Position numbers and translations under genes: made by a program. A stretch of DNA of 64,000 nucleotides, taken from positions 36,172 through 100,171 of IMG/VR virus record IMGVR_UViG_3300028873_000014, one strand, 5' to 3'. This DNA comes from a virus. Every line of letters begins with the position of its first letter. Within the stretch, counting starts at the first letter, position 1. A model generated the notes under the pieces. It worked only from the letters and a program-made list of their open reading frames with translations. It searched no databases and had not been told where the DNA came from. This document shows positions 1-64,000 of the stretch, piece after piece.

Positions 1-1296
1 TATATCTGCAGCAGTTCTACCAGTTTCCCCCTGAATAGCTGCTGATGATGCTCTTGATGCTCTACTATTACCCGATAGTGCAGCATTGAAACTTTGTGAG
101 TTAGCTGCCTCACTATTAGCAGCAAGTGCCCTGGTAGGGTCAAGAAATACCGTATCGGGAGTAGTAGCACCTATAGGAGCTTCCCATGCAGGATATTTAT
201 GAATAGTAGCAAGGTTATAGATACTATTAGCAAGTGCCCATTTATCTGGTGTAGGGGAAGTAAACGGAACATCAGTTTTTCCTGCAACAGGCAAAGAACC
301 AAGGTTATTCCCCGGTACAGGAACACCCTGTATGTTTAAAGGATCAGGTACTGGATCAGTAGAGTAGTTAGGTAATTTATCCAGATACTCATTAGGTGGT
401 TTCTGCCAAGTACCTGCCCTTATACCATTCTCATTCATGCCAGATACCATATCTGTTCTTGCTCCCCAGTTACCATCATCAAACTTTCCAGCATTAGGTT
501 CTCCGGCAAGTGTAGTTGCCATTGCTACACTATTGGGTTTATTAGCCATTAACCACTGTTGGTAAGAATTAGTAGAAGGATCGGCATTTTGATCAAACCG
601 GAAAGAACCACCATCCTGTGCTATAGGTTGACTCTGTTGTGGCATACCCTGTTGAGGCATTTGTGGTACTTGACCATCTCCTTTGCCCATTTTCTCCTTC
701 ATTCCTTCCTGTACAGCCGCGAGTTGAGAAAGTTTTTGGGTATAATTATCAACCATCATCTGAGCAGTCTTCTTTTCCGTATTATCGCTATCGGGGTTAG
801 ATAAGACTTTGGTAAACTTTTGCAAATCATACTTAGTAGCTATTTGTGCAGGAGTAGCAGCTTTTGGTTGATTAAAGAACTTTAGTATCTCAGGGTCTTT
901 AATCTTTAGTGATTTGGTATCGCTGAAGATGAAGGAATTTGGAGGTACTGAAATATCTTTACCTCCTTCTGTATGAGGTGGACCATCAACATTCATAAGG
1001 GAAGGTAATCCATCTGCAGTAAAGTTACCTAGTACTTTTTCTTGTTTTTCAGCGTTCACGTTTGACATACCTGGTTCAGCTTCTGGTAATGTCTTACCTA
1101 CTCTTCCATATGGATCAGGATCAGGATTCACACCTGCCATTCCCTGATAGGTATCTGGGTTCCAGCGATTATCCAACGCTTGTGTCCCTGGAATAGCCAT
1201 CCCGTATTTTGCCATAGGGGGGTTACTACCATTATCAGGTGGAGTAATTCTTACTCTTTTATTCTGGGTAGGTGCTGTTATTCGTACTTTTGGCAT
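1..1296 (-). CDS. Virion cargo/ejection-type protein (partial, runs off left edge)
   Basis: Not in the ORF track. ATG at 1296 gives MPKVRITAPTQNKRVRIT..., and the frame appears open to base 1. Contains NAEKQE...GPPHTEGG...FIFSD, as recalled from crAss-like cargo proteins, plus an AQDGG motif. Lies downstream of the muzzle gene. Confidence 0.7.
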   Translation of the reverse strand, partial: MPKVRITAPTQNKRVRITPPDNGSNPPMAKYGMAIPGTQALDNRWNPDTYQGMAGVNPDPDPYGRVGKTLPEAEPGMSNVNAEKQEKVLGNFTADGLPSLMNVDGPPHTEGGKDISVPPNSFIFSDTKSLKIKDPEILKFFNQPKAATPAQIATKYDLQKFTKVLSNPDSDNTEKKTAQMMVDNYTQKLSQLAAVQEGMKEKMGKGDGQVPQMPQQGMPQQSQPIAQDGGSFRFDQNADPSTNSYQQWLMANKPNSVAMATTLAGEPNAGKFDDGNWGARTDMVSGMNENGIRAGTWQKPPNEYLDKLPNYSTDPVPDPLNIQGVPVPGNNLGSLPVAGKTDVPFTSPTPDKWALANSIYNLATIHKYPAWEAPIGATTPDTVFLDPTRALAANSEAANSQSFNAALSGNSRASRASSAAIQGETGRTAADI

Positions 1297-1307
1297 AAGT
1301 TTTTATT

Positions 1308-3755
1308 TTATAGGTACTCTACTTTATACCCCATTGATTTTAATCGAATTATTTCGTGATCAGGTAAGTCAACTTCTTGTGCTCCCATAGACACACCACC
1401 ACCATTTTGCATATATCCCCCATACCTACCTTGTGGGGCGTAATACATACCTGGAGCACTTGGAGTATTATCAGAAGGACGGAAAGTACCTGTATTTGGG
1501 GTGTAGTCACCTCTGTTTCCTTGGGTATTTAACCTCTGTGCCCCGAAAGTGTTATCAGATAATCCTTGGTTCTGGGTAAACTGGTGTAGCTGTCTTTGAT
1601 TCTTTTGATCATTAAAGTAGGATGCAGTTACTAAACCTGCTCCCAGTAAGTTATCAAACTCATGATTAGCAAAACCTAATCCGTTATTACCTCTATGAGA
1701 ACTTCCCCCAGGACCAGACTGTGATGTTGTCATAGGTGCATTTTGTACCATCGGTTGAGTACTAGGTGTAGTAGGAGATACCATTGGTTGATTGTTATTA
1801 TCTACCTGTGGTTCATTTGCATACGCTGCAGTTACAGGATTATTAGGGTCTGTAGCAGGGTTATATCCACCATCTTGCATGAATTTCTGTAGACCACCAT
1901 ATTCTTTTTTTGACCAAGATTTACTGTTCCTGGCAAAATTGGCCATCTGTCGTACATGTGGGTCAGAACTATGTAAAGCCTCTTCTGTAGTTTTACCTGT
2001 CCTTTTTTTATATGCAGTAAATTTACCTTTGTTCTCAGGCTTAATTTTAATACTACCACCATCTTTCATCTCTTCTGCCATACCTCCTTCCTGATAGCTC
2101 ATACCACCAGTACCATATCTGTCTACTACTCCTCCATTAGCAAGATATGCATACTCCATTGGTTCGGGCAGATAACCACCGAACTTTGACCAGGAAGTAC
2201 CATTCATAGTAGAACCTCCTTTTCTTGGTTGCCCTGGTCTTTCTTCATTCCTTGTATCATCTATAAACTGTACCCCACCACCATTTTGATAATTAGGCAT
2301 TGGGGCATAGGTATTTTGATAAGATAAATACCCCCCAAGTTCAGCACCCATCATACCGTTCTGTGTTCTCATAAACTCATGAGGACGTACTTGTGGGTTA
2401 ACATAGTTAGGGTCGTTATTAGTAGCAAAGAAAGGTCCACCGAGTTTTGCAAGACCTTGTTGCTGTCTAACAGAGTCTATGGAATAATCGGTATCTTCCC
2501 CTGTATGCCAATTATCCTGTTGGGGTCTTGACATACCTTTTGGCGTAGGAGAATACCCCGCATTAGTATTACCTGCTACAGGGGAAGGTTGTTGGTATTG
2601 AGGGGGATAGTTATTATCTCTTGGATAATATCTAAGACCTTCTTTATCACCAGCATCATACATATCCCCATAATCCTGGAAACCTTTGAGCATATTACCA
2701 AGGGCAGATACTCCACCACCCTGTTGCATCTTTTTACCAGACATGTATTTTTTCATGGTCGGATCAGTTTTAAGTTCCTGTATACGTTTATTAACCTTAT
2801 TTGCATAGTCGGGATCACCAGGATTATATCCGGCAATACCTTTCTGTTTGATATAGTCAGCAGTTAAGTCCATCAAAGGTACTTTACCTTGAGGGATTTT
2901 AGCACCTTGTGTATTACGATAAGTATCTATTAGTTGTGGGTGTTGGCGTAGGTAACTTTCTGTACTATCGGCATTTGTGATATTAGCCCCCATACCAGTA
3001 TTATCTCTTACCACATTTACCCCCGGGACACGATGATCTGCAAGGAAGAGTGTGTTATACTCAGGTTTGTACTTTTCAGCAACATTCCACCCACTCATTA
3101 CCTGATTCTGATCAGTATTATTATATCCATGTGATCCGAGAGCAGTTTCCTGTCCTGCAACACCTAACATGGTATAGGGGTCAACTCCTTTACGTTTTGC
3201 ACTTGCAACTATATCATCAAGTAATTGAGTATCTACATTAGCTCCCCGGAAGTTACCATTATTAAGTTTAATGGTATTTTCTCCAAAGTACTGCTTATTA
3301 TCTATATGATTCTGAGCCTCTGTAGATAAACTATCCTGTATAGTAGATAACCTGTTAATATTAGGGTACTTCATACCATAGTTATCCATTGGCGCAGTAG
3401 TACTATTATCCACTACTTGTTTTACCGGACCAGGTAGATATATACTAGGGGTTACACCTGAATAAGTTCCTCCTTGTTGATATCTTACAGGTATTTCTTT
3501 AACTACTTGGCCAGGAAATTTATAATCTCTTCCGGGGTACATCATAGAACTTGCTCCAGTATTATCTACCCCCAGAACAGGATGAGGTACACCTTTCATA
3601 GTAATATCTGAAGAGTTTATGTAGTTTACAGAGTTATCTTTATCAGGCGAATCGTATTTAAAGCCCTCTATGGAAAACCCTCCTGTCTTAAACTTCTTCT
3701 TCATGTTACCAAAGTTATGATTATCTAGGTGATATTTGGTTATTCGTCTTGGCAA
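1308..3755 (-). CDS. Virion cargo protein with lysozyme-like (SLT/glucosaminidase) domain and many xxxGG repeats; likely start 3704
   Basis: AKRKGVDPYTMLGVAGQETALG...YNPGDPDYANKV fits a lysozyme-fold motif. Also carries a GGSIKIKPENKGKFT...ANFARN module, ~16 xxxGG motifs and Q/P/N/G low-complexity sequence. Confidence 0.65.
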   Translation of the reverse strand: MPRRITKYHLDNHNFGNMKKKFKTGGFSIEGFKYDSPDKDNSVNYINSSDITMKGVPHPVLGVDNTGASSMMYPGRDYKFPGQVVKEIPVRYQQGGTYSGVTPSIYLPGPVKQVVDNSTTAPMDNYGMKYPNINRLSTIQDSLSTEAQNHIDNKQYFGENTIKLNNGNFRGANVDTQLLDDIVASAKRKGVDPYTMLGVAGQETALGSHGYNNTDQNQVMSGWNVAEKYKPEYNTLFLADHRVPGVNVVRDNTGMGANITNADSTESYLRQHPQLIDTYRNTQGAKIPQGKVPLMDLTADYIKQKGIAGYNPGDPDYANKVNKRIQELKTDPTMKKYMSGKKMQQGGGVSALGNMLKGFQDYGDMYDAGDKEGLRYYPRDNNYPPQYQQPSPVAGNTNAGYSPTPKGMSRPQQDNWHTGEDTDYSIDSVRQQQGLAKLGGPFFATNNDPNYVNPQVRPHEFMRTQNGMMGAELGGYLSYQNTYAPMPNYQNGGGVQFIDDTRNEERPGQPRKGGSTMNGTSWSKFGGYLPEPMEYAYLANGGVVDRYGTGGMSYQEGGMAEEMKDGGSIKIKPENKGKFTAYKKRTGKTTEEALHSSDPHVRQMANFARNSKSWSKKEYGGLQKFMQDGGYNPATDPNNPVTAAYANEPQVDNNNQPMVSPTTPSTQPMVQNAPMTTSQSGPGGSSHRGNNGLGFANHEFDNLLGAGLVTASYFNDQKNQRQLHQFTQNQGLSDNTFGAQRLNTQGNRGDYTPNTGTFRPSDNTPSAPGMYYAPQGRYGGYMQNGGGVSMGAQEVDLPDHEIIRLKSMGYKVEYL

Positions 3756-6700
3756 AAAGTATACTAATTGAGTTAATTCCCGGTAGTAACTTTCTTAAAA
3801 ATATTCTACTGTTCCTGGCCCTCATTCTCTTTCTCTGTAGTGGGGGTTTAGCAGGATCTATATATAAACTGTTTATAGAAAAGGTATATCCGTTCATATC
3901 AGTGTTGAACATATTAACAACATCAAGATCGAACTGCCCTCTATCGGCTGTCATATCATAGAAAGTGTTAAATCTCCATGTATTCTCTACCCGTGAATAA
4001 AGTATCTGTTGACCTGCAGCATCTGCAAATGGGTAACTCTGTGCCAGATAAGGGTTATCCCAGGGTCTTAAATTCAATTGCAAGAGTCCACTATTTTGTT
4101 CCCTGTTCCAGATAATCGCTTCATCTACAAAATTGTTATAGTTAAGATACTTATCTGTATTATTCTGTCGGTAGAGATAGGATTCTATGATCACTTCAAC
4201 GTTCTGTAAAGTAGTTACCGTAGGTCCGGTAGTTATAGGATATTCTATCTCAAAAGGAAACTGTTGTCCATAATAGTTACAGAACAGGTCTATCCGTTTG
4301 TTATGTCTCCATAACTCATTACCTGTACCATAAGTAGTTTCAGTAGTGAGGAAGTGGGTTTTAGCAGCTATTATTAAAGAAGGATGCCAATCATGAAAAG
4401 AGACAAACTTCTTATCTTTAGGGGAGTAACTAAGTGTCCAGGAACAGTCTATGAAATACTGTGAGTTGGTAAGTTCTATAGGTATAGGATGTGGTGCACG
4501 TACTTCTACTCCAGGTGTAAATGAAATACCACCTGAGTAATAAAACTGATCACCGATAAGAGTTATAGAACCAGGGTTTATAGCATAGAAATCTTTCTTG
4601 GTTATATATACCAGTTCATTAATATTATCATAGGTCATTTGCATACCTACCCCCGCTACAGGATTGTCATAGAGGGGGTAACTTGGAAATTGTTTGAGTA
4701 GATACGATGGCATATATAGAGAACACCAGTATTTCATACCGTCTTCTGTAATATCTATCATCGACTCACCTTTGTTATAGTAAGTTTTGTTAGGGGCGTA
4801 GTGGAGTATCTTACCAGTAGTTTGAGATACCCACATAACTCCGTAAGGGGTAGAGATGATACCGTATCTGCTTTGACAGGAACCATACTGGTAACTATCA
4901 TCCACGTTAGTAATACTCTGTAGTGCCTGATTAAATAATGATCCTGTACCTATAGTATATTCAGTACCACTTTTACTACCCATTGTCTCCACCCCGGTAA
5001 AAGATTGAGGAGCCTGATCGTCCAGGAGAATTAACGCACCTGTTTTATTAATATCCTTAATAGCTGTAACCTTAGTAGGAAAGTCCTTGTAGTTATTAGG
5101 TAAAAACATCTTCCAGTTATCCTTTCTTAGTTCTTCCTCCTGGGGCAGAGAATAAGTTATTCTTCTCGGGTAGTAGTTATAACAAGTATATGCAAGTACC
5201 GGGTTATAATCACGATCTAAGCATTTACCCCAAGACAGGAACTGATCCCAAAACTTGGAAGCAGATAATGAGTAGTCATACTTGTACAGAGTATCGCTCT
5301 TGATAATATCACTACGAAAAAGATATGCCAGTGATGTATACCCATATGGGTCATAGAACCTTTTCTCATCGACATCTTCCCAATCCCTAAATCCTACATT
5401 CACTTCACTCTCTACATAGAAATCCCTTACACCATTATTGAACAGGTAGAAATAACCATTCTTTAGCCAGAATCCTGACGCAGTACTGGGACCTACTTCA
5501 TCGAGATGCCAATTTGCACCAGCGTTATTCCAGAAATCGTAATAAACCTTGTTGTTGTTTATCCAATACCGGGGATAGGGAACATTTTCAACAGTAGTAT
5601 AATCGTATTGAAAGTCTTCATTTTCTGACACTAGCCAATCATTGAAAAACATCATTGCGTTCTTCTCTGTATACCTGGTAATGTATATATCCCCACCAAA
5701 GATTACTCCAGTAGACATTACGGAATTACTATACGTCTGCATACAGGAGATAAGTACCTGTTTGGGACTATCTACATCACCGTATTGAGCAGGTTGAGGA
5801 ATACAATAAGCACCATACCAGGAAACTATAGGTGCTGTATATGGGCCTATTATAGTTGAAGAAGCAGTTCCTGTAAATACTCTACCGTAACTATCAGCAA
5901 TACCCAGGGTATTGGGGGCCTGACCCAGAGTAAATCTACTGGCATCTGCAAAAGGTGCAGTATTGTATGGAGCAGGTAAATTAGGTAAACCATCTATGTT
6001 CATTAATACATAGTTGTTCCGGTAGAGATTATTAACATCATAGTTATTACCTACAACATCAGAGAAACTTTGAAGATGACCTCTTACATATTCGTAATTA
6101 GCCATTACTTCATAGTGTTGTCCTGTAACTACCGGAGTATCATAAAACCCATGAGAATCGTATTGCCATGCATATTGTCGTGCAGGAACTAAACCATTAA
6201 CAATGTTCAATATCTGCTGAGATATAACCTTAATTTGGATAGGTGCTAACATAGCTGTTACAGTTATTCCTACAGCAAGTCCTGCTATATAGATAGCATC
6301 TGAGGTTGCCCCTAATGATCCATCGGGAGCAACAGCATAACTTAAAGGTATTTCTATTGGTAAATCTCTGGTAGCAGCTAATTTTAAATTTGTACCACCT
6401 ACTGTACCACTATTTAGTATAAGTAATAACCCTTCTAAAATACTTATAGAATCAGCTAATACAGTTGCCATATTAGTAAGTACCTTAAACATAGGATGCT
6501 TATAACTTTCTGCAAAACTACCTACAGAAGTACCCGCAAGTGCCATGTATAGGTTTACATTACCTGTACCAAGATTAGGGTGTTGAAAAGAAGTATCAGG
6601 AGAATGAAAAGATACTAAGTTATTATAGATAGTATCAGAAGTATTCCCCCTAGTAGGATCATCTGTGTCAACCCCTCCGACAGTAGCAATAGTTTGGGAA

Positions 6701-8403
6701 GTGGTCAGATATATATCAGGGTTAAGATCATCATATCCATAGTTTTGAAAAAGCCCCAGAGAACCATCGGGGTTTGTATACCCCCGCATGTGGTTAAACA
6801 TACCTTTGGCGATAATACTTTTATTCCCATCACGTACCGCACGAAGTATCTCATATCCCTGAATATTGGGAATAACCACACCATTATTATCTACAGGAGG
6901 TTGGATATTATCAAAGTACACACCCATAACAGTAATAGTATTTACTGTACCATAACCGTTAAAATGAGATAAGATAGTACCACCAAAAGTAGCCTGGTTA
7001 GGGAATTTATGATGCATGATGGGTTGACCACAAAGGCTACCCCAAATAGTCGGCTCATTGTTAGGATAGGGAAGTACTGAGGAATACCCTGCAAATCTAC
7101 CGGAAGCAATAGTTACCCCACCATCTCCTACAGAAGGTCCTCCTAAGGATAATGTTGCGGGTGTTCCCCCAGGTAATCCCGGGATATGATAGGAAGCTGA
7201 CTTATCTCCTGTTGTATAAACCCATCTTACATAGTACGCATATACCTCATCCATAAGGTGAGACACATTCATGGGAGAGCCATTTAAACCCCCCTGATGG
7301 TAATAATCGCCAGGATATTGTACAGCTACCCAATTTGCTATTATCTGGTTGGCAAGAGGTTGATAGTTAAAATCAGGTTTTTCATAAGTACCAACCCGTA
7401 GTAAGTAGTTGGAAACATTGTATATAGCATCGCTCTTATCTATAATAGGATTAGAAATAGGTAAGATAGTAAGTGGTATATTTATAAGTTCTGGATTAAG
7501 ATTTGGTATAGATATAGTCTGTAGGGTACTATTAAATATGCCATATCTCTTAGCCTGTACCTGAAAGTTAGACATAGCAATTACTACTATTTCTATCTCG
7601 GGGAATATTATTGTAGTTTCAGTACTGATACCGGAAATATTTAAGATAAGTGACCCTGCGTTATTACTATGTGCAAAAGTAGATTGTACATTAGAAAGAG
7701 CTACAAAGTCAGTACAGGGTATACCATTAATGGCATATCTCATACATACCTGGTAAGAACCATTAGGTAGTGATCCTGCCCCAGGAGCCTTAACTATTGT
7801 TAGACAAGGTATAGTAAACTGTGGGGATAATCTAAGTTGTTCTATATCTATTAAGTTGGTATTTACACAAGTTATACAAGCTGCTATAGTAGTACAGTCT
7901 TGTACCCAGGGGTTTGGATATAGGAAAGCAGTATCTAACATTCTATCGGGGTTTAACCCCCCATCACTCCAATATACATCAAAGCCACAATCAAAGTTTC
8001 TACGGGCAGCTCCTGTAATTAAGTTAGTAGTATTAAACCCCAACCCCGGGAGACCTGATGATATGGTAGCAACATCATTGAGTAAAGTTGTATACATACC
8101 AGTACCTTCTACGTATAGTCCAATCTCTGAGTAAGTATTATTAGTAGAAAAAAGTATCCATTGATCTTGAGTAAGTAGTACAGAACCTATTAGGGTATAG
8201 GGGATAACAGTTTCCATAATATTCCCGCACTCTGTATGTACCCCACTACCCGTTTGACCATCCGGAAGTACTATTGTGGCATTTCTGGCATGAGTATAAC
8301 TATGTTGTTTCTCCTGACCATCTATGGCATCTTTATATAACCCACCAGCAAGTTGCGTAGTAGTACCCGGAATCTGTTGCTGTTGTTCTTCTTTCTCTGC
8401 CAT
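3721..8403 (-). CDS. Tail stabilisation/muzzle protein (P22 gp10-like, crAss Tstab)
   Basis: 1560 aa, beta-rich. Contains YGSCQSRYGIISTPYGVMWV and WTLSYSPKDKKFVSFHDWHP, and follows the tail tubular gene. Confidence 0.85.
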   Translation of the reverse strand: MAEKEEQQQQIPGTTTQLAGGLYKDAIDGQEKQHSYTHARNATIVLPDGQTGSGVHTECGNIMETVIPYTLIGSVLLTQDQWILFSTNNTYSEIGLYVEGTGMYTTLLNDVATISSGLPGLGFNTTNLITGAARRNFDCGFDVYWSDGGLNPDRMLDTAFLYPNPWVQDCTTIAACITCVNTNLIDIEQLRLSPQFTIPCLTIVKAPGAGSLPNGSYQVCMRYAINGIPCTDFVALSNVQSTFAHSNNAGSLILNISGISTETTIIFPEIEIVVIAMSNFQVQAKRYGIFNSTLQTISIPNLNPELINIPLTILPISNPIIDKSDAIYNVSNYLLRVGTYEKPDFNYQPLANQIIANWVAVQYPGDYYHQGGLNGSPMNVSHLMDEVYAYYVRWVYTTGDKSASYHIPGLPGGTPATLSLGGPSVGDGGVTIASGRFAGYSSVLPYPNNEPTIWGSLCGQPIMHHKFPNQATFGGTILSHFNGYGTVNTITVMGVYFDNIQPPVDNNGVVIPNIQGYEILRAVRDGNKSIIAKGMFNHMRGYTNPDGSLGLFQNYGYDDLNPDIYLTTSQTIATVGGVDTDDPTRGNTSDTIYNNLVSFHSPDTSFQHPNLGTGNVNLYMALAGTSVGSFAESYKHPMFKVLTNMATVLADSISILEGLLLILNSGTVGGTNLKLAATRDLPIEIPLSYAVAPDGSLGATSDAIYIAGLAVGITVTAMLAPIQIKVISQQILNIVNGLVPARQYAWQYDSHGFYDTPVVTGQHYEVMANYEYVRGHLQSFSDVVGNNYDVNNLYRNNYVLMNIDGLPNLPAPYNTAPFADASRFTLGQAPNTLGIADSYGRVFTGTASSTIIGPYTAPIVSWYGAYCIPQPAQYGDVDSPKQVLISCMQTYSNSVMSTGVIFGGDIYITRYTEKNAMMFFNDWLVSENEDFQYDYTTVENVPYPRYWINNNKVYYDFWNNAGANWHLDEVGPSTASGFWLKNGYFYLFNNGVRDFYVESEVNVGFRDWEDVDEKRFYDPYGYTSLAYLFRSDIIKSDTLYKYDYSLSASKFWDQFLSWGKCLDRDYNPVLAYTCYNYYPRRITYSLPQEEELRKDNWKMFLPNNYKDFPTKVTAIKDINKTGALILLDDQAPQSFTGVETMGSKSGTEYTIGTGSLFNQALQSITNVDDSYQYGSCQSRYGIISTPYGVMWVSQTTGKILHYAPNKTYYNKGESMIDITEDGMKYWCSLYMPSYLLKQFPSYPLYDNPVAGVGMQMTYDNINELVYITKKDFYAINPGSITLIGDQFYYSGGISFTPGVEVRAPHPIPIELTNSQYFIDCSWTLSYSPKDKKFVSFHDWHPSLIIAAKTHFLTTETTYGTGNELWRHNKRIDLFCNYYGQQFPFEIEYPITTGPTVTTLQNVEVIIESYLYRQNNTDKYLNYNNFVDEAIIWNREQNSGLLQLNLRPWDNPYLAQSYPFADAAGQQILYSRVENTWRFNTFYDMTADRGQFDLDVVNMFNTDMNGYTFSINSLYIDPAKPPLQRKRMRARNSRIFLRKLLPGINSISILFAKTNNQISPR

Positions 8404-9674
8404 TATAATTGATCTACTCTTATAGCATGTCCAATCCTACCATAATATCTACTTAACGGATGCCAATATTGTCGGTTGTGGTTCCTTCTGATAGTTTCAA
8501 TAGTTTTGATACAATCACGGTAATTAGGCATATTAGATATAGATAATGCCTGATACCGATACTCTTCCTTCTTATCATGTGCATACCTAACTCTTTGTCC
8601 CATATCTTCACCATTGAGATACAGGTTCTCCAGGATAACTTCCTTAATCGCCCAGGTATAGTACTGGTTGATCTCCGGATGGTCCAGGACAAGTAAGTTG
8701 CCATCATCATCTTCCATCCCCCCGAGGTAGTTGATATATACCTTAGTACATTCCATATCGGGTACTTCCAAAAAATTACCGTTTATAGAACCGTGATACC
8801 TTCCTTCGTGTCTACTATCTCTAAACTGTCCTTGTCTGGAAAAAGCATCTGCCTGAATGAATGGTTCTATGTAGAGCCTTTCAAACTGTTCATAACATCT
8901 TACCTCACTTTCACAGTATTGGAGGATCTTAATATTTATAGTATCATTACAAATAGATCGTGTCTTTCCTAGTGGGTAAGGGTTAGTAACTAACTCAGGA
9001 CAATCCCCAATATGAGTAATATTACAGATATCACAAGTTGTAGTGGGGGTAGGTGGGGAACAGGAATATGTACCGTCCGGGTTTACATAACAGCCTAATC
9101 CTTTAACTATACTATCTTTAGGACCAATTACACAGGCAATACCCGCAGGAGTAAACCCTGACATAACATTTTGTGCACAGATAGTACTTACACCAGGACT
9201 TGTAAAACATTTAATTGACCAGTTACCATTAGCATCCTGTACCCCAAGACTAGTACTGCCACTACAGGTATATGGAACACAGGTAATATTTTCAGTTAAG
9301 GTAATTGTCCAGCAAAATACAGTACCGGAAGGTGAGGGTAATGTGCCAGGACTAGTAGGAGAAGGTACTACCTGTTCTAAAAGCACATGCCCATTCCAGG
9401 GAGCATTTTGTACATGCCTGTAGTTATGACAAATTAGAGCAAGGTTCATTTGATAAAAATCAGCAGGAAGTTTTGCCTTAAAGTGATCAACCTCAAGCAT
9501 AGTTTCCTTCATGGTACGTATACGTAAACCAAGTTCCCAGTTAATCCTTTGTGCTACTTTGATAAGATTTGCAGCATCTATATCACCAGCAGAGTTAAAG
9601 GATGAGAGATCCAGTCGGACTGAATCCAGTAACTCATCGAACGTGCGGTAGCTGACTTCTTTGATAGCGGCCAT
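8403..9674 (-). CDS. Tail tubular/ring protein (crAss Ttub) with Cys/Thr-rich insertion
   Basis: KAKLPADFYQMN and VYINYLGGMEDDDGNLLVLDHP motifs; synteny directly upstream of the muzzle gene. Confidence 0.75.
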   Translation of the reverse strand: MAAIKEVSYRTFDELLDSVRLDLSSFNSAGDIDAANLIKVAQRINWELGLRIRTMKETMLEVDHFKAKLPADFYQMNLALICHNYRHVQNAPWNGHVLLEQVVPSPTSPGTLPSPSGTVFCWTITLTENITCVPYTCSGSTSLGVQDANGNWSIKCFTSPGVSTICAQNVMSGFTPAGIACVIGPKDSIVKGLGCYVNPDGTYSCSPPTPTTTCDICNITHIGDCPELVTNPYPLGKTRSICNDTINIKILQYCESEVRCYEQFERLYIEPFIQADAFSRQGQFRDSRHEGRYHGSINGNFLEVPDMECTKVYINYLGGMEDDDGNLLVLDHPEINQYYTWAIKEVILENLYLNGEDMGQRVRYAHDKKEEYRYQALSISNMPNYRDCIKTIETIRRNHNRQYWHPLSRYYGRIGHAIRVDQL

Positions 9675-9675
9675 C

Positions 9676-10353
9676 TTATCTATTAATATTTATATTATCA
9701 TGTTCCTGATCACTTGGTATGTGCTGACTAAAGCCCAGGTCTTTTAATACATTGGCTTCAATTTCACTTAATAAATGATCAGGAACATTTAGTGATTGTT
9801 GTTGTCTTGGTTTGCACTTATCATCGTAGTTACACTTAAAAATAGAGATATCTTCTTCAAACATCCCCTCTATCCGAATTGCAGGATAGTCCACATCAGG
9901 AAAGTATATGCGGTCATTAAGATACCAACAATACTTAGTCTTGTTGTACTTAAAGTTTTTCTGGTTAGAAAGAATTACATAATTATCCAGGGAAGTAAGT
10001 TGAAAGGGAGTAGAACCATCCAGGGAAGTTATCGATCTTACCATAGGTCCCCACTTACCTTCTGTAAATACAGGTATGGGCAATGTAGTCTTTCTGAAAG
10101 TCCTGTAACTCTTAACCCCTCTACAACCAGCTTCTATCCAATCACATTCCTCCAGTTGTACCCAGTCAAGTGTCTCAAAGACAGATGAAAATGCCATTAA
10201 TCTACCTTTTTCATCTAATCTCTTAATAGATAAAGAAGCATGTTTACGAAATAATGAATATAAGTATCGGTCAGTGATAAAGGCATCCTGACGGTTGGCT
10301 TTTATCAAACCCCGTAACCTGGAACAAACATCCCCAATTACCAACATGCTCAT
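9676..10353 (-). CDS. Tail ring protein (crAss conserved)
   Basis: DAFITDRYLYS and KNFKYNKTKYCWYLNDRIYFPD motifs; synteny. Confidence 0.7.
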   Translation of the reverse strand: MSMLVIGDVCSRLRGLIKANRQDAFITDRYLYSLFRKHASLSIKRLDEKGRLMAFSSVFETLDWVQLEECDWIEAGCRGVKSYRTFRKTTLPIPVFTEGKWGPMVRSITSLDGSTPFQLTSLDNYVILSNQKNFKYNKTKYCWYLNDRIYFPDVDYPAIRIEGMFEEDISIFKCNYDDKCKPRQQQSLNVPDHLLSEIEANVLKDLGFSQHIPSDQEHDNININR

Positions 10354-10356
10354 AAA

Positions 10357-11001
10357 CTAAAATTCAAACTCGTTATAATCTTCTTTAATCTTTTCCTGTA
10401 TTTTCTTACGGTAATTCTTCTTACGATAACTCTCTACTATATCTACTATCCTACGTGTAGAAGACATAAACCAATATCTTTTCCAGTCTACTTTATATAC
10501 AGCAGCTATCTTATTTTTAAGATCTCTACCCATCTCAAATGCCCAGAACTGAGCATTTTGATACATATTCTTAGTGTAGGAGAAATAGTCAGCATTCCAC
10601 TGAGCACTATAAAATATCCCTCCCCCATATCCCTCTGAGTGTGCATTTTTAAAGTGTACAAATTTACCTAGTTCGTCAGAGGTTTTAAGATCAACAGCTT
10701 TAGTCCTTTTACCAAGAGTAGCGACCATCATATTCCCCATACGTAAAGGTAAGGTTATACCATCCTTATGCTCTACCATTAATGTGCAGGTAGACTTATT
10801 AAACTCTCTAATAATACACTTAATCTCTCTGTTAGTAAATCTACTTAACGCAGGGTCTTGTTTCTTAAGCTCTTTGTAAAATTCTCCGGTTGTAACATTC
10901 ACTCCATTATGGTGACTTCTGATACTAAGTACATCATGGTACTTCTTTTCGTACCGGGGAGCTGTCTTATCTACACCTGGAAAATCTTTTAGCTCATTCA
11001 T
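10357..11001 (-). CDS. IHF/HU-like basic DNA-binding protein (crAss conserved)
   Basis: Basic protein with GITLPLRMGNMMV and VDLKTS...FKNAHSEGY; canonical position before the ring/tube genes. Confidence 0.6.
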   Translation of the reverse strand: MNELKDFPGVDKTAPRYEKKYHDVLSIRSHHNGVNVTTGEFYKELKKQDPALSRFTNREIKCIIREFNKSTCTLMVEHKDGITLPLRMGNMMVATLGKRTKAVDLKTSDELGKFVHFKNAHSEGYGGGIFYSAQWNADYFSYTKNMYQNAQFWAFEMGRDLKNKIAAVYKVDWKRYWFMSSTRRIVDIVESYRKKNYRKKIQEKIKEDYNEFEF

Positions 11002-11075
11002 ACAAGTAAAGTTATAAAACCTTGTTTACTTAGTTATAATAAACCTTATACATTAATACATCTGATACATAGCAC

Positions 11076-12053
11076 CTACCTAATTTGTGTACAGGTAGCT
11101 TCAATGTTATAAACTACTGTTGTATATGTACCACTTGTTGTTTGAACAGTCAGGTTTGTACCTGCTTTACATCTGATATGTACAGGTATACCATTATAGG
11201 GAACTGCCCCACCAGCATTTGTAAGAGTTGTAGAAATAGTTCCGGCAAGATTACTAAAGCTGAGATTTTGTACTCTAGCTGTGTTAGTCTCATCTGTATA
11301 GTTTATAGTTACTCCAAAACTAAATAAAGTAGCTGTAGTGATATTAACATTAGCAGAAAGCACATAACTTGCATCTACAGCAGCTACACTACCACTTAAT
11401 ACACCACTTACCGCTGTTATCTGCCCTGTTAATCTATTACCAGCATTTGCAACACTGATGATACCTGTAGCATTAGGTAAGTATTGTATTTGATTACTAC
11501 CAAGTATACTATTCGTTACCGTGACTGAGTTACCTGCACTATTAGTTACATCTATTATTTGCATCCCTGTTTGTGTTATATTCAGAGAGTTGCTTGCAGT
11601 ATCCTGTAAGGATATAATTACAGAGGTTTGTGTGACTTGCATTAATGCAGAAAAATAAGGATTAAACCCATTAGAAGGACCTGCTGCCATATGTATAGCA
11701 GCTTGGGATAAAGCATCTGATGCATAAGTGTGAACAGCATAATAGTATACTCCCTGTGAGTTAGGCACACTCCATACTCGTATATCACCAGACCCATCTC
11801 CTTGAGCAAGATTTTGTCCTATTTGTACAGAACGGTAAGGAGTGCTTCCTGTAGATGGTCCAAAATACATATTATCTGTAGTCTGATTACCTTCAGTAAG
11901 TACTTGTTGTAAGGTTGGGGTACTTGTGCTCCCAGAGGTATTTGTACTAGTAGATATACCATTAACTCTACCTTTTAAGATATTTATGTTCTGTACACAC
12001 CACCATAGTTTTTCCAGAAAACCTTCTGGTGGTGGATTATTAGGATTACCCAT
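11076..12053 (-). CDS. Tail fibre/spike-like protein
   Basis: PTLQQVLTEGN motif; S/T/N/G-rich, beta-rich; located in the structural block. Confidence 0.6.
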   Translation of the reverse strand: MGNPNNPPPEGFLEKLWWCVQNINILKGRVNGISTSTNTSGSTSTPTLQQVLTEGNQTTDNMYFGPSTGSTPYRSVQIGQNLAQGDGSGDIRVWSVPNSQGVYYYAVHTYASDALSQAAIHMAAGPSNGFNPYFSALMQVTQTSVIISLQDTASNSLNITQTGMQIIDVTNSAGNSVTVTNSILGSNQIQYLPNATGIISVANAGNRLTGQITAVSGVLSGSVAAVDASYVLSANVNITTATLFSFGVTINYTDETNTARVQNLSFSNLAGTISTTLTNAGGAVPYNGIPVHIRCKAGTNLTVQTTSGTYTTVVYNIEATCTQIR

Positions 12054-12063
12054 AGTTCAAATT

Positions 12064-13032
12064 TTATAAAGTTGCTGGTGGAAGATAAAATGTTGTTGTG
12101 TTAATGGTACTACCATTTGCCCAGGTAGCTGTAATAGTAAATAGAGTACTCGATGTTAATGGATAACTTGAATTAGTTCTGGTTAGGGTAATAGTATTAT
12201 TCCTTAGTCCTAAAGGGGATTGAGGGAAAGATACTGCCCCCACTACAGAAGTAGCCGGATCAGTGACTGCGAGTGTTACATTATCATAAATTCCAGTACC
12301 TCCACTAAATAAGCTACCTTGTATCCATGATATAGCAAGATTACCTACCAATGCATTATTGTTAACATCCTGTTGGGTTACCTGAAAATTAGATAACACA
12401 AAAGAGGCATGGGATAAAGGAGAACCATTCCAGGGGGCTTTAGTACCAAAATAGAAACCAAAGTATTCAGGTGTAAGTAAGGCATCAAACTGTTGTAATC
12501 CCCCGCCATAGTCGAATTGTGGAGTTACGGCAGTAACTACGATATTAGATATAGAGTATGTGTTAGCAGTTGGTAAGGATATGGCAATTGTGGCACTTGT
12601 ATTAATACTAGCTGCAGGGTATATAAGATTGGTAAAGTTTACAGTAGTGGTTCCGGATGTAGCTCCCGAAGTAGTGGTTAATAAAAAGTTTCCTGATATA
12701 TACGTAGCATAAGGGTTTCCGTATACAGAACTAATAATAGCTTTGTAGTAAGAGTTTTGCCCTGGTTCCGGAATAATTTGTAAACCGAACCCAAGGTAAC
12801 TATTTATACCAAAAGGTTGTCCTGGGGAGTTGTTACCAGAACAGCAATTACTCTGTATGACTCCTTCATAATTAGCAGGAGCAAGTACAGGAATAGTTAC
12901 AGAAGTACTACCTGATGTAGTTCCGGAAGTAGTTGCTGTACTATATATAGGATATCCTTGCTGCCTATACAGGATATTATATCCACAAGCAGGTAAAGGG
13001 GCAGGATTAGTCCAAGTTAAACCTAAGTTCAT
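12064..13032 (-). CDS. FN3-like domain virion/fibre protein, S/T-rich
   Basis: N-terminal LTWTNP...GYNILYRQ FN3 pattern; TTSGTTSGS and TTSGATSGTT repeats. Confidence 0.55.
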   Translation of the reverse strand: MNLGLTWTNPAPLPACGYNILYRQQGYPIYSTATTSGTTSGSTSVTIPVLAPANYEGVIQSNCCSGNNSPGQPFGINSYLGFGLQIIPEPGQNSYYKAIISSVYGNPYATYISGNFLLTTTSGATSGTTTVNFTNLIYPAASINTSATIAISLPTANTYSISNIVVTAVTPQFDYGGGLQQFDALLTPEYFGFYFGTKAPWNGSPLSHASFVLSNFQVTQQDVNNNALVGNLAISWIQGSLFSGGTGIYDNVTLAVTDPATSVVGAVSFPQSPLGLRNNTITLTRTNSSYPLTSSTLFTITATWANGSTINTTTFYLPPATL

Positions 13033-13042
13033 AATCGTTAAT

Positions 13043-13591
13043 TTATGCTAATGTTACTATAATGTTTTGAGGGTCAGGGCAACTTGATAAAATACTAGTA
13101 GTAAATGTATATATAAATGTCTTGGAAAACTGATTGGCTGTAGGAGTAATAGTTAAGTAGTATTGAGTATTAGATGATAGTCCTACAAAAGTATCTGATA
13201 TCAATGTTGTTGGAGATAAAGTATGTGTTGCTATAATCTCCCCGGGAGCACTAAAAAGTGATAGAGTACATACATAATCAGTTATGGAAGCACCTAAATT
13301 ACCAAAGTAATACCCTACCGAACTATTAGTAGGACTGATTACAGGACCGGGGTCAGTAAAGTGAATATCCTGGATAATAGCTGATGTGGGGTTTCCAAGA
13401 GTAGCTGATACATTAACTACCTGTATATCATATAGCGTATTATCTATTCCTACAAAACCTACAGGGGTTGCTGTTCCCCCTGAAGTCTGAAAGGTGGTCC
13501 ATAGAGATGTACCAGATACCCGGTAAAGATATTTGTATGCAGTTGTTCCTGAGTTATTATCTACTGCTACCGTTATTACAAAATTTGCCAT
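13043..13591 (-). CDS. FN3-like domain virion protein
   Basis: YKYLYRVSGTSLW and GLSSNTQYYLTITP FN3 signatures. Confidence 0.6.
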   Translation of the reverse strand: MANFVITVAVDNNSGTTAYKYLYRVSGTSLWTTFQTSGGTATPVGFVGIDNTLYDIQVVNVSATLGNPTSAIIQDIHFTDPGPVISPTNSSVGYYFGNLGASITDYVCTLSLFSAPGEIIATHTLSPTTLISDTFVGLSSNTQYYLTITPTANQFSKTFIYTFTTSILSSCPDPQNIIVTLA

Positions 13592-13616
13592 AATTATATG
13601 ATCTTTAATATTTTTA

Positions 13617-14204
13617 TTAACAAGGTACTGGAGGTAATACGTTTCCTGTTCCTACCTGTATACAACAACCATTAGGGAAAGCCGATACAGGGCATTGACC
13701 ACTAGCTCCAGGTAAGTTATAGATATATGCACCACCTGAAGTAGCAGGAGCACAACACCATGTACTTACAGTAACTATAGGAGTACCCTTAGTTGCCGGA
13801 GGACAAGCAGATACAATATTGCATAAGGTAGCTTGTAAGGAAGCACTTGTACTGATCTGTGATAATACTGTACCAGCTAATGTGTTACACATCTTTTGGA
13901 ACATCGTTGTTACACTATCCCCACTATTAATACCAAAACAGTTGATGCCATTCCCCTGATAGGTAACACAATCTGTATATGTACTATCTACACATGATCC
14001 ACAAGGAATAGGTGTTACAGGATTACCATTACCATCAGTGCACTGACCACTTGGATATCCTAATGAAGGAGGAGTATATGTAGCCCCCGGGGGGCAACAC
14101 TGGCATAATACAGGTGCCGGAGTTATAGAATAATCAGGAGGACAGTTACAACTCTGCCCATTCGCACAATTATTACAAGGATATGAATTATTACAGTTAC
14201 ACAT
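13617..14204 (-). CDS. Cys-rich fibre/adaptor protein
   Basis: Very Cys-rich (MCNCNNSYPCNNC...). The C..S/T.CV...G segment resembles the N-terminus of 15410-16078. Confidence 0.55.
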   Translation of the reverse strand: MCNCNNSYPCNNCANGQSCNCPPDYSITPAPVLCQCCPPGATYTPPSLGYPSGQCTDGNGNPVTPIPCGSCVDSTYTDCVTYQGNGINCFGINSGDSVTTMFQKMCNTLAGTVLSQISTSASLQATLCNIVSACPPATKGTPIVTVSTWCCAPATSGGAYIYNLPGASGQCPVSAFPNGCCIQVGTGNVLPPVPC

Positions 14205-14211
14205 AGTAAGT

Positions 14212-15408
14212 TTATCTAAAAGTGATTATGTCAATATTTGCTGTTCCTGCTACAGAAATAGCCTGACCAAAGTTTATAACTACCCCACCAAGTATATATG
14301 AAAAATACGGTGCTTTACTAAGTATATATGTAGCATCGTAATTATCCTTAGCAACTATAGTAGCAAACCTTGGAGTGTAGGATAATCCGCTAACAGCAGT
14401 TATAGCAGTAGTTCCTGATGTAACTGGTTGGTTATAGTTAGTTACGTCATACCCAATTCCCCCCGGAGTAGAACTTGCAGTGTATAGGGTTTCGATCACT
14501 ACCTTACTGCAACTTTGACCTGTAGTGGGGTTACTAACATTAGAAGTAACCTGAACTGTATAAGAACTGGATGTTGGAGAAAGAGTAGTTCCAGAAGTAG
14601 ATATACTAATAGGAGTATTGGATAAAGAAGCTGCTGTAATACTAAAGGCTTGTTGATAATTATTACCAGAAGCATCGGTAATTTTTATCTGGGATTGATT
14701 CTGACTATCCCCAAAACCAGTAGGTATGAATGTGTACCCATTGAAGTATAGGTTAATAACAGGTCCTGATATCAATACTGCCTGGTATGCAACTTTAACC
14801 TGAGCACAAGTAGGAGTAATAGCAGCAAGGGCATTTGTGATACCTGCCCTTGCGTCCCCATATGCTATCCATTGGTTACTTTCAGAAGCAGCAATAGTAG
14901 TAGGATTAGTATTCCACCCCGATAGCCCTGACATAGTACTATTCTGTGAAAAGGCAGGTAAACTATTAAGATTTGTTGGTTGTGCAGCAATTGCCTGGGA
15001 AAGTGCTGTAGTAGTACCAAGAACATTGTTATACCCACATATATTAGCAACTGCATTTGCAACTACAACATTTATAGGAAGTACCTGGTTAACAGGACTA
15101 CTTAAACATCCTGCATTAACCTGTGGTATAGCAGTTGCACCAGAAGTTTGTATAGCAAGTACAGATGCTTGCAGGGTAGTAATTTCAGTGTTATATGTAT
15201 TAAGTAATGCAACTACCTGGTTATAATTATCGATCTGAGTACTAAGAGAAGCACCTATTAATGATATATATCCTGTAGTGGGGCTATCTGCAGGATATCC
15301 TACTGGATAAAGTTGCGTAACAATGTTGCCATTACTATCCTGGAATCTAAGATTCTTAGAAAGTTGTAAAGGAAAATTAGATACATATTGAGGAGGTGTA
15401 TTGTTCAT
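14212..15408 (-). CDS. Tail fibre-like protein with coiled coil
   Basis: Heptad segment (YNQVVALLNTYNTEITTLQASV); S/T-rich with TSG motifs. Confidence 0.55.
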   Translation of the reverse strand: MNNTPPQYVSNFPLQLSKNLRFQDSNGNIVTQLYPVGYPADSPTTGYISLIGASLSTQIDNYNQVVALLNTYNTEITTLQASVLAIQTSGATAIPQVNAGCLSSPVNQVLPINVVVANAVANICGYNNVLGTTTALSQAIAAQPTNLNSLPAFSQNSTMSGLSGWNTNPTTIAASESNQWIAYGDARAGITNALAAITPTCAQVKVAYQAVLISGPVINLYFNGYTFIPTGFGDSQNQSQIKITDASGNNYQQAFSITAASLSNTPISISTSGTTLSPTSSSYTVQVTSNVSNPTTGQSCSKVVIETLYTASSTPGGIGYDVTNYNQPVTSGTTAITAVSGLSYTPRFATIVAKDNYDATYILSKAPYFSYILGGVVINFGQAISVAGTANIDIITFR

Positions 15409-15409
15409 A

Positions 15410-16078
15410 TTAAGTTAGATTAAAAGTTATAGCACCAAGTGTTATAGGATAGTTGTATGAAATATTTGAAGGAGGCCCATCATAGTTTATCAAAACTTGC
15501 AGTAGTCCTCCAGGGTTTATAATAGCATAGAATCTAAGATATAAATAACTATTCTGTTGTCCTGGGTTAGGTATAGCAATAGAGTCTATTAGTCTTACCT
15601 GTGCTTTAGTAAATGTAGTTGGTAAACAGCTTGTTGAAACTGTACACAAGTTTATTAAAACATCCCCAACACTTCCAGATCCTACCCCGGGGTAAATAGT
15701 ATTAAAGTTTATATCGAAACACCCCCGTAATTTCAGGTCCCCCTCATTAGTGAACTTATACATAGGGTTATCACAAGTCACACCTAAAAAAGCACCACTA
15801 TCCGTAAAGAAATTCTGTAATCCAAATAATGACCATGTGCAATTTGCCCCTGCACCAGAAGTAGGAATACCTGCACTAAAGTCTTTCCATCCTGCAGCAG
15901 CACAAGGTCCTGTAGTATTTGAGCTATTAACAAGTGTTACCAGACTATTTAATACATCTGTTATAGAAGCACCTGCACATAAGTTTAACCCTGGCAATTG
16001 GGTACTGAGTATGACACAATTTGACCCAATAGGATCAGGACAACTTTTGCTGGTAATATTAGTAGTTACAGGTTCCAT
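15410..16078 (-). CDS. Short tail fibre-like protein
   Basis: N-terminal CPDPIGSNCV...LCAGASITDVL segment and C-terminal PMYKFTNEGDLKLRG head-like domain. Confidence 0.55.
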   Translation of the reverse strand: MEPVTTNITSKSCPDPIGSNCVILSTQLPGLNLCAGASITDVLNSLVTLVNSSNTTGPCAAAGWKDFSAGIPTSGAGANCTWSLFGLQNFFTDSGAFLGVTCDNPMYKFTNEGDLKLRGCFDINFNTIYPGVGSGSVGDVLINLCTVSTSCLPTTFTKAQVRLIDSIAIPNPGQQNSYLYLRFYAIINPGGLLQVLINYDGPPSNISYNYPITLGAITFNLT

Positions 16079-16123
16079 AATTTTATTTTATAATCAACAT
16101 TTTTATTTATAACCAAGCTGTTG

Positions 16124-17173
16124 TTAAGGTCTCATAAACCACAATACAAGTGCTGAACCAAATATAACTGTTATTACTTGCGATGCATTACATCCTACTC
16201 CTGTAGTAGTATATCTAACAGTTGTAGTTCCAGCGGATACTCCAGTAACTATTCCAGATGAAGATCCTACTGTTGCGATAGCTGTATTATCTATACCCCA
16301 TCCTCCACCTGTAACTCCAGGACTGATAGCAAGTGCAGATGTTCCAGTTCCGGATATAGTAAAAGTTCCAGTAATAACTGGAGTTGCGTTATCTGTTAAT
16401 GTTTGAGTTGTTGAACAATGCGAGCCGGATGCTGTATATGTTATTGTGCTAGTTCCTGTAGATACTCCTGTTACTAACCCAGATGTTGAATTTACAGTTA
16501 TGTGTGCGCTACTGCTTGCCCATGTACCACCTGTAAAACCAGATGATAATGTAGTTGTAGATGTCCCGCAAATTATAAATGATGTTCCTGTAATAACAGG
16601 GTTAACTAGAAACGAAGTGGTTATAGTACATCCAGATGCATTATATGTAATAACAGTAGTTCCAGATGATACACCATAAATAATTCCTGTTGTTGCTCCT
16701 GATGTAGCTACTGTAGTATTACTACTACTCCAAGTTCCACCTAATGTTGCATCAGATAATGTAGTTGTGAAGCCAGAACAAACTGATGCTGTTCCAGTTA
16801 TAGGATCGGGTGTAGGATTTACAGTTAAGTTACCTGTATATCCATCATCTTCATAAGAACTCTCTGTATAATTAAAAACCCCTGTTTCGGTAACAACTAC
16901 CTGATAAAAATTACCGTTGTCGCTATATGGTACAGATGTTAATGAATAAGTTGTATTTGTAGCACCAGTAAGATTGCTAAATGTACTTCCGCCATCTAAT
17001 GATAGTTGCCATTGGTAGGTAAGTACATCTCCACCAACTATAGGACTTGCCGTTACTACGTAGGATGCATTTTGTCCAGCACAAATAGTTACATCTCCAG
17101 AAAATGAAGTAATAACCTGGGCTGATACAGACCCACTAAGGCACAATAGTAATATGAATAGTTTTAGTCTCAT
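16124..17173 (-). CDS. Signal-peptide-bearing Ig-like (Big_2-type) repeat protein
   Basis: MRLKLFILLLCLSGSVSA|Q signal. One I-set-like Ig (LTYQWQLSLDGG...YQVVVT) followed by three repeats of ITG....C...T.TLS....GGTW.SS...ATV...G.VTGVS.GT..ITY. Confidence 0.75.
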   Translation of the reverse strand: MRLKLFILLLCLSGSVSAQVITSFSGDVTICAGQNASYVVTASPIVGGDVLTYQWQLSLDGGSTFSNLTGATNTTYSLTSVPYSDNGNFYQVVVTETGVFNYTESSYEDDGYTGNLTVNPTPDPITGTASVCSGFTTTLSDATLGGTWSSSNTTVATSGATTGIIYGVSSGTTVITYNASGCTITTSFLVNPVITGTSFIICGTSTTTLSSGFTGGTWASSSAHITVNSTSGLVTGVSTGTSTITYTASGSHCSTTQTLTDNATPVITGTFTISGTGTSALAISPGVTGGGWGIDNTAIATVGSSSGIVTGVSAGTTTVRYTTTGVGCNASQVITVIFGSALVLWFMRP

Positions 17174-19545
17174 TAGTATGTCGTATAAAGTTGACCAACC
17201 GCAAAAAATTCGCTATTATTAGCATTGTATATCCACTGCTGAGTGATAACCTGCCCTATTACCGTTGTGGCTGCTGGTGTCAATGCGGTAGGCGATACCC
17301 CCGGTTTAAACTTAGTTCCGTAAGTGATCGCTCTTGCGGTTCCGTTGTCTTGGTAGGTGATAAATAATGCCTGATTGTTCTGCCAGCTCCCTGCAGGATT
17401 GTTTACCGTAATGGCTCCCGATGCTGCATTTATTTCATAGCTGATGGGGATCACCCTATTTGCGACTGCCGAATAGGGGGTAAGGCTTGCCACGTAGGCA
17501 ACACTACTGTCGGGTGAGGTAATTGAGATCACACCACCCGAAATATTTATCGGGTACGTACTGGTATATGTCGTTGGGGCTGTTCCGCTTGATGCCGATG
17601 TTACCCGTCCTTTAGAATCTACAGTAACTGTAGAATAGGTATATGTGGCAGGTGAGGCGTTTACGGTAACTATCGTGGGGTTTGGATAAGACCCCGTTAA
17701 ATCACCTCCTGCTGTACCTGAGGGTGCCGCTGTAATGGTATTGTTTGATCCATAGGTAATAGGGGTAGCGTTAACACTTGTTGCTGTAGTGGCGTTTGTA
17801 CCACCATATCCTATGTCTAATTTAGTTCCCTGCCATGTACCAGTCCCAATAGTTCCTACACTTGTTAAAGAAGAGGTTACCACAGTCGGGTTAAGTGTCG
17901 TTGTTGTTAATGTATTCGCTGATGCTGTTATAGTATAAGCATTACCCGTTGTCATTGGGGTAGTATTTACGGTTAGTGTTTGTGCTGCCGGAGCGATGTT
18001 AACAGTAGTTACCGATGTTACTCTACCTTGCGCATCTGTAGTTATTTCAGGTATCGTCGTACTACTTCCATAAGTTCCAGATGTTCCTACAGACGGCATA
18101 GATATCGTACCGGATGTAGTAATAGTTCCTCCAGATAACCCAGTTCCTGCTGTTATGCTAGTTACAGTACCACTTGCAGGGTTTACCCAAACATATCCAG
18201 TTCCACCAGTATTAACTTCAAGCATTTGGTTCGCACTACCAATGGGTATTTCTCCATAAACTGTCGATGAAGTTGCATAAGGAATAGCATATTGCGTTGT
18301 AGTTGATTTATTCAATCCTCCATTTGCTGTAGGTAAAATTCCTGTAACGCTAGTAACCAAAGATACAGGGGCAACATTAATAGCTTGGGTCATTGTATTA
18401 TATGTCAAACCTGTTCCTATTTGTATCTCCTGATATGCTGTAGTATTACCAGAACCTAAGAGAACTTCATTAGTTGATGCTGGTTGTAATTTAGCATAAG
18501 TTACTGCATTATTAGCAATATCCCCTGTAACAACTTGTCCCCAGGATGGATTACCTGAAGCATTGCCGTGTAAAAGAGTTGTATTAGTTCCCTGATTATT
18601 AAATAATGATGATGCTAATATAGGACTAAAATATGAAGGAGCACCGGATGACGTTCCCCCTAAGATAGTATTGGCTGATATTGGAGTTAGTGAATAAGAT
18701 ATGACAGGGGTAGTCGTACTTGTTGTTACAGATGATGTAAATACCGGAGATAAGTTCCCGGATGAAACACTTGTTACTGTACCAGATCCACCTGATGTTA
18801 TACTATATGATGTTACTCCGGTTATTTGACCCTGAGCATTTACCGTATACCCAGGTATAGAAGTAGAACTACCATAAGTACCGGGAGTTACAGTAGTATT
18901 GGTTATAGCTACTGAATAAGAAGGTGTTCCAGATAAAGATTGCGAAGTATTACCACTTACCGTTATACCATTACCTGCAGTCACATTCATACTTCCTATA
19001 GGAGTAGCACTGATAGTATTGTTAGACCCATAAGTTATAGGTGTAGTATTGATACTTGTTTGCACAGAGCTATTAGTTCCCCCATTAGCAATAGGAAGTA
19101 TGCCAATAACCCCTGTAGTTAATGGTAATCCTGTTTCGTTAGTACCAACTAAAGCAGATGGGGTTCCTAAGTTCCATGTTCCGGGTAATATACCATTGGT
19201 ATATAACGATAAAACTGGTGTAGTTCCTCCAGTGCTGTTTATCTGGTTAGTAGTTCCGGACACACTAGTTACTCCACTCCCTCCCCCACTACCAGTATAC
19301 CATGCCCCATTAGAATAGTAGTAAAAAGTATTGTTGCTGCTATTTATATAAACCAGGCCATTTGTAACCCCATTACAAGATAAGGTTCCTACAGAAGGAA
19401 CTGATGCATACACAGGTATACCAAGACCTAAAGAAAACGTTCCTCTATTCCAGGTATTACCATAGTTAGAAGAAGGCAAACAAGGTTGCTGCCCCTTTAC
19501 AAAACAGGATATGAAAAGTAATATGATAATTAAGTAGTATCTCAT
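17173..19545 (-). CDS. Signal-peptide-bearing tail-fibre/adhesin-like repeat protein
   Basis: MRYYLIIILLFISCFVKG|Q signal. Repeats GTVTSV, GILPxANGG, GTYGSSTxIP..TxxAQGxxT and AGGDLTGSYPNPT; C-terminal QDNGTARAITY fibre-tip-like domain. Confidence 0.7.
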   Translation of the reverse strand: MRYYLIIILLFISCFVKGQQPCLPSSNYGNTWNRGTFSLGLGIPVYASVPSVGTLSCNGVTNGLVYINSSNNTFYYYSNGAWYTGSGGGSGVTSVSGTTNQINSTGGTTPVLSLYTNGILPGTWNLGTPSALVGTNETGLPLTTGVIGILPIANGGTNSSVQTSINTTPITYGSNNTISATPIGSMNVTAGNGITVSGNTSQSLSGTPSYSVAITNTTVTPGTYGSSTSIPGYTVNAQGQITGVTSYSITSGGSGTVTSVSSGNLSPVFTSSVTTSTTTPVISYSLTPISANTILGGTSSGAPSYFSPILASSLFNNQGTNTTLLHGNASGNPSWGQVVTGDIANNAVTYAKLQPASTNEVLLGSGNTTAYQEIQIGTGLTYNTMTQAINVAPVSLVTSVTGILPTANGGLNKSTTTQYAIPYATSSTVYGEIPIGSANQMLEVNTGGTGYVWVNPASGTVTSITAGTGLSGGTITTSGTISMPSVGTSGTYGSSTTIPEITTDAQGRVTSVTTVNIAPAAQTLTVNTTPMTTGNAYTITASANTLTTTTLNPTVVTSSLTSVGTIGTGTWQGTKLDIGYGGTNATTATSVNATPITYGSNNTITAAPSGTAGGDLTGSYPNPTIVTVNASPATYTYSTVTVDSKGRVTSASSGTAPTTYTSTYPINISGGVISITSPDSSVAYVASLTPYSAVANRVIPISYEINAASGAITVNNPAGSWQNNQALFITYQDNGTARAITYGTKFKPGVSPTALTPAATTVIGQVITQQWIYNANNSEFFAVGQLYTTY

Positions 19546-20153
19546 TAGTATGCTGTAATTGTATATGTCTCTGTTGTGTTAAATAATCTTCCTCCAAGTA
19601 ATGTAATACCTCCTGTAGTGCTATTGAAAGAATAGTCTACAGTATTAGTTAACGGTCCATATCCCGAAAGTTCTATAGATACTGACTTACCTTCCAGTAA
19701 TGGTAATCCTGTAGTACTGTTAATCGGTAAAAATGTACTAGACCCATTAATAGGACCACCTACATTACCTACAGTAAATTGTTCTATAATCAATGATGAA
19801 ACAGGAGTATTAGGTGAAGGTAAAACTACCTGAACACTTTGTAAGTTAACATTCTGTATAGGGTTATAGCAACCCTTACTCTCATAGGCACTATCTACCT
19901 GGGGGAATGGCGACCCTCCATAAACAGGATAAGCAATGATATTTACGATAGTATTCTGTGCAATTTTACAAAGAGTGTTTTGACAATCAGATTCTTTCTG
20001 CCAATCAGCAAGTACTTTCTTTCGATTAATAGCATAATAGGAAACAGGATCATAACCAACCTTAACCCCCCATTCTCCTGCCATATACATAGCAAAATAG
20101 AGACTGGTGTAGTCACTGTTAATTGATCGTAACTCTTTCCTATAATTATCCAC
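19545..20153 (-). CDS. Tail hub-like structural protein
   Basis: Synteny after the hub and small Cys-rich genes; beta-rich C-terminus. Confidence 0.45.
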   Translation of the reverse strand: MDNYRKELRSINSDYTSLYFAMYMAGEWGVKVGYDPVSYYAINRKKVLADWQKESDCQNTLCKIAQNTIVNIIAYPVYGGSPFPQVDSAYESKGCYNPIQNVNLQSVQVVLPSPNTPVSSLIIEQFTVGNVGGPINGSSTFLPINSTTGLPLLEGKSVSIELSGYGPLTNTVDYSFNSTTGGITLLGGRLFNTTETYTITAY

Positions 20154-20358
20154 TGTTTCTATTCTTTAAAAGTTGTTCTATACTTTGTATCAAACTCTGT
20201 TGCATACTAACGTTTTGTGTACTTTGTACTATAGCTTGTGAACTTCTTTCTACTCCTGTGTAGCACTTACTACAGCATTTAATTCCTGAACTGGTAGTCA
20301 TTTCTCTACAACCTGTACAACTGCAACAATCAGTTCGGCAACTCGGACACAATGCCAT
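20146..20358 (-). CDS. Small Cys-rich (zinc-binding-like) protein
   Basis: CPSC..DCCSC.GC.......KCCSKC; translationally coupled to its neighbours. Confidence 0.6.
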   Translation of the reverse strand: MALCPSCRTDCCSCTGCREMTTSSGIKCCSKCYTGVERSSQAIVQSTQNVSMQQSLIQSIEQLLKNRNSG

Positions 20359-20361
20359 ATA

Positions 20362-20925
20362 CTAATAATTTACACAATTTGGTTTACGCCTACTCATCTT
20401 TTCCATAAGAGCCAATGCATAACGGTATTGATTAATACCGTCTTCGCACTGGTGTTTATCATTCACATTTACCTGTCCACTGATTAAGTAGTTACGTATA
20501 GTATCTATATTCTTAAGATAATACTCTGTTTCTGTATCAGGTAAACAATCCCCGAGATCAACTTCACACAAAAGATGGTTTAGCCTATTTATAGCATGGG
20601 TGATCCTAAGGTATTGATACTCTACCCATACCTGAGTATTGGGGGAAACAGAATATCGCAGGTTATATATGCCATCTGGCAGATTAGGGCATATATCATT
20701 ACATCCCCCGGGAGCAGCTACTCCTATAGTACAGGCATTAAGTACTAAACGAAAGTTCTGTTGGGTAATACTGATTATAGTAGGTGTGCCATAACCAGGA
20801 GGGGTTATCTGTAGGTTCTGACAGGTTACAGGAATATTAGCAGCATATATAGAAATATCCTCTACAATGAAAATACCTTCATTGTATACCGGAGGAACTT
20901 CAAGTTGTAAGATATGTTTTGCCAC
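20362..20925 (-). CDS. Tail hub protein (crAss-like)
   Basis: LQITPPGY and NLPDGIYNLRYSVSPN motifs; follows the auxiliary capsid gene. Confidence 0.65.
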   Translation of the reverse strand: MAKHILQLEVPPVYNEGIFIVEDISIYAANIPVTCQNLQITPPGYGTPTIISITQQNFRLVLNACTIGVAAPGGCNDICPNLPDGIYNLRYSVSPNTQVWVEYQYLRITHAINRLNHLLCEVDLGDCLPDTETEYYLKNIDTIRNYLISGQVNVNDKHQCEDGINQYRYALALMEKMSRRKPNCVNY

Positions 20926-20942
20926 TATTTTTAGAAATTAAA

Positions 20943-20975
20943 AGAGGGAAAAGGAGTTTTTATCCTTCTCCCTCT
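20943..20975 (-). terminator. Intrinsic terminator after auxiliary capsid gene
   Basis: Minus-strand stem AGAGGGAGAAGGA/TCCTTTTCCCTCT followed by a T run. Confidence 0.75.
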
Positions 20976-20994
20976 GTTTATAAATACTTACTTT

Positions 20995-22311
20995 TTATAT
21001 AGTCTGTAACTGTATAAAGTTTGCAGATAACGTCAAACAGCTATTTATCAAAGTGGTAAATGGTGTGATCACCGTACCTGTTGGGAAATAGATTGTTATT
21101 GCATACTCATCATTATCTGTAACAGACTGGCTATTATATGGGCGGAATACGTTAAACTTTAGATACAAACTATCGTATAGACCCTGTAGAGCAACATTAG
21201 GCATAACCCAATCATCCTCAATAGTCCTCATCCTTAAGCTACCTACCCATTGGTTATCGGGGAAATCCTCTTGTTTGTACCTATTCCACTCTATTAAGTT
21301 ACGGGCAACTTGCTGACCTATACCACGAACCTGTAAAGGAGCAGTAATCTGTGTCCACATAGTAGGTACTGATGTATCAATAGTAGTGTTTATTACACAA
21401 GGATCAGCAGTTTGTGAGAACAATGAACCTTCTACGTAAAGCGGTTCTATTGTATATAGATCAGTTGGAGAGAAAGTACAAGTCCCAAAAGTGGTCTGTA
21501 CATATGCTACAGTTATCTGTAACCCCGCAACAACAGATATAGGATTAGATGTATTAGGTACATACGCACCTGCATTTAATACAGCAGTCTGTAATGCGGC
21601 GTTACCTGGAGTACCTGGAGGCGGTGTACCATAAGTACCTGCAGTTGCCCTAATCACATCATATGCAGAGAATACTTCTACTGCTGTACCTGCTGATGTT
21701 TGTATGAATACCTGGGGATAGATAAAGCTGGTTTCATAAGGATCTTGTGTAATACCATCCTTCCACTGCAACATTACTGATGCAGCATCCACATTACTGG
21801 TAGTGCAGCCAGAAGTACATCCTGTACCGCAACATCCTGAAAATGCTGTAAATGATTTATAATATTGATGGTTCAGAAACTGGAGAGCAGGAGCACCAAG
21901 TAACTCTAACTGAAATTGATAGGTAGTACCACACTGGAAAGCTGGCCCTACTGTAGAACCAGAGGTAAGATTCCAACCAAATACCGATACCTGATTTTGA
22001 GGTGCCTGTGCTTGGGTATAGATAAAGGCAGTTACCCTGGACCAATCTATGATCTTGGTATAGTCAGGTTCTTGTAAACCCCCCCATAGCGGAGTAATCT
22101 GATCTATTAAATGCCATGACCCAGAAGCAATGATACATGGTGTTAAAGTAGCTGCACTAATTGCAGTACCATAAACTCCTGTTTGCGGGGGGCATGTAAA
22201 TATACCAAGTTGCCCTTTGGTAAGAAGATCTGTAGTTCCTGAAGTTGTGTAGTTAACAGTGTTGCTAACTGGGTTGTTTAACAGGTACGGTTGAAAACTA
22301 TCTGGTAGCAT
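20995..22311 (-). CDS. Auxiliary capsid protein (crAss gene 73-like)
   Basis: 438 aa. Contains GSWHLIDQITPLWGGLQE, FQCGTTYQFQLELLGAPALQFLNHQYY and LRMRTIE; synteny; has its own putative promoter and terminator. Confidence 0.7.
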   Translation of the reverse strand: MLPDSFQPYLLNNPVSNTVNYTTSGTTDLLTKGQLGIFTCPPQTGVYGTAISAATLTPCIIASGSWHLIDQITPLWGGLQEPDYTKIIDWSRVTAFIYTQAQAPQNQVSVFGWNLTSGSTVGPAFQCGTTYQFQLELLGAPALQFLNHQYYKSFTAFSGCCGTGCTSGCTTSNVDAASVMLQWKDGITQDPYETSFIYPQVFIQTSAGTAVEVFSAYDVIRATAGTYGTPPPGTPGNAALQTAVLNAGAYVPNTSNPISVVAGLQITVAYVQTTFGTCTFSPTDLYTIEPLYVEGSLFSQTADPCVINTTIDTSVPTMWTQITAPLQVRGIGQQVARNLIEWNRYKQEDFPDNQWVGSLRMRTIEDDWVMPNVALQGLYDSLYLKFNVFRPYNSQSVTDNDEYAITIYFPTGTVITPFTTLINSCLTLSANFIQLQTI

Positions 22312-22460
22312 GTGTATATTGTTTTAGCTTTCATAAAATTAGTATTAAGTTCTATCCCCGATATGAATAGTTATTGAAAACACCTTACAAATATTCATCC
22401 CATTACTAAAAATAATTCAGTTTTAGTAGTTATCTTTAATTCTTAATCAAGAACATAAAA

Positions 22461-22910
22461 ATGAGAACTAAAGCAAAATATGAAGGAAAGCATTTTGGGC
22501 TGTTAACTGTAATGGAATGTTTAATAGATTCTGATGGTAAGAATAAAGGAGGTGTATGGTTATGTAAATGTAAGTGTGGTGGGACTATCAGTCTTGCAGG
22601 GTATCGTTTACATAATAGAGATAGCTGTGGTTGTCTTACTAAAAAAGCTACTGAGATACGGGCAAAGAATAATAAAAAGCCCCAGGAGGAAAAAGATATC
22701 ACAAAGGCATATAGTAATTACAAAAGAAAAGGTGGAGAACTAACTAAGGAAAAATGGTTAAAAGCTATTAAAAAACCCTGCATCTTTTGTGCAAGCACTT
22801 TACTTAGGACAGATACTACAATATGCAATACCTGTTTCACTATGATGGGAAATCTTTCAGAAAATAAATTCCTGGAACAGGTTAAGATAATAGCGAAAGT
22901 TAGTTGTTAA
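22461..22910 (+). CDS. HNH-type homing-endonuclease-like protein, possibly degenerate
   Basis: GKHFGLLTV...WLCKCKCG...SCGC N-terminal domain and CxxC...CxxC, with a shortened nuclease core. Inserted antisense to the late operon. Confidence 0.6.
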   Translation: MRTKAKYEGKHFGLLTVMECLIDSDGKNKGGVWLCKCKCGGTISLAGYRLHNRDSCGCLTKKATEIRAKNNKKPQEEKDITKAYSNYKRKGGELTKEKWLKAIKKPCIFCASTLLRTDTTICNTCFTMMGNLSENKFLEQVKIIAKVSC

Positions 22911-23607
22911 ACTCAGCATTTTGAGAAAGTACTTGCTTCTTGTTATAGTTATCTAAGTCCATAGAAAGAATAGCAGCAGCATCATCTATGATCAGTTCTA
23001 TAACGTTATCCGGTAATTCACAAAGAACATCTACCGTAGAAGTAGTACCGTCATCAGGATTAGTAGCACCTGCTATTTGTATATGTACAGGTCTGTGATA
23101 GTAAATAACTAATGGGTCTACTATATTAAACTCATCATTGGTCCATATCTTAAAAGTATTCCCCATGACAGTCGAAAAGGTAGTTGCCCATGCGTAGGAA
23201 GGTTGTCTATTAACATCAGGGAGATATGTATCTACATCGGCCTCATTACCTTCATAGATAGTCAACTGTCTTGGGGGGCAAGTATTACAACTATCTTGTG
23301 CACAAGCACTGATTCTGCACCATTCCAGGTAATCAGTAGGGAATAAATCAGACTGCCAGTATAATCCTTTATCGGTAAAGTTACCTGTCCAGGTACTAAG
23401 TAAACATTGCAGATCATCTATTCTTCTGGTAGATGCCTCTGCTCCTGTTTTTGTCTGATTTATTCCCTCTAATTGTCTCCTGACCCATTCATCCATACCT
23501 TTGTTAAAAGCCTCTATTTCCATAAAGGGTTCAAGGTTAGCATAATCGAACGAACTCAATTTGTTCACCCGCTGCTCCAATTTCAGTTGAATGGTCTGGT
23601 TGGTCAT
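22900..23607 (-). CDS. Head-tail ring protein (crAss gene 74-like)
   Basis: RVNKLSSFDYAN, GAEASTRRIDDLQ and YYHRP motifs; synteny. Confidence 0.75.
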   Translation of the reverse strand: MTNQTIQLKLEQRVNKLSSFDYANLEPFMEIEAFNKGMDEWVRRQLEGINQTKTGAEASTRRIDDLQCLLSTWTGNFTDKGLYWQSDLFPTDYLEWCRISACAQDSCNTCPPRQLTIYEGNEADVDTYLPDVNRQPSYAWATTFSTVMGNTFKIWTNDEFNIVDPLVIYYHRPVHIQIAGATNPDDGTTSTVDVLCELPDNVIELIIDDAAAILSMDLDNYNKKQVLSQNAEFNN

Positions 23608-24728
23608 TATTCTCTCCAGTGGCGTTCAACTTCCTTATCTAAACTAAGTTGAACAGATTCATTAAGTTTGTTTTTCAAATATTCTACTATATCTTCTATA
23701 GTCCTTCCCATAGGAACATCCATCTTGAGATAGTATAATTGCCCATCCCCTTTAGGTTCGATAAGATGCATTTCTGTAGCATCTTTAACAATAGCTCTTA
23801 CACGTAATGCGTCTATCGGCATATCGTAGTAATCGAGAAATCTCTGAACAGTTACCCGGGTATCATGTTCTACAGTTTTACCATCCAGGTAATTACACAC
23901 ATCGTCATACATCTGATCTGCAGGAGTATAGTTAGGACCACCTTTCTTGTACATAGATGCCCCCGATGTAGCAGTAAGTTTAGCTATATAAAATAGTTTA
24001 TTCTGGTCATTGGTTAACATGGTGTCCATATACCCGCCAGCCTTATTACGTAGTTTCTTAAACTTCGTTTTGATATCTGAAGTTTCTTCTGGTTGGTCCA
24101 GATAGAAATTATACCCAGGTTCATTAATAGCTATCTGCATAGAGGGGGCTACTAATGATAATCCACCCGCTTCTATAGCATGAAAAATAACAAGATCGTG
24201 AGGATTAGTAAGATCAAGTTCTTTACCATCATTACTGATCTTCAACTCTACTTTATCCCAGTAAGTCTCAATACGATCACCTTTAGCATCAAACTTATCA
24301 GGTCCTGTACTATTAAAAGTAGTTACCTTCTTCCAAAAATCATCTTCCGGAGTACCATACTTTTCAAAACAGGTCTCCTTGGAAACATCATAGTTATTAG
24401 CTATGGTATTTTCCAGGTATGTAACAACCTCACGTATGCTTCTGATCTTTGCTCTTTTTTCAGCATCTGGCAATCTTTGTACCTCTGCAGTTTTTTCATC
24501 AAGACCTGTGATATAGGTTTTGTAACCATTCTTTTCTGTAAGTCCAATGTGGTCATACTGAAATGTACCGGGGAATAATGCTTCCCCATACTTTTCAAGA
24601 CCCATCTTCTCCTCTCCTGATGAATAAGGCTTAATGGCTATACGACCTCTTACCCTATTGATCTTTGGGGCTTTTAACTCTTCTAATTCTAAGTCAGGCA
24701 TAAAGTAATAATTTGGTTTGAAAACCAA
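23607..24728 (-). CDS. crAss gene 75-like conserved structural/assembly protein (likely start 24701)
   Basis: MGLEKYG, YITGLDE and IEAGGLSLVAPS motifs; synteny. Confidence 0.7.
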   Translation of the reverse strand: MVFKPNYYFMPDLELEELKAPKINRVRGRIAIKPYSSGEEKMGLEKYGEALFPGTFQYDHIGLTEKNGYKTYITGLDEKTAEVQRLPDAEKRAKIRSIREVVTYLENTIANNYDVSKETCFEKYGTPEDDFWKKVTTFNSTGPDKFDAKGDRIETYWDKVELKISNDGKELDLTNPHDLVIFHAIEAGGLSLVAPSMQIAINEPGYNFYLDQPEETSDIKTKFKKLRNKAGGYMDTMLTNDQNKLFYIAKLTATSGASMYKKGGPNYTPADQMYDDVCNYLDGKTVEHDTRVTVQRFLDYYDMPIDALRVRAIVKDATEMHLIEPKGDGQLYYLKMDVPMGRTIEDIVEYLKNKLNESVQLSLDKEVERHWRE

Positions 24729-24760
24729 AGGTATAACGGATTATTTTATTATACAACTAT

Positions 24761-25183
24761 TTAAGTTGTTGCTGGTAAAAATAATTGCTGAACATCATCA
24801 ATATATTCATCGATAGTTTTTACACTACCATCAAGAATACTGGTAATCTCTGCAGCAAGATGATGAAGAGCACCATTAAAGATGGTGGCATCACCTACAG
24901 CATTTTTAAGATAAGGAGCAACACGATTAAGTACTGCTATGATCTCATTCAGATAAGTAGTACCATTTGGTAGTAAAGAAGCTATTTCTGTAACAAAAGG
25001 ACTTTCCAGGTCTGCAATAACTACGGGTTCTATAGTAGTTGCATTCTGTACAAGATTAGCAAACTTATCTACTATATTCGTAGCAGATAGAGTAATGTCT
25101 ACAATACCTGTATCTACCTTTTGTTCCAGGTTCGCTAATTCTGTCTTAGCATTAGTAAGGAGTGTTCTGAAATTGATTGACAT
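24761..25183 (-). CDS. Hypothetical helical protein at end of lysis cassette
   Basis: 140-aa ORF with an A-rich leader. Confidence 0.6.
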   Translation of the reverse strand: MSINFRTLLTNAKTELANLEQKVDTGIVDITLSATNIVDKFANLVQNATTIEPVVIADLESPFVTEIASLLPNGTTYLNEIIAVLNRVAPYLKNAVGDATIFNGALHHLAAEITSILDGSVKTIDEYIDDVQQLFLPATT

Positions 25184-25209
25184 ATATTTAATTTTTAAGA
25201 GTTAACTAT

Positions 25210-25794
25210 TTAATTTTTCTTTTTTCTACCCCATACTATCCATCCTAGTAATACCCCCACTAATATGCCACCTACCCATCCTATCCAGGGCACGGAGAAT
25301 AGAGAAACACTTACGGAAGTACTACCTTTAACATCTGTTTTGACATTACTCTTTTTGGCAGAAGATGAATCTATATTAGACCTTTTATGATCATTAATAG
25401 TTATATCCTTTTTATCAAACTGTAATTTAAAGGTTGTGTCACGAACTACCAAGTTAAGAATAAGTTTACCATGATCGTAAATAGCAACTGCAGTTGCATT
25501 TTGTACGTTCTTAACTGCTCTTAGGGGTTTAGAACTATACGTAATTACCCCGGTAGAAATAGTAATAACGTTAGCAGTTGTTGTATCAGAACCGTTAGAA
25601 CCAGTAATACCAACTGTAGTATCTGCAGTCTCCTCTTGTATATGAGTAGCTTTTTGATCATCTACTTTTGCTTCTACAGCCTTTTGTGTATTATCAGTTA
25701 CCGTTGCTGTAACATGGGAACTGTGAGAAAACTTTGCTCCTATGCACCCCGAGAGTAGACATAAGATAACTGAGATGTAGAATAGTTGTTTCAT
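25210..25794 (-). CDS. Lipoprotein, candidate unimolecular spanin
   Basis: Lipobox LLSG|C at the N-terminus and a C-terminal TM helix with basic tail (WIGWVGGILVGVLLGWIVWGRKKKN); near holin-like genes. Confidence 0.65.
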   Translation of the reverse strand: MKQLFYISVILCLLSGCIGAKFSHSSHVTATVTDNTQKAVEAKVDDQKATHIQEETADTTVGITGSNGSDTTTANVITISTGVITYSSKPLRAVKNVQNATAVAIYDHGKLILNLVVRDTTFKLQFDKKDITINDHKRSNIDSSSAKKSNVKTDVKGSTSVSVSLFSVPWIGWVGGILVGVLLGWIVWGRKKKN

Positions 25795-25813
25795 GTTATA
25801 GTTGTTTTGTTTA

Positions 25814-26050
25814 TTATATTATTTTATGTTTTTCCATTTCTGATATAATCATTTCCCACTTTTCTTTACTGTCATATTCGTACAGTATTGTTGCATCCTT
25901 CGTTTGAATCTCAATAGCATAATATGTCCTGTCTACCTGCCATGATTGAAACGATTCTATATCTCTTTTGATAGACATTTGAATTATTCCATCGAATTTT
26001 ATTCGGAATCGATCAAATGTTGTTTCAGAAGTTATCGTCATATCACTCAT
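25814..26050 (-). CDS. Hypothetical protein inserted in lysis cassette
   Basis: 78-aa soluble ORF with ATGA overlap. Confidence 0.55.
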   Translation of the reverse strand: MSDMTITSETTFDRFRIKFDGIIQMSIKRDIESFQSWQVDRTYYAIEIQTKDATILYEYDSKEKWEMIISEMEKHKII

Positions 26051-26328
26051 GGTTGTTTTGTCGGTATAAATTCAATGTCGCCTATGCCGCCGCCAGTTCG
26101 ATAATCATCAAAGTCTGCATCTTGCCAACGTTGATAGTTGTCGCCTTCATCTAAATCCATCTGTGAAAGCTCATTCCATAATTCGCGTTTTTCTACTGGT
26201 ATCATATACCAATGGCAGAAATCATCTTGGCTAAAAAAGTATGCTTGTTTCATGTTGTTTGCCTTATTAATAAGGTCAACATTATTTAATGCCAGTTCTG
26301 AAATAATATCTAGATCGGTGATTTTCAT
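26047..26328 (-). CDS. Hypothetical protein inserted in lysis cassette
   Basis: 93-aa acidic ORF (SQDDFCHWYMIP) with ATGA overlap. Confidence 0.55.
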   Translation of the reverse strand: MKITDLDIISELALNNVDLINKANNMKQAYFFSQDDFCHWYMIPVEKRELWNELSQMDLDEGDNYQRWQDADFDDYRTGGGIGDIEFIPTKQP

Positions 26329-26696
26329 ACTGGTTGTTTTATCTCTAGCGAAGATACATCAGTTTTTGTTACAGTAGTAGTATTGGGGCTATTACCTTTC
26401 CATAAACTAATAACTTGTGCTACAGTAGCTACCCCAAGAAGGAGTAAGATAAATGCAAGAAAGGCATACATATGCCCATCTACAAACTCCTGTTTTTTAA
26501 TAGTGTTGATAATTTCACATGTACAGGTAGTTAAGGTAAATAGAAAAGCACAAAGTCTTTTAGCACTGGGACTATCCCCTTCACTGAGTGCTCTACTTAT
26601 CCAATTCCATTTTGTAAATAAAAAGATAATAGCAACAATACCTGCAATAGCAAGTATGGTATAATCAGCATATACAAAATTATGAGTCGGAGTCAT
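26325..26696 (-). CDS. Holin-like membrane protein
   Basis: Three hydrophobic segments and an LSEGDSPSAKRL motif. Confidence 0.6.
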   Translation of the reverse strand: MTPTHNFVYADYTILAIAGIVAIIFLFTKWNWISRALSEGDSPSAKRLCAFLFTLTTCTCEIINTIKKQEFVDGHMYAFLAFILLLLGVATVAQVISLWKGNSPNTTTVTKTDVSSLEIKQPV

Positions 26697-27048
26697 CTTT
26701 TTTCATATCTAGTTTAAATATCTTACTAACAGCATATCTCCAATCTATGACAGTAACAAAGAGCATAACATCTCTACTGATCAGGGAAGCAAAAGGTACT
26801 ATTATCCCTGGGTTAAAATTAGTGTGTTGAGTACACCATCCCCAAGACAAAAAGCCTATACAGAAAGCTACACAACTTGTACCAAAGACATACCAAAAGC
26901 TGATATGTTTTTTGGTCACTATATCAAACCCAAACTTTCCTAACAGCCCTATAGATACATAAGCTAAAAATGCTCCCCATTTAGACAAAAACTCTAGGAT
27001 TTCTTCGTATGTATCTTTGTGCATTTTATGATTCTGAATACTGTCCAT
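26680..27048 (-). CDS. Holin-like membrane protein
   Basis: 2-3 TM segments with a charged C-terminus. Confidence 0.55.
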   Translation of the reverse strand: MDSIQNHKMHKDTYEEILEFLSKWGAFLAYVSIGLLGKFGFDIVTKKHISFWYVFGTSCVAFCIGFLSWGWCTQHTNFNPGIIVPFASLISRDVMLFVTVIDWRYAVSKIFKLDMKKDDSDS

Positions 27049-27341
27049 AATGTAATTAAAACTCCAAATGTTTTTTCAATCGCATCAAAGTTATATGGAT
27101 TGCCAAGAGCTTCATCAAAGAAGTTATTAAAAGCAAGCCATCCAACCCAAGTCCAGAGAATTATAACATACTGGTTATTTTTTCTACTGTTTGCCCCTAT
27201 AGCCATTAACAAAAACGATAGTGCCTGCATCTTACAGAAGAAATCCCCGAACTCCTTACTGGGAATATGTGGAATCCACCTTGGTATCGTATTAACTAAT
27301 ACACACGTAACTATACAGAAAATATTAATAGTCTGCCGCAT
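26994..27341 (-). CDS. Multi-pass membrane protein (lysis-associated)
   Basis: About four hydrophobic segments in 115 aa. Confidence 0.55.
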   Translation of the reverse strand: MRQTINIFCIVTCVLVNTIPRWIPHIPSKEFGDFFCKMQALSFLLMAIGANSRKNNQYVIILWTWVGWLAFNNFFDEALGNPYNFDAIEKTFGVLITLWTVFRIIKCTKIHTKKS

Positions 27342-27342
27342 T

Positions 27343-27618
27343 TTACCTGATAATAATTGGTCTACCTCCTACAAATGAGTTTCCGGTAATTGTGTATGGA
27401 CCTTGCTGACTAGTAAAACTAGCACTGATATCTCCTGTAGTGGGGAGAATAATAGTACATAACTGTTGATTATTATTACTATCCGTATCTATAAACCACT
27501 GTGGGTTATCCGAAACTAAAGTACTAATGGCAATATTATCAAAAGAAGCATCTCCGCAAGAAGATATAGTATCTGTTGATACATTAACCCCTGGAAAAGA
27601 AACACATTGAATTTGCAT
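27343..27618 (-). CDS. Hypothetical protein
   Basis: 91-aa acidic ORF ending FVGGRPIIIR. Confidence 0.55.
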   Translation of the reverse strand: MQIQCVSFPGVNVSTDTISSCGDASFDNIAISTLVSDNPQWFIDTDSNNNQQLCTIILPTTGDISASFTSQQGPYTITGNSFVGGRPIIIR

Positions 27619-27636
27619 AGTGTGTGATTTTAAAAG

Positions 27637-28548
27637 TTAATAATTATTCGGTAATGATAATAACTCTAAATACTTTTGGTACTTTCTATCCAGATAAACT
27701 GTGGCATCTTTATACAGTAAATTCATTATTTGCATTGCTGGTTTTCCTGTAGAATCCATACTATATAACTCATTTTCTCTTGGGGCTTTCTTTGTATTAG
27801 ATGCACATGTTATACCCGATATCTTTATAAAATTTAAGAACTCGTCTATAGTACTATTATTACCGCTTAACCCTACTTTAGGATAATAGTAAACTTTTGC
27901 ATCAGGTTTATCGTTATTAGCACCTTTGCTATGTGAAAGACCTACCCAACCATCACCATCAACTACCCCTCTCCAAAAATCCCTAGAATATTTTAAAAGA
28001 TCATGAGGGGTTATACTATATGTTTTATTAGAAGTAAACCCTAAATCTTTTAATCTATTATAGAGTTGAGTATCTGCTACTTTTACTCTAAACATCTTAC
28101 CTCCAAAAGTAATCTGCCCCTTTAGTCCTCTATTCTCTTTTTTAGGTGTACAGTCTGTAATATTTAACTGACCTCCTAAAAACTGGTTAAACTTTTCTAA
28201 ATGACCTTTATCTACTTCCGCAAGAGCAACCCCGACTGTTGGTGCTTTTTTTTCAATACTTCCATCTGCATACAGAAAACCTATCCAGTACAGTGATTCA
28301 GGGGTTAGAATATCAAAAGCATCACTTTTGACATATTTTATCCCCATACACAACCTTTGAGCTTCTCCTTTAGTACGAAGTATTCCCATATCTTTAATCT
28401 CTCTTCGTAAAGTACCTCTATCTGTATTCATTCTTTCAGAAACTTGAATAGCAGATAATCCCGATAAATAAAGAGCTTTCATCTCTTGTCTCTGTTCTTC
28501 TGTATATACTGTTCTTTTCATTGAACAAAGATACAAAGAGATTTTCAA
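27637..28548 (-). CDS. Free-standing LAGLIDADG homing endonuclease (likely start 28521)
   Basis: Two motifs, YWIGFLYADG and FWRGVVDGDG, plus an N-terminal HTH. Confidence 0.9.
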   Translation of the reverse strand: MKISLYLCSMKRTVYTEEQRQEMKALYLSGLSAIQVSERMNTDRGTLRREIKDMGILRTKGEAQRLCMGIKYVKSDAFDILTPESLYWIGFLYADGSIEKKAPTVGVALAEVDKGHLEKFNQFLGGQLNITDCTPKKENRGLKGQITFGGKMFRVKVADTQLYNRLKDLGFTSNKTYSITPHDLLKYSRDFWRGVVDGDGWVGLSHSKGANNDKPDAKVYYYPKVGLSGNNSTIDEFLNFIKISGITCASNTKKAPRENELYSMDSTGKPAMQIMNLLYKDATVYLDRKYQKYLELLSLPNNY

Positions 28549-28591
28549 TTTTGTACTATACTTACTTAGTTATTTTTATAGAAATTTTTAA

Positions 28592-28620
28592 AAACACCCT
28601 ACTTATAAGGCAGGGTGTTT
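28592..28620. terminator. Terminator after major capsid gene
   Basis: AAACACCCT...AGGGTGTTT inverted repeat flanked by A/T runs. Confidence 0.75.
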
Positions 28621-28644
28621 GTTTTTTACAAAGATATATATAAA

Positions 28645-30282
28645 TTATCCACCATATGCCTTTTTTGTAACGACATTGTAGGGAACTATCTTGAGTAGCT
28701 TTGTATTGTCTATTACCTGCAGACTCTTGTGATCCATAGTCATACGAACTTTGTACCCGGAGAAGTCACCAGAGCTTTGGAAACCCTTAGTACGTCCCAT
28801 ATAGTCAGTATCACCATTGATATACCTCCACTTAAAATCATCCTCATCACCTGCACGTTTCATTAAGAAGATGTTATCTTCCGGGTTATCTGTAATATCC
28901 CATATGATGTAACAATAAGATGATGTACGATAACCATCTACCCAGGGGTTTTCTATATCATTAGCTAGTACCGGGTCAAGTGCAGGATTAACTACAAATT
29001 TGAGGTTAGCAAGGAAAGGTATTGTATAAGATGTGTAGGCAAAACCAAAGTCCAGGTCAAGTCCTTTACGGGTAATTGCGCCAACTTCGGAAGCATTTAT
29101 GATCAGACCTGAATTGATAGCCATTGTCTTAATAGCATTATTCATCTGGCGCATACCTGCAATACCTGTCTGTACGATCAACTTACGGTCAGGATCTGGA
29201 CCTACAAAGTCCACCCTCCCCCTGAAGAAGTTGTAAACCTGATTCTCAATGATGTTGGGAGTAAATGTGCCGATGTTATATACAGTCTTAAATGCATTAT
29301 CCATCTGCCTCCAAAGACCTACTGTAGTCCTTACCATATCAGGACCATCGGAAGTTGTTCTGCCCCCAAGACCCCACATAAGGTTATTTTCTACATCTTC
29401 TACCATTTTAGTGATAGCTGCTTGTTCTATAGAAGTAACCAGGGTCTTAGTGATCCATCCTTCTTCCATAGCCTTTGCAATTCCTGCCTGTCCTAATCTT
29501 CCTGCAGCATCTGGTATAGATACTATTGAAGGATCACGTTTATCAGTGTCATGAAGCTGCCATATCTCACGCATTGGTATACCCTTGGTTTTTACACCTT
29601 TTGCGTTCATCATAGCTTCTGCACGATTACTTATAGAGTAGGAAGCATTTGCTACACCTCCACCTACGAAGTTGTAGTACTCTCTTATACCTGTACGGGT
29701 AAATACTTCTGAGTAACGTTCCCCATAATCAACTGCCTTAACAGAAGATTTACGGAAGAAAGAAGTTTGTGGAGTAAGGTATTTGTTATCAAGATAAACA
29801 CCGTTATTGTTATTCATCAACCTTACGGTATAAATGAACTCGTTATTACCTAGAGAGATGATCTCATTATCGCATACTCGCATTTCCAAACCTGACATCT
29901 TATCATAAGAGATAATGTCTGTGTAGGAAAAAGCTCTACGATTAAATGCCAACTGGAAAGGTTGACCTGCTAAACCTTTCTTGGTATTAGTAGGGTTTAT
30001 GTCCCTGGTAATGTGGGGCATATCATTAATGATAGGGGAACTCCAGGTATACCGGCCCATTGGATCTTGTACTGTCTTTATGTTCTTGCCCCCGAAAGAA
30101 GACATGAGGTATAGGGGGGTTGCTGTCTGCTGCATCTGAGACCAGTACTCTATGATACCAAGATCATCAGGTTTAGCATTTTGCATAATATTGTACAGGT
30201 GATAACTGTCAATATTAGCTCCGAGATCATAGACCTTATCACGGAAGAATACCGAATTTAAATTTTGGGACGGCGTTGCCAT
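28645..30282 (-). CDS. Major capsid protein (crAss-like)
   Basis: 545 aa with IDSYHL, YGERYS, LMWGLGG, GLWRQMDN, VQTGIAGM and FVVNPALD; order portal-scaffold-MCP. Confidence 0.9.
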   Translation of the reverse strand: MATPSQNLNSVFFRDKVYDLGANIDSYHLYNIMQNAKPDDLGIIEYWSQMQQTATPLYLMSSFGGKNIKTVQDPMGRYTWSSPIINDMPHITRDINPTNTKKGLAGQPFQLAFNRRAFSYTDIISYDKMSGLEMRVCDNEIISLGNNEFIYTVRLMNNNNGVYLDNKYLTPQTSFFRKSSVKAVDYGERYSEVFTRTGIREYYNFVGGGVANASYSISNRAEAMMNAKGVKTKGIPMREIWQLHDTDKRDPSIVSIPDAAGRLGQAGIAKAMEEGWITKTLVTSIEQAAITKMVEDVENNLMWGLGGRTTSDGPDMVRTTVGLWRQMDNAFKTVYNIGTFTPNIIENQVYNFFRGRVDFVGPDPDRKLIVQTGIAGMRQMNNAIKTMAINSGLIINASEVGAITRKGLDLDFGFAYTSYTIPFLANLKFVVNPALDPVLANDIENPWVDGYRTSSYCYIIWDITDNPEDNIFLMKRAGDEDDFKWRYINGDTDYMGRTKGFQSSGDFSGYKVRMTMDHKSLQVIDNTKLLKIVPYNVVTKKAYGG

Positions 30283-30305
30283 TTTTATATATATTTAAGT
30301 TGTGA

Positions 30306-31577
30306 TTAATTAACTTTTCTGAGTACATTTGATTGATTAGGAATACGTTTAACAACTTTTTCAGGTTGAGCAGGTTGTTCAGATGTACCAAGACCCTGGT
30401 TCAATTTTACCAGTTTAGTAATCTTTTCTGCAGCAGCACTCTCACCTTGTGAACGAATAGCAGTAAGAGCAGCTTTTTTGTCATTCAATATCCAACTAGC
30501 TATCATAACTGCTTCATAATCAGGTTCTACATACTGGGCTTTTTCTAAACCATACCCTAGGTAGTTAACTGGTTTACCACTCCAGGGGCCAGGTACTGTA
30601 GATACCATGTTATTACCAAGCTCCCGGGCAAACTTTTTATCTAGTTTTACACCAGCTAGTTCGTTCTTTTCCAAGGTTTGGAAAACGTTATTTGAGTAAA
30701 ATTGTGCTAGTTTTGCCTGTTGCTGTTTTTGTTCTTCTGCTACCCTGATATGAGCTTCTACCTGTTGTTTCTGCATGTTATCCAGTGCAGGTTTGAACTC
30801 AGTAGCTTTTTTAGCTATTTTGTTGGCATCTTTCCAATCTTCAATCTGTTCTGCTATTTGATCTTCTGTACCAAACCCTGTAGCCTGCAGGTAGTTACGG
30901 GCAATTAATACCTGGTCTTCTTCTTTAGCAGGATCAAGTGCCTTAACTTCTTCTACATGAGAAAGTGCCCGGAAAAGTCCTTTTAAGTCCTGTCCACCTT
31001 CCGCAACATATGCAGCAGCATATTGTAATTCGTCAGGGAGAGAGTCGAAGAACTCTTTAGGTGTTTGTGCCCGTAGTTCATCTTCTTTAGCTTTCCAGTT
31101 ACTATCTAGTATGCCATGAAGTTCTTTTTCAGGAAGAGTAGCAAGATATTGTTCTACCGTTTGTTTCTTAGCATCGAAAGGTGCATCATCAGGTATACCA
31201 AATTCATTAGCTTCTATCTTTTGTGCCAGGTAGGACACCATAGCATTTTTATCAGTCTTAGGACGACCAGCTTTTTCAGCAGCTTCAGGAGTTTCAACTA
31301 CTGAAGTATCTACCAGTTGGTTACTGGCATCATCTAATACATTAGCAAGTTTCTTATCATCAATTGTTTCAACTTCTGCAACAGGAGTTTTAGTATCAGC
31401 TACTACTTTCTTTTCTGGTTCAGGGGTGTCTAATGCCTTAGAAGCATCATTATCCAGTAATATGTTAGTAGGTTGAGCAGCTTCTGCAATCAGTACATCT
31501 TCTGCCCCTGTACCAAACATTCCGTCCAGTGCACTCAAATCAACTGATTCGGATAAAATCATTGTATCATTCCTCAT
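30306..31577 (-). CDS. Scaffold-like protein (crAss gene 77-like)
   Basis: Acidic and helical, with EFFDSLPDELQYAAAYVAEGG; lies between portal and MCP. Confidence 0.75.
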   Translation of the reverse strand: MRNDTMILSESVDLSALDGMFGTGAEDVLIAEAAQPTNILLDNDASKALDTPEPEKKVVADTKTPVAEVETIDDKKLANVLDDASNQLVDTSVVETPEAAEKAGRPKTDKNAMVSYLAQKIEANEFGIPDDAPFDAKKQTVEQYLATLPEKELHGILDSNWKAKEDELRAQTPKEFFDSLPDELQYAAAYVAEGGQDLKGLFRALSHVEEVKALDPAKEEDQVLIARNYLQATGFGTEDQIAEQIEDWKDANKIAKKATEFKPALDNMQKQQVEAHIRVAEEQKQQQAKLAQFYSNNVFQTLEKNELAGVKLDKKFARELGNNMVSTVPGPWSGKPVNYLGYGLEKAQYVEPDYEAVMIASWILNDKKAALTAIRSQGESAAAEKITKLVKLNQGLGTSEQPAQPEKVVKRIPNQSNVLRKVN

Positions 31578-31702
31578 AAATGTTTTTGCTGTTGATGATA
31601 TAAATGTAGATACTCTTTTTATATCAATACACCTTACAGATGTATGAGCGAAGGAGTTTGTTTTATCCCATTACTGATAATAACTTATTTTAACAATAAA
31701 TA

Positions 31703-31728
31703 AGCCCCATGTAGTTAAACATGGGGCT
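31703..31728 (-). terminator. Terminator after portal gene
   Basis: AGCCCCATGT/ACATGGGGCT stem followed by TTATTTATT on the minus strand. Confidence 0.75.
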
Positions 31729-31751
31729 GGTTGTGTGTGCTGAAATGGGAA

Positions 31752-34499
31752 TTACTTACTCTTACTGTCTTTAACTTTAACTTTATGGGCTATTTGAGTA
31801 CTCTTTAACTGTTCTTTGGTTCTATTCTCTTCAGCATTGATCTTCTGTTTAGTTAGTTGCTGATCTACTTCTTTCTGTTTAGACCCCACTACAAACTTCT
31901 GTTTCTCCAGGTCCATCTTATCTGTATGTTGCTGTTGACTCTGCTGTATTTTAGCAGTTGCTAATTGATAAGCATCTTCTCCTGCTTGTGGAGGGTTTGA
32001 TCCGGCTGCTTTTGCAGCAGCAAGTAATTCAGTTTCTCTCCATTTTTCTTCTCTGTCTTTCTCATTCTCTCCAGCTTCAAACTCTTGTTTCATCTGTAGT
32101 AATTGTTGCTGGTGTTGTTGTTCTGCCTGTGCTTCCTGTTGTTGCGCCTGTTGTTGTGCTTGTTTTTCCTGTATAACTTTCTGCTGGATAGTATCTATAG
32201 TATTATTTAAGATAGATAATACAGGAATTTGTATGGCCTTAATTTTATCAAAGATGTCTATACCGCTGCTATCGTTTACCAACATCTGTTCAATCTTCTG
32301 CATGATGAACCGTGAGTTTACAGTAGTCTTGGCTTTAACATTAAAATCTCTACCCATCAACTTAGTTCCATCTATTTCAAAGAAAGCCTTTTCGTCCCCC
32401 TGAGTGATATACTGTAACCTCAAAGAAGGATTGGTAGAATTATAGTACTGGGCAAGATCTGTACGCATCTGGTGTACTCTTGGCATAAGTTCATCACAGT
32501 GTTGCGAGAATAGATATTCTGTATGTGAATAGGAAGCAGCTTTTGCCTGGTTAATCCCTGTAGCAGTTTGTTCCTGATCAATAGGCGTTCCTGTTCTGGT
32601 AGGGTTCATACCTACAGAGTCAAGACCTGACATCTTAAACCAATCAGATATTTTCATAAGGCCAAGTAATCGTTCTGTCTGGGAAAGATCCAATCGTTGC
32701 ATATGACCTTCCCTAATAGGATTACCTTCTTTATCCCTAATAGAAGCAAGTGGAAGTATTTGACCATTCTTCATTACTGTAATTGCACTAGCTAAGTTAT
32801 TTGGTCCCCAATCTTCCCCAAGAGACTGTTTAGGGAGTGAGTTAGGATCAAGAGTAAGGATAACACCGTAGTCATTAACCATAGTGTCCTGGATAAGGTT
32901 ATTTGCCATATTATAACCTATCTGCCAAGGCTTTAGGTTATCCATCATTGACCTACTCTTAGTATTGTGGTCATTAAATATTCTCCCCTCTACAGGTAAC
33001 TTACACCCATAAATGTTGTTGTCTCCTTTGAACTGGAAAGGTAACCTCCCCGGTACAGGTGTGTTAATGCCCAGATAGATAGGTGCAAATTCTGCAGAGG
33101 TTCCTTGCCATCCAATTGCAGGAGCATTGGTTCCTATCCGCACTCCCCCCCATGTCTCATTAACCCATAGGGGGTCAAGATGTTCACCATATACCAAATT
33201 CGCTTTACTCTTTTCTTTAAAGAGTACTGTGTTATACATAGGTTTTACAGTTACCTTGTAGTCTTCTCCCACAATATCTGTAAATAAATTACCCTGATCA
33301 TCAACTTTAGTTAAGTGAAAAAATTTGCGCTCTGTTTTCCAGTAAATAGTAGAAATACGTAAAAGAAACTCACCATTGATATTAACAAGGTCTTCACCTT
33401 CATTGAGTATCTGTTTAGTAATATCCCCCCCAAAACCAACATCATCTAATACAGACATAGCCTGTCTCATACCTATACCCGGCCCTGTTCGGTTCCAGTC
33501 ATAACTTTTATGACCATCCCAATACTGATCAGGTTCTTTACCATCAAGTGCATACCCGGCAGCTCTTGCACCATGAATAGTGTTAAGCGTTAACAACTGT
33601 TCTTCACTCATCATCCATCCATACTTATCTACAGTATCGGGGACGGTAAGATAATCTATACATCCTACCCAGGCGGCATCTGATATATATCGTACAGAAG
33701 GACTCTTTCTATAAAATACTTGTGGAGGGTTCCACGTTTCTATACAGTAGTCATTATCCATCATCCGGAAGTGCCAGAACTCCCGGTCAGTAATGAGCAT
33801 GTTCCTGAAATTAACTCTCTCTAACTCAGGTATGGTAAATCGTTCATTATCTACCTGCATTTGGTGTTCTGCCCATTCCTGGTAGATATTACGATAACTC
33901 TTGTTGTAGTATTTTTGTATTTCTGGTAATGACTGAATAGTCTTAGGGTCCATCATCTGTTTCCCTTGTTCGCTATCGGGGGAAAGACCCATTTGCTGCA
34001 ACTTCATTAATTGGTTAATAGCTGCTTTTGCCTCTAGTGCTTTTTCTATATCTGCCCTTTTAGCTTCCAGCATTTCATTAACCCCTATATCACTCTTATC
34101 ATCAAATGTCATATGAGATGCTCTTTTAGCAAACTCATCAGTAAGAATGTTTATAACAGTACTTGCAAAAGGATAGTTCTTAAGTTCCATAGACTCAAGT
34201 TCTTTTCCGGCATGTTCTTCAAGAGCATCGATCATATCCGCATACTCATTATCCATTCGGATATAGTCGTTCTTCTCTATCTCCCCTATAGCAAGTTTGT
34301 AGTTCTTGAGCATCCAGTTAGCGTTTTGCCGTAACTGTTTTAGACCCTGCCAGTCTACATAAGATAGCATCTGTGCTGCCCATTCTGCATCCTTTTCTTT
34401 GTTGGGAAGGAATTGAAGTGGCTGGTAGAAGCCCGAAGAGACGCCTAACTGTTTGAGTTTCTTACCTTGCTTTAACTGATACCCGCTAATTATCTCCAT
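31752..34499 (-). CDS. Portal protein
   Basis: 915 aa with QPLQFLP, LITDREFWHF and YGCKLPVEG motifs and a Q-rich C-terminal coiled coil. Confidence 0.9.
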   Translation of the reverse strand: MEIISGYQLKQGKKLKQLGVSSGFYQPLQFLPNKEKDAEWAAQMLSYVDWQGLKQLRQNANWMLKNYKLAIGEIEKNDYIRMDNEYADMIDALEEHAGKELESMELKNYPFASTVINILTDEFAKRASHMTFDDKSDIGVNEMLEAKRADIEKALEAKAAINQLMKLQQMGLSPDSEQGKQMMDPKTIQSLPEIQKYYNKSYRNIYQEWAEHQMQVDNERFTIPELERVNFRNMLITDREFWHFRMMDNDYCIETWNPPQVFYRKSPSVRYISDAAWVGCIDYLTVPDTVDKYGWMMSEEQLLTLNTIHGARAAGYALDGKEPDQYWDGHKSYDWNRTGPGIGMRQAMSVLDDVGFGGDITKQILNEGEDLVNINGEFLLRISTIYWKTERKFFHLTKVDDQGNLFTDIVGEDYKVTVKPMYNTVLFKEKSKANLVYGEHLDPLWVNETWGGVRIGTNAPAIGWQGTSAEFAPIYLGINTPVPGRLPFQFKGDNNIYGCKLPVEGRIFNDHNTKSRSMMDNLKPWQIGYNMANNLIQDTMVNDYGVILTLDPNSLPKQSLGEDWGPNNLASAITVMKNGQILPLASIRDKEGNPIREGHMQRLDLSQTERLLGLMKISDWFKMSGLDSVGMNPTRTGTPIDQEQTATGINQAKAASYSHTEYLFSQHCDELMPRVHQMRTDLAQYYNSTNPSLRLQYITQGDEKAFFEIDGTKLMGRDFNVKAKTTVNSRFIMQKIEQMLVNDSSGIDIFDKIKAIQIPVLSILNNTIDTIQQKVIQEKQAQQQAQQQEAQAEQQHQQQLLQMKQEFEAGENEKDREEKWRETELLAAAKAAGSNPPQAGEDAYQLATAKIQQSQQQHTDKMDLEKQKFVVGSKQKEVDQQLTKQKINAEENRTKEQLKSTQIAHKVKVKDSKSK

Positions 34500-34510
34500 A
34501 GTAATTACTT

Positions 34511-35272
34511 TTATAATGCTTTATAATCTTTTAAATATAAAAAATCCGAATCTCCTCTTTTGATTCTGGCTATTAAAGTAGTTAATTTTACATTTAAATG
34601 TATTGATAATTCGGTTAATGAAACATATATCTCTTTAGTTTTTATATTTATTACCCCTTTGGCAGATCCTGTTATAGCTAAAAGATTACCGTTTTTAAAT
34701 TCTTCTTTAGCTGCACTTATCTTATTTATTCGTTTTGATATAGTCTCTTGAGATTGTACATGACCAATTCTAGTTTGGCGTAATCGCTCTTTTTGTTCTT
34801 CTGATAAAACTGGAGGGGATAATCTATATTTTTCTTTTAATGTTGCTATTCTTTTTGCTTGAGATTCAGGGCTTAATTTTTTACCCATGTGACTATCAAC
34901 TAATTTTTTTATTGTTTCTTCGGAATGAGTATACCCCTTTAACCCTTCCCCTCCATCTGTAATATTAGATAAGCACCCTGTATTATTACATATTTTTCCA
35001 TAGAGTTTTATTAACTCAATTTCTTTTTGTTTAATAAATTCATAATCATCTGACTCTAATAGAATTTCTATATCGTAATCAGTTTTGTTTACTATTCTTT
35101 TGAAGATATTATTATTACTTATATGTTTAGAAGTAGCTCTATAGTAAGTGTAATAATTGATATCGTCTTTATTTTTAGTACCTAATCCTATATAAAAAGG
35201 TTCATTTTTATCTCTTCTAATATATCTGTATATATAATGACGTCCAAAATTTACAATTGGATTATTCTGCAT
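34511..35272 (-). CDS. GIY-YIG homing endonuclease with NUMOD3 repeats
   Basis: YIYRYIR...PFYIGLG, NITDGGEG and HSEETIKK motifs. Confidence 0.85.
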   Translation of the reverse strand: MQNNPIVNFGRHYIYRYIRRDKNEPFYIGLGTKNKDDINYYTYYRATSKHISNNNIFKRIVNKTDYDIEILLESDDYEFIKQKEIELIKLYGKICNNTGCLSNITDGGEGLKGYTHSEETIKKLVDSHMGKKLSPESQAKRIATLKEKYRLSPPVLSEEQKERLRQTRIGHVQSQETISKRINKISAAKEEFKNGNLLAITGSAKGVINIKTKEIYVSLTELSIHLNVKLTTLIARIKRGDSDFLYLKDYKAL

Positions 35273-35291
35273 GGAAAAGTAAGTTTAAAAG

Positions 35292-37487
35292 TTATCTTCT
35301 ACCAATACTTTTAAAAGGATTAACCTTTGCTCTGTTCATTGCTGAACCTGGTCTACCTACACTTTTTAAAAAAGTATTTCTATCAAAATTAGGTATTTTT
35401 TGTTTATTCGTACTTTCTTCTTTCCGTTCTATCTTTTTTCTGATACCTTTAGCTTCTTGTATTTTAGCAAATGCCATCAGCGCACAGTAGGAAGATAGCC
35501 TGTCAAAGTTTCCTTTATCCTGGTATTGTTGCATCTCTCTAAGTAACCATATGAAAGATATTCTTTCTACACCATACTTAATCTTAGTTATCTCCCCTGT
35601 ATCACTTGTTTCATGTCCTAGTTCTTCTGAAAGATAGTTAATACCATACTCTAGTAATTTTTTCCAAAGTGCTGGTGTTCTGGTATATCCATACTTTTGA
35701 AATACATTTTGTTTAACATCGAGTTCTTTATCAAATAACATCTCTGATGCCGGAACTAAATACTTTGCTCTTTTCTTAGCGATCATGTAGTTGATAAAGG
35801 ATGTTTTATTATTCTCTGAAAGAGTCCATGCATTATATAACTCTACCAGCATAGATATCTGTTCATTCGTTTCGTTAGGATCATCGTATCTACATACTAG
35901 TTCTGCTACTAGTTTACCCCCCTCGAGAAAAGTAGTGCTTGACCCTTCGGCATCTATTCTAACCACTTCTACTGGGGTAGCATAGATATATACAGATGCT
36001 AATGAATCACTGGTATCTGAACGGCCAACTTCTATAGGGTCTACAGAAGCATAGTGGTTACCCCATGCAGGATTTTCCCCAGGAAACTGATGTATAACTA
36101 CACAGCCTCTTTTATCTGAAGCTGTTCTGGATATAGGGTATGGGCAAGGTTGTCGTTTACTATCTTTATATGTTATCTTATTTTCATCAGTACGTTCAAG
36201 ATCAACATACTTAAGATAAACAGATCCTTCTTCGATCTTCTTAACTTGCCGTGTAGTATGTTTTACAGGGAAGACAGATACAGTTCTTATAGCAAAGGCT
36301 TCTTTGATATTCCTGGGTCTTTGAGAAACCTCTAGTTGAAAAGCCTCTGGTGCTTTTTCTTTCTCAATTCTTGCATACTCATTGTCCAGGTATTCAAGAG
36401 CTTCCTTAACTAAGGAATTCCCAAACTTATCTATGAATGGAGGCATGGACCATTGTTCCGGAATAAACAAACCTGTTTCTCCTTCTGTGCCATTCTCATC
36501 TAATAAGTTTGTATATACAGGATAAAAATCATTAGCTACAGGATGTAGTAAAAACTCTTTAAGAGGATTGCACTGGGATAGATCACCTACTGACCCCCCA
36601 ATGACAAAGATACCTGATGTGAGGGCACCTTCTCTCATAGCTTGTCTCATAAAACCATAAGTAGTATCCGCAGTAGGTGCTATGCCTCCTTCTTCATAAT
36701 CGAATTCATCAGTTGCCCCCGCTACACCAGATACAGGGTCTTTATCCATAGATACCCCGGTAATAGTAGCCATAGTACCTATCTGCACTTTTCTACCATC
36801 AACAGTTTTAGTTTCTACTTTCTGTTGCCAGGAAAATTCTTTATCTGGTAAGTTAGTACAACTCCATGCAGTTTCTTTATTGGTAAAGTTGTGATATTCA
36901 GCAAGAAACTTCCAACAACCATTGGTGGCATTGATGTACTTTTTATCAGAGGCAGCTATCTTACCCACAAAACCTTCTTCAAAAAGATACTTGTTATAGA
37001 TACGACACATATGAAAATATGTCCATGCTACTTGTCTCTTTTTTAGACATACCACATTTTTGTCATTCAGTTCAGCTAATATCTCATACAAGGCTATATG
37101 ATAATGCACATCACGTATCTCGGGGAACTCAAATTTCTTGGCAACTTTAAAGTATATCCTTAGGAAATTTATCCAATGATAGTAGAACCTGGGGAGATAC
37201 CATACATCACCTTTACCATTTTTGAAAATAACCCCTTTACGGCATTTCTCTTTCTCTGTATCCCAGTATTCAATAAAGTCCTGCGATCCTTCAGGTGCTT
37301 CACAGAACATTTTCTTCTTCTGGAAAGTTCTTGCTTGTTCGTTGAAAAGATATGCAGTTTCATCAAAGTTGTATAATCCAGGTTCTTTAAATAAACTCTT
37401 TACAAAGTCTCTGAAAGCAACTCTATCAGGAAATATAGTATATTCCCATACACCCGCGTTATAGGTAGGTATCTTATATCTAGCCAT
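35292..37487 (-). CDS. terL: Terminase large subunit
   Basis: LKKRQVAW (Walker A variant), DYEEGG (Walker B), GGSVGD and the YASVDP nuclease motif; upstream of portal. Confidence 0.92.
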   Translation of the reverse strand: MARYKIPTYNAGVWEYTIFPDRVAFRDFVKSLFKEPGLYNFDETAYLFNEQARTFQKKKMFCEAPEGSQDFIEYWDTEKEKCRKGVIFKNGKGDVWYLPRFYYHWINFLRIYFKVAKKFEFPEIRDVHYHIALYEILAELNDKNVVCLKKRQVAWTYFHMCRIYNKYLFEEGFVGKIAASDKKYINATNGCWKFLAEYHNFTNKETAWSCTNLPDKEFSWQQKVETKTVDGRKVQIGTMATITGVSMDKDPVSGVAGATDEFDYEEGGIAPTADTTYGFMRQAMREGALTSGIFVIGGSVGDLSQCNPLKEFLLHPVANDFYPVYTNLLDENGTEGETGLFIPEQWSMPPFIDKFGNSLVKEALEYLDNEYARIEKEKAPEAFQLEVSQRPRNIKEAFAIRTVSVFPVKHTTRQVKKIEEGSVYLKYVDLERTDENKITYKDSKRQPCPYPISRTASDKRGCVVIHQFPGENPAWGNHYASVDPIEVGRSDTSDSLASVYIYATPVEVVRIDAEGSSTTFLEGGKLVAELVCRYDDPNETNEQISMLVELYNAWTLSENNKTSFINYMIAKKRAKYLVPASEMLFDKELDVKQNVFQKYGYTRTPALWKKLLEYGINYLSEELGHETSDTGEITKIKYGVERISFIWLLREMQQYQDKGNFDRLSSYCALMAFAKIQEAKGIRKKIERKEESTNKQKIPNFDRNTFLKSVGRPGSAMNRAKVNPFKSIGRR

Positions 37488-37668
37488 TATATAAACTGCA
37501 GCGAAGTAATTTTACACTGCTTTTGGGGATATCATGTATCTTTAGTAACTCGTCCAGGGCATTATCATTATCTATACCCATAACTGTTTCATCTATGGTC
37601 ATCCCCGCAAAGTAGAACATATGATTATCAAGTACTTCTACCGATATGCTATATGGTTGTTTATCCAT
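37480..37668 (-). CDS. Hypothetical protein
   Basis: 62 aa, overlapping its neighbours in the operon. Confidence 0.55.
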   Translation of the reverse strand: MDKQPYSISVEVLDNHMFYFAGMTIDETVMGIDNDNALDELLKIHDIPKSSVKLLRCSLYNG

Positions 37669-38002
37669 GATTAACTTGTTTATCTATAGAAAACTCTACT
37701 TTTCCGGATATACTATCTCCTTTAGATATATCTGGAAATTCTCCTACACTTCTGGATATTACATAGAGCCGTGTCATTGGTTGAAAGTACTTCAGTTGAA
37801 GATTATATACATTAAACCCTTTTCCAAGTATAGTACAGGTAATCCAATCATTATAAATATTTTCTATACGATACTGTGCCCCAGTCATCTTATCATAAGT
37901 TATCACATCCTGTTCCTGTAGATGATGACCAGGTAATATTTGAAATTCTATAGTATCTGTTTTACCTGTGTCTATTATCGCTTTAACTAAACGGTTGTTC
38001 AT
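37661..38002 (-). CDS. Hypothetical protein
   Basis: 113 aa, in operon. Confidence 0.6.
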   Translation of the reverse strand: MNNRLVKAIIDTGKTDTIEFQILPGHHLQEQDVITYDKMTGAQYRIENIYNDWITCTILGKGFNVYNLQLKYFQPMTRLYVISRSVGEFPDISKGDSISGKVEFSIDKQVNHG

Positions 38003-38021
38003 ATAGTTTTATTTTAATTGA

Positions 38022-39035
38022 TTACTTATTTACTTGTTTATCTATCCAACTATAGAGTAGTTTCATCCCCTCTATAAGTGGTTGTGTTGGTGACCAATTC
38101 AATCGTTGTTTGATAAGATCGTTATTACTATTCCTCCCCCTAACACCTTCAGGGCCAGGAATGTTACTAATAATTACGTTCTTCTCGGATATACCTATAA
38201 CCATTTCAGCAAGATCATTTATAGAGATCATCTCATCACTACCTATGTTAAGTATATCTGTACAATCACTTCTCATCAATCTGATTATTCCCTCTACACA
38301 TTCATCTATATAAAGAAATGAACGGGTCTGTTTACCATCTCCCCAAATGTCAATCCACACAGGTGCTTCAAAGTCTATACCATCTCCGGCAATTCTACCA
38401 TTTGTTCCTTCTATAACTTTAGCAACTTTACGACATATAGCTGCAGGTGCTTTCTCCTTACCATTATTCCAGGTAGTTTCTGGACCAAAGATATTATGAA
38501 AACGTGCTATCCTAACAGTTAATCCATAGTTACGCTCAAAAGCTTTGTAAAGTCTCTCACTAAAAATCTTCTCCCATCCATATTCACTATCGGGTGCAGC
38601 AGGGTATATAGAATCTTCTGAACACTTTGGGTTATCCGGATCAGTTTGATTATATGCAGGATAGGCACATGCAGAACTGCTATAAAATACTCTACCTACT
38701 TTTCTTTTAACTGCTTCATTAGCAACATTCAAATTGATCATAGCAGAATTATGCATTACATTAGCATCATTTTCTCCTGTGAATATATACCCGGCACCCC
38801 CCATGTCACAGGCTAATGTATAACATTCATCGATATGTATTCCTGAAAACACTTTAGCTACTTGTAACGGATCTCGTAAATCAGCCTGTATATACTCGCT
38901 ACAATACTCTTCCTGTGAAAAATATTCATTTTCCTGTTTAATATCAGCTACCCTTATATAATTACCTTCCTGTAGTAATCTTTTAGCTAAATGTGATCCT
39001 ATAAATCCTGCCCCTCCTGTTATTAATATATTCAT
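38022..39035 (-). CDS. GDP-mannose 3,5-epimerase-like NAD-dependent epimerase
   Basis: TGGAGFIG, DMGGAGYI, SSAC.YP, YGWEK, EKAPAAICRK, WGDGKQTRSF and GPEGVRGRNS, all hallmarks of GME. Confidence 0.88.
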   Translation of the reverse strand: MNILITGGAGFIGSHLAKRLLQEGNYIRVADIKQENEYFSQEEYCSEYIQADLRDPLQVAKVFSGIHIDECYTLACDMGGAGYIFTGENDANVMHNSAMINLNVANEAVKRKVGRVFYSSSACAYPAYNQTDPDNPKCSEDSIYPAAPDSEYGWEKIFSERLYKAFERNYGLTVRIARFHNIFGPETTWNNGKEKAPAAICRKVAKVIEGTNGRIAGDGIDFEAPVWIDIWGDGKQTRSFLYIDECVEGIIRLMRSDCTDILNIGSDEMISINDLAEMVIGISEKNVIISNIPGPEGVRGRNSNNDLIKQRLNWSPTQPLIEGMKLLYSWIDKQVNK

Positions 39036-39811
39036 ATAGTTTGTATTTTTTGTTCTCGTTTATTTTGTTCTCTTTCATATGCTTTTTGTCTCATCTTTTC
39101 TATAGTTTCTGGTTTTAACTTCTTTCCCCAGTTTGGATGCTTATCACCAGAGATCGCCAATGATGCAGTTCTACAGTATTCTTCAGACATCTTTTTTCCT
39201 TTATTCCACGCAGTTTGACCTTTGTGTGACTCAGATGACTTTTTTCTTGTTTCTTCAGAAACAACCTTTCCTTTATGTGTTCTACTTATACACTCTTTCT
39301 CATAGTCAGTTCTTGGTATTCCTTTCATCTGCTTACTTGTAGATTCTGCTATCTTTCGTATTGTTTCTTCTGAGTATATACCTATCTTTCCAAAATTCCA
39401 CGGTGTCTTACCAATTAATCCTTCTGATATTTTTTTCTTTGTTTCTTCACTTGGGTTGGTTAGACCATCCCCACCATCTGTCAAATTACATAATGGTCCT
39501 AGTTTCATATCCTCTCTACCTATCTTTCGTATAATATCTATTTCCATTATTAGAGAATCTTTTTCTGATAACCCATCAGCTATATGAATTATAATTGGTT
39601 GAAGTTCATCTCTAAGGATTGCCTTTATCTTATTTGATTTATGCGAATTCTTTACACTTTTATAGTGTACTTTATTTACATGATCGTGTGATCTCTTTCC
39701 TTGGCCTTTACCTACATAAAATGGTTCATGTCCTAGAACTACATTATCGTATATATACTGCCCAGGCTTTCTTGGGTCAAGATATATATAAACATAAAAC
39801 ACATTTTTCAT
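39032..39811 (-). CDS. GIY-YIG homing endonuclease with NUMOD3 repeats
   Basis: FYVYIYLDPRK...PFYVGKG, NLTDGGDG and SEETKKK/SEETRKK repeats. Confidence 0.85.
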   Translation of the reverse strand: MKNVFYVYIYLDPRKPGQYIYDNVVLGHEPFYVGKGQGKRSHDHVNKVHYKSVKNSHKSNKIKAILRDELQPIIIHIADGLSEKDSLIMEIDIIRKIGREDMKLGPLCNLTDGGDGLTNPSEETKKKISEGLIGKTPWNFGKIGIYSEETIRKIAESTSKQMKGIPRTDYEKECISRTHKGKVVSEETRKKSSESHKGQTAWNKGKKMSEEYCRTASLAISGDKHPNWGKKLKPETIEKMRQKAYEREQNKREQKIQTI

Positions 39812-39815
39812 AAGT

Positions 39816-40454
39816 TCATATATTTTCGTTTATCATAAAACTGTCCCCCCAACCATGATTGCCACTCATCACTTTCTCTCTTACAACAAATCCAAAGGTA
39901 GCAAGATATTCTTTAAGTTCTGGATATAATGCACAATTTTGATAAAGAGAAAGATCATTTACTTCTATGTATAACCATTTAACTTTGTTTAATAACTCAC
40001 CAAACCCCTTGAGACAAAGTAGTTCTGCTCCCTGGATATCGATGTTTACAAAAGGATAGTCATCAATATTTAATAAGTTATTCTGAAATAAGGTATCAAG
40101 TCGCTTGGTCTTAAGAGTAATATCCTGTACATAGTGGACCTCAGGATGTGCCTGAATATGCGTACCGAGAGCAAGAATAGAACTACTCTGTCCTTGGTTA
40201 TTAGCTATATGAAAAGTTACCTCTTCATCATCTGTATCTGTCAGACAATCATTGAAGATTAAATGGTTAGAATAGGGTTGTAAATTTCCTATCAGATTCA
40301 TTATCAATCCAGGGTCTGCTTCTACCCATACAGTTTTATTGACCCCATTAGAGTAGTAGTCAGGTGCTTCTTGTCCAACGTTAGCTCCTATATGTATTAC
40401 ACCTTTTGGTAATATGTTGTACTTCTGTATTAGTTCCTTATATGGTATAAGCAT
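39816..40454 (-). CDS. FkbM-family methyltransferase
   Basis: HIGANVGQE, NIDIQGAEL and YIEVN motifs. Confidence 0.88.
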   Translation of the reverse strand: MLIPYKELIQKYNILPKGVIHIGANVGQEAPDYYSNGVNKTVWVEADPGLIMNLIGNLQPYSNHLIFNDCLTDTDDEEVTFHIANNQGQSSSILALGTHIQAHPEVHYVQDITLKTKRLDTLFQNNLLNIDDYPFVNIDIQGAELLCLKGFGELLNKVKWLYIEVNDLSLYQNCALYPELKEYLATFGFVVREKVMSGNHGWGDSFMINENI

Positions 40455-40457
40455 TAT

Positions 40458-41018
40458 TTAATGTTTTATAAAGTAAGCACCTGTATCCATTATGTCATTC
40501 TCTGGTATGAGAACTATCTCTGAGTAGTCATAACCTTTTTCCTTTAGAAAATCCCTACACGCTTTTTCTACCTGGTAATCAGGAGATAAGTAATCATGCA
40601 TTGCAATTAACCCTCCTGATATAACTTTTGGGTAATAAGCAATCAGGTCTTTAGTAACTCCTTCATAACTATGATCTGCATCTACATATACCATAGATAA
40701 AGAACTATCAGGTATCTGGTCTGCCATTGTAGATGTATCCCCCCGGAGCATGATATACTTTTGAGGTCTGTTATCATACATTGCCATACGATCTATTACC
40801 TGCAGGACATTGGTATCATGCCACTCTTGGGTAAACCCCCCATCACCACTTTGTCCTTCTATAGTCTCCCATTTATCCACCAGATAAAGTAGTTCAGCTC
40901 CCCAATCCATAATAGTTTTAGCGAAGAGTCCTTCTGCAACGCCGAGTTCACATATTATCAATGGTAAGTTCATGCTCTTTAGCAAATCTCCTAATTGATC
41001 TCTATATCTTATTTTCAT
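40458..41018 (-). CDS. Class I SAM methyltransferase (Methyltransf_24-like)
   Basis: ELGVAEG, YVDADHSYEGV and GGLIAMHDY motifs. Confidence 0.88.
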   Translation of the reverse strand: MKIRYRDQLGDLLKSMNLPLIICELGVAEGLFAKTIMDWGAELLYLVDKWETIEGQSGDGGFTQEWHDTNVLQVIDRMAMYDNRPQKYIMLRGDTSTMADQIPDSSLSMVYVDADHSYEGVTKDLIAYYPKVISGGLIAMHDYLSPDYQVEKACRDFLKEKGYDYSEIVLIPENDIMDTGAYFIKH

Positions 41019-42397
41019 AAATGTTCTTTATACCAATGATCGCCTAAGTTAGAAAATACCGAAAATCTTGTCATACCTGTACCGATGTTACTTTCGTTAT
41101 CCCTTTGTATCACACACCCCGGGTTGAAAGCATATGTGTATAGTTGTGGCTGTAGTAATATCATAGTCCAGTCTATACCCATAGAACGGTACATGTTCTG
41201 GTCAAGAGAATCCAGGATATGAGCTAATCTGTCCTTGTTTACTATATATGCATATGTACTCCAGCAACCATAGGTACGAACTATCAGGGGGTCATCTGTT
41301 GGTTCCCAATCACAGTCTTTATCGCATCCGCACATTAACAGATCAGCATGGGTGTGTTTACCATTTTCTCTTTTGTGCCAGGTAGGTTCTTTATGGTATG
41401 TCCCCCCTAACCACATAATATCCCACTGGTGGTCAGTAAGAAATTCTTCCATGTGCCGTAGTCTATCTTGTATATCATCACAGAAGATTAGGTCATCTTC
41501 CATTACAAAAGCATGTTTTCCTTGTTCTAAAGCCTTCTTCATGATCTCTACCTGACTTTCCCAACAACCAGTAGCACCTTTGGTCCTGTTCCACATAACC
41601 GCTATCTCATCCCATCTTCTTCTTTCCCTAACCTCATCTGGTAAAAAACCTCTTTGTCTTTCTGCAGATATACCGGCCTTAACTAACTGATCTTCCATAA
41701 GTACTTTCCGGTCAGGTCTGTTATCCAGGTTCACATAACTTGTGTACGTAGTCTCGGGAGTAAGTGTTAGCAACTCCCATTTGTGAAAAGCAAAAGTTTC
41801 CAGTTTCTTCTGTTCAGGAGTGTTGTTCTCTTTAGAGAAATACTTAGCTATTTCTAAAGGGGCAAATGTCATACCTGCTCCCAGGAAATATGGACGGTAA
41901 TGTGCAGTAATTTGTGTGTCTTCATTATAAGAACCATTGTATTCTTTCCAGGGGAGATTTAACTTACTTGGTAACTCTAGTAATCTTTTACTCCGGACAG
42001 ATACAGAATTACCCACTCTAACCTCTTCACCATAGATATCGAAGATAGTATTAGGTAAAAAGGGTGCGCCACAATAGTCATAGTTTAGAAACTCATCTTT
42101 CCAAAGATCAGGTCTGATAACATATCCATCAGGATGAATTAAAAGTACAAATTCTGTATCTATATACTTGTGTAGGTCATAGAAGATAAACTTGTTCCAA
42201 TCATCTATATGTCTGAAAATAGTTCCAATGTTAACAATACTAATACCATTATCTTCTTCAAAAGTGGCTCCTACACTTGTAAGTAACTTAACCTCACCAA
42301 ATTTAATACCTACAGAACTTTTTATAAGAGCATCTACAGCACCAGTTATATCGTTAGTACTTACACAAATAAGAGTAACGTTAGGCAAACTTTTCAT
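41015..42397 (-). CDS. DUF5672-like + GT25 glycosyltransferase fusion
   Basis: N-terminal HPDGYV...YDYCGAP...VGN...RSKRL...NED; C-terminal VNLDNRPDR, GCWESQ, VMEDD and STYAYIV. Confidence 0.8.
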   Translation of the reverse strand: MKSLPNVTLICVSTNDITGAVDALIKSSVGIKFGEVKLLTSVGATFEEDNGISIVNIGTIFRHIDDWNKFIFYDLHKYIDTEFVLLIHPDGYVIRPDLWKDEFLNYDYCGAPFLPNTIFDIYGEEVRVGNSVSVRSKRLLELPSKLNLPWKEYNGSYNEDTQITAHYRPYFLGAGMTFAPLEIAKYFSKENNTPEQKKLETFAFHKWELLTLTPETTYTSYVNLDNRPDRKVLMEDQLVKAGISAERQRGFLPDEVRERRRWDEIAVMWNRTKGATGCWESQVEIMKKALEQGKHAFVMEDDLIFCDDIQDRLRHMEEFLTDHQWDIMWLGGTYHKEPTWHKRENGKHTHADLLMCGCDKDCDWEPTDDPLIVRTYGCWSTYAYIVNKDRLAHILDSLDQNMYRSMGIDWTMILLQPQLYTYAFNPGCVIQRDNESNIGTGMTRFSVFSNLGDHWYKEHL

Positions 42398-43176
42398 TAG
42401 AAATCTAGTTGGATAAATGAAGAATGTATAAAGTTAGCATTAGCTCCTGAAAATACATAATCTTTTGGAGGTATTATTATTTGTTTATTGGGGTTACGAT
42501 TGAGATAAGCTGCAACAAATCCGAAAGTAGAGTAGCACAATATCTGGTGTTCACACCCCGAGAGTGAAATAAGATCGTCTAGTTCGCTGGTGGCATTTGA
42601 GAATAATAAGTTTATATCTTTTGGTAAAAGATGAGTCAGGTTCTCTTCGCACCATTTCATATCATCACTGAAGACAATGAAATCTTCATATCCTTTATCT
42701 GCAAAGTATCTGATAGCTTTTCTATAATACTCGATAGGTATCTCAGGATGTTTATCTGTAAGTTGAAGAAAATCCCCGCGACGAAAGTGTAGTCCTACAC
42801 ATCCTTCTTTCTTCTGATAAGGTAAGTTGAACTTCTCTAAAATGTAGTCACGTTCCGAATCAAAGTATTCAAAACTCTGCCAATAACCTATAAACTTAGT
42901 ATTATCCATACGAGGGATATCCTGGTATGAAGGAGTATTGTAGGTAAATGTACCGTCCCCTTTAGGAGTAGCATGTGTAGTAAGTTCGTGGTACTCTGCA
43001 AAACCTGGTAACTCAGGCCCATTTGCCATTGAGGGGAAGTACATCTTTCTACCATCACAATGATATGCCACATCAGGTATATAGTATTCAAGGTTATTCT
43101 TTTTAGCATATGCTAACATATGAGAAATAATGTAGAATTGATTTCCTGCGCGGCCTTGAAGTGTTGTAGTGATCAT
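42397..43176 (-). CDS. GT11 alpha-1,2-fucosyltransferase-like protein
   Basis: GRAGNQ, GYWQS, HFRRGDF, VFSDD..WC and STF motifs. Confidence 0.88.
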   Translation of the reverse strand: MITTTLQGRAGNQFYIISHMLAYAKKNNLEYYIPDVAYHCDGRKMYFPSMANGPELPGFAEYHELTTHATPKGDGTFTYNTPSYQDIPRMDNTKFIGYWQSFEYFDSERDYILEKFNLPYQKKEGCVGLHFRRGDFLQLTDKHPEIPIEYYRKAIRYFADKGYEDFIVFSDDMKWCEENLTHLLPKDINLLFSNATSELDDLISLSGCEHQILCYSTFGFVAAYLNRNPNKQIIIPPKDYVFSGANANFIHSSFIQLDF

Positions 43177-43895
43177 AAGTTAGCAATTTTATCTATTATC
43201 GATTGATGAAAACCCGATGGTGTTTTATGCACATTAGTAGTATAGTGGGATGCATGACCTACCCTATGTTCATATTCTAACCCCGGCACAAAGTAATACT
43301 TATTTCCCTGTTCTAATAATCTGTAGGCTAAATAGATAGAATCACTTGTTACGGGAATAATATCCGGGTTAAACGCGTTAAGGTAAGTATTCTTGTTTAT
43401 AAAGAAGTTCATTGCGTTAAGCGCAGTAGTGAACTTATCATCTTGTATATAATCTTTAGCGTTTGCTTTATCAATAAACTTCCCCGCAAGGTGAGTAAAA
43501 TTAAAATGGGGTTTAGCAAATACTGGTTGATAGATAGTATCTTCCTCCCATCTGGGAATAGAGAAGAGAGCATCTAGGTAATCTATTCCTATGATATTAT
43601 CACTATCAAGAAGTATACACCAGTCATTAGTAGCATGAGAAATGGCTATCTGTTTATTCTTGTAACAGTCCTGGTTAGCATCATTCCTAAACAACTTGAT
43701 CTTGTTCTGTTGACTATCTGAACAAAATCCCCACCATGTCCAAAACTGTCCCCATGAACCGTCAGTACTGCAGTCATCGACTATAACTATCTCATCAACT
43801 CTTACATCATCTACTACCTGAGCAAATGATTCTAAGGTCATCTCGTAACGATTGTATGTCGGAATTACAATAGATAAAGTCCTTGTGTTATCCAT
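43173..43895 (-). CDS. GT2 glycosyltransferase
   Basis: SIVIPTYNR, IVDDCSTDGS and LLDSD motifs. Confidence 0.88.
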   Translation of the reverse strand: MDNTRTLSIVIPTYNRYEMTLESFAQVVDDVRVDEIVIVDDCSTDGSWGQFWTWWGFCSDSQQNKIKLFRNDANQDCYKNKQIAISHATNDWCILLDSDNIIGIDYLDALFSIPRWEEDTIYQPVFAKPHFNFTHLAGKFIDKANAKDYIQDDKFTTALNAMNFFINKNTYLNAFNPDIIPVTSDSIYLAYRLLEQGNKYYFVPGLEYEHRVGHASHYTTNVHKTPSGFHQSIIDKIANL

Positions 43896-44526
43896 TTGTT
43901 CTAACTTTTATGTGTGTATAGTTACTATCTTTTTCAATAGACATAATATCGTACATATTTGTAATAGTACTTAGTCCTTCTGTAAAATCTCTCCCTGCAG
44001 CAAGTACCCGTAAGTTGTGTTGATACTCATCTTCTCTCTTTGGTCTTGGGTGAGCAAAACATTCAAACCTGCCATTCTTAGTAGATGGTGTAATACCTTT
44101 CTTTATAAAAGATCGGTATAGTAAATCATCTTCTCCCCCATACCCCTTAAACAGGTTAGAAAATCCGTTCACTAGCTGGTAATGTTCTTTAGATAATATA
44201 ACTACCCCCCCAAAGAAAGTAGGGTAGGTTAACCTGTAGTCAAATTGAGATGATTCCCCCGCGATCATAGTAGGTACAGGGCAATAGGAATAGTCTACCT
44301 TCCCCACTACAGGTATGAAATCAACATCATGTAGTATTAAGTACTTATGGTCTTTAGCAAGTAATTCGTAACCAATATTAAAGAGCAATCCTTTGTTCCA
44401 GGGAGAATTACCAATATCTTCTATAACAGCTATGTGCATACCGGGGTAATGTTTCTGTACATGGAGTAAGAAACAAGATAAATGTGTAGGGCGATTCCTA
44501 TAAGCTACTAATACTAGTGGGGACAT
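43888..44526 (-). CDS. GT7 beta-1,4-galactosyltransferase-like protein
   Basis: AYRNR, WNKGLLFNIG, HDVD, FGGV and NGFSNLFKGYGGEDD motifs. Confidence 0.9.
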   Translation of the reverse strand: MSPLVLVAYRNRPTHLSCFLLHVQKHYPGMHIAVIEDIGNSPWNKGLLFNIGYELLAKDHKYLILHDVDFIPVVGKVDYSYCPVPTMIAGESSQFDYRLTYPTFFGGVVILSKEHYQLVNGFSNLFKGYGGEDDLLYRSFIKKGITPSTKNGRFECFAHPRPKREDEYQHNLRVLAAGRDFTEGLSTITNMYDIMSIEKDSNYTHIKVRTNG

Positions 44527-45187
44527 GTTTTTGAGATAACCAGTTTAAGTAATGTTGTTTAGTAGTAGCAATCTTTGGGTCAGCATGGTCAAAATAATAC
44601 TTCTCTTCTTCTGTAAGATTAGTCCAGTCACTATACCAGTCAAGATGAGTAATAGGGTAATCAGCTAGTCTTATAGCATTATACTGAAAAGGTAATTCCG
44701 GTTTAACTATACAGAAGGTAGTATCTACAGGAGCAGAAAAAATGTTGTGTCTGGGGTGAGGTATCTTAGTTAACCAGTATTTACGCTCAATAGGTTCTAT
44801 GATAGGTTTAAGAATAGGGTTAGTAATATTACTAAACCTTATGGCAAGACCTACTTTGTTCTCTCTGGTGTACTTACCTAGTTCTATCATCTCTTTTATA
44901 AAACCTGCAGGTGTATCAGGGTCAAGAGCAATATCACTATCTGTAACTACTACCCAGGGAGAAGAAAAGTTTTTTATGAAACTATTCTCCCATATACCTT
45001 TATGACCAATGTTATTAAAATAGTGCACCATCTTTTCATTCTCCCTATACCATTCTAGTAATGGGGGGTACGTACTACCAAGATCGATTATGTGAATACC
45101 TTCTCCATACCCTAACTCTACTAACTTTTTACAGAGAGCTTTTGTACAAGTTAATCGATCACGATTGAGAATCAGAATAGGTATCAT
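44498..45187 (-). CDS. GT2-like (GT-A) glycosyltransferase
   Basis: ILNRDR, IIDLGSTYPPLL, VTDSD and APVDTTF motifs. Confidence 0.75.
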   Translation of the reverse strand: MIPILILNRDRLTCTKALCKKLVELGYGEGIHIIDLGSTYPPLLEWYRENEKMVHYFNNIGHKGIWENSFIKNFSSPWVVVTDSDIALDPDTPAGFIKEMIELGKYTRENKVGLAIRFSNITNPILKPIIEPIERKYWLTKIPHPRHNIFSAPVDTTFCIVKPELPFQYNAIRLADYPITHLDWYSDWTNLTEEEKYYFDHADPKIATTKQHYLNWLSQKHVPTSISSL

Positions 45188-45190
45188 AAA

Positions 45191-45763
45191 TTAGTTATGT
45201 ATAGTTAATACCCCGTTTATCTTTTTAATATTCTTAAGCAATCCTGATCGTAAACAATCCTGAATGAATAACCAATCACTACAATATTCAGTAGGATAAT
45301 TAATACCAATTTCTTTAGCTATAGAGGTCTTTATACAGAAATTCCCCCAGTCTAGTTTTGACCATTCTAACTTACTATCCAGTACCTGACAAGGCCCCAC
45401 GAGATGGTTAATGCTGTTCCAGAGTACTAAGTCGGGTTCTTCTACTAATACTCTTTGTATATATTCTACTGCCTGGGATAAAAAATAATCCTGAATACTT
45501 GTCTGAAGGATATAGTCGGTAGTGCAATCTTCTATAGCCTTTTGTCTATTATGTGCCCCCCAACAGTTAGTATTAACCGGAGATTCCATATACCTAATAT
45601 TCTGAAGTCCTAGAAACTCATCTCCCATATCTCTTTCAGAAGGACCATTATGAAATACTATAGCTTCAAAGTCTTGACAAGTTTGGTTAAGCATTGAAGG
45701 TACAAAAATACATTCTTGCCATTTCTCATTAAATGCTGTAGCAACTATAGTTAGTGTTTTCAT
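45191..45763 (-). CDS. GT2-like (GT-A) glycosyltransferase, divergent DxD
   Basis: SMLNQT..DFE...HNG, WGAHNRQ, TSIQDY and SDWLFI motifs. Confidence 0.65.
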   Translation of the reverse strand: MKTLTIVATAFNEKWQECIFVPSMLNQTCQDFEAIVFHNGPSERDMGDEFLGLQNIRYMESPVNTNCWGAHNRQKAIEDCTTDYILQTSIQDYFLSQAVEYIQRVLVEEPDLVLWNSINHLVGPCQVLDSKLEWSKLDWGNFCIKTSIAKEIGINYPTEYCSDWLFIQDCLRSGLLKNIKKINGVLTIHN

Positions 45764-46311
45764 TCTTCTTCCTTATCTTCTTTACTATTAACATATGTAG
45801 GTAATTGATCATACCTTACCTTAACATTTCCGCGAACCTTAGACTGTTCTTCTTTAAGTATCTCACCAACTTTGTTAAGTATCTCTACATACTCAAGACC
45901 CTGTTTCATAAATCTGTCAATAGCCATTGCGTTACTATCTTTACCTTCTGTTATCTCGGTAATATCTAAATAGTTGGCTATCTTTTCTACCATCTTCTTC
46001 TGTCCTCTCCACATACGAAGTGTAGGAGTTTCATACATGATACGGCATTTCTCTATAGTTTCCAGGATATGCAGATCTTCAGGATAGAACTCAGGTTTGA
46101 GATCAAGTAGTATTACCTCTTCCCTTTTATCTTCCGGAAGTTGTACATATGGGTTCATAGTACTATCCGGACAAGTCATGTAGAAGATATATTTGTATAT
46201 CTCTAAGTAATGCCCCGGAAAGTCATCCATAACTCTTTTCAACCAAGGTATTGCATAACAATGTACCGAGGGCTTAACAGTCTTTTCAGAAACATCAAAT
46301 AGGTTAATCAT
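45760..46311 (-). CDS. Conserved crAss-like protein usually found near terL (function unknown)
   Basis: YIFYMTCP...NP, YETPT and EQSKVRG motifs recalled from crAss-like genomes. Confidence 0.55.
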   Translation of the reverse strand: MINLFDVSEKTVKPSVHCYAIPWLKRVMDDFPGHYLEIYKYIFYMTCPDSTMNPYVQLPEDKREEVILLDLKPEFYPEDLHILETIEKCRIMYETPTLRMWRGQKKMVEKIANYLDITEITEGKDSNAMAIDRFMKQGLEYVEILNKVGEILKEEQSKVRGNVKVRYDQLPTYVNSKEDKEEE

Positions 46312-46312
46312 A

Positions 46313-47410
46313 CTAGTTCATTAAACTTTCTAAAACCTGCATACGTACTTTATTCCACTTGGGTAATGAGTATTCTTCTCTTATCCAACTACCCATCTGC
46401 ATACCTCTTTCTTTTGCCCAATCCTTTTCCTTAATAGACTTCCTGATATACTTTAACCAATCATCCTGTGTCTCTACAAAACATACCCCCTCACAAGGAC
46501 GCAAATCACTGTAAGGGCTAACATTACTACAGATAGCGGGGATATCTCTGGTAGCAAGTTCCAGTAGTTTCAACTCACTTATATAGGAGTGCCAACTACT
46601 ATCTGTAAGAGGGACAAGCCCTACATCGGCGTGATCATAATGATGCATATATTCCCATAGAGGAAGAGTAGGTAAAATCTTGTAACTACCTGTATGTGAG
46701 AAGATCAGTTTCATATGATCGTATGGCCCGGTAATGTTCTCTAAGTTAAAATTACTATTATTCTTATCCCTATCTTCTTTAGTATGGAATTTCTTAGCAA
46801 CTGATTTTTCATACCCCGCCAGGATGAACTGTGCGTTGTTCCTGATATACGGATCAGAGCCTATCTTCTTAAACTTACCCTCTAGTAGTTTTACATCAGC
46901 TAAGTGACCTACCCCACCAGCATAAAGGAAAGACATCTTATCAGTAACTATCTTTTCTCCTGGTGCAAATTGACCATCCCCGAAAGGTAGTGCATTTGGT
47001 ATCACTACTGTATTCTTATTAAGCTCTCTTACCTTCTCCTGTAACCGCATAGAAGTACAGATAACTAAGTTGGCTATCTTTATATGTTCTTCAGTAAGTT
47101 TATCATTACCACTACCATTCCATTGTGGGGCGTAGGGATTACCGGGGGGAAGTATCCAATAGTCGTCTATATCTACTACTATTTTCATACCCTGTGCCTG
47201 CAGTTGTTTTAATACTTCTACAGGAGTGGCAATACATTTGTTATAGACAAGTATATCACAGTCGATAAAATGTTCATCCTGCGCTATGAATAACATTTCT
47301 ATAGAATGCTTTGAACTCCATGATGGGTCTTTACCCATGTAGCTAAAAGGGAGAATGATCCTATGATATTCACATCCGCTTTTGTCTCTAACAACTAACT
47401 GTATCTTCAT
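46313..47410 (-). CDS. GT-B (GT4-like) glycosyltransferase
   Basis: GCEYHRI, VVDIDDYW, VVIPNA, DVGLVPL and SELKLLE...IPAICS motifs. Confidence 0.82.
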   Translation of the reverse strand: MKIQLVVRDKSGCEYHRIILPFSYMGKDPSWSSKHSIEMLFIAQDEHFIDCDILVYNKCIATPVEVLKQLQAQGMKIVVDIDDYWILPPGNPYAPQWNGSGNDKLTEEHIKIANLVICTSMRLQEKVRELNKNTVVIPNALPFGDGQFAPGEKIVTDKMSFLYAGGVGHLADVKLLEGKFKKIGSDPYIRNNAQFILAGYEKSVAKKFHTKEDRDKNNSNFNLENITGPYDHMKLIFSHTGSYKILPTLPLWEYMHHYDHADVGLVPLTDSSWHSYISELKLLELATRDIPAICSNVSPYSDLRPCEGVCFVETQDDWLKYIRKSIKEKDWAKERGMQMGSWIREEYSLPKWNKVRMQVLESLMN

Positions 47411-47778
47411 GGTTGTTCTATAAAGTATTTATCGAGTGAGTTATATAATTTCAAACATTCTTTAGCATCTTCAAAGAAATAATAACTAGTATCGGCAACA
47501 CCGTTAAAATCTATAGATACTACATACTTATCTTCAGGGTTATCGTAAAACATTTCCACACTAGTGATATCACTTCTCTTTCTTCTCCAACGGTAATTAC
47601 TTTTCTTTTCTTTCCATTGTATATCTTCCTCTTCTTTGGTGGAATAGTCCGCTACTACTTTGTAGAAGATAAAACGCTCAGATAGAATCAGATATGCTTC
47701 TTTACGAACAATATCCTTTCTTGTAGATAATTCACAAAGAGGAGTATCTATTCTAATATCCAAGGTTGTGTCTGTCAT
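47407..47778 (-). CDS. Hypothetical protein
   Basis: 123 aa, coupled in operon. Confidence 0.6.
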   Translation of the reverse strand: MTDTTLDIRIDTPLCELSTRKDIVRKEAYLILSERFIFYKVVADYSTKEEEDIQWKEKKSNYRWRRKRSDITSVEMFYDNPEDKYVVSIDFNGVADTSYYFFEDAKECLKLYNSLDKYFIEQP

Positions 47779-48605
47779 CAGTGCTTCTTAATAAGTGCTC
47801 TTTTCTTTGGGTCAGATATGTAGTCTATGAGTTTTACCACATCCCCCCGCAAGTAAGGTAGTTCTATAACTTCAATACTTTCTACAACAGGTTCGTTATT
47901 CTCATCTAGGAATGCTATTGGATAATCATACTTATCCTTTCCTGCTTCTACGAATTTTACATGATTGATCCGTAACTTCCCCGGTAGCAAAAGTGGGTTA
48001 TGTTTAAGAATACAATACATATAGATAGATAACTGCAGGGCATAATGATTAAACTGACAGTCTTCAAGATGAGTAAAAGGTTGTAACATCTTTTTCTTAG
48101 TACCTTCCCAGTTGGTAAATCCTTCTCTCTTAATCTCCTTACTGGTCTTATGATCTTCAATAGTCACTATCCCTTTCTCTACCTTAACTATATCACTCTG
48201 TCCGGTAATAGCGGGTCCGGCAAGATATACTAAATGCTCTGGGTAAACCCCGTCTCGTAACCTTTGATCAGGTGCTAACTTAACTCCATCTTCTACGATG
48301 GGAGCAAATACAGTAAGTGTGGTATCTTCCAGTAACTCCTTCTCCTTTTTATTATGATACCAATGACCAAGATCAGTAGCACGTTTACTCTCCTTCTCCC
48401 AGGCCTGTAGAATATCTTCAGGACTAACCTTATACCATTTGTTAGGATAACGAGAACTAGGTACTCTTACAGAAGCCTTTGCTGCTTTCTCTATCTTATT
48501 AAAAGGTTCACAGAAAGCATGTACCAGGGTCGTAACTCCTAACCATTCTCTGTTATCGGAGATGATGGACTCATACCTGTGGTTTTCTGCTATAAATTTT
48601 ACCAT
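47778..48605 (-). CDS. PD-(D/E)XK nuclease (Cas4/RecB-like, crAss conserved)
   Basis: GVTT, LGHWYH, GQSD...IEDHKTS and HYALQLSIY motifs. Confidence 0.85.
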   Translation of the reverse strand: MVKFIAENHRYESIISDNREWLGVTTLVHAFCEPFNKIEKAAKASVRVPSSRYPNKWYKVSPEDILQAWEKESKRATDLGHWYHNKKEKELLEDTTLTVFAPIVEDGVKLAPDQRLRDGVYPEHLVYLAGPAITGQSDIVKVEKGIVTIEDHKTSKEIKREGFTNWEGTKKKMLQPFTHLEDCQFNHYALQLSIYMYCILKHNPLLLPGKLRINHVKFVEAGKDKYDYPIAFLDENNEPVVESIEVIELPYLRGDVVKLIDYISDPKKRALIKKH

Positions 48606-48973
48606 TAGCTTCTATTCTTAAATTGGTTCTGATACGTAACTTCATTGATTTTATTAGCCTGGTCCTGGGTAATTAACTCATCCCAAAGAGGTTCCTGCCC
48701 CATATCCTTAAGTGAACAATGACACTGCATACAAGAAGTTTTCATACCCCCCTCACACCCACATGCTGTACACCCTGGTTTACCGCTAACTACCAGTTTT
48801 TCAGAAGTACCAGTAGCATCCCAATAACCACAACTATTTGCCTCACATATACTAAGTCTTCTTGCTGCTTCTGCCTTAATCTCAGGGTCCATAGAGATGT
48901 ATTCGTTATAGAACCCTTCTAGGATGTGCCCCTTATTCTCCCAGGCTTTCTGTATCTTCTCCTTCAGTGTCAT
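48605..48973 (-). CDS. Cys-rich zinc-binding-like protein (start 48973)
   Basis: RLSICEANSC...CTACGC...KTSCMQCHC. The ORF-track 5' extension overlaps the upstream gene. Confidence 0.65.
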   Translation of the reverse strand: MTLKEKIQKAWENKGHILEGFYNEYISMDPEIKAEAARRLSICEANSCGYWDATGTSEKLVVSGKPGCTACGCEGGMKTSCMQCHCSLKDMGQEPLWDELITQDQANKINEVTYQNQFKNRS

Positions 48974-49370
48974 GATCAGTATTTTTCTTTTGTCTGATAT
49001 ATTCTTTCCGCATCTCTCTGAACAGCTTCTCCCTATCCCATTCTTTATTACGATCTTCTGCCAGTTGTTCCAGTAAGGCCAGTTGTTCTTTCTTCTTGAA
49101 TACAATAACCTCTGCAGTATTCTTATTGAACCTTAACCAATGCCGGAGTTCACCAATCTCGTAATCCAGCTTCTTACTCCTGATCTTAAAGTACCCCATA
49201 CCTGGTACTTCTACACGAAGGTACTTCATACTACTAACCGCTTCACGTAGTTTCTTATAGAAAAAGAGAATGAGCGTCTCTAACTCTTGTTCACTTAATC
49301 CTTTCGGTAACTGATGCTCATTTATTTGATAATAATCATGTATGTGATCTTTTACCTTCTTCGGTATCAT
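48933..49370 (-). CDS. HU/IHF-like DNA-binding protein
   Basis: LRVEVPGMGYFKI resembles the HU motif V.l.GfG.F. Confidence 0.55.
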   Translation of the reverse strand: MIPKKVKDHIHDYYQINEHQLPKGLSEQELETLILFFYKKLREAVSSMKYLRVEVPGMGYFKIRSKKLDYEIGELRHWLRFNKNTAEVIVFKKKEQLALLEQLAEDRNKEWDREKLFREMRKEYIRQKKNTDHDTEGEDTESLGE

Positions 49371-49373
49371 AGT

Positions 49374-49772
49374 TTAGTTATCTATGTATAATCCTTTTAC
49401 ATCTACCATAATATTACCTTCGTTCTGTATCTGCATAGAGGGGTGTAGAAATACTTTCTTAGTTCCCCCGGTACTGGCTTGTTTGACTACCAATTCTTTC
49501 TCCTCAAACAGGTCTATCTTATTACGGGCACTCTGTGTACTTTTAAAAAGACCCATGCTCTTCATCTTCTTACAGACATCCAGTAATTCACTTACCCCCC
49601 ATAGCCCAAGTAATGTCAGGCACCGCAACTCTGTATCATTAACTATCTTTCTTCCTTCTTCGGAGAATACTATACCTTTAGTATGGCAATGAAGTAGTAT
49701 CTGGAAGCTGATGATCTCTTCCTTAGACATTCTACTATTACTTACATACTTCTTTATAGATATCTCACCCAT
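49374..49772 (-). CDS. Winged-helix DNA-binding protein
   Basis: FKSTQSARNKIDLFEEKELV HTH-like pattern. Confidence 0.55.
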   Translation of the reverse strand: MGEISIKKYVSNSRMSKEEIISFQILLHCHTKGIVFSEEGRKIVNDTELRCLTLLGLWGVSELLDVCKKMKSMGLFKSTQSARNKIDLFEEKELVVKQASTGGTKKVFLHPSMQIQNEGNIMVDVKGLYIDN

Positions 49773-50164
49773 TACTTATTTTCTGTTTTCAGAGCTTCTT
49801 CTTTTTCCTGAGTGTTTTTTAGATACTCTTCATGCCCTTGTTTATGCTGAGTTAAAAAGCCAAGTGCCTGCAACTCACGAACCTTTAGTTCTAACCCTAG
49901 TAATCCTGGTATAGCAGAAAGAGGTCTGCGATTTAACAAAGCATTATTCTCCAGTTGTTCTAAAAGAAGTTTATCATACTCTGCCTGTTTGCGCATTAAT
50001 GGAAGGGTCTCATCAAGGAAAGCATCAACCTGTTCTTTACTCATAGGTGTCTGAGTAGGAATATTCATATCACTAACTGGTGGAGGGGGAGTACCTGCTC
50101 CTTTCTTATACTGATCCTCGATACTAACCTTCTCTGTGTCTGGGGTAAACTCTTTTGTTGCCAT
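49772..50164 (-). CDS. Hypothetical protein, first gene after a putative late promoter
   Basis: 130-aa ORF. Confidence 0.6.
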   Translation of the reverse strand: MATKEFTPDTEKVSIEDQYKKGAGTPPPPVSDMNIPTQTPMSKEQVDAFLDETLPLMRKQAEYDKLLLEQLENNALLNRRPLSAIPGLLGLELKVRELQALGFLTQHKQGHEEYLKNTQEKEEALKTENK

Positions 50165-50272
50165 TTGAAATGTGTATTAATTTTTTATATGGTATTATGT
50201 TAAAAATGTTATTACCTTACAAATGTAATATGCATAATTTGAATTTCCTATCTTTACACAAAATATTTTCAA

Positions 50273-50746
50273 ATGCTTAAGAATATTAGCAAAGTTACCG
50301 GGGATAAAGCTACAGAGATGTTTCATGTAACAGGGAAGAAGAATAGGTCTGAAGCAGAACGGCACATAGAGAATATCTTGCTGCAGTATGATGTGGAATA
50401 CCAGCGGGAAATATCATTTAGAGGACTACAGTTTAGTACCGGGGGTTTTCCAAGGTTCGACTTTGTTATACACATCCCTCATATGCTTATGGGAAAGATC
50501 AAGTTTGTAATTTGGGAATACGATGGGGAGGCATCTCATACAACAGAAGAACAACAGGAGAAAGATCAGCTTAAGACACTGTTCTGTCATCAATATGGGA
50601 TAAGACTTACCAGATGGAATAAGAATGACTACTTTCACCTGGAAGAAAGAATAGCCCATGAGTTTGATATGTACTGTGTTAAGAAAGTACGTGACTTATT
50701 ATGGTTAGAAAGAAACCCTCCAGCATATCTACGGGGGTTTAAATAA
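50273..50746 (+). CDS. DUF559/Vsr-like endonuclease
   Basis: RFDF, EYDGEASH and D.LK..FC...GIRL.R motifs; antisense insertion. Confidence 0.75.
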   Translation: MLKNISKVTGDKATEMFHVTGKKNRSEAERHIENILLQYDVEYQREISFRGLQFSTGGFPRFDFVIHIPHMLMGKIKFVIWEYDGEASHTTEEQQEKDQLKTLFCHQYGIRLTRWNKNDYFHLEERIAHEFDMYCVKKVRDLLWLERNPPAYLRGFK

Positions 50747-50747
50747 A

Positions 50748-50780
50748 TAAACCTACTAAGTGTTATACCTAGTAGGTTTA
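50748..50780. terminator. Terminator between convergent genes
   Basis: TAAACCTACTA/TAGTAGGTTTA inverted repeat. Confidence 0.65.
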
Positions 50781-50806
50781 GTGGTTTTCGTTACACCCCA
50801 TACATG

Positions 50807-51079
50807 TTAGGCAGCAGGAGTAGTAAGTGTTTCCGTTACTGCTGTTAATGATGCAGTTGCTGTGTTGATAGCAGCGACTATAGTGTCCCCTTGAGCAGGT
50901 GTGATAACTCCTGCCTGGTAAGTAGAGAGTGCAGTAGTAAGTGCTGTTACAGCAGTGGTCAGGTTAGTTGTTGCGGTTTCTGTATCTGAAAAAGTGGCCA
51001 TGATATGTTTTTGTTTAGTAATGATGACATAAGTTGCTATGAGTATAACTACCAGCAGTATGCAGATGATGTATAACAT
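50807..51079 (-). CDS. Small protein with N-terminal TM helix and Thr/Ala-rich helical tail
   Basis: ATG 51079 (MLYIICILLVVILIATYVII) lies just after a TATCTTTG box; alternative ATG at 51001. Confidence 0.55.
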   Translation of the reverse strand: MLYIICILLVVILIATYVIITKQKHIMATFSDTETATTNLTTAVTALTTALSTYQAGVITPAQGDTIVAAINTATASLTAVTETLTTPAA

Positions 51080-51160
51080 AGGGTACAAAGATATACACTA
51101 TTATGTATCTACCAAAAGAATGTTGGTATAATTTTTAAAGAATAGCTATAAACAGTTATT

Positions 51161-51343
51161 ATGACACTTTCACTTGTAGTTATTATTGTACTGATCATCT
51201 TAATGGTAATACTTGGTCTTGGTATATTCGGGTTAATCCCCATGAGCCAGGTAGCTATTAATAGATTGTTCTTTGTACTCTTTGCTGTAATGATCCTGCT
51301 GCAGTGTTTAGGACAGTATGGGTTTTTACCAAGGACCAGGTAA
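51161..51343 (+). CDS. Small two-TM membrane protein
   Basis: 60 aa, almost entirely hydrophobic; followed by a hairpin. Confidence 0.55.
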   Translation: MTLSLVVIIVLIILMVILGLGIFGLIPMSQVAINRLFFVLFAVMILLQCLGQYGFLPRTR

Positions 51344-51348
51344 AAAGA

Positions 51349-51374
51349 AAATACCTATCCGGAGATAGGTATTT
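51349..51374. terminator. Terminator between convergent genes
   Basis: AAATACCTATC-CGGA-GATAGGTATTT perfect hairpin. Confidence 0.7.
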
Positions 51375-51406
51375 CTATTTCAGTGTGCGGACTGAATGTA
51401 GAATCT

Positions 51407-51553
51407 TTAGCACATCTTTCCACCCTTCTTCATAGAAGACATTCCACCTTTTTTGTAGGTAGGGGGAGTCATTGGAGGAGCCTGTTTCTTGTTCTTAACA
51501 GGTGTTACCGGAGTTGCTGGTTTTGCTGGTTTAATATTTTTTACTGCTGCCAT
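51407..51553 (-). CDS. 48-aa basic protein with YKKGG/MKKGG motifs (not in ORF track)
   Basis: MAAVKNIKPAKPATPVTPVKNKKQAPPMTPPTYKKGGMSSMKKGGKMC*, with a TATCTTTG box upstream and a terminator downstream. Confidence 0.65.
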   Translation of the reverse strand: MAAVKNIKPAKPATPVTPVKNKKQAPPMTPPTYKKGGMSSMKKGGKMC

Positions 51554-51608
51554 GATCAATGGTTTTTATTGTTAACAATAATCAAAGATATACAACTTTA
51601 TCAAATTA

Positions 51609-51983
51609 CTATACATTTTCCAAAATCTTTTCTGTTTTTGGTATAGTCTTAAACCTTGCCTCTATGTGATATTCATTGAATAGCATGTACACATCTTCCC
51701 CCTGACGTAATGCACCCATACTATTAGCTTTGAAATAGAATACAGTTACCCCCGGTAGCAAAGACTTATCTTCTACCTTGGCACCAACATTAACTATTAC
51801 CCCCTTAGTTAACATAGTCTGTTTGATCTTATCTTCAGTTGTCTCGGGGAGGAGCACACCACCTTTAGTCTTAGGTAAAGATTCAGGGCAAGGTTTGATC
51901 AGTATCTTATCTGCCTGTACTTGTATGTCAAGGATATCTTCTACTTCCGGTATCATGTAGATACTCATTACTGGTTGTTCCAT
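51609..51983 (-). CDS. groES: GroES-like co-chaperonin
   Basis: DKILIKP, KTKGGVLLP mobile loop, GVIVNVG and PGVTV motifs. Confidence 0.8.
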   Translation of the reverse strand: MEQPVMSIYMIPEVEDILDIQVQADKILIKPCPESLPKTKGGVLLPETTEDKIKQTMLTKGVIVNVGAKVEDKSLLPGVTVFYFKANSMGALRQGEDVYMLFNEYHIEARFKTIPKTEKILENV

Positions 51984-52153
51984 ATATAGTATTTGTTTAG
52001 TTTACAAAAGTGTATTAGCATTTTCTACAGGGGTAAGAGATGTCTCTTTCTTTACCCGTACCAGGTTCTTCTCCAGGTATGCAGGATGATTTACATTCAC
52101 CTTTTCCCTGTGAGGCTTGTGAGTAAAGAAGTGTATGATACGTTTCCACATAG

Positions 52154-52600
52154 TTATTTTCTTTTAGGTAAAGGGTTTTTAAAAACTTTGGGTAATTCAT
52201 CTTGGTTACCTTTCTGATCTTTTAAAAACTTACTATCCATTTGATCAAGTTGTTTTAGTAACAATCTCCTATCATTACCATGTAATATCATAAATAGTAA
52301 AGGGATCATTCTCTTAGCCTGAGAAGGTTGTAACCTGTTCATATATCTATCCTCTTCCCCGGGACGAATGAAATGGATAGTGTGTAAATACGCTTCAGGG
52401 CTATTCTCTCTACCAAACCCCTCTACAAAGCAGAGATGACTTTCTTCCTGGGTATTATCCGGGTAGTCCCAGTTTCCTTTAAGAGCATCAAAGAACTTAT
52501 TCATTACATCATCCCTAAGGTCACTTCTGTCAGTAGCTACAGAAGCTGTAATCATTGGCTCATTGTTAGAGTACAAATCAATTTTCAAAGTACTTTTCAT
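52154..52600 (-). CDS. Hypothetical protein
   Basis: 148-aa ORF with an A-rich leader. Confidence 0.6.
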   Translation of the reverse strand: MKSTLKIDLYSNNEPMITASVATDRSDLRDDVMNKFFDALKGNWDYPDNTQEESHLCFVEGFGRENSPEAYLHTIHFIRPGEEDRYMNRLQPSQAKRMIPLLFMILHGNDRRLLLKQLDQMDSKFLKDQKGNQDELPKVFKNPLPKRK

Positions 52601-52644
52601 GTTATTTTATGTTTTAATGACCTGGCTGAATTGCTCGAAGTCTT

Positions 52645-53322
52645 TTACAAATCTAAAGGTTTCTGATAATATTTCCAAACCTTTTCTAATTGCTTAGGAT
52701 CTTTTATATAGAAATTCCAATCATCAGATTTAACTTCTTTACTTATAACATCTATATAAAAAGTCTTTGGTGTGAAGGGGAATTCTTTTATAAATTGTCT
52801 TGCTTGTACAGTAAACTCTACCATTCCTTCTTTGTCTACCATCCATTTAGGACCACCTTCCACATAAACAGATAGATCAGATAATGGAACTTTCAATATA
52901 GCAGATCCTCCCCAACAACTTCCTTTCTGATCCTTCCATACAATAGCATCTAAATACCAACAACCTTTATCATCTTTAAATAATGCACTACATCTTTTGT
53001 TTTGATAAAGAGTTTCTTTATTAGCATCGTATTGGGTAACATTAGACCATTCATCATTAATCCCGGTTATAGGACAGATGGGTTCTTGTAGCAATAAAGA
53101 TTTAATAGCTTGGGATAAAGCAGTTGCAACATATCCTGCAGATCCCCCGGACTGACCACTCTTACCAAATGCCTCACACAAAGCAAGTATCTCTTTGGTA
53201 AACTCTTCTACTACAGGTCTGTTCTCCGGATCAGTAAATGACTTACTGAGTATAGACAATTCAGTAACAGCAAATGATTTTGTATTAGTCATAGTATTAA
53301 GTATGGTTCGCCTTGACACCAA
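52645..53322 (-). CDS. Conserved phage hypothetical protein (likely start 53292)
   Basis: F..SGQSGGSA, PITG..DEW and YQNKRCSALFKD motifs, typical of a widespread phage family. Confidence 0.65.
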   Translation of the reverse strand: MVSRRTILNTMTNTKSFAVTELSILSKSFTDPENRPVVEEFTKEILALCEAFGKSGQSGGSAGYVATALSQAIKSLLLQEPICPITGINDEWSNVTQYDANKETLYQNKRCSALFKDDKGCWYLDAIVWKDQKGSCWGGSAILKVPLSDLSVYVEGGPKWMVDKEGMVEFTVQARQFIKEFPFTPKTFYIDVISKEVKSDDWNFYIKDPKQLEKVWKYYQKPLDL

Positions 53323-53341
53323 AAGGTTAAGAAGTGAGATA

Positions 53342-53349
53342 CAAAGATA
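53342..53349 (-). promoter_or_regulatory. Bacteroidota sigma-70 -7 element driving the leftward genes
   Basis: TATCTTTG on the minus strand in the divergent intergenic region, matching the TAnnTTTG consensus. Confidence 0.55.
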
Positions 53350-53515
53350 TTAAACTTTTTAATTTTTCAAAAACTTTTTCCAAAAAAATTTAGTGTGAAA
53401 ATTTAGTGTGTAGGTGTGAGAGTAAACCTCCCCACATTATCTGTCTCCCTTGCTTACCCAAGAGGTCTACCCCGTAGGGTTAGATAACTATTTCTTAACA
53501 ATTTAATGCTTTTTT

Positions 53516-54070
53516 ATGAGTAACAAAAACGTTGTAACAGTAGTTGCCAACAAGAGTGGCGCAGTAGTTAGTACCAGTCCAAATAACCCGGAGTTTGGTT
53601 GGTTGTGTGTAGAGTCTATTCAACCTACCTTCCAGGGAGGGTTTTTACGGTTGGGTAAAAGGGTTGCGTTCATCGCCGGTAAGGTTGATGAGCTGAACAA
53701 GTATGTAGGGGATTTGTCCCTTGTTGCAGGTAGTGAGTTACCTGGTAAGATTGTGGTGAAGGAGTCTTTAATCCCCGTTAGTGCAACAGACGCTACTATG
53801 GGTGTTAAATATCCTAATGCTGCTGCAAAGACTCAAGGTCTTGCATGTTTGGTTGATGATCAACCAGTGTATCGTAAATCGATGTATACGCCTAACGTGG
53901 ACGAACTGGATATCCTGGTTCAGCACACTAATGGGGATGAGATACGTGCCTTTATGAACGCTGGTACAAAAACCCCAACTCCGGAACAAAGACTTGCTGA
54001 ATTACAGGCAATTCCTAAGGCCCAGAGGACTGCTGCACAGAAAGCTGAATTAGCTGAACTTGTAGGATAG
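53516..54070 (+). CDS. Conserved crAss-like hypothetical protein, first rightward gene
   Basis: NNPEFG, LPGKIVVKES, QPVYRK and HTN motifs; has its own terminator. Confidence 0.7.
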   Translation: MSNKNVVTVVANKSGAVVSTSPNNPEFGWLCVESIQPTFQGGFLRLGKRVAFIAGKVDELNKYVGDLSLVAGSELPGKIVVKESLIPVSATDATMGVKYPNAAAKTQGLACLVDDQPVYRKSMYTPNVDELDILVQHTNGDEIRAFMNAGTKTPTPEQRLAELQAIPKAQRTAAQKAELAELVG

Positions 54071-54079
54071 TTGTAATAT

Positions 54080-54113
54080 ATAGAGTGTTATCTAGCAATA
54101 GGTAACACTCTAT
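54080..54113 (+). terminator. Intrinsic terminator
   Basis: ATAGAGTGTTATCTA-GCAA-TAGGTAACACTCTAT followed by TTT. Confidence 0.8.
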
Positions 54114-54565
54114 TTTATCTTTACATACAGTAACTCTGAACTTTCCGTTATATATAATCATATAGTTCAATACAACTATATGGATATAAACCCACAACGA
54201 GACAATGAAATTGCCCATATCAATGGTAATTCATATACATAACTGCATTGAAAAGTATCAAAAAAGACATTCGTAAAGACATTCGGGATCAATCATACAT
54301 GCAATAGTTTGTTATATATCATAATAATTCATGTGTAGTTAATCTTATTTAAAAACATTTTGATTGTGTAAGTGATTGAGGATGAGTGAGACAGGTTTTT
54401 TATCGCCCTTTCCACTAGTTTTTACTTTCTTTACCTTTCACCTTGCTCATAAAACCTTCGGGTGAGGTAATCTTTCCATTACTGATAATAACATCGATTC
54501 GTTTCAATCATAACTTCATTAACCGTTTAACCAATCACTGGGAAGTGAATAAACATCCTTTATTT

Positions 54566-54916
54566 ATGGCTAAGTTACTATTAGAATTGCCTTACTCTTA
54601 TTGTAAAGAGGATATTGCTGAATGGTTATCAGATCGTTCATTGGTTCATTTGAAGTCTCATGGTAATCATTGGATTACTACAGGGGATGCACTGAAATCC
54701 TCTAAAGGGGTTATTGCTCGTGTTGTAGATACCTGTCGTAATGAAGTTGGTGAGCCTTTTATTACTATTGCTAATAACAAATTGTCCCGTGAGGAAATGG
54801 ATGAACAATTTGATTGTCCTATATATAGTAAACCTGGTGATCCCCTTAATGCTGAAGGTCTGAGATATGTATCTGAATCTGTTGGATGGGTTGATCAGGA
54901 TGAAGAATATTATTGA
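54566..54916 (+). CDS. Hypothetical protein
   Basis: ATG 54566 within the track ORF 54443-54916. Confidence 0.55.
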   Translation: MAKLLLELPYSYCKEDIAEWLSDRSLVHLKSHGNHWITTGDALKSSKGVIARVVDTCRNEVGEPFITIANNKLSREEMDEQFDCPIYSKPGDPLNAEGLRYVSESVGWVDQDEEYY

Positions 54917-55196
54917 TAGTTGACTATAAGCTAATGTAGTTGTAAAGCTACAGGGTCGAGAAAAAAGGATAGAAACCTTTCCCTCAAGTAATAGTCCAGT
55001 TCTTATGACATCTGTAACCAAGTCATAGTTTTATGTGGGAATCACTTTATCTCAAAAGTGTCCAAACAAACTTCCAGTCCGAATGCCAGTTTACTGGTAT
55101 ATGGTGACCTATTTTAAGGAAGGAGGGGTAGCAGCTACAGGTTCTTACCCACTTTTTAATTCATTTCTCTTAACTCTTTTTAAATCATTTTTAATT

Positions 55197-55709
55197 ATGA
55201 AATACCTGATACAAGAATTCTACATTAAGCCGATGGTCTATTTTGATGATTCCGTTACAGTAGAACAGGTTATTGATTGGATCAATAACCATAAGGATGA
55301 CGATAGGTTATGTCTTAGTGATCCTTATAGCTGTATTGCTATCATTCAGGCAGATGATGAGATTATCATTAAAGGAGATAATGACTATCATACCTATTAT
55401 ATTGCATCAATTGTTGTTGAAGAAATAAATACACCCATTATTCCCCGTCAGAGGGATAATGATACTGGCTGGTTTACTGATCTCCAGATAATAGCACTAT
55501 TGAACCAGGTACAGGTATTCTCAAATGCTAATAATAACCAGGGTCTTTTGACTGTTACAGGTGACAATTACGGAGAACGTGCTGCTCATATACTCAACTG
55601 CTATCTGACCAGTAAATCAACACAGGAATCTCTTAGTAAGTTTCGTGGTCCACTATTAACAGATTACCCTAATGAAGTGCTGTACCCTAATTGTAGTAAT
55701 AAACAATAA
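55197..55709 (+). CDS. Hypothetical protein
   Basis: ATG 55197 after an AT-rich leader, within track ORF 55035-55709. Confidence 0.55.
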   Translation: MKYLIQEFYIKPMVYFDDSVTVEQVIDWINNHKDDDRLCLSDPYSCIAIIQADDEIIIKGDNDYHTYYIASIVVEEINTPIIPRQRDNDTGWFTDLQIIALLNQVQVFSNANNNQGLLTVTGDNYGERAAHILNCYLTSKSTQESLSKFRGPLLTDYPNEVLYPNCSNKQ

Positions 55710-55768
55710 CCTCATTCATTCATTTTATTAAACAATCAGTGGGAACTGAATAAATATCCCCTTTAGTT

Positions 55769-56167
55769 ATGGAAAAGATAATAAAGTTTAATCCGGCATT
55801 TGATAAACGTAATCCTGACCCTTCAAAGGACTATGGTATTCATTGTATGGAGATGCATATGGTTCTTAAAGGATCATTAGGTGCTATTTCATTCTCTATC
55901 TATACAGGGTGGTATTTAGAGCACATAGATAATCATTTTGAAGCATCCGGTGCTGCTGTTTGTTATCATAGTCCTGTTGCGAAGTATGAAGATCAAACCC
56001 CTAGAGAACACAAGTGTGAGTACCTGGATGGTAATATTCCTTGCTATTCAGATTGCACCTACATAGGAGGACATGACCTATTTATAGAGTTTGTCGCTAA
56101 AGGGGAAGATTACGTATGGCAAGCCCTGGAACGTAGATATATTGGTAATTTTGGCGAACTTAAGTAA
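55769..56167 (+). CDS. Conserved phage hypothetical protein
   Basis: KDYGIH, GAISF...TGW, YHSP and C.YLDG..CY.D motifs. Confidence 0.65.
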   Translation: MEKIIKFNPAFDKRNPDPSKDYGIHCMEMHMVLKGSLGAISFSIYTGWYLEHIDNHFEASGAAVCYHSPVAKYEDQTPREHKCEYLDGNIPCYSDCTYIGGHDLFIEFVAKGEDYVWQALERRYIGNFGELK

Positions 56168-56252
56168 TCCCCCGGACCAGTAGTGATATACTATTGCTCT
56201 GGGGGATATTTTTTAATAACTTTGTTTTTCACCTTTTTAAAGCTATTTGTTT

Positions 56253-56474
56253 ATGAAAAAAATGATCTGGATTGGTATGATACGTCAAATACCTAATCTT
56301 AAACTAGAAGACGTTGAGAAAATGAACGAGGGTATTAAGGGTGAAGTTATTGATATGTTTGGTGCTGGTTGGGCAATAATAGGAGATAAACAAGCCCAGG
56401 ATAACTTTGGTCTTATCGCAGAACATGCTAAAAGTTATGAAAAATCAGACTTTTTTAAAAAACCTGTTTTATGA
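56253..56474 (+). CDS. Hypothetical protein
   Basis: Coupled (ATGA) to the HAD gene. Confidence 0.55.
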   Translation: MKKMIWIGMIRQIPNLKLEDVEKMNEGIKGEVIDMFGAGWAIIGDKQAQDNFGLIAEHAKSYEKSDFFKKPVL

Positions 56475-56959
56475 AAATACTATTCCTTGACATAGATGGT
56501 GTGCTCAATTATGAGCAGTACTACACACGAGGTCGTAGAGATGCTCCTCATCCATTATCAGAAATATGTCCTGTAGCAATAGATAACTTAAACAGAATAG
56601 TGTCCGAAACAGGCTGTAAAGTAGTTATTAGTTCTACCTGGAGACATAGTGGTATACAGTATTGTATCAATGTGCTCAGAGAATGTGGGTTCACTGGTAT
56701 GGTCATAGGTATAACCCCTTCACTGGATAAACATGGTGAATGGGTCTGCAGGGGCAATGAAATAGATCAGTACCTAAAGTTCCACAAATTGTATAAGTAT
56801 GATAGTTATTACATAACTGATCATGACTATGCGATAATTGATGACGATAGTGATATGCTATATCGACAGCGACACAACTTCTTTGAATGTTCTCCTGTAA
56901 AGGGGTTAACTTTAGAGATAGCAGATAAAATCATTCAATTTCTTAACAATACTCAATAA
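56471..56959 (+). CDS. HAD-superfamily phosphatase (HAD_SAK_2-like)
   Basis: FLDIDGVLN, ISSTWR, RGNEI and IIDDDSDM motifs. Confidence 0.85.
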   Translation: MKILFLDIDGVLNYEQYYTRGRRDAPHPLSEICPVAIDNLNRIVSETGCKVVISSTWRHSGIQYCINVLRECGFTGMVIGITPSLDKHGEWVCRGNEIDQYLKFHKLYKYDSYYITDHDYAIIDDDSDMLYRQRHNFFECSPVKGLTLEIADKIIQFLNNTQ

Positions 56960-56964
56960 CTATT

Positions 56965-57147
56965 ATGAAAAAGATATTACTGTTCTTATTCCCTAAGACT
57001 ATCCAAAATATAGTTGATGATGCAATAATTAAACATCTTAGTGATTTAAAGGAAATTCATGACTATTGGGATAAAGAATATGAAGAACATTACAGGGTAT
57101 GTGATTCTACATATATCCCCGAGACAGATGAAGAAAGTATGTTGTAA
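56965..57147 (+). CDS. Hypothetical protein
   Basis: 60 aa, in operon. Confidence 0.5.
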   Translation: MKKILLFLFPKTIQNIVDDAIIKHLSDLKEIHDYWDKEYEEHYRVCDSTYIPETDEESML

Positions 57148-57179
57148 TTTATTTAAAAACTGTTTAAAAGTAACTAATT

Positions 57180-57362
57180 ATGCTACTACAATCAATTATA
57201 CTATTCTGTGCTATATTTGTAACCCCTGCAGCAATAGTAGGAGCATACAATCTCGCAATGAATAAATACCCAGACACCAGAGACAGAAATCTCTGGACAG
57301 GTATCAAATCCATTACATGTGCTCTATGGGCAATATTCTATTATCTAAGTCATAAAAACTAA
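57180..57362 (+). CDS. Small two-TM membrane protein
   Basis: Two hydrophobic segments in 60 aa. Confidence 0.5.
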   Translation: MLLQSIILFCAIFVTPAAIVGAYNLAMNKYPDTRDRNLWTGIKSITCALWAIFYYLSHKN

Positions 57363-57476
57363 AGTACATGAAATCATGTTCTTTAACTATTGGCTACGGG
57401 GGAGAAGTAGAGATACATTTTTCTGTTTCTCCCCTTGATGAGATAAAATAGAAAGATTTTTATAACTTTACAAAAG

Positions 57477-57860
57477 GGGGACGATTGGTTTTGACAGCAT
57501 GGAGTGAGTAAGAGTGGCGAAACAGACAATGACAATGAGTCCAAAGCGAATGTGTCAACAATAAAAGCAACATCTGAAAAGATTGCTCGTCAGAATGAAG
57601 GTGATCGCATCATAAATGCGTGTTTTGCTAATGATTTAGTTGAACTATATGACGGTTCTTTTGCTGAATCAGAATTAATAGCAGCCTAAAGTTCAAACCC
57701 ACACGATATGGGTCAATAGTCGTCTAAGGGTAGGTAACAGCCGTAAAAACAAGGAACAGTTACAAAAGCATACCTGAAGACAGCAGGAATAAAACTAGTC
57801 ATGATCGTAACTACTCCAGGAACACATGTTTGGACCCGGGTTCGACTCCCGGCGTCTCCA
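57477..57860 (+). ncRNA. ssrA: tmRNA (phage-encoded)
   Basis: 5' GGGGACG pairs with 3' CGTCTCC-A, including the G3.U70 Ala determinant. Has a Bacteroidota-style GGTTTTGACAGC, T-arm CCGGG-TTCGACT-CCCGG, a tag frame ending ...ESELIAA* at 57689, and a pseudoknot ACCCA/TGGGT + ACGAT/GTCGT at ~57697-57723. CCA is not encoded. Confidence 0.93.
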
Positions 57861-57997
57861 CTACTGCAGTCAAATGGCTGTAAGTATTCGCCACAATAAC
57901 CCCCAGATGCAGTAAGAATCGTCTGGGGGATTTTTATTCTCCCCTATAGAAGATAATAATATAAATCAATTAAATAAAATTTAAAACTGAAATAATC

Positions 57998-58177
57998 ATG
58001 GAAGAAATAAACATAACATATTGGGATAATATAAATAAAACTCTCAAAAATGTACAGGTGCATAATTATGGATTAATTCAAGCTATAGAACAGATTAGGT
58101 ACGAAAATGACTATAATATCATAGTCTTATCTGTTGAGTATAGCGATATACAAGGTACAATCAATAAATTAGCATAA
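57998..58177 (+). CDS. Hypothetical 59-aa protein (not in ORF track)
   Basis: MEEINITYWD...INKLA*, after an A-rich leader. Confidence 0.5.
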   Translation: MEEINITYWDNINKTLKNVQVHNYGLIQAIEQIRYENDYNIIVLSVEYSDIQGTINKLA

Positions 58178-58457
58178 CGAAAACAACATCTTTACCTGTC
58201 TAGGGGAGGCTCAAAAGATACATAGGTAGAGATTAGTAATGACCCCCTATAGAAAAATAGAAATAGTATCCTAATAAGGTTAAGAAGAAAACCCCATAAC
58301 TCGTTGATAGTCAATATGTATAGGTTGTGATTACATACCTAGAAAGTTGTGAATAACAAACTAATCCTGCATTGCAGACCATATATAACAAAAATAATGT
58401 TGGAAATAGTTGGTAATGTAAATACAAACTATTATCTTCGTTTGTAAAACAATTGGT

Positions 58458-59006
58458 ATGGATACACAAACAAAGACTAAACGACAAGGACCAGAGATAG
58501 GAAGTTATGGAAGTTTTCCAGAATCACCATATATAGTAGAATTACATAGTAAATATATACAAGCAGCTCCTGAACATAGAGCAGTAGAGATTGATGGTGT
58601 ACCACACGGAATATACGAAATACCAAAAGGTAGAACAATACCTATAGATACAGCCAAATACAGTAAGCTGTTTAAAAACTATGGTATGTTATTAGCAAAC
58701 TTGAATGAAGCAGCCATTAAGATGTTTATGTATATACATGAGCATTTAGGAGTAAATTCTGATTATGTTTGTATAACCAAGGAAGACTACTTAAAGTATT
58801 ATGGATACGCACCTACTAACAAGTATACCTATTACCAGGCACTGGAAGGGCTATTAAAAGCCGATGTAATGAAAAAGAAGGCAGGTAGTACAGTATGTTA
58901 CTGGATCAACCCAAATATCCTGTTCAATGGCGATAGAACAAAGTTGAAGAATGTGAAAATAGTACCACCAGAAAGACCCTTCTCATTCAGTAAAGGGGAA
59001 GATTAG
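58458..59006 (+). CDS. RepL-like wHTH replication/maintenance protein
   Basis: TYYQALEGLLKADVM HTH and YWINPNILFNGDR motif. Confidence 0.7.
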   Translation: MDTQTKTKRQGPEIGSYGSFPESPYIVELHSKYIQAAPEHRAVEIDGVPHGIYEIPKGRTIPIDTAKYSKLFKNYGMLLANLNEAAIKMFMYIHEHLGVNSDYVCITKEDYLKYYGYAPTNKYTYYQALEGLLKADVMKKKAGSTVCYWINPNILFNGDRTKLKNVKIVPPERPFSFSKGED

Positions 59007-59038
59007 AAGATTATATAAACAATCAAAAACAATAAATC

Positions 59039-59332
59039 ATGACAAAAATCCTTGAAGAGGTAAGAGCAATTAGCTCAGAAGCAATTGCAAAAAAGCAAGA
59101 TAGTGCTAAGAATAACTATCCAAAACTAATAGAGCAGATAAAGAAAGCTGCCCAGTTAGGTAAAACTCAGTGTGAGTTTAGTGAATATGAAATAGACCAA
59201 TACGCCAAGAAACTTTTAGAAGTAGAAGGGTTTTGTGTGTGGGCTACTACTCGTTCGCCAAATGAAATGGAGAAATACATGTTCAATGGTACTACCTCTA
59301 ACTCAAAATCAATATGGGTTGTAAGGTGGTGA
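59039..59332 (+). CDS. Hypothetical protein
   Basis: ORF with A-rich leader. Confidence 0.6.
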   Translation: MTKILEEVRAISSEAIAKKQDSAKNNYPKLIEQIKKAAQLGKTQCEFSEYEIDQYAKKLLEVEGFCVWATTRSPNEMEKYMFNGTTSNSKSIWVVRW

Positions 59333-59367
59333 TATTACAAATCAAAGAACTTTAAAAAATAACTAAC

Positions 59368-59601
59368 ATGAAAACAAAACTATTAAAACAAATACGTAAT
59401 CGTTGGGAGTATAAGTTCCGTGGTGGATCAATAGTCGCCAGGAGAAAGGAAGATGGGTGTGTTGTGGAGCATGGTAATATGGAGCAATTTCTTCGATTTC
59501 ATACAATGGATACCTTTTTTTGGGAGGGTTACAAAAAATGGATTAACCGCAAGATCCGAATAGCAGAAGAGAAAAAATGGAGAATAGAATGGTCGAAATG
59601 A
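59368..59601 (+). CDS. Hypothetical protein
   Basis: ORF with A-rich leader. Confidence 0.55.
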   Translation: MKTKLLKQIRNRWEYKFRGGSIVARRKEDGCVVEHGNMEQFLRFHTMDTFFWEGYKKWINRKIRIAEEKKWRIEWSK

Positions 59602-59628
59602 TTTTAATGTATAAAATAAATAACTATT

Positions 59629-59841
59629 ATGGCAAAGCAATTAAAAATACAAGTGTTTGTCCCTTGCACCATAACTATAGATAAGGACAAATACCCCACA
59701 ACAGCAGAAAGTGACAGAGTATTAAACGATATTCTCAAACAACTTTCTCTAGGAGGCTACCAAGTTGGTAATGGATGGTATAGTTATGACTTCGAGCCAA
59801 CCAGTGTTAAAAGATTAAAAAAACTATCTAATATAAAATAA
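59629..59841 (+). CDS. Hypothetical protein
   Basis: ORF with A-rich leader. Confidence 0.55.
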   Translation: MAKQLKIQVFVPCTITIDKDKYPTTAESDRVLNDILKQLSLGGYQVGNGWYSYDFEPTSVKRLKKLSNIK

Positions 59842-59847
59842 CTAACA

Positions 59848-60099
59848 ATGGAACAAACTAAAATAGAACACTTTCGTACCTGGTTAAGGAAAAGAATGGA
59901 AGTACAGCAGATGTGCGGAACCCCTGAAGGTTCTGCTATCATACTGGGGATTAAAACTAAGTTCGATGAAGTATTCCCCTTGATAGAAGAAATAAAAAGT
60001 CATAAAAGTCAATATCGGGGGCTAGGGTTCGATGACTTTGCGAGAGATTACACAGAAGGATTTGGGTTTGATGACTATGATACATTTGATGAATTTTAA
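59848..60099 (+). CDS. Hypothetical protein with acidic GFDD tail
   Basis: ORF with A-rich leader. Confidence 0.55.
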   Translation: MEQTKIEHFRTWLRKRMEVQQMCGTPEGSAIILGIKTKFDEVFPLIEEIKSHKSQYRGLGFDDFARDYTEGFGFDDYDTFDEF

Positions 60100-60127
60100 C
60101 TTCACAAAAAACTAAAAACAAAACTAT

Positions 60128-60361
60128 ATGAAAAAGCAAGTAATCGATTATGTTCACAGCCTAGGTGGAAATGCTCACTATGCAGGGAATACTATGCATA
60201 TGATAAATAATCCAGCAGGTATACCTGATGAAGTACGAGGTAGTGAAAGAACCATGTATATAGATGATCCAATGATCGAAAACGTAGTCACTCAAAGTAT
60301 AGAGGAGTGTGTACTAAACAAATTCGGATATAACTTACCATTCAAATTACAAACAAACTAA
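60128..60361 (+). CDS. Hypothetical protein
   Basis: ORF with A-rich leader. Confidence 0.55.
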   Translation: MKKQVIDYVHSLGGNAHYAGNTMHMINNPAGIPDEVRGSERTMYIDDPMIENVVTQSIEECVLNKFGYNLPFKLQTN

Positions 60362-60661
60362 CTATATGAAATACTACACAATAATGAACTTCAACTACGA
60401 ATGCTTCGATTGTTACGAACAAGATGAAGTTATTCCCTATATCTTACTCGATCAGGAGTAGGTAATAAGATAATATGTTAACTCCCCGAGATAGATAAGT
60501 TATTCTGTTTCGGGGGATATATCACTTTTATAACAAATTAAAACTAAACATCATGTCTTGGATAGAAAACTATGAAGCAGAGATAGTTCTTGAAAGAAAA
60601 CAAATCGAACAGGAACTTCAGGAACTTATAGAACAAGAGAATATTCCTAACTGGTCTTTCT

Positions 60662-60907
60662 GTGAAGAAGATTAAAACTCCCATTAATATGCAAACATTA
60701 TATGAAATGACTTATGTGCCAGATTACTGGATAGAGTTCGATGGCAATTACAAGAAAACTGTTCAGGATATAAGATTAAAAGATGGAACTGAAATATTAG
60801 AATGTTGGCCTAATGCTGGTAAGTTTATATGTTTATCATGTAATAACCAAGGTGATACACCAATTTCAGAAGTTAGTCATGTTAGAAAACATAAAGAAAT
60901 TGATTAG
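60662..60907 (+). CDS. Hypothetical protein, paralogue of 61877-62194
   Basis: DIRLKDGT...CWPNAGKF motif. Confidence 0.6.
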   Translation: MKKIKTPINMQTLYEMTYVPDYWIEFDGNYKKTVQDIRLKDGTEILECWPNAGKFICLSCNNQGDTPISEVSHVRKHKEID

Positions 60908-61035
60908 TATGGAAAAGATATACATCCTAGTAAACCCGGATAAGGATAGTTCAGAAACACTCATGTTAACAGAGAAGATGTACTTTCTGCTCCCGGGGTT
61001 TAAGAAAGTTTTGTATAAACAATTAAACTAAATTT

Positions 61036-61356
61036 ATGAATAAGTTATCAGGTTCTAATGTAATAGTAATAGATAGAACAAAAGAAGATGATGAAATAAC
61101 CCCCGAGATACTGGAAAGTATTGGGTTCAAACATGTCAACAAAGCAAGTTTTCGAGGTAGTGAGATGTGGTGTTACCAATTAATGGACATAATATTGCTA
61201 CGGTTTATGGCAAATGGTTTGTTTGAAATCAATCCCCAAAACAGGACGGAAAATATAGGTGGAGAGTTAAAAACTAAAGTAGATGTAGAAAACAGAATTC
61301 TAAAACGTCTAAATCAAAAAGCTCATGACACAAGAAAAGATAGAGAAAATAGCTAA
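61036..61356 (+). CDS. Hypothetical protein
   Basis: EITPEILESIGF phage-type motif. Confidence 0.6.
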   Translation: MNKLSGSNVIVIDRTKEDDEITPEILESIGFKHVNKASFRGSEMWCYQLMDIILLRFMANGLFEINPQNRTENIGGELKTKVDVENRILKRLNQKAHDTRKDRENS

Positions 61357-61591
61357 AGAAGAATGGGATAGACTACAAATGTCTGAAGGTTTATTAAGTG
61401 AACTTGCACCTGCAGCATGGATACATTGGAAAAATGCATTTAAAGTTTGTATGAGTACTTATAAGTGGATGGATCAAGATATGGAAATAGCCTATTGTGA
61501 AGGGCACTCAAATTCGATGAAAAAAGAATTAGGAAAAATTGATAAAGTTCCAAAGTCAAATCAGTGGTTAAAGGAATATGAAGCTAAGTAA
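61325..61591 (+). CDS. Hypothetical protein
   Basis: Overlapping operon ORF. Confidence 0.55.
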   Translation: MTQEKIEKIAKEEWDRLQMSEGLLSELAPAAWIHWKNAFKVCMSTYKWMDQDMEIAYCEGHSNSMKKELGKIDKVPKSNQWLKEYEAK

Positions 61592-61913
61592 TAAGCCACA
61601 AAATAACTACCCCGAGAGCAAAGAAACTACCTACAAAACTGTATACATCGACTGGAAGGTCTATGAGCCTGATGAAAATGCTGTACTTTCCTATGGTAAA
61701 AATCGTGGTAAAACACTTGGTTGGGTAATGGATAATGATGATAGTTATTACTTGTGGATGATAAGTAATGGTATTATAGGCTCGTGGGGGTTAGTTAAAC
61801 AACGTTACCCCGATAGCCCAAAGTCATTAGTAGGTTTTATCAGCTCAGGGGGTGAAAAATGGGTTGATATAAGAGAATGCCCAGGTACAGGAATAAGTTC
61901 ACAATATTTATAA
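61578..61913 (+). CDS. Protein with exodeoxyribonuclease X C-terminal-like (DUF3820-type) motif
   Basis: LSYGKNRGKTLGWV...SYYLWM motif. Confidence 0.6.
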   Translation: MKLSNKPQNNYPESKETTYKTVYIDWKVYEPDENAVLSYGKNRGKTLGWVMDNDDSYYLWMISNGIIGSWGLVKQRYPDSPKSLVGFISSGGEKWVDIRECPGTGISSQYL

Positions 61914-62194
61914 ATAATTTTATGACATATTTTGAAGAAGATAATTTTTGTAAATATAGTATCGAATGGCAACCGTATAAAGGTGATTATGATAAATTCG
62001 AGTATGATATTAAGCTAAAAGATGGAACTGTTGTAACAAACTGTTACCCCAATGCTGACAAATTTCATTCGATATCCAAAGAGTTTAATGGTAAAACTTT
62101 TCATGCAGATACTATAGCAGAAATCAGGTTCACACCAGAAGATAAGCAGAAATTTGGTATTAATCCAGATGGAATGTACAAACAAAATTTATAA
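61877..62194 (+). CDS. Hypothetical protein, paralogue of 60662-60907
   Basis: DIKLKDGT...CYPNADKF motif. Confidence 0.6.
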   Translation: MPRYRNKFTIFINNFMTYFEEDNFCKYSIEWQPYKGDYDKFEYDIKLKDGTVVTNCYPNADKFHSISKEFNGKTFHADTIAEIRFTPEDKQKFGINPDGMYKQNL

Positions 62195-62202
62195 ACAATT
62201 TT

Positions 62203-62415
62203 ATGATAAAGGAATTTTATAAAGATCACGATAATCCAAAAGATAGCCAGGTAATTATCTGTCTTACAGGAACACCAGAGTTTATAGCAGAAAAGTTATT
62301 GGAAATGTATAACCAATGTACTATAGGTTATGGTAAACCTATACAGGGACAAATATGGTCTTCTGGCGGTAGTTCTGAAGTAGCTACTCCTAAATGGAAA
62401 GGCATAACGTATTAA
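62203..62415 (+). CDS. Hypothetical protein
   Basis: ORF with A-rich leader. Confidence 0.5.
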   Translation: MIKEFYKDHDNPKDSQVIICLTGTPEFIAEKLLEMYNQCTIGYGKPIQGQIWSSGGSSEVATPKWKGITY

Positions 62416-62541
62416 CATGAAAGGATATAACAGAATACACAGGACTTGGCAAATCATACCAAATACAATACGACATGAGTTATTTGCCAGAAAACCAAAA
62501 AATAGACATTATAATTTCAAACAATCAAAAACTTAAATAAA

Positions 62542-63372
62542 ATGAAAAATAAGCAAGAAAGCAAGATAGTTGGTCAGGAAACGTTAACAAACGAAGTTAC
62601 CAAAATCCTGGAGATATTTAAGAATAGTCAGTGCGAGGTAAGACCTCATTTTATTCTTACAGGTGCCTCGGGTAGTGGTAAATCATTTACTATAAAGAAC
62701 ATGGCAGCTAAGTATGAGTTAGGGTTTATAGAAATTAATGCTGCTCAGTTAACTAAAGAAGGAACTTCTGGAAATAGTTTATCGAAAGCTCTTTCCCCCT
62801 TGATGCAAATGGGTTCAAAGCCAACTATCGTTTTTGTAGATGAGTTTGATAAGTTATTCATATCAGGTAATAGTAATGACTCCTGTGCACATGAATCTAC
62901 TACAGGTGTTCAAAATGAGTTTCTGAAAGTTCTTGAATCAGATACAGCTAGTGTTTTTGGTGATTATGGTAAATATGTAAATGCTCCTGCTAAGAATATA
63001 TTATTCATATTCGCTGGGGCATTTAATGGTGAGAAGGATATAACACTGGACCGTCTACGAGAGATAGGACTAAAAACTGAGTTTTTGGGGCGAGTAGGTC
63101 TTGTATATAATACAAAGCCATTAAGTCTGCAGGACATGTTTGATATAATAGATCATTCAGAACTACTTGACAACTATATAAAACTATTTGAAAATGTAGA
63201 TAGAGAGAAAGTAGTCTATGAACTAAAAGCACATATCCAAACTAATCATGAAATGAATACTCTAGGGGCAAGATTAATAAATACTCTTATTCATCAGTAT
63301 TTCATTAAAGGAGGAAAATTAGGAGAATCACAAGTAAAAGAAATATCATTTCAAAACAAACTAAAATTATAA
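62542..63372 (+). CDS. ClpX/HslU-family AAA+ ATPase, minimal form
   Basis: GASGSGKS, VFVDEFDK, GVQNEFLKVLE, NILFIFAGAF, EFLGRV and LGARLI motifs. Confidence 0.82.
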   Translation: MKNKQESKIVGQETLTNEVTKILEIFKNSQCEVRPHFILTGASGSGKSFTIKNMAAKYELGFIEINAAQLTKEGTSGNSLSKALSPLMQMGSKPTIVFVDEFDKLFISGNSNDSCAHESTTGVQNEFLKVLESDTASVFGDYGKYVNAPAKNILFIFAGAFNGEKDITLDRLREIGLKTEFLGRVGLVYNTKPLSLQDMFDIIDHSELLDNYIKLFENVDREKVVYELKAHIQTNHEMNTLGARLINTLIHQYFIKGGKLGESQVKEISFQNKLKL

Positions 63373-63376
63373 CAAA

Positions 63377-63793
63377 ATGGAAAAGAAAACAATTACGAAG
63401 AGTTCTTTAGTATTAGCCTCTCTGGGGGTAATGGGTATAGCATATACACCTGTACAAAAGAACAATCCTACAAGAGACTTTGTAGAAAGCACTTACCTGG
63501 TCAAAACCCCTAAAGGGTTAATGAAGAGTAACAGGTTATCGGAACAACGCCGGGAGATACTCAAGAATATCGCTGGTATTCGTAAAGAGATCAGGTTAAC
63601 GCACCACGAATCACAGGCTATAGATAAAGTATGTAACGATTGCTTCCAGGGGATAACAGAAAGAAGCAACAAACGCATCAGCCAACTACAGTTACAAAGA
63701 GCACAGGAACTCCGTGTACCTGTTAAGTATGTAAAGGTTGAAGTAGTAGCGCAGAGAAAAGGTATAATGATCATTGATAACTTTGAAATCTAA
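63377..63793 (+). CDS. Hypothetical basic protein
   Basis: 138-aa ORF. Confidence 0.55.
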   Translation: MEKKTITKSSLVLASLGVMGIAYTPVQKNNPTRDFVESTYLVKTPKGLMKSNRLSEQRREILKNIAGIRKEIRLTHHESQAIDKVCNDCFQGITERSNKRISQLQLQRAQELRVPVKYVKVEVVAQRKGIMIIDNFEI

Positions 63794-63820
63794 TTATAAA
63801 CAAACTAAAAAGCAAATTTT

Positions 63821-64000
63821 ATGGCTACTCAAATATTTAAAAGTTACAATGACTTTCTTGATAGAGAAGATAAATCTATCAATGGTGTTTCAGAATATTT
63901 CTCTCAAGAGAATTCTAATTGGGAAGAAATGAATATGACAAATGATTCCTGTTGGGATTGTTCAGGTTGTTCACGTTGTTCAGGTTGTTCACGTTGTTCA
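63821..64000 (+). CDS. Cys-tripeptide repeat protein (partial, runs off right edge)
   Basis: MATQIFKSY...NDSCWDCSGCSRCSGCSRCS, encoded by a 9-bp TGTTCA(G/C)GT tandem repeat. Confidence 0.65.
   Translation, partial: MATQIFKSYNDFLDREDKSINGVSEYFSQENSNWEEMNMTNDSCWDCSGCSRCSGCSRCS

Follow-up and report, generated by a model that had tools for sequence, protein, structure and literature searches.

To our knowledge, protein glycosylation of phage particles has been documented experimentally in very few cases, none of them with a defined short acceptor motif. The chlorovirus PBCV-1 coats its capsid with glycans on the protein Vp54, using a virus-encoded cytoplasmic machinery of several glycosyltransferases (GTs) with sugar methyltransferase activity and non-canonical acceptors. 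Proteoglycan core proteins are modified at Ser-Gly acceptors, which are extended by the GT7 enzyme beta4GalT7 and depend on a GT14 xylosyltransferase and on acidic residues close by. The general O-glycosylation sequon of Bacteroidota, D-(S/T)-(A/I/L/V/M/T), is used in the periplasm on exported proteins. In phages, capsid and tail-tube proteins of the cluster F1 mycobacteriophages Che8 and Rita carry glycans added by GTs that the phages themselves encode (Freeman et al. 2023, as described in PMC11256854 and PMC12619734).

The locus described here is in a window (the whole stretch of DNA analyzed, 64,000 nucleotides of IMG/VR record IMGVR_UViG_3300028873_000014) whose source is a distant crAss-like phage. 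Like the mycobacteriophages as described in those two sources, this phage encodes soluble GTs; there, glycans bound covalently to surface proteins of the virion, which are made in the cytoplasm, form a glycan shield, and here the likeness is one of genes. In the same accounts, the mycobacteriophage glycans are at the C-terminal ends of the major capsid and tail-tube proteins, and two GTs are enough. Here, by contrast, a five-residue motif in internal loops marks the candidate sites, the island has at least seven GTs plus methyltransferases, the major capsid protein (MCP) lacks the motif, and the auxiliary capsid protein is a candidate target, as are the fiber or Ig-like proteins. The phage resembles PBCV-1, again at the level of genes, in having a virus-encoded set of several GTs with methyltransferases, but PBCV-1 is a eukaryotic virus with glycans N-linked to Asn of its major capsid protein, and the N-x-S/T sequon is not enriched here. 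It shares with the proteoglycan system a Ser-Gly dipeptide and a gene for a GT7 beta-1,4-galactosyltransferase; however, acidic residues are scarce, a GT14 xylosyltransferase was not seen, and clade specificity resides in the Thr that precedes Ser-Gly. The Bacteroidota sequon is similar in being a three-residue signal found across many unrelated proteins, although its own motif is not enriched in this phage.

Results

The motif is in nine virion proteins that are poor in Lys, Arg, and Glu. The proteins, together with the MCP, are:

11076..12053, minus strand: K/R/E-poor virion protein, 325 aa; two TSG (residues 39 and 306)
12064..13032, minus strand: K/R/E-poor protein, 322 aa, N-terminal segment FN3-like by eye; four TSG
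13043..13591, minus strand: K/R/E-poor protein, 182 aa; one TSG (residue 36)
13617..14204, minus strand: Cys-rich protein free of K/R/E, 195 aa; one TSG (residue 155)
14212..15408, minus strand: fiber-like protein, 398 aa, long N-terminal helix and two FN3-like domains; three TSG (residues 88, 271, and 330)
15410..16078, minus strand: K/R/E-poor protein, 222 aa; one TSG (residue 73)
16124..17173, minus strand: Ig-like (Big_2 / NUP210-like) protein, 349 aa, signal-peptide-like N-terminus; two TSG
17173..19545, minus strand: long repeat-containing fiber protein, 790 aa, signal-like N-terminus; three TSG
20995..22311, minus strand: auxiliary capsid protein, 438 aa; three TSG (residues 23, 116, and 166, all in predicted loops)
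28645-30282: MCP; no TSG

Every TSG instance listed in the original prediction was found at the named open reading frame, all on the minus strand, and there were three more: STSGLV (16124-17173), ITSGGS (17173-19545), and CTSGCT (20995-22311). The proteins had been described as otherwise unrelated; BLAST among the nine detected no homology between any pair, but several share FN3 or Ig-like domains. Pfam and PHROG gave almost no matches for the eight fiber-like proteins (none for 11076..12053), and a fold search with the model of the 14212..15408 protein gave weak FN3 matches at most. The auxiliary capsid protein matched the phicrAss001 capsid chain 7qof_a (Foldseek E 1.7e-10, probability 1.0, TM 0.46/0.57). 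It is like the phicrAss001 auxiliary capsid protein (PDB 7QOF) in fold and in its gene neighborhood downstream of the MCP, but differs in sequence (14% identity) and length (438 aa versus 333 aa in the matched chain).

The summed K/R/E content of the nine proteins was 2-5.5%, compared to 8-13% in the tail fibers of Cellulophaga phage phi17:2, so their poverty in these residues was borne out. The proposed tie between this poverty and the motif was not: motif-poor relatives are poor in K/R/E as well, indicating that the composition is independent of the motif.

TSG(T/S/A)T is enriched far beyond composition. The nine proteins (3221 aa: the eight fiber or Ig-like proteins and the auxiliary capsid protein) contain 20 TSG versus 5.7 expected, and none of 5000 per-protein shuffles reached 20. 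The recurrent form TSG[TSAG], as first proposed, held up in this shuffle check (18 versus 2.6 expected), and TSG followed by any other residue was not enriched (2 versus 2.9). TSG ranked first in enrichment among the 8000 tripeptides (Poisson 2e-6); TGS and STG, permutations with the same composition, each occurred three times. The longer motif TSGxT (TSG.T) was present 13 times versus about 0.9-1.0 expected (0/2000 shuffles), and the residue at +4 was T in 65% of TSG sites compared to 17% of other xSG (Fisher 4e-14). The fuller form of the motif is TSG(T/S/A)T. The high-K/R/E open reading frames of the genome had 5 TSG versus 6.4 expected. The MCP has no TSG, in keeping with the proposal that TSG is rare in portal, MCP, and terminase, but this rarity is uninformative because composition alone predicts at most 0.2 per protein. 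We conclude that TSG(T/S/A)T is a real, selected, protein-level motif of the outer virion proteins.

Three simple explanations were ruled out. Local compositional bias does not account for the enrichment, as the result was unchanged with block shuffles of 10, 15, or 25 residues (6.4-7.2 TSG expected; at most 1/3000 reached 20). A motif at the level of DNA was rejected because the pattern ACNTCNGG was confined to frame 0 of the sense strand, indicating that the signal is in the protein. Neither of two known sequons offers an explanation: N-x-S/T was found 68 times versus 58.8 expected (76/1000 shuffles reached 68) and D(S/T)(A/I/L/V/M/T) 5 times versus 8.8 expected.

A large set of sugar-modifying genes adjoins the late structural operon and is co-oriented with it:

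38022..45187, minus strand: variable glyco-island beside terL, in the late operon; products without membrane segments
45191..47410, minus strand: core transferase-region genes for a GT2-like protein, a 183-aa protein, and a GT-B/GT4-like protein (phrog_7162)

The island encodes an NAD epimerase, a homing endonuclease of the GIY-YIG type, two methyltransferases (FkbM-type and TylF-like), DUF5672+GT25, GT11, GT2, and GT7 (beta4GalT-like) proteins, and one further protein. Across 41015-47410 the GT genes are GT25, GT11, GT2 (twice), GT7, and GT-B/GT4-like. The GT7 product (43888-44526) matched B4GALT1 (7e-25) and B4GALT7 (8e-21); sequence searches of the PDB gave no match for the GT-B-like protein and nothing useful for the GT25 protein. 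A conserved, selected motif and a soluble cassette of several GTs fit the proposal of a shared signal read by a phage GT, but no priming GT was found.

The motif is strongly enriched only in genomes with the GT11 and GT7 island. A single-protein scan of viral contigs for close relatives found nothing, a metagenome scan found nine loci, mostly short, and an alignment-based scan yielded 28 loci. We compared nine related ingroup genomes, five with and four without the GT11 and GT7 island. The three core genes of 45191..47410 were present in 9/9, including the motif-poor ones. Observed TSGxT counts over the shuffle mean were 13/1.0, 20/0.8, 8/0.5, 12/0.6, and 5/0.7 in the genomes with GT11 and GT7C and 2/0.2, 2/0.65, 1/0.5, and 2/0.4 in those without. 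TSGxT was thus enriched 7- to 26-fold in 5/5 genomes with the island, and three of the four without it had no significant enrichment. The fourth, G014, was borderline (2 sites versus 0.22); most of its apparent 7.5-fold enrichment came from one collagen-like (G-T-S)n protein, which was left out of the count. This genome retains two TSG in the auxiliary capsid protein, and the (G-T-S)n region is in its orthologue of the 17173..19545 protein.

The comparison of genomes with and without GTs that the original prediction called for thus leans in the predicted direction for this island, but none of the close relatives was truly GT-less, and the motif-poor sister clade retains three or four GTs. Because the motif-rich genomes comprise a single clade and G005, the association of motif and island represents one or two events and not a statistical sample. 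The motif is tracked by no single GT, since the island of G001 is non-orthologous; by BLAST, no GT was confined to the motif-rich genomes, and no gene was restricted to the motif-rich clade apart from two small open reading frames (22461-22910 and 51609-51983).

The Thr of the motif is the element that turns over. In the auxiliary capsid protein, TSG at residue 23 is retained across 63 homologues with variable flanks and is conserved down to 36% identity. In the family of the 14212 protein (59 homologues; 136 TSG versus 25.9 expected), residues 88, 271, and 330 read TSG in 33, 34, and 27 homologues, and Ser-Gly is near-constant (S 55/59, G 51/59). Ser-Gly is a turn common to all relatives and Thr alone is clade-specific, being exchanged mostly for I, A, L, V, or Q. 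The site in the 13043..13591 protein reads TSG in G000, G002, G005, and G006, TTG in G001, and IPA, IDS, or IAP in the sister clade. In a nested lineage, ISG, QSG, or TTG took the place of TSG, with Ser-Gly kept: Thr was replaced stepwise at all three sites of the 14212 family, and the auxiliary capsid protein lost it too. Such concerted replacement would be expected if a single trans-acting reader exerted selection that was then relaxed or reversed.

Sites have also been gained. The 12064..13032 protein has tandem pairs TSGTTSG (residue 35) and TSGATSG (residue 121), the second being an insertion found in this phage alone, and tandem duplication of the motif unit occurred independently in the auxiliary capsid protein of a distant subclade. 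The TSG of the 13617..14204 protein is in a C-terminal extension that its orthologues lack, and no orthologue of the 16124..17173 protein was found among the relatives. The transitional, Thr-losing lineages were P0082, P0085, and P0091, and the independent motif-rich lineages were P0049, P0056, and P0059.

A purely structural origin of the motif is somewhat unlikely. According to this explanation, Ser-Gly makes or caps a turn, the flanking Thr is a lineage preference fixed by descent (Thr and Ile/Val being interchangeable as beta-branched residues), and the GT island serves DNA, host surface glycans, or another substrate. Thr-flanked Ser-Gly turns are commonplace in beta-sandwich proteins, and both TSG of the 16124 protein fall within a Big_2 'sG.vtgvs.Gt' repeat pattern. 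The constancy of S and G in all relatives while Thr alone varies, a mild enrichment of SGT even in motif-poor relatives, and the restriction of the motif essentially to one clade all fit, as does G005, which has the largest island yet only 1.9-fold TSG enrichment and a background frequency of Thr before SG.

Other results argue against it. The six modeled sites were all in loops or at the ends of elements in monomer models, and their settings differed, ranging from the C-terminus of a helix and a hairpin loop to a Cys cluster and strand-to-loop transitions. With sites in five or more structural contexts, it is unlikely that Thr at position 0 has a single structural reason. Several sites may fall in distantly paralogous FN3-like loops, which would lower their independence. 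The repeated tandem duplication, the joint loss of Thr across several proteins in one lineage, and the preference for T at +4 with TSG over other xSG also count against structure alone. Moreover, sister-clade orthologues with the same folds, the same S/T/G-rich, K/R/E-poor composition, and approximately equal Thr content had TSG ratios of 0.24-1.3, and in G003/G004 Thr preceded SG in 3/99 cases versus 11% expected (P 0.003). The absence of enrichment in these orthologues indicates that a generic beta-turn bias is no explanation; as the sole cause, such a bias of S/T/G-rich fibers was ruled out, with the sister clade, outgroup genomes, and the Cellulophaga phi17:2 fibers all at expectation.

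It is improbable that the GT island modifies phage DNA or host envelope glycans with no link to virion proteins, a possibility compatible with the other alternatives. Glycans known on DNA are mono- to trisaccharides, whereas GT7, GT11, and GT25 with sugar O-methyltransferases make branched, capped glycans. The commonest roles of phage GTs are indeed DNA glycosylation and serotype conversion (PMC12619734; PMC13326640). However, a Thymidylat_synt-type hydroxymethylase (PF00303) had no match in G000 (76% complete), in G002, or in the complete genomes G005, G019, and G012, the island has no membrane segment, flippase, or polymerase, and its genes run with the late structural operon. A different trans-acting reader (another modification such as phosphorylation or acylation, an assembly-factor docking site, or a ligand-contact motif) is unlikely: concerted gain and loss across unrelated proteins needs a common reader and names none, but the GTs are the only reader that co-varies with the motif, and crAss-like cargo enzymes are thought to work in the host after ejection.

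Discussion

Enrichment of the motif beyond chance, and only together with a large sugar-transferase island, makes it a credible candidate site of sugar attachment. We tentatively propose that TSG(T/S/A)T is most likely an acceptor site for O-glycosylation, a candidate on sequence grounds. The phage's own soluble GTs would act in the cytoplasm, before or during assembly, and a priming GT among them would place the first sugar onto the Thr (or Ser) of the motif. The island enzymes (GT7 beta4GalT-like, GT11, GT25, GT2, the two methyltransferases, and the epimerase) would then extend and methylate it to give a glycan coat.

A fuller version of this proposal is more doubtful. It holds that the motif is an O-glycosylation sequon read by a soluble phage transferase, with which an environmental crAss-like clade may coat its auxiliary capsid protein and all of its fibers with methylated glycans, using animal-like GT7, GT11, and GT25. 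The glycans would replace the missing charged residues, and the island beside terL would be a glycan-diversifying locus.

If true, sequon-directed glycosylation of a virion would be seen here for the first time in a phage. If TSGxT is the acceptor motif, metagenomic phage sequence could be used to predict which virion proteins are glycosylated, the extreme scarcity of Lys, Arg, and Glu in the surface proteins would be explained, and the terL-side island would be a candidate diversifier of the virion surface, countering recognition by the host or in the environment.

Late operon and glyco-island

The window is the final 64 kb of a linear 100,171-bp IMG/VR virus record (about 76% complete), and its source is a distant crAss-like phage. 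The portal protein is 29% identical to that of Leptolyngbya phage Lbo-JY46, 23% to those of Cellulophaga phages phi17:2 and phi4:1, and about 21% to those of gut crAss-like phages. Genes for large virion proteins (minus strand) close the late operon.

Genes of the late operon (in order), homing-endonuclease-type genes, and the transferase region
35292-37487, minus strand, terL
31752-34499, minus strand, portal
28645-30282, minus strand, MCP
20995-22311, minus strand, 438-aa auxiliary capsid protein
19545 down to 11076, minus strand, eight tightly packed ORFs
34511-35272, NUMOD3 homing-endonuclease-type gene between portal and terL
27637-28548, homing-endonuclease-type gene (endonuclease phrog_4645) adjoining the MCP gene
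39032-39811, GIY-YIG/NUMOD3 homing-endonuclease-type gene within the glyco-island
38022-45187, variable glyco-island: NAD-dependent epimerase; GIY-YIG homing endonuclease; FkbM-type and TylF-like methyltransferases; DUF5672+GT25, GT11 and GT2; GT7 (matches mammalian B4GALT1 at 7e-25)
45191-47410, three core genes: GT2-like protein; 183-aa protein without assigned function; GT-B/GT4-like protein (phrog_7162)

The label of auxiliary capsid protein holds for the 438-aa product, because the top solved match of its AlphaFold model (pLDDT 77.8) is chain a of the phicrAss001 capsid entry 7qof (E 1.7e-10). Two of the packed ORFs (16124-17173 and 17173-19545) have strongly hydrophobic, signal-peptide-like starts (KD19 of 1.95 and 1.81), an uncommon feature among virion proteins. 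The former encodes a 349-aa Ig-like protein with an orthologue in none of the relatives examined.

TSG enrichment in the fibre-like and capsid proteins

TSG was enriched well beyond composition in the eight fibre-like proteins and the auxiliary capsid protein (3221 aa; expectations from per-protein shuffles). The original prediction proposed TSG followed by T, S, A or G as a candidate glycosylation sequon; every instance it named was present, as were three that it missed. Against composition-shuffled sequences the proposed excess was found: TSG occurred 20 times compared to 5.7 expected, a count reached in none of 5000 shuffles, and ranked first for enrichment among the 8000 tripeptides. The enrichment survived shuffling inside blocks of 10-25 residues, and TGS and STG, permutations of the same composition, occurred three times each. 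TSG(T/S/A/G) was found 18 times (2.6 expected), whereas TSG followed by any other residue was not enriched in these proteins (2 versus 2.9).

The signal is at the level of protein, since the DNA pattern ACNTCNGG was confined to reading frame 0 of these genes. The Ser of TSG was encoded by TCN in 19 of 20 cases in the window, a preference that does not amount to a DNA motif; across the ORFs of the window and four relatives (G001, G002, G005, G006), TCN to AGY codons numbered 81 to 10 for TSG and 159 to 84 where another residue precedes SG (Fisher 1e-5).

The motif extends further than first described, to TSG.T. In the four motif-rich genomes, Thr was at +4 in 65% of 81 TSG sites versus 17% of sites with another residue before SG (Fisher 4e-14), and the nine proteins of the window contain 13 TSG.T (about 0.9-1.0 expected). 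The rarity of TSG in portal, MCP and terminase, originally cited in support, carries no weight because at most 0.2 per protein would be expected from composition. TSG was at expectation in the K/R/E-rich ORFs of the genome (5 versus 6.4).

The reported poverty of the nine proteins in K/R/E is real and extreme (2-5.5%, versus 8-13% in phi17:2 fibres). It is a trait separate from the motif, as motif-poor relatives have it too. In the auxiliary capsid family tree, the proteins contain 5-9% K+R+E in the GT-bearing ingroup and 10-13% in the GT-poor outgroup, except for one outgroup subgroup (that of homologue P0049) at 7-8%; charge depletion therefore tracks the transferase module.

Conservation and structural setting of the sites

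The sites were conserved in homologues. Among 63 metagenomic homologues of the auxiliary capsid protein (36-77% identity), nearly all retain TSG at residue 23 amid variable flanks; residues 116 (T-SGST) and 166 (C-T/S-S-G-C) are largely retained, the latter within an invariant four-Cys cluster. The homologues have 2-5 TSG (about 0.3 expected). Model confidence is low for the four-Cys cluster (residues 160-169, CCxxxC(T/S)SGC; all four Cys invariant in an alignment of 23 representative homologues), which may form a metal site or disulphide knot. Roughly two dozen Cys also occur in the 195-aa product of a neighbouring gene (13617-14204), which lacks Arg and Glu. The 59 full-length homologues of 14212-15408 contain 136 TSG (25.9 expected), concentrated at three sites that read TSG in 33/59, 34/59 and 27/59. 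Tandem duplications of the motif unit occur in 12064-13032 (TSGTTSG, TSGATSG) and, independently, at the N-terminus of auxiliary capsid proteins in a distant subclade (TTSG(F/Y)TTSGG).

All three TSG sites of the auxiliary capsid protein are in predicted loops. In the 14212 model (pLDDT 84), a 45-residue helix has site 88 at its C-terminal end, a strand precedes site 271, and one of the two FN3-like domains bears site 330 as a hairpin loop; further sites lie in Big_2 repeats and a Cys-rich protein. Across these predicted settings, a single structural reason for Thr before Ser-Gly is hard to see. We consider a purely structural or lineage-drift explanation of the motif somewhat less likely than O-glycosylation.

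The motif and the island in relatives

An alignment-based scan gave 28 IMG/VR loci, and 11 whole records were compared. The three core genes are in all nine ingroup genomes (the window genome and eight relatives), and the slot between them and terL is hypervariable in these genomes, holding 1 to 12 genes.

TSG enrichment (summed over K/R/E-poor ORFs) and island genes
G000 (window), motif-rich, 3.0x; island as listed
G001, motif-rich, 5.2x; six non-orthologous, analogous genes (GT2_4, GT2+GT7C, a methyltransferase, GT11)
G002, motif-rich, 3.6x; about ten genes
G006, motif-rich, 4.7x; nine genes, eight orthologous to the window's
G005, intermediate, 1.9x; twelve genes
G014, intermediate, 2.1x, collagen-like (G-T-S)n protein excluded; one gene (GT92/GT2_4-like)
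G019, not enriched, 1.3x; one gene (GT92/GT2_4-like)
G004, not enriched, 0.56x; four genes
G003, not enriched, 0.24x; two genes
G012, G009, G017 (outgroup), 0.6-1.65x

TSG was the top tripeptide in each motif-rich genome. The excluded G014 protein (560 aa; record coordinates 33926-35608, loci L058/L059) is an orthologue of window 17173-19545, and its N-terminal domain matches that of the 790-aa window protein; its centre has about 80 collagen-like Gly-X-Y triplets, mostly G-T-S (38 TSG). By BLAST, two small ORFs of no assigned function, 22461-22910 (plus strand) and 51609-51983 (minus strand), are the only genes in all motif-rich relatives and absent from the rest.

Motif-poor genomes carry orthologues of the same proteins that are S/T/G/N-rich, K/R/E-poor and about equal in Thr content, so a general turn bias is not the whole cause of TSG. 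Orthologous sites read TSG in the motif-rich clade and ISG, ASG, QSG, TTG or TAG in the sister clade. At site 88 of the 14212 family, Ser is present in 55/59 and Gly in 51/59, and Thr alone is clade-specific. In the 14212 gene tree a motif-poor lineage is nested within motif-rich diversity, with stepwise loss of Thr at all three sites (ISG TSG TSG, to LSG VSG TSG, to ISG ISG SGT); this lineage also lost the auxiliary capsid Thr. Thr preceded Ser-Gly in 3/99 cases in G003 and G004 K/R/E-poor ORFs, versus 11% Thr content (binomial P 0.003), which hints at avoidance of the motif beyond mere loss.

Five ingroup genomes (G000, G001, G002, G005, G006), and no others of the ingroup, have both GT11 and GT7C, and the match to the island is cleaner with TSG.T than with TSG. 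Observed TSG.T over the shuffle mean was 13/1.0, 20/0.8, 8/0.5, 12/0.6 and 5/0.7 in these five (each 0/1000 shuffles), and 2/0.2, 2/0.65, 1/0.5 and 2/0.4 in the other four; the outgroup was at expectation. The proposed contrast between relatives with and without GT cassettes pointed in the expected direction, with no close relative being GT-less: the only genomes without any of the GT families searched belong to the outgroup (G008 and G012 among them), and they lack motif enrichment. A tree built on five genes places the four genomes with strong enrichment in a single clade and the four island-poor ones in its sister, with G005 apart; the association therefore represents one or two events and is overstated by a Mann-Whitney P of 0.016.

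Candidate readers of the motif

These results support the view that TSGxT is a motif under selection and that a shared factor reads it. Of the candidate readers, only the soluble GTs encoded by the phage itself co-vary with the motif; no membrane-like segment was found in the window's island proteins. BLAST found no GT restricted to motif-rich genomes, so none can be assigned as the 'priming GT' originally invoked. We regard O-glycosylation at TSGxT, a candidate acceptor site, as a reasonable though tentative possibility, and a reader other than a GT as improbable. A role of the transferases in DNA glycosylation is weakened by the lack of a thymidylate-synthase-type hydroxymethylase in G000, G002 and the complete G005. 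Under O-glycosylation, Thr would be the likelier acceptor or specificity determinant, because Thr is clade-specific and Ser-Gly structural.

Phage GTs are known to glycosylate the virions of mycobacteriophages, in which capsid and tail-tube subunits carry the glycans at their C-termini (PMC11256854, PMC12619734). In contrast to those C-terminal sites, the candidate here is short, internal and spread across many virion proteins. If true, such an acceptor motif, common to so many proteins of the virion, would represent a new form of phage virion glycosylation.

Follow-up and report, generated by a model that had tools for sequence, protein, structure and literature searches.

The glycan gene island of a distant crAss-like phage

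Why does a peat phage of ~134 kb, distantly related to crAss-like phages, carry ten glycan genes upstream of its packaging genes, and on which molecule would the product be placed? The DNA analysed here (the window) is a stretch of 64,000 nucleotides. Within it the island comprises 12 overlapping or near-abutting ORFs on the minus strand (38022-47410), ten of which are glycan genes (Table 1). Every junction in this block is an overlap or a gap of ≤19 bp, the junctions are tight throughout from 50164 to the portal gene, and a single Bacteroidota-type -7 box was found upstream of the block on the same strand, at 50.2 kb. Downstream lie terL, portal, and MCP, with a 113-aa ORF and a 173-bp gap between the epimerase gene (GME) and terL; this tight, co-oriented arrangement is as described in an earlier reading of the letters alone (the sequence-only reading). 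The tail module is followed by ORFs of 2808 and 4349 aa. Identity of terL to Crassvirales terL is only 23-25%, and as far as the data go the phage can be called distant crAss-like, with no closer placement. Some contigs from RNA libraries are identical to the window and span the MCP gene as well as parts of the island, a weak hint in favour of the pathway proposed below.

Table 1. Features of the island, its borders, and the candidate acceptors (window coordinates)
Feature	Coordinates	Strand	Evidence and remarks
Candidate acceptors (putative): fibre-module proteins of 398, 195, 182, and 322 aa	12064..15408	-	composition, orthology
Large terminase (terL)	35292..37487	-	phrog_6681 at 1.3e-63; conserved right border of island
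GDP-mannose 3,5-epimerase (GME)	38022..39035	-	PDB 2c59 at E 1.5e-92 over residues 2-337
GIY-YIG/NUMOD3 homing endonuclease	39032..39811	-	NUMOD3 at 4.4e-23, LEM-3 GIY-YIG at 4.6e-10
FkbM-family methyltransferase, 212 aa	39816..40454	-	PF05050 at 4.9e-13; TIGR01444 at 1.7e-14
SAM methyltransferase (Methyltransf_24, TylF-like), 186 aa	40458..41018	-	PF13578 at 2.1e-11, PF05711 at 6e-4
DUF5672 + GT25 two-domain protein, 460 aa	41015..42397	-	PF18922 at 2.7e-8, PF01755 at 2.2e-7
GT11 (alpha-1,2-fucosyltransferase family) enzyme, 259 aa	42397..43176	-	Pfam PF01531 at 1.1e-22
GT2 glycosyltransferase, 240 aa	43173..43895	-	Pfam PF00535 at 3.8e-18
GT7 beta-1,4-galactosyltransferase-like, 212 aa (minimal catalytic domain)	43888..44526	-	Pfam Glyco_transf_7N + 7C
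GT-A (GT2-like) glycosyltransferase, 229 aa	44498..45187	-	atlas score 0.98; invariant DSD motif
GT-A (GT2-like) glycosyltransferase, 190 aa	45191..45763	-	Pfam GT2 at 2e-3; conserved island core
183-aa helical protein	45760..46311	-	no glycan enzyme; conserved core gene of lineage
GT-B (GT4-like) glycosyltransferase, 365 aa	46313..47410	-	phrog_7162 at 1.5e-55; GT4-like fold
Exonuclease-like gene	47778..48605	-	phrog_298 at 3.9e-15; conserved left border of island

Enzymes of the island

Pfam, PDB, phrog, and atlas matches confirmed every gene family named in the sequence-only reading (seven GTs, two methyltransferases, and GME); its list of ten glycan genes stands, but it had missed the homing endonuclease and the 183-aa core gene. 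These enzyme families, with intact catalytic motifs, are packed in operon-like fashion with terL and portal, and their synteny is clade-wide. No 19-residue hydropathy mean exceeds 1.46 in any ORF of the block, in agreement with the earlier statement that TM anchors are absent.

The GT-B gene opens the island directly after the exonuclease-like gene and is kept in every cassette-bearing relative (43-55% identity in eight relatives). Its AF2 model (pLDDT 84.7) gave GT4 enzymes, a chlorovirus GT, and Gtf3/GtfC as best Foldseek matches, the top matches also including GlgM, BshA, MshA, and methylmannose polysaccharide mannosyltransferase, with T4 alpha-glucosyltransferase at rank 40; the fold match does not discriminate. 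The 183-aa protein had neither a Pfam match nor a fold match in the PDB. In the atlas it falls among viral-only clusters, and the nearest named one (terS at 0.75) is a weak lead only towards a small terminase. Its gene also lies upstream of terL in about 30 cassette-less loci, in the order exo275-unk183-terL, and the exonuclease-like gene adjoins GTB365 or unk183 in all relatives. For the 190-aa GT-A, a profile of nine orthologues matched SpsA and TagF as well as PDB 6p61 (3.3e-8). The 229-aa GT-A showed TM 0.84-0.89 to GT2 clusters of the atlas, among them giant-virus FkbM+GT2 fusions; its D83-S84-D85 is invariant, and its orthologue in the related genome G001 matches Pfam GT2 at 7.6e-5.

The GT7 enzyme matched PDB beta4GalT1 over residues 5-208 (E 7e-25) and has 55 homologues, many on 123-140-kb contigs. 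Judging from its two domains, the DVD metal motif, and GGEDD (HDVD and GGEDD are invariant), it is most probably a true family member. The 240-aa GT2 has orthologues in L022 and L049, and cyanophages and huge phages have DUF5672 homologues within their sugar clusters. The homing endonuclease, whose place differs in G001 and L022, is a selfish insert outside the pathway. In GME, the SSAC, YGxEK (YxxxK), and GxEKAP motifs are identical to those of 2c59 in the alignment, and we take them to supply a Ser/Tyr/Lys triad and a Cys + Lys acid/base pair, as in the Arabidopsis enzyme. The next-best families were PDB 6bwl ('Pal') at 5e-26 and UDP-glucuronate decarboxylase at 2e-24. With full-length similarity and intact catalytic residues, the protein is very probably a GME and is predicted to be able to make GDP-L-galactose and GDP-L-gulose.

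Distribution and age of the island

Among 80 terL relatives the island is confined to one sub-clade, at the same site each time; the smallest version has 4 GTs and the largest 15 genes, and gene content differs between close relatives. More distant relatives carry PhoH, ThyX, or small unknown ORFs in the same slot. Cargo genes occupy the slot upstream of terL, so that position alone is no sign of a structural role, and the location beside terL loses the weight that the sequence-only reading gave it. The core genes of the island show 43-66% identity across relatives, equal to MCP and portal. Pattern scans of 185,579 prokaryote genomes returned nothing for GT7 and, for GT-B, merely a 29-residue stretch that is no real relative. 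Atlas neighbours are mostly viral, including giant-virus GT+FkbM fusions, and GT47-like and FkbM+GT2 architectures are present both in relatives of the peat phage and in giant viruses. On these comparisons the island is old and virus-resident.

Candidate acceptors

The candidate fibre-module proteins have an S+T content of 19-27% and lack signal peptides, and those of 398, 182, and 322 aa have S/T-rich orthologues in cassette-bearing genomes. The S+T fraction of the module is 0.252, 0.214, 0.237, and 0.222 in genomes that carry large cassettes; minimal cassettes go with values of 0.199 and 0.204, and cassette-less genomes have 0.186, 0.175, and 0.172. In terL, portal, and MCP the fraction is steady at 0.10-0.13. 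This rise with cassette size, which is in the direction predicted by the sequence-only reading, comes from nine genomes in nested clades and is confounded, as it may reflect phylogeny. The same reading pointed to S/T-rich virion proteins as the target; the trend of the fibre module supports it, but the two most S/T-rich proteins bear Sec-type signal peptides and are poorly conserved. A TSG[TSAG] motif is enriched in the fibre proteins of the peat phage and not in their G001 orthologues. Neither MCP nor the 423-aa protein has an S/T-rich tail tied to cassette presence; MCP C-termini vary independently of the cassette (YGG, FGS, GSL, YSL), with GGSF in cassette-less relatives. No recognised protein-O-glycosyltransferase family is present.

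Proposed pathway

We tentatively propose that the block is a phage-resident cytoplasmic island whose glycan is most plausibly placed on the S/T-rich fibre proteins. The epimerase would convert host GDP-mannose to GDP-L-galactose, the conserved GT-B enzyme and GT-A enzymes would build a core, and GT7, GT2, GT11, and DUF5672+GT25 would lengthen it. The L-galactose made available by the epimerase would most likely be added by GT11, because GT11 enzymes use GDP-L-fucose, which is closely related to GDP-L-galactose. The two SAM methyltransferases would then O-methylate the product. Cytoplasmic glycosylation of the fibre-module proteins would precede or accompany assembly and leave the virions with a lineage-variable sugar coat. 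Conservation of the first transferase together with variability of the later ones suggests a conserved acceptor. A broader proposal, which we put forward with somewhat more reserve, is that the sub-clade (~125-135 kb, from peat and other habitats) coats its own fibres with a lineage-variable methylated L-galactose heteroglycan by means of a modular island, in which a conserved core and swappable extension genes would be inserted around a packaging-associated core gene.

Alternative acceptors

Transferases of GT2, GT4, GT11, and GT25 that serve O-antigen and LOS are normally peripheral and TM-less and act on lipid-linked acceptors, so that missing TM helices are no proof of a cytoplasmic substrate; of the earlier claim of soluble enzymes on cytoplasmic substrates, the self-contained, soluble set holds and the substrate is left without that argument. 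The enzymes could instead remodel host undecaprenyl-linked intermediates (O-antigen, capsule, or the Bacteroidota general O-glycan) at the inner membrane face, and host priming, flipping, and ligation enzymes would display the altered glycan, which could block superinfection or keep progeny off debris; the two Sec-signalled S/T-rich phage proteins could be glycosylated in the periplasm. Such a role suits the enzyme families, which O-antigen and LOS loci typically contain (GT2, GT4-like, GT11, GT25, FkbM/TylF), their NCBIfam near-matches (EpsD, TuaG, WcaA, and PglI), those Sec signals, the use of the terL-side slot for auxiliary genes in relatives, and a content as variable between close relatives as that of surface-glycan loci. 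Capsule modification was proposed for gut-phage GTs (PMC8008677). We nevertheless judge it rather unlikely here. Neither the genome of the peat phage (G000, 103 ORFs) nor the complete G001 (148 ORFs) has any ORF with at least three TM segments (hydrophobic 19-mers), and no priming transferase, flippase, ABC transporter, polymerase, ligase, or GtrA/B/C was found in them, which extends to both genomes what had been said of flippase, polymerase, and priming enzyme in the island; self-contained export of the glycan is unlikely. A Pfam scan of 50 non-structural ORFs from G001 gave 21 families and no integrase among them, so that no long-lived lysogen would benefit. The prokaryote scans for GT7 and GT-B argue against recent capture from host loci. 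Among the transferases the first is also the best conserved, even though the hosts are presumably not the same. Seroconverting phages likewise bear glycan-modifying genes of variable repertoire, but they are temperate and use membrane proteins encoded by 1-3 genes (GtrABC etc.; PMC11990801), against 10-15 genes in these islands.

That the phage DNA is glycosylated ahead of packaging, as a shield from host nucleases, is very improbable. In its favour, the exonuclease-like gene and terL flank the island, the GT-B fold matches include T4 alpha-glucosyltransferase, and another part of the G001 genome encodes a protein with an Nmad5 domain. Known DNA glycosylation clusters (T4 alpha/beta-GT; arabinosyl-5hoC of RB69/DLP3, PMC13326640; MT+TET+GT, bioRxiv 10.1101/2023.12.21.572611) also have GT genes near packaging genes, possibly late-acting; diverse phage GTs modify DNA (bioRxiv 10.1101/2023.12.21.572611), and PMC13326640 places sugar addition late, before packaging. 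According to these two sources, however, the known routes need a hydroxylated base, from a thymidylate-synthase homologue or from a C5-methylase with TET. The thymidylate-synthase homologue PF00303 is absent in G000, G001, G005, G006, and G007, and PF02511 and PF00145 (C5-DNA methylase) are absent in G000 and G001; PF12851 (TET/JBP) had no match in the latter two, which is uninformative as the control also matched nothing. The ParB-like partner (PF02195) is absent in G000, G001, G005, and G006, the control matching 11 of 14 genomes. With no thymidylate-synthase homologue, no ParB, and no multi-TM protein in any genome examined, the known routes of DNA glycosylation are unlikely, and so is self-contained export. 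The neighbours of the G001 Nmad5 gene are primase, annealing protein, endonuclease, or unknowns, with no recognised modification enzyme, and we know of no branched, methylated, L-galactose-bearing glycan needing seven transferases on DNA. Some other cytoplasmic acceptor (packaged cargo proteins, phage or host proteins outside the virion, or a methylated oligosaccharide that is free or lipid-free) seems to us doubtful. The sequence fixes no acceptor, several top GT-B fold matches act on small molecules or cytoplasmic polysaccharides, and homologues in Escherichia phage phi92 have DNA-polymerase and endolysin genes as neighbours instead of structural genes. This explanation leaves the S/T trend of the fibre module unaccounted for, and to our knowledge a phage pathway of 10-15 genes for such an acceptor has no precedent.

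Comparison with known systems

Some mycobacteriophages also carry methyltransferases for virion O-glycosylation. Like mycobacteriophages, the peat phage is proposed, from its genes, to decorate its own structural proteins with phage-encoded soluble GTs (Freeman et al., 2023, as cited in PMC12619734). The mycobacteriophage glycans are reported on the C-termini of capsid and tail-tube subunits, whereas in the peat phage no C-terminal tag tracks the cassette and a tail tube is not expected, as crAss-like kinship suggests a podovirus; its island is also larger and would make its own nucleotide sugar. Chlorovirus PBCV-1 (A064R, A111/114R, A075L) similarly combines cytoplasmic multi-GT enzymes, methyltransferases, and nucleotide-sugar enzymes (PMC7826918, PMC9614988). 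A glycan core that is conserved beneath decoration that varies is described for chloroviruses (PMC7826918) and parallels the conserved first and variable later transferases of the island. PBCV-1 differs in its eukaryotic host, in N-linked glycans on the MCP, and in scattered genes instead of one operon. In phi92 (NC_023693), gp163-gp166 form a four-GT cluster for which we found no reported function in the literature. Its gp163 and gp164 are homologous to the GT-B of the island (31% identity, E 1e-41 to 1e-43, 97% cover) and are followed by GT-A genes, as in the island, but the cluster is not beside terL and has no sugar-nucleotide or methyltransferase genes.

Taken as a whole, the sequence-only reading is confirmed in its observation and partly supported in its interpretation. 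If glycosylation of the virion is true, phages of Gram-negative (probably Bacteroidota) hosts would have in this island their first self-encoded pathway for decorating virions with several sugars, and the glycan machinery of chloroviruses and mimiviruses would gain a counterpart in a bacterial virus.

Gene content and genomic setting of the glycan island

The window spans positions 36172-100171 of a linear viral contig from IMG/VR that is 100,171 bp long and rated 76% complete. An identical GT7 protein is also recorded on contigs of up to 134,132 bp, and near-identical DNA is present in 23 peat metagenome runs; the host probably belongs to Bacteroidota. All genes from 50164 down to base 1 are carried by the minus strand. 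On sequence grounds we call the phage distant crAss-like, because Crassvirales terminases are 23-25% identical to its large terminase (TerL) and ORFs encoding 2808 and 4349 aa come after the tail genes. Inside the structural block, a lipobox lipoprotein (LSGC) adjoins a pair of small proteins, each containing two hydrophobic segments (25210-27048), which is likely a lysis (spanin/holin) cluster.

The island is made up of 12 ORFs (38022-47410), every junction being overlapping or at most 4 bp apart, and it is tightly packed into a gene run that continues into terL and portal (see the table). The seven glycosyltransferase (GT) genes, two methyltransferases, and GDP-mannose 3,5-epimerase (GME) listed by the sequence-only reading are correct, because each family was recovered at its place in the ORF and family analysis, but two ORFs had been mis-assigned: the homing endonuclease was overlooked, and the 183-aa ORF does not belong with the glycan genes. 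The absence of a TM anchor from the island enzymes also held, with no hydrophobic 19-mer above 1.46 in any island ORF. No match to the block was found by megablast among 50,697 phage records, nor to GT7 by tblastn against phages. A profile search of the PDB with the 229-aa GT-A family found nothing, and hhalign detected no relation between the two GT-A orthologue profiles; the atlas structural neighbors of the 229-aa enzyme include giant-virus FkbM+GT2 fusions.

Genes of the island and neighboring or equivalent loci
Feature	Position	Strand	Evidence
GT-B enzyme, 365 aa	46313-47410	-	phrog_7162 1.5e-55; AF2 model pLDDT 84.7, GT4-type fold matches
Helical protein without family, 183 aa	45760-46311	-	no Pfam or PDB match
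GT-A enzyme, 190 aa	45191-45763	-	profile vs PDB 6p61, 3e-8
GT-A enzyme, 229 aa	44498-45187	-	atlas 0.98; TM 0.84-0.89 to GT2 clusters; invariant DSD
GT7 enzyme, 212 aa	43888-44526	-	both Pfam domains; beta4GalT1 E 7e-25; HDVD, GGEDD motifs
GT2, 240 aa	43173-43895	-	Pfam
GT11, 259 aa	42397-43176	-	Pfam
DUF5672+GT25, 460 aa	41015-42397	-	Pfam
Methyltransf_24/TylF methyltransferase, 186 aa	40458-41018	-	
FkbM methyltransferase, 212 aa	39816-40454	-	
GIY-YIG/NUMOD3 homing endonuclease, 259 aa	39032-39811	-	Pfam
GDP-mannose 3,5-epimerase, 337 aa	38022-39035	-	Arabidopsis GME E 1.5e-92; catalytic positions aligned
Large terminase (terL)	35292-37487	-	PHROGs
Portal	31752-34499	-	PHROGs
Major capsid protein (MCP)	28645-30282	-	PHROGs
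PhoH-like ATPase in relatives	L055:9325-9987; L051:5526-6221		
ThyX in a relative	L050:6748-7464		

The gene for the 183-aa helical protein belongs to the conserved core and, in cassette-less relatives (L050-L108), lies immediately upstream of terL. Its product may be the small terminase, an idea whose sole basis is an atlas similarity of 0.75 to TerS clusters; it has no Pfam match, Foldseek of its model gave nothing at E ≤ 0.001, and tblastn against phages gave no match.

Variation among relatives

Searches with GT7, GT-B, and TerL alignments gathered 80 TerL relatives, which show two layouts. In relatives whose TerL is 45-48% identical, an exonuclease-like gene is followed by the 183-aa gene, a slot, and terL, and the slot holds PhoH, ThyX, or small unknown ORFs without any GT homolog; in G003, a complete genome of this layout, BLAST gave no match to any of the island genes across the whole sequence. 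In relatives with TerL identity of at least about 50%, the GT-B gene always lies between the exonuclease-like and 183-aa genes, and the 183-aa gene and terL enclose all remaining glycan genes. At its smallest, the island comprises four GTs (GT-B, GT-A, a GT92/GT2_4 enzyme, and a GT-A paralog), and others add GT2, GT11, GT34, or methyltransferases in differing combinations. The two layouts, together with the conserved start and variable rest, mark the island as an old yet accessory trait of a single sub-clade, sitting in what is otherwise a hotspot for cargo.

The complete genome G001 (134,570 bp), which is colinear with this genome and has a TerL 66% identical, carries a 15-gene island at the same location. 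The GT-B, 183-aa, both small GT-A, GT7, GT11, DUF5672, and GME genes are common to both, and G001 adds a UDP-sugar dehydrogenase, an NAD-synthase-like enzyme, a GT47-like gene, a second GT11, and a 1124-aa SDR/C-methyltransferase/FkbM fusion. The dehydrogenase adjoins the NAD-synthase-like enzyme (L012:11809-17816), the product possibly being a uronamide.

GIY-YIG/NUMOD3 homing endonucleases occur at differing positions in the islands of this phage and of two relatives (L012:8106-8843 and L022:8483-9247), and a further homing endonuclease lies between terL and portal (34511-35272). The terL ORFs of L028 and L030 are ~1100 aa long, which suggests inserted elements. In the island of one relative, a 177-aa ORF between the GT-B and 183-aa genes (L022:6563-7096) is 41% identical to MCP residues 335-458, and by this alignment is a partial MCP duplicate.

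Expression of the island

The island had been placed in the late operon. Its packing into one run with terL and portal stands, but the argument is weaker than it appeared, as relatives use the same position as a cargo slot. The only Bacteroidota-type -7 box upstream of the island on the minus strand is at 50.2 kb. The motif TGTAAGGTG occurs in three intergenic gaps of this phage, none of them between 50.2 kb and portal, and its conservation was not found in G001. In two gaps, before the 438-aa and 423-aa genes (22381-22407 and 31630-31675), it follows AGTAATGGGAT on the minus strand, and the equivalent gaps of G001 share a different motif, GTGTATCTTAGTCTT; the motifs before these two genes are probably phage-specific late promoters. 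Scans for sigma-70 promoters gave fewer hits than shuffled sequences, and those for terminators no more than shuffles, and both were discarded.

Contigs of a peat metatranscriptome identical to the window cover MCP, the 423-aa gene, and patches of the island. This is a weak hint that the island is transcribed, because DNA may be present in the library and genes cannot be ranked from contigs, and it has no bearing on timing; the parts of the island lacking cover carry no meaning, and the DNA run X1 gave tiny pieces only.

Target of the glycan

The data give good support to a self-contained glycan pathway that operates in the cytoplasm. As its target, glycosylation of the virion, in particular of the fibers, is our leading reading, held tentatively at somewhat below an even chance. 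The fiber module holds proteins with 23-34% Ser+Thr (S+T), and in nine genomes, with the module bounded by two conserved anchor genes, length-weighted S+T was 0.252, 0.214, 0.237, and 0.222 with a large or alternative cassette, 0.199 and 0.204 with a minimal cassette, and 0.186, 0.175, and 0.172 with none, while TerL, portal, and MCP stayed at 0.10-0.13 throughout. This ranking by cassette class is perfect, but the rise of fiber S+T with the cassette is suggestive only, because the classes are nested clades. The S/T-rich virion proteins proposed as substrate gained suggestive support from the survey of co-occurrence as a module, but not in their richest members. The two S/T-richest proteins, in the tail module (16124-17173 and 17173-19545), each have an N-terminal signal peptide of the Sec type and then a Gln, and one bears Big_2/Ig-like repeats; in G001 one is without a homolog and the other matches over only 66 residues. 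This makes them ill-suited as an acceptor that is cytoplasmic and conserved across the clade. The cassette-bearing genomes share three S/T-rich orthologous proteins, which in this phage measure 398, 182, and 322 aa (14212-15408, 13043-13591, and 12064-13032, respectively) and are candidate acceptors. Comparison of MCP and the 423-aa protein showed no cassette-linked S/T extension or tail. TSG[TSAG] was rejected as a sequon, being over-represented in the fiber proteins of this phage (e.g., 4 observed vs. 0.2 expected) but not in their G001 orthologs.

Host envelope glycans, which we consider an unlikely target, would have to be modified wholly through host machinery. Because no ORF with three or more hydrophobic segments exists in this genome or in complete G001, the phage encodes no priming transferase, flippase, transporter, polymerase, ligase, or Gtr-type protein; the sequence-only reading had already noted the lack of a flippase, polymerase, and priming enzyme. 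The TM-less transferases are compatible with the envelope route, since members of these families that assemble O-antigen and LOS are as a rule peripheral enzymes. Against it, a Pfam sweep of 50 non-structural G001 ORFs found no integrase, the first transferase is the most conserved, and 10-15 genes far exceed known seroconversion modules; moreover, scanning 185,579 prokaryote genomes by pattern gave no match to GT7, and for the GT-B gene the sole match was a stretch of 29 residues in Mucilaginibacter, judged not meaningful. Glycosylation of DNA is far less probable still. According to two sources (PMC13326640; bioRxiv 10.1101/2023.12.21.572611), its substrates in phages are 5hmC, 5hmU, or 5hoC made by thymidylate-synthase homologs or, alternatively, 5hmC made by a C5-methylase and a TET-type dioxygenase. 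PF00303 is absent from this genome and four cassette-bearing relatives (three complete), neither ThyX nor a C5-methylase occurs in this genome or G001, and no ParB-like protein is present; the lack of a TET/JBP (PF12851) match is uninformative, the control being likewise silent everywhere. The G001 sweep found no modification enzymes among RecA, RNase H, TnpB, Gad1, homing endonucleases, and one Nmad5 domain.

The Nmad5 (nucleotide-modification-associated) domain protein of G001 (C1:54140-54694) has neighbors without modification enzymes. The region of 33.5-86 kb in G001 also carries a Gad1 anti-Gabija protein, RecA, and a TnpB/IS605 element.

Known systems and significance

The observation of the island is confirmed, while its interpretation was borne out in part only. 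The nearest functional analogs are mycobacteriophage virion glycosylation and the glycan machineries of chloroviruses and mimiviruses (PMC7826918; PMC9614988), and the conserved core with variable decoration of chloroviruses agrees with the gene-content pattern of the island. In phage phi92, gp163-gp166 (L013) form a four-GT cluster with two paralogs of the island GT-B enzyme, as in many rV5/phi92-like phages, and we found no function reported for this cluster in the literature. Our literature search on glycosyltransferases or glycosylation in crAss-like phages or Crassvirales found no such island described.

The pairing of GME with GT11 predicts L-galactose, a sugar rare in bacterial systems. 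Even with an envelope target, it would be unusual for a lytic phage to carry a 10-15-gene de novo glycan pathway devoid of membrane components. Mycobacteriophages and giant viruses have been shown to glycosylate their virions, with effects on surface properties and on recognition by the immune system. If it is true in this clade, sugar-coated phage particles would be far more widespread, and the clade would provide natural variants of a single locus, ranging from 4 to 15 genes, through which glycan structure could be related to gene content.
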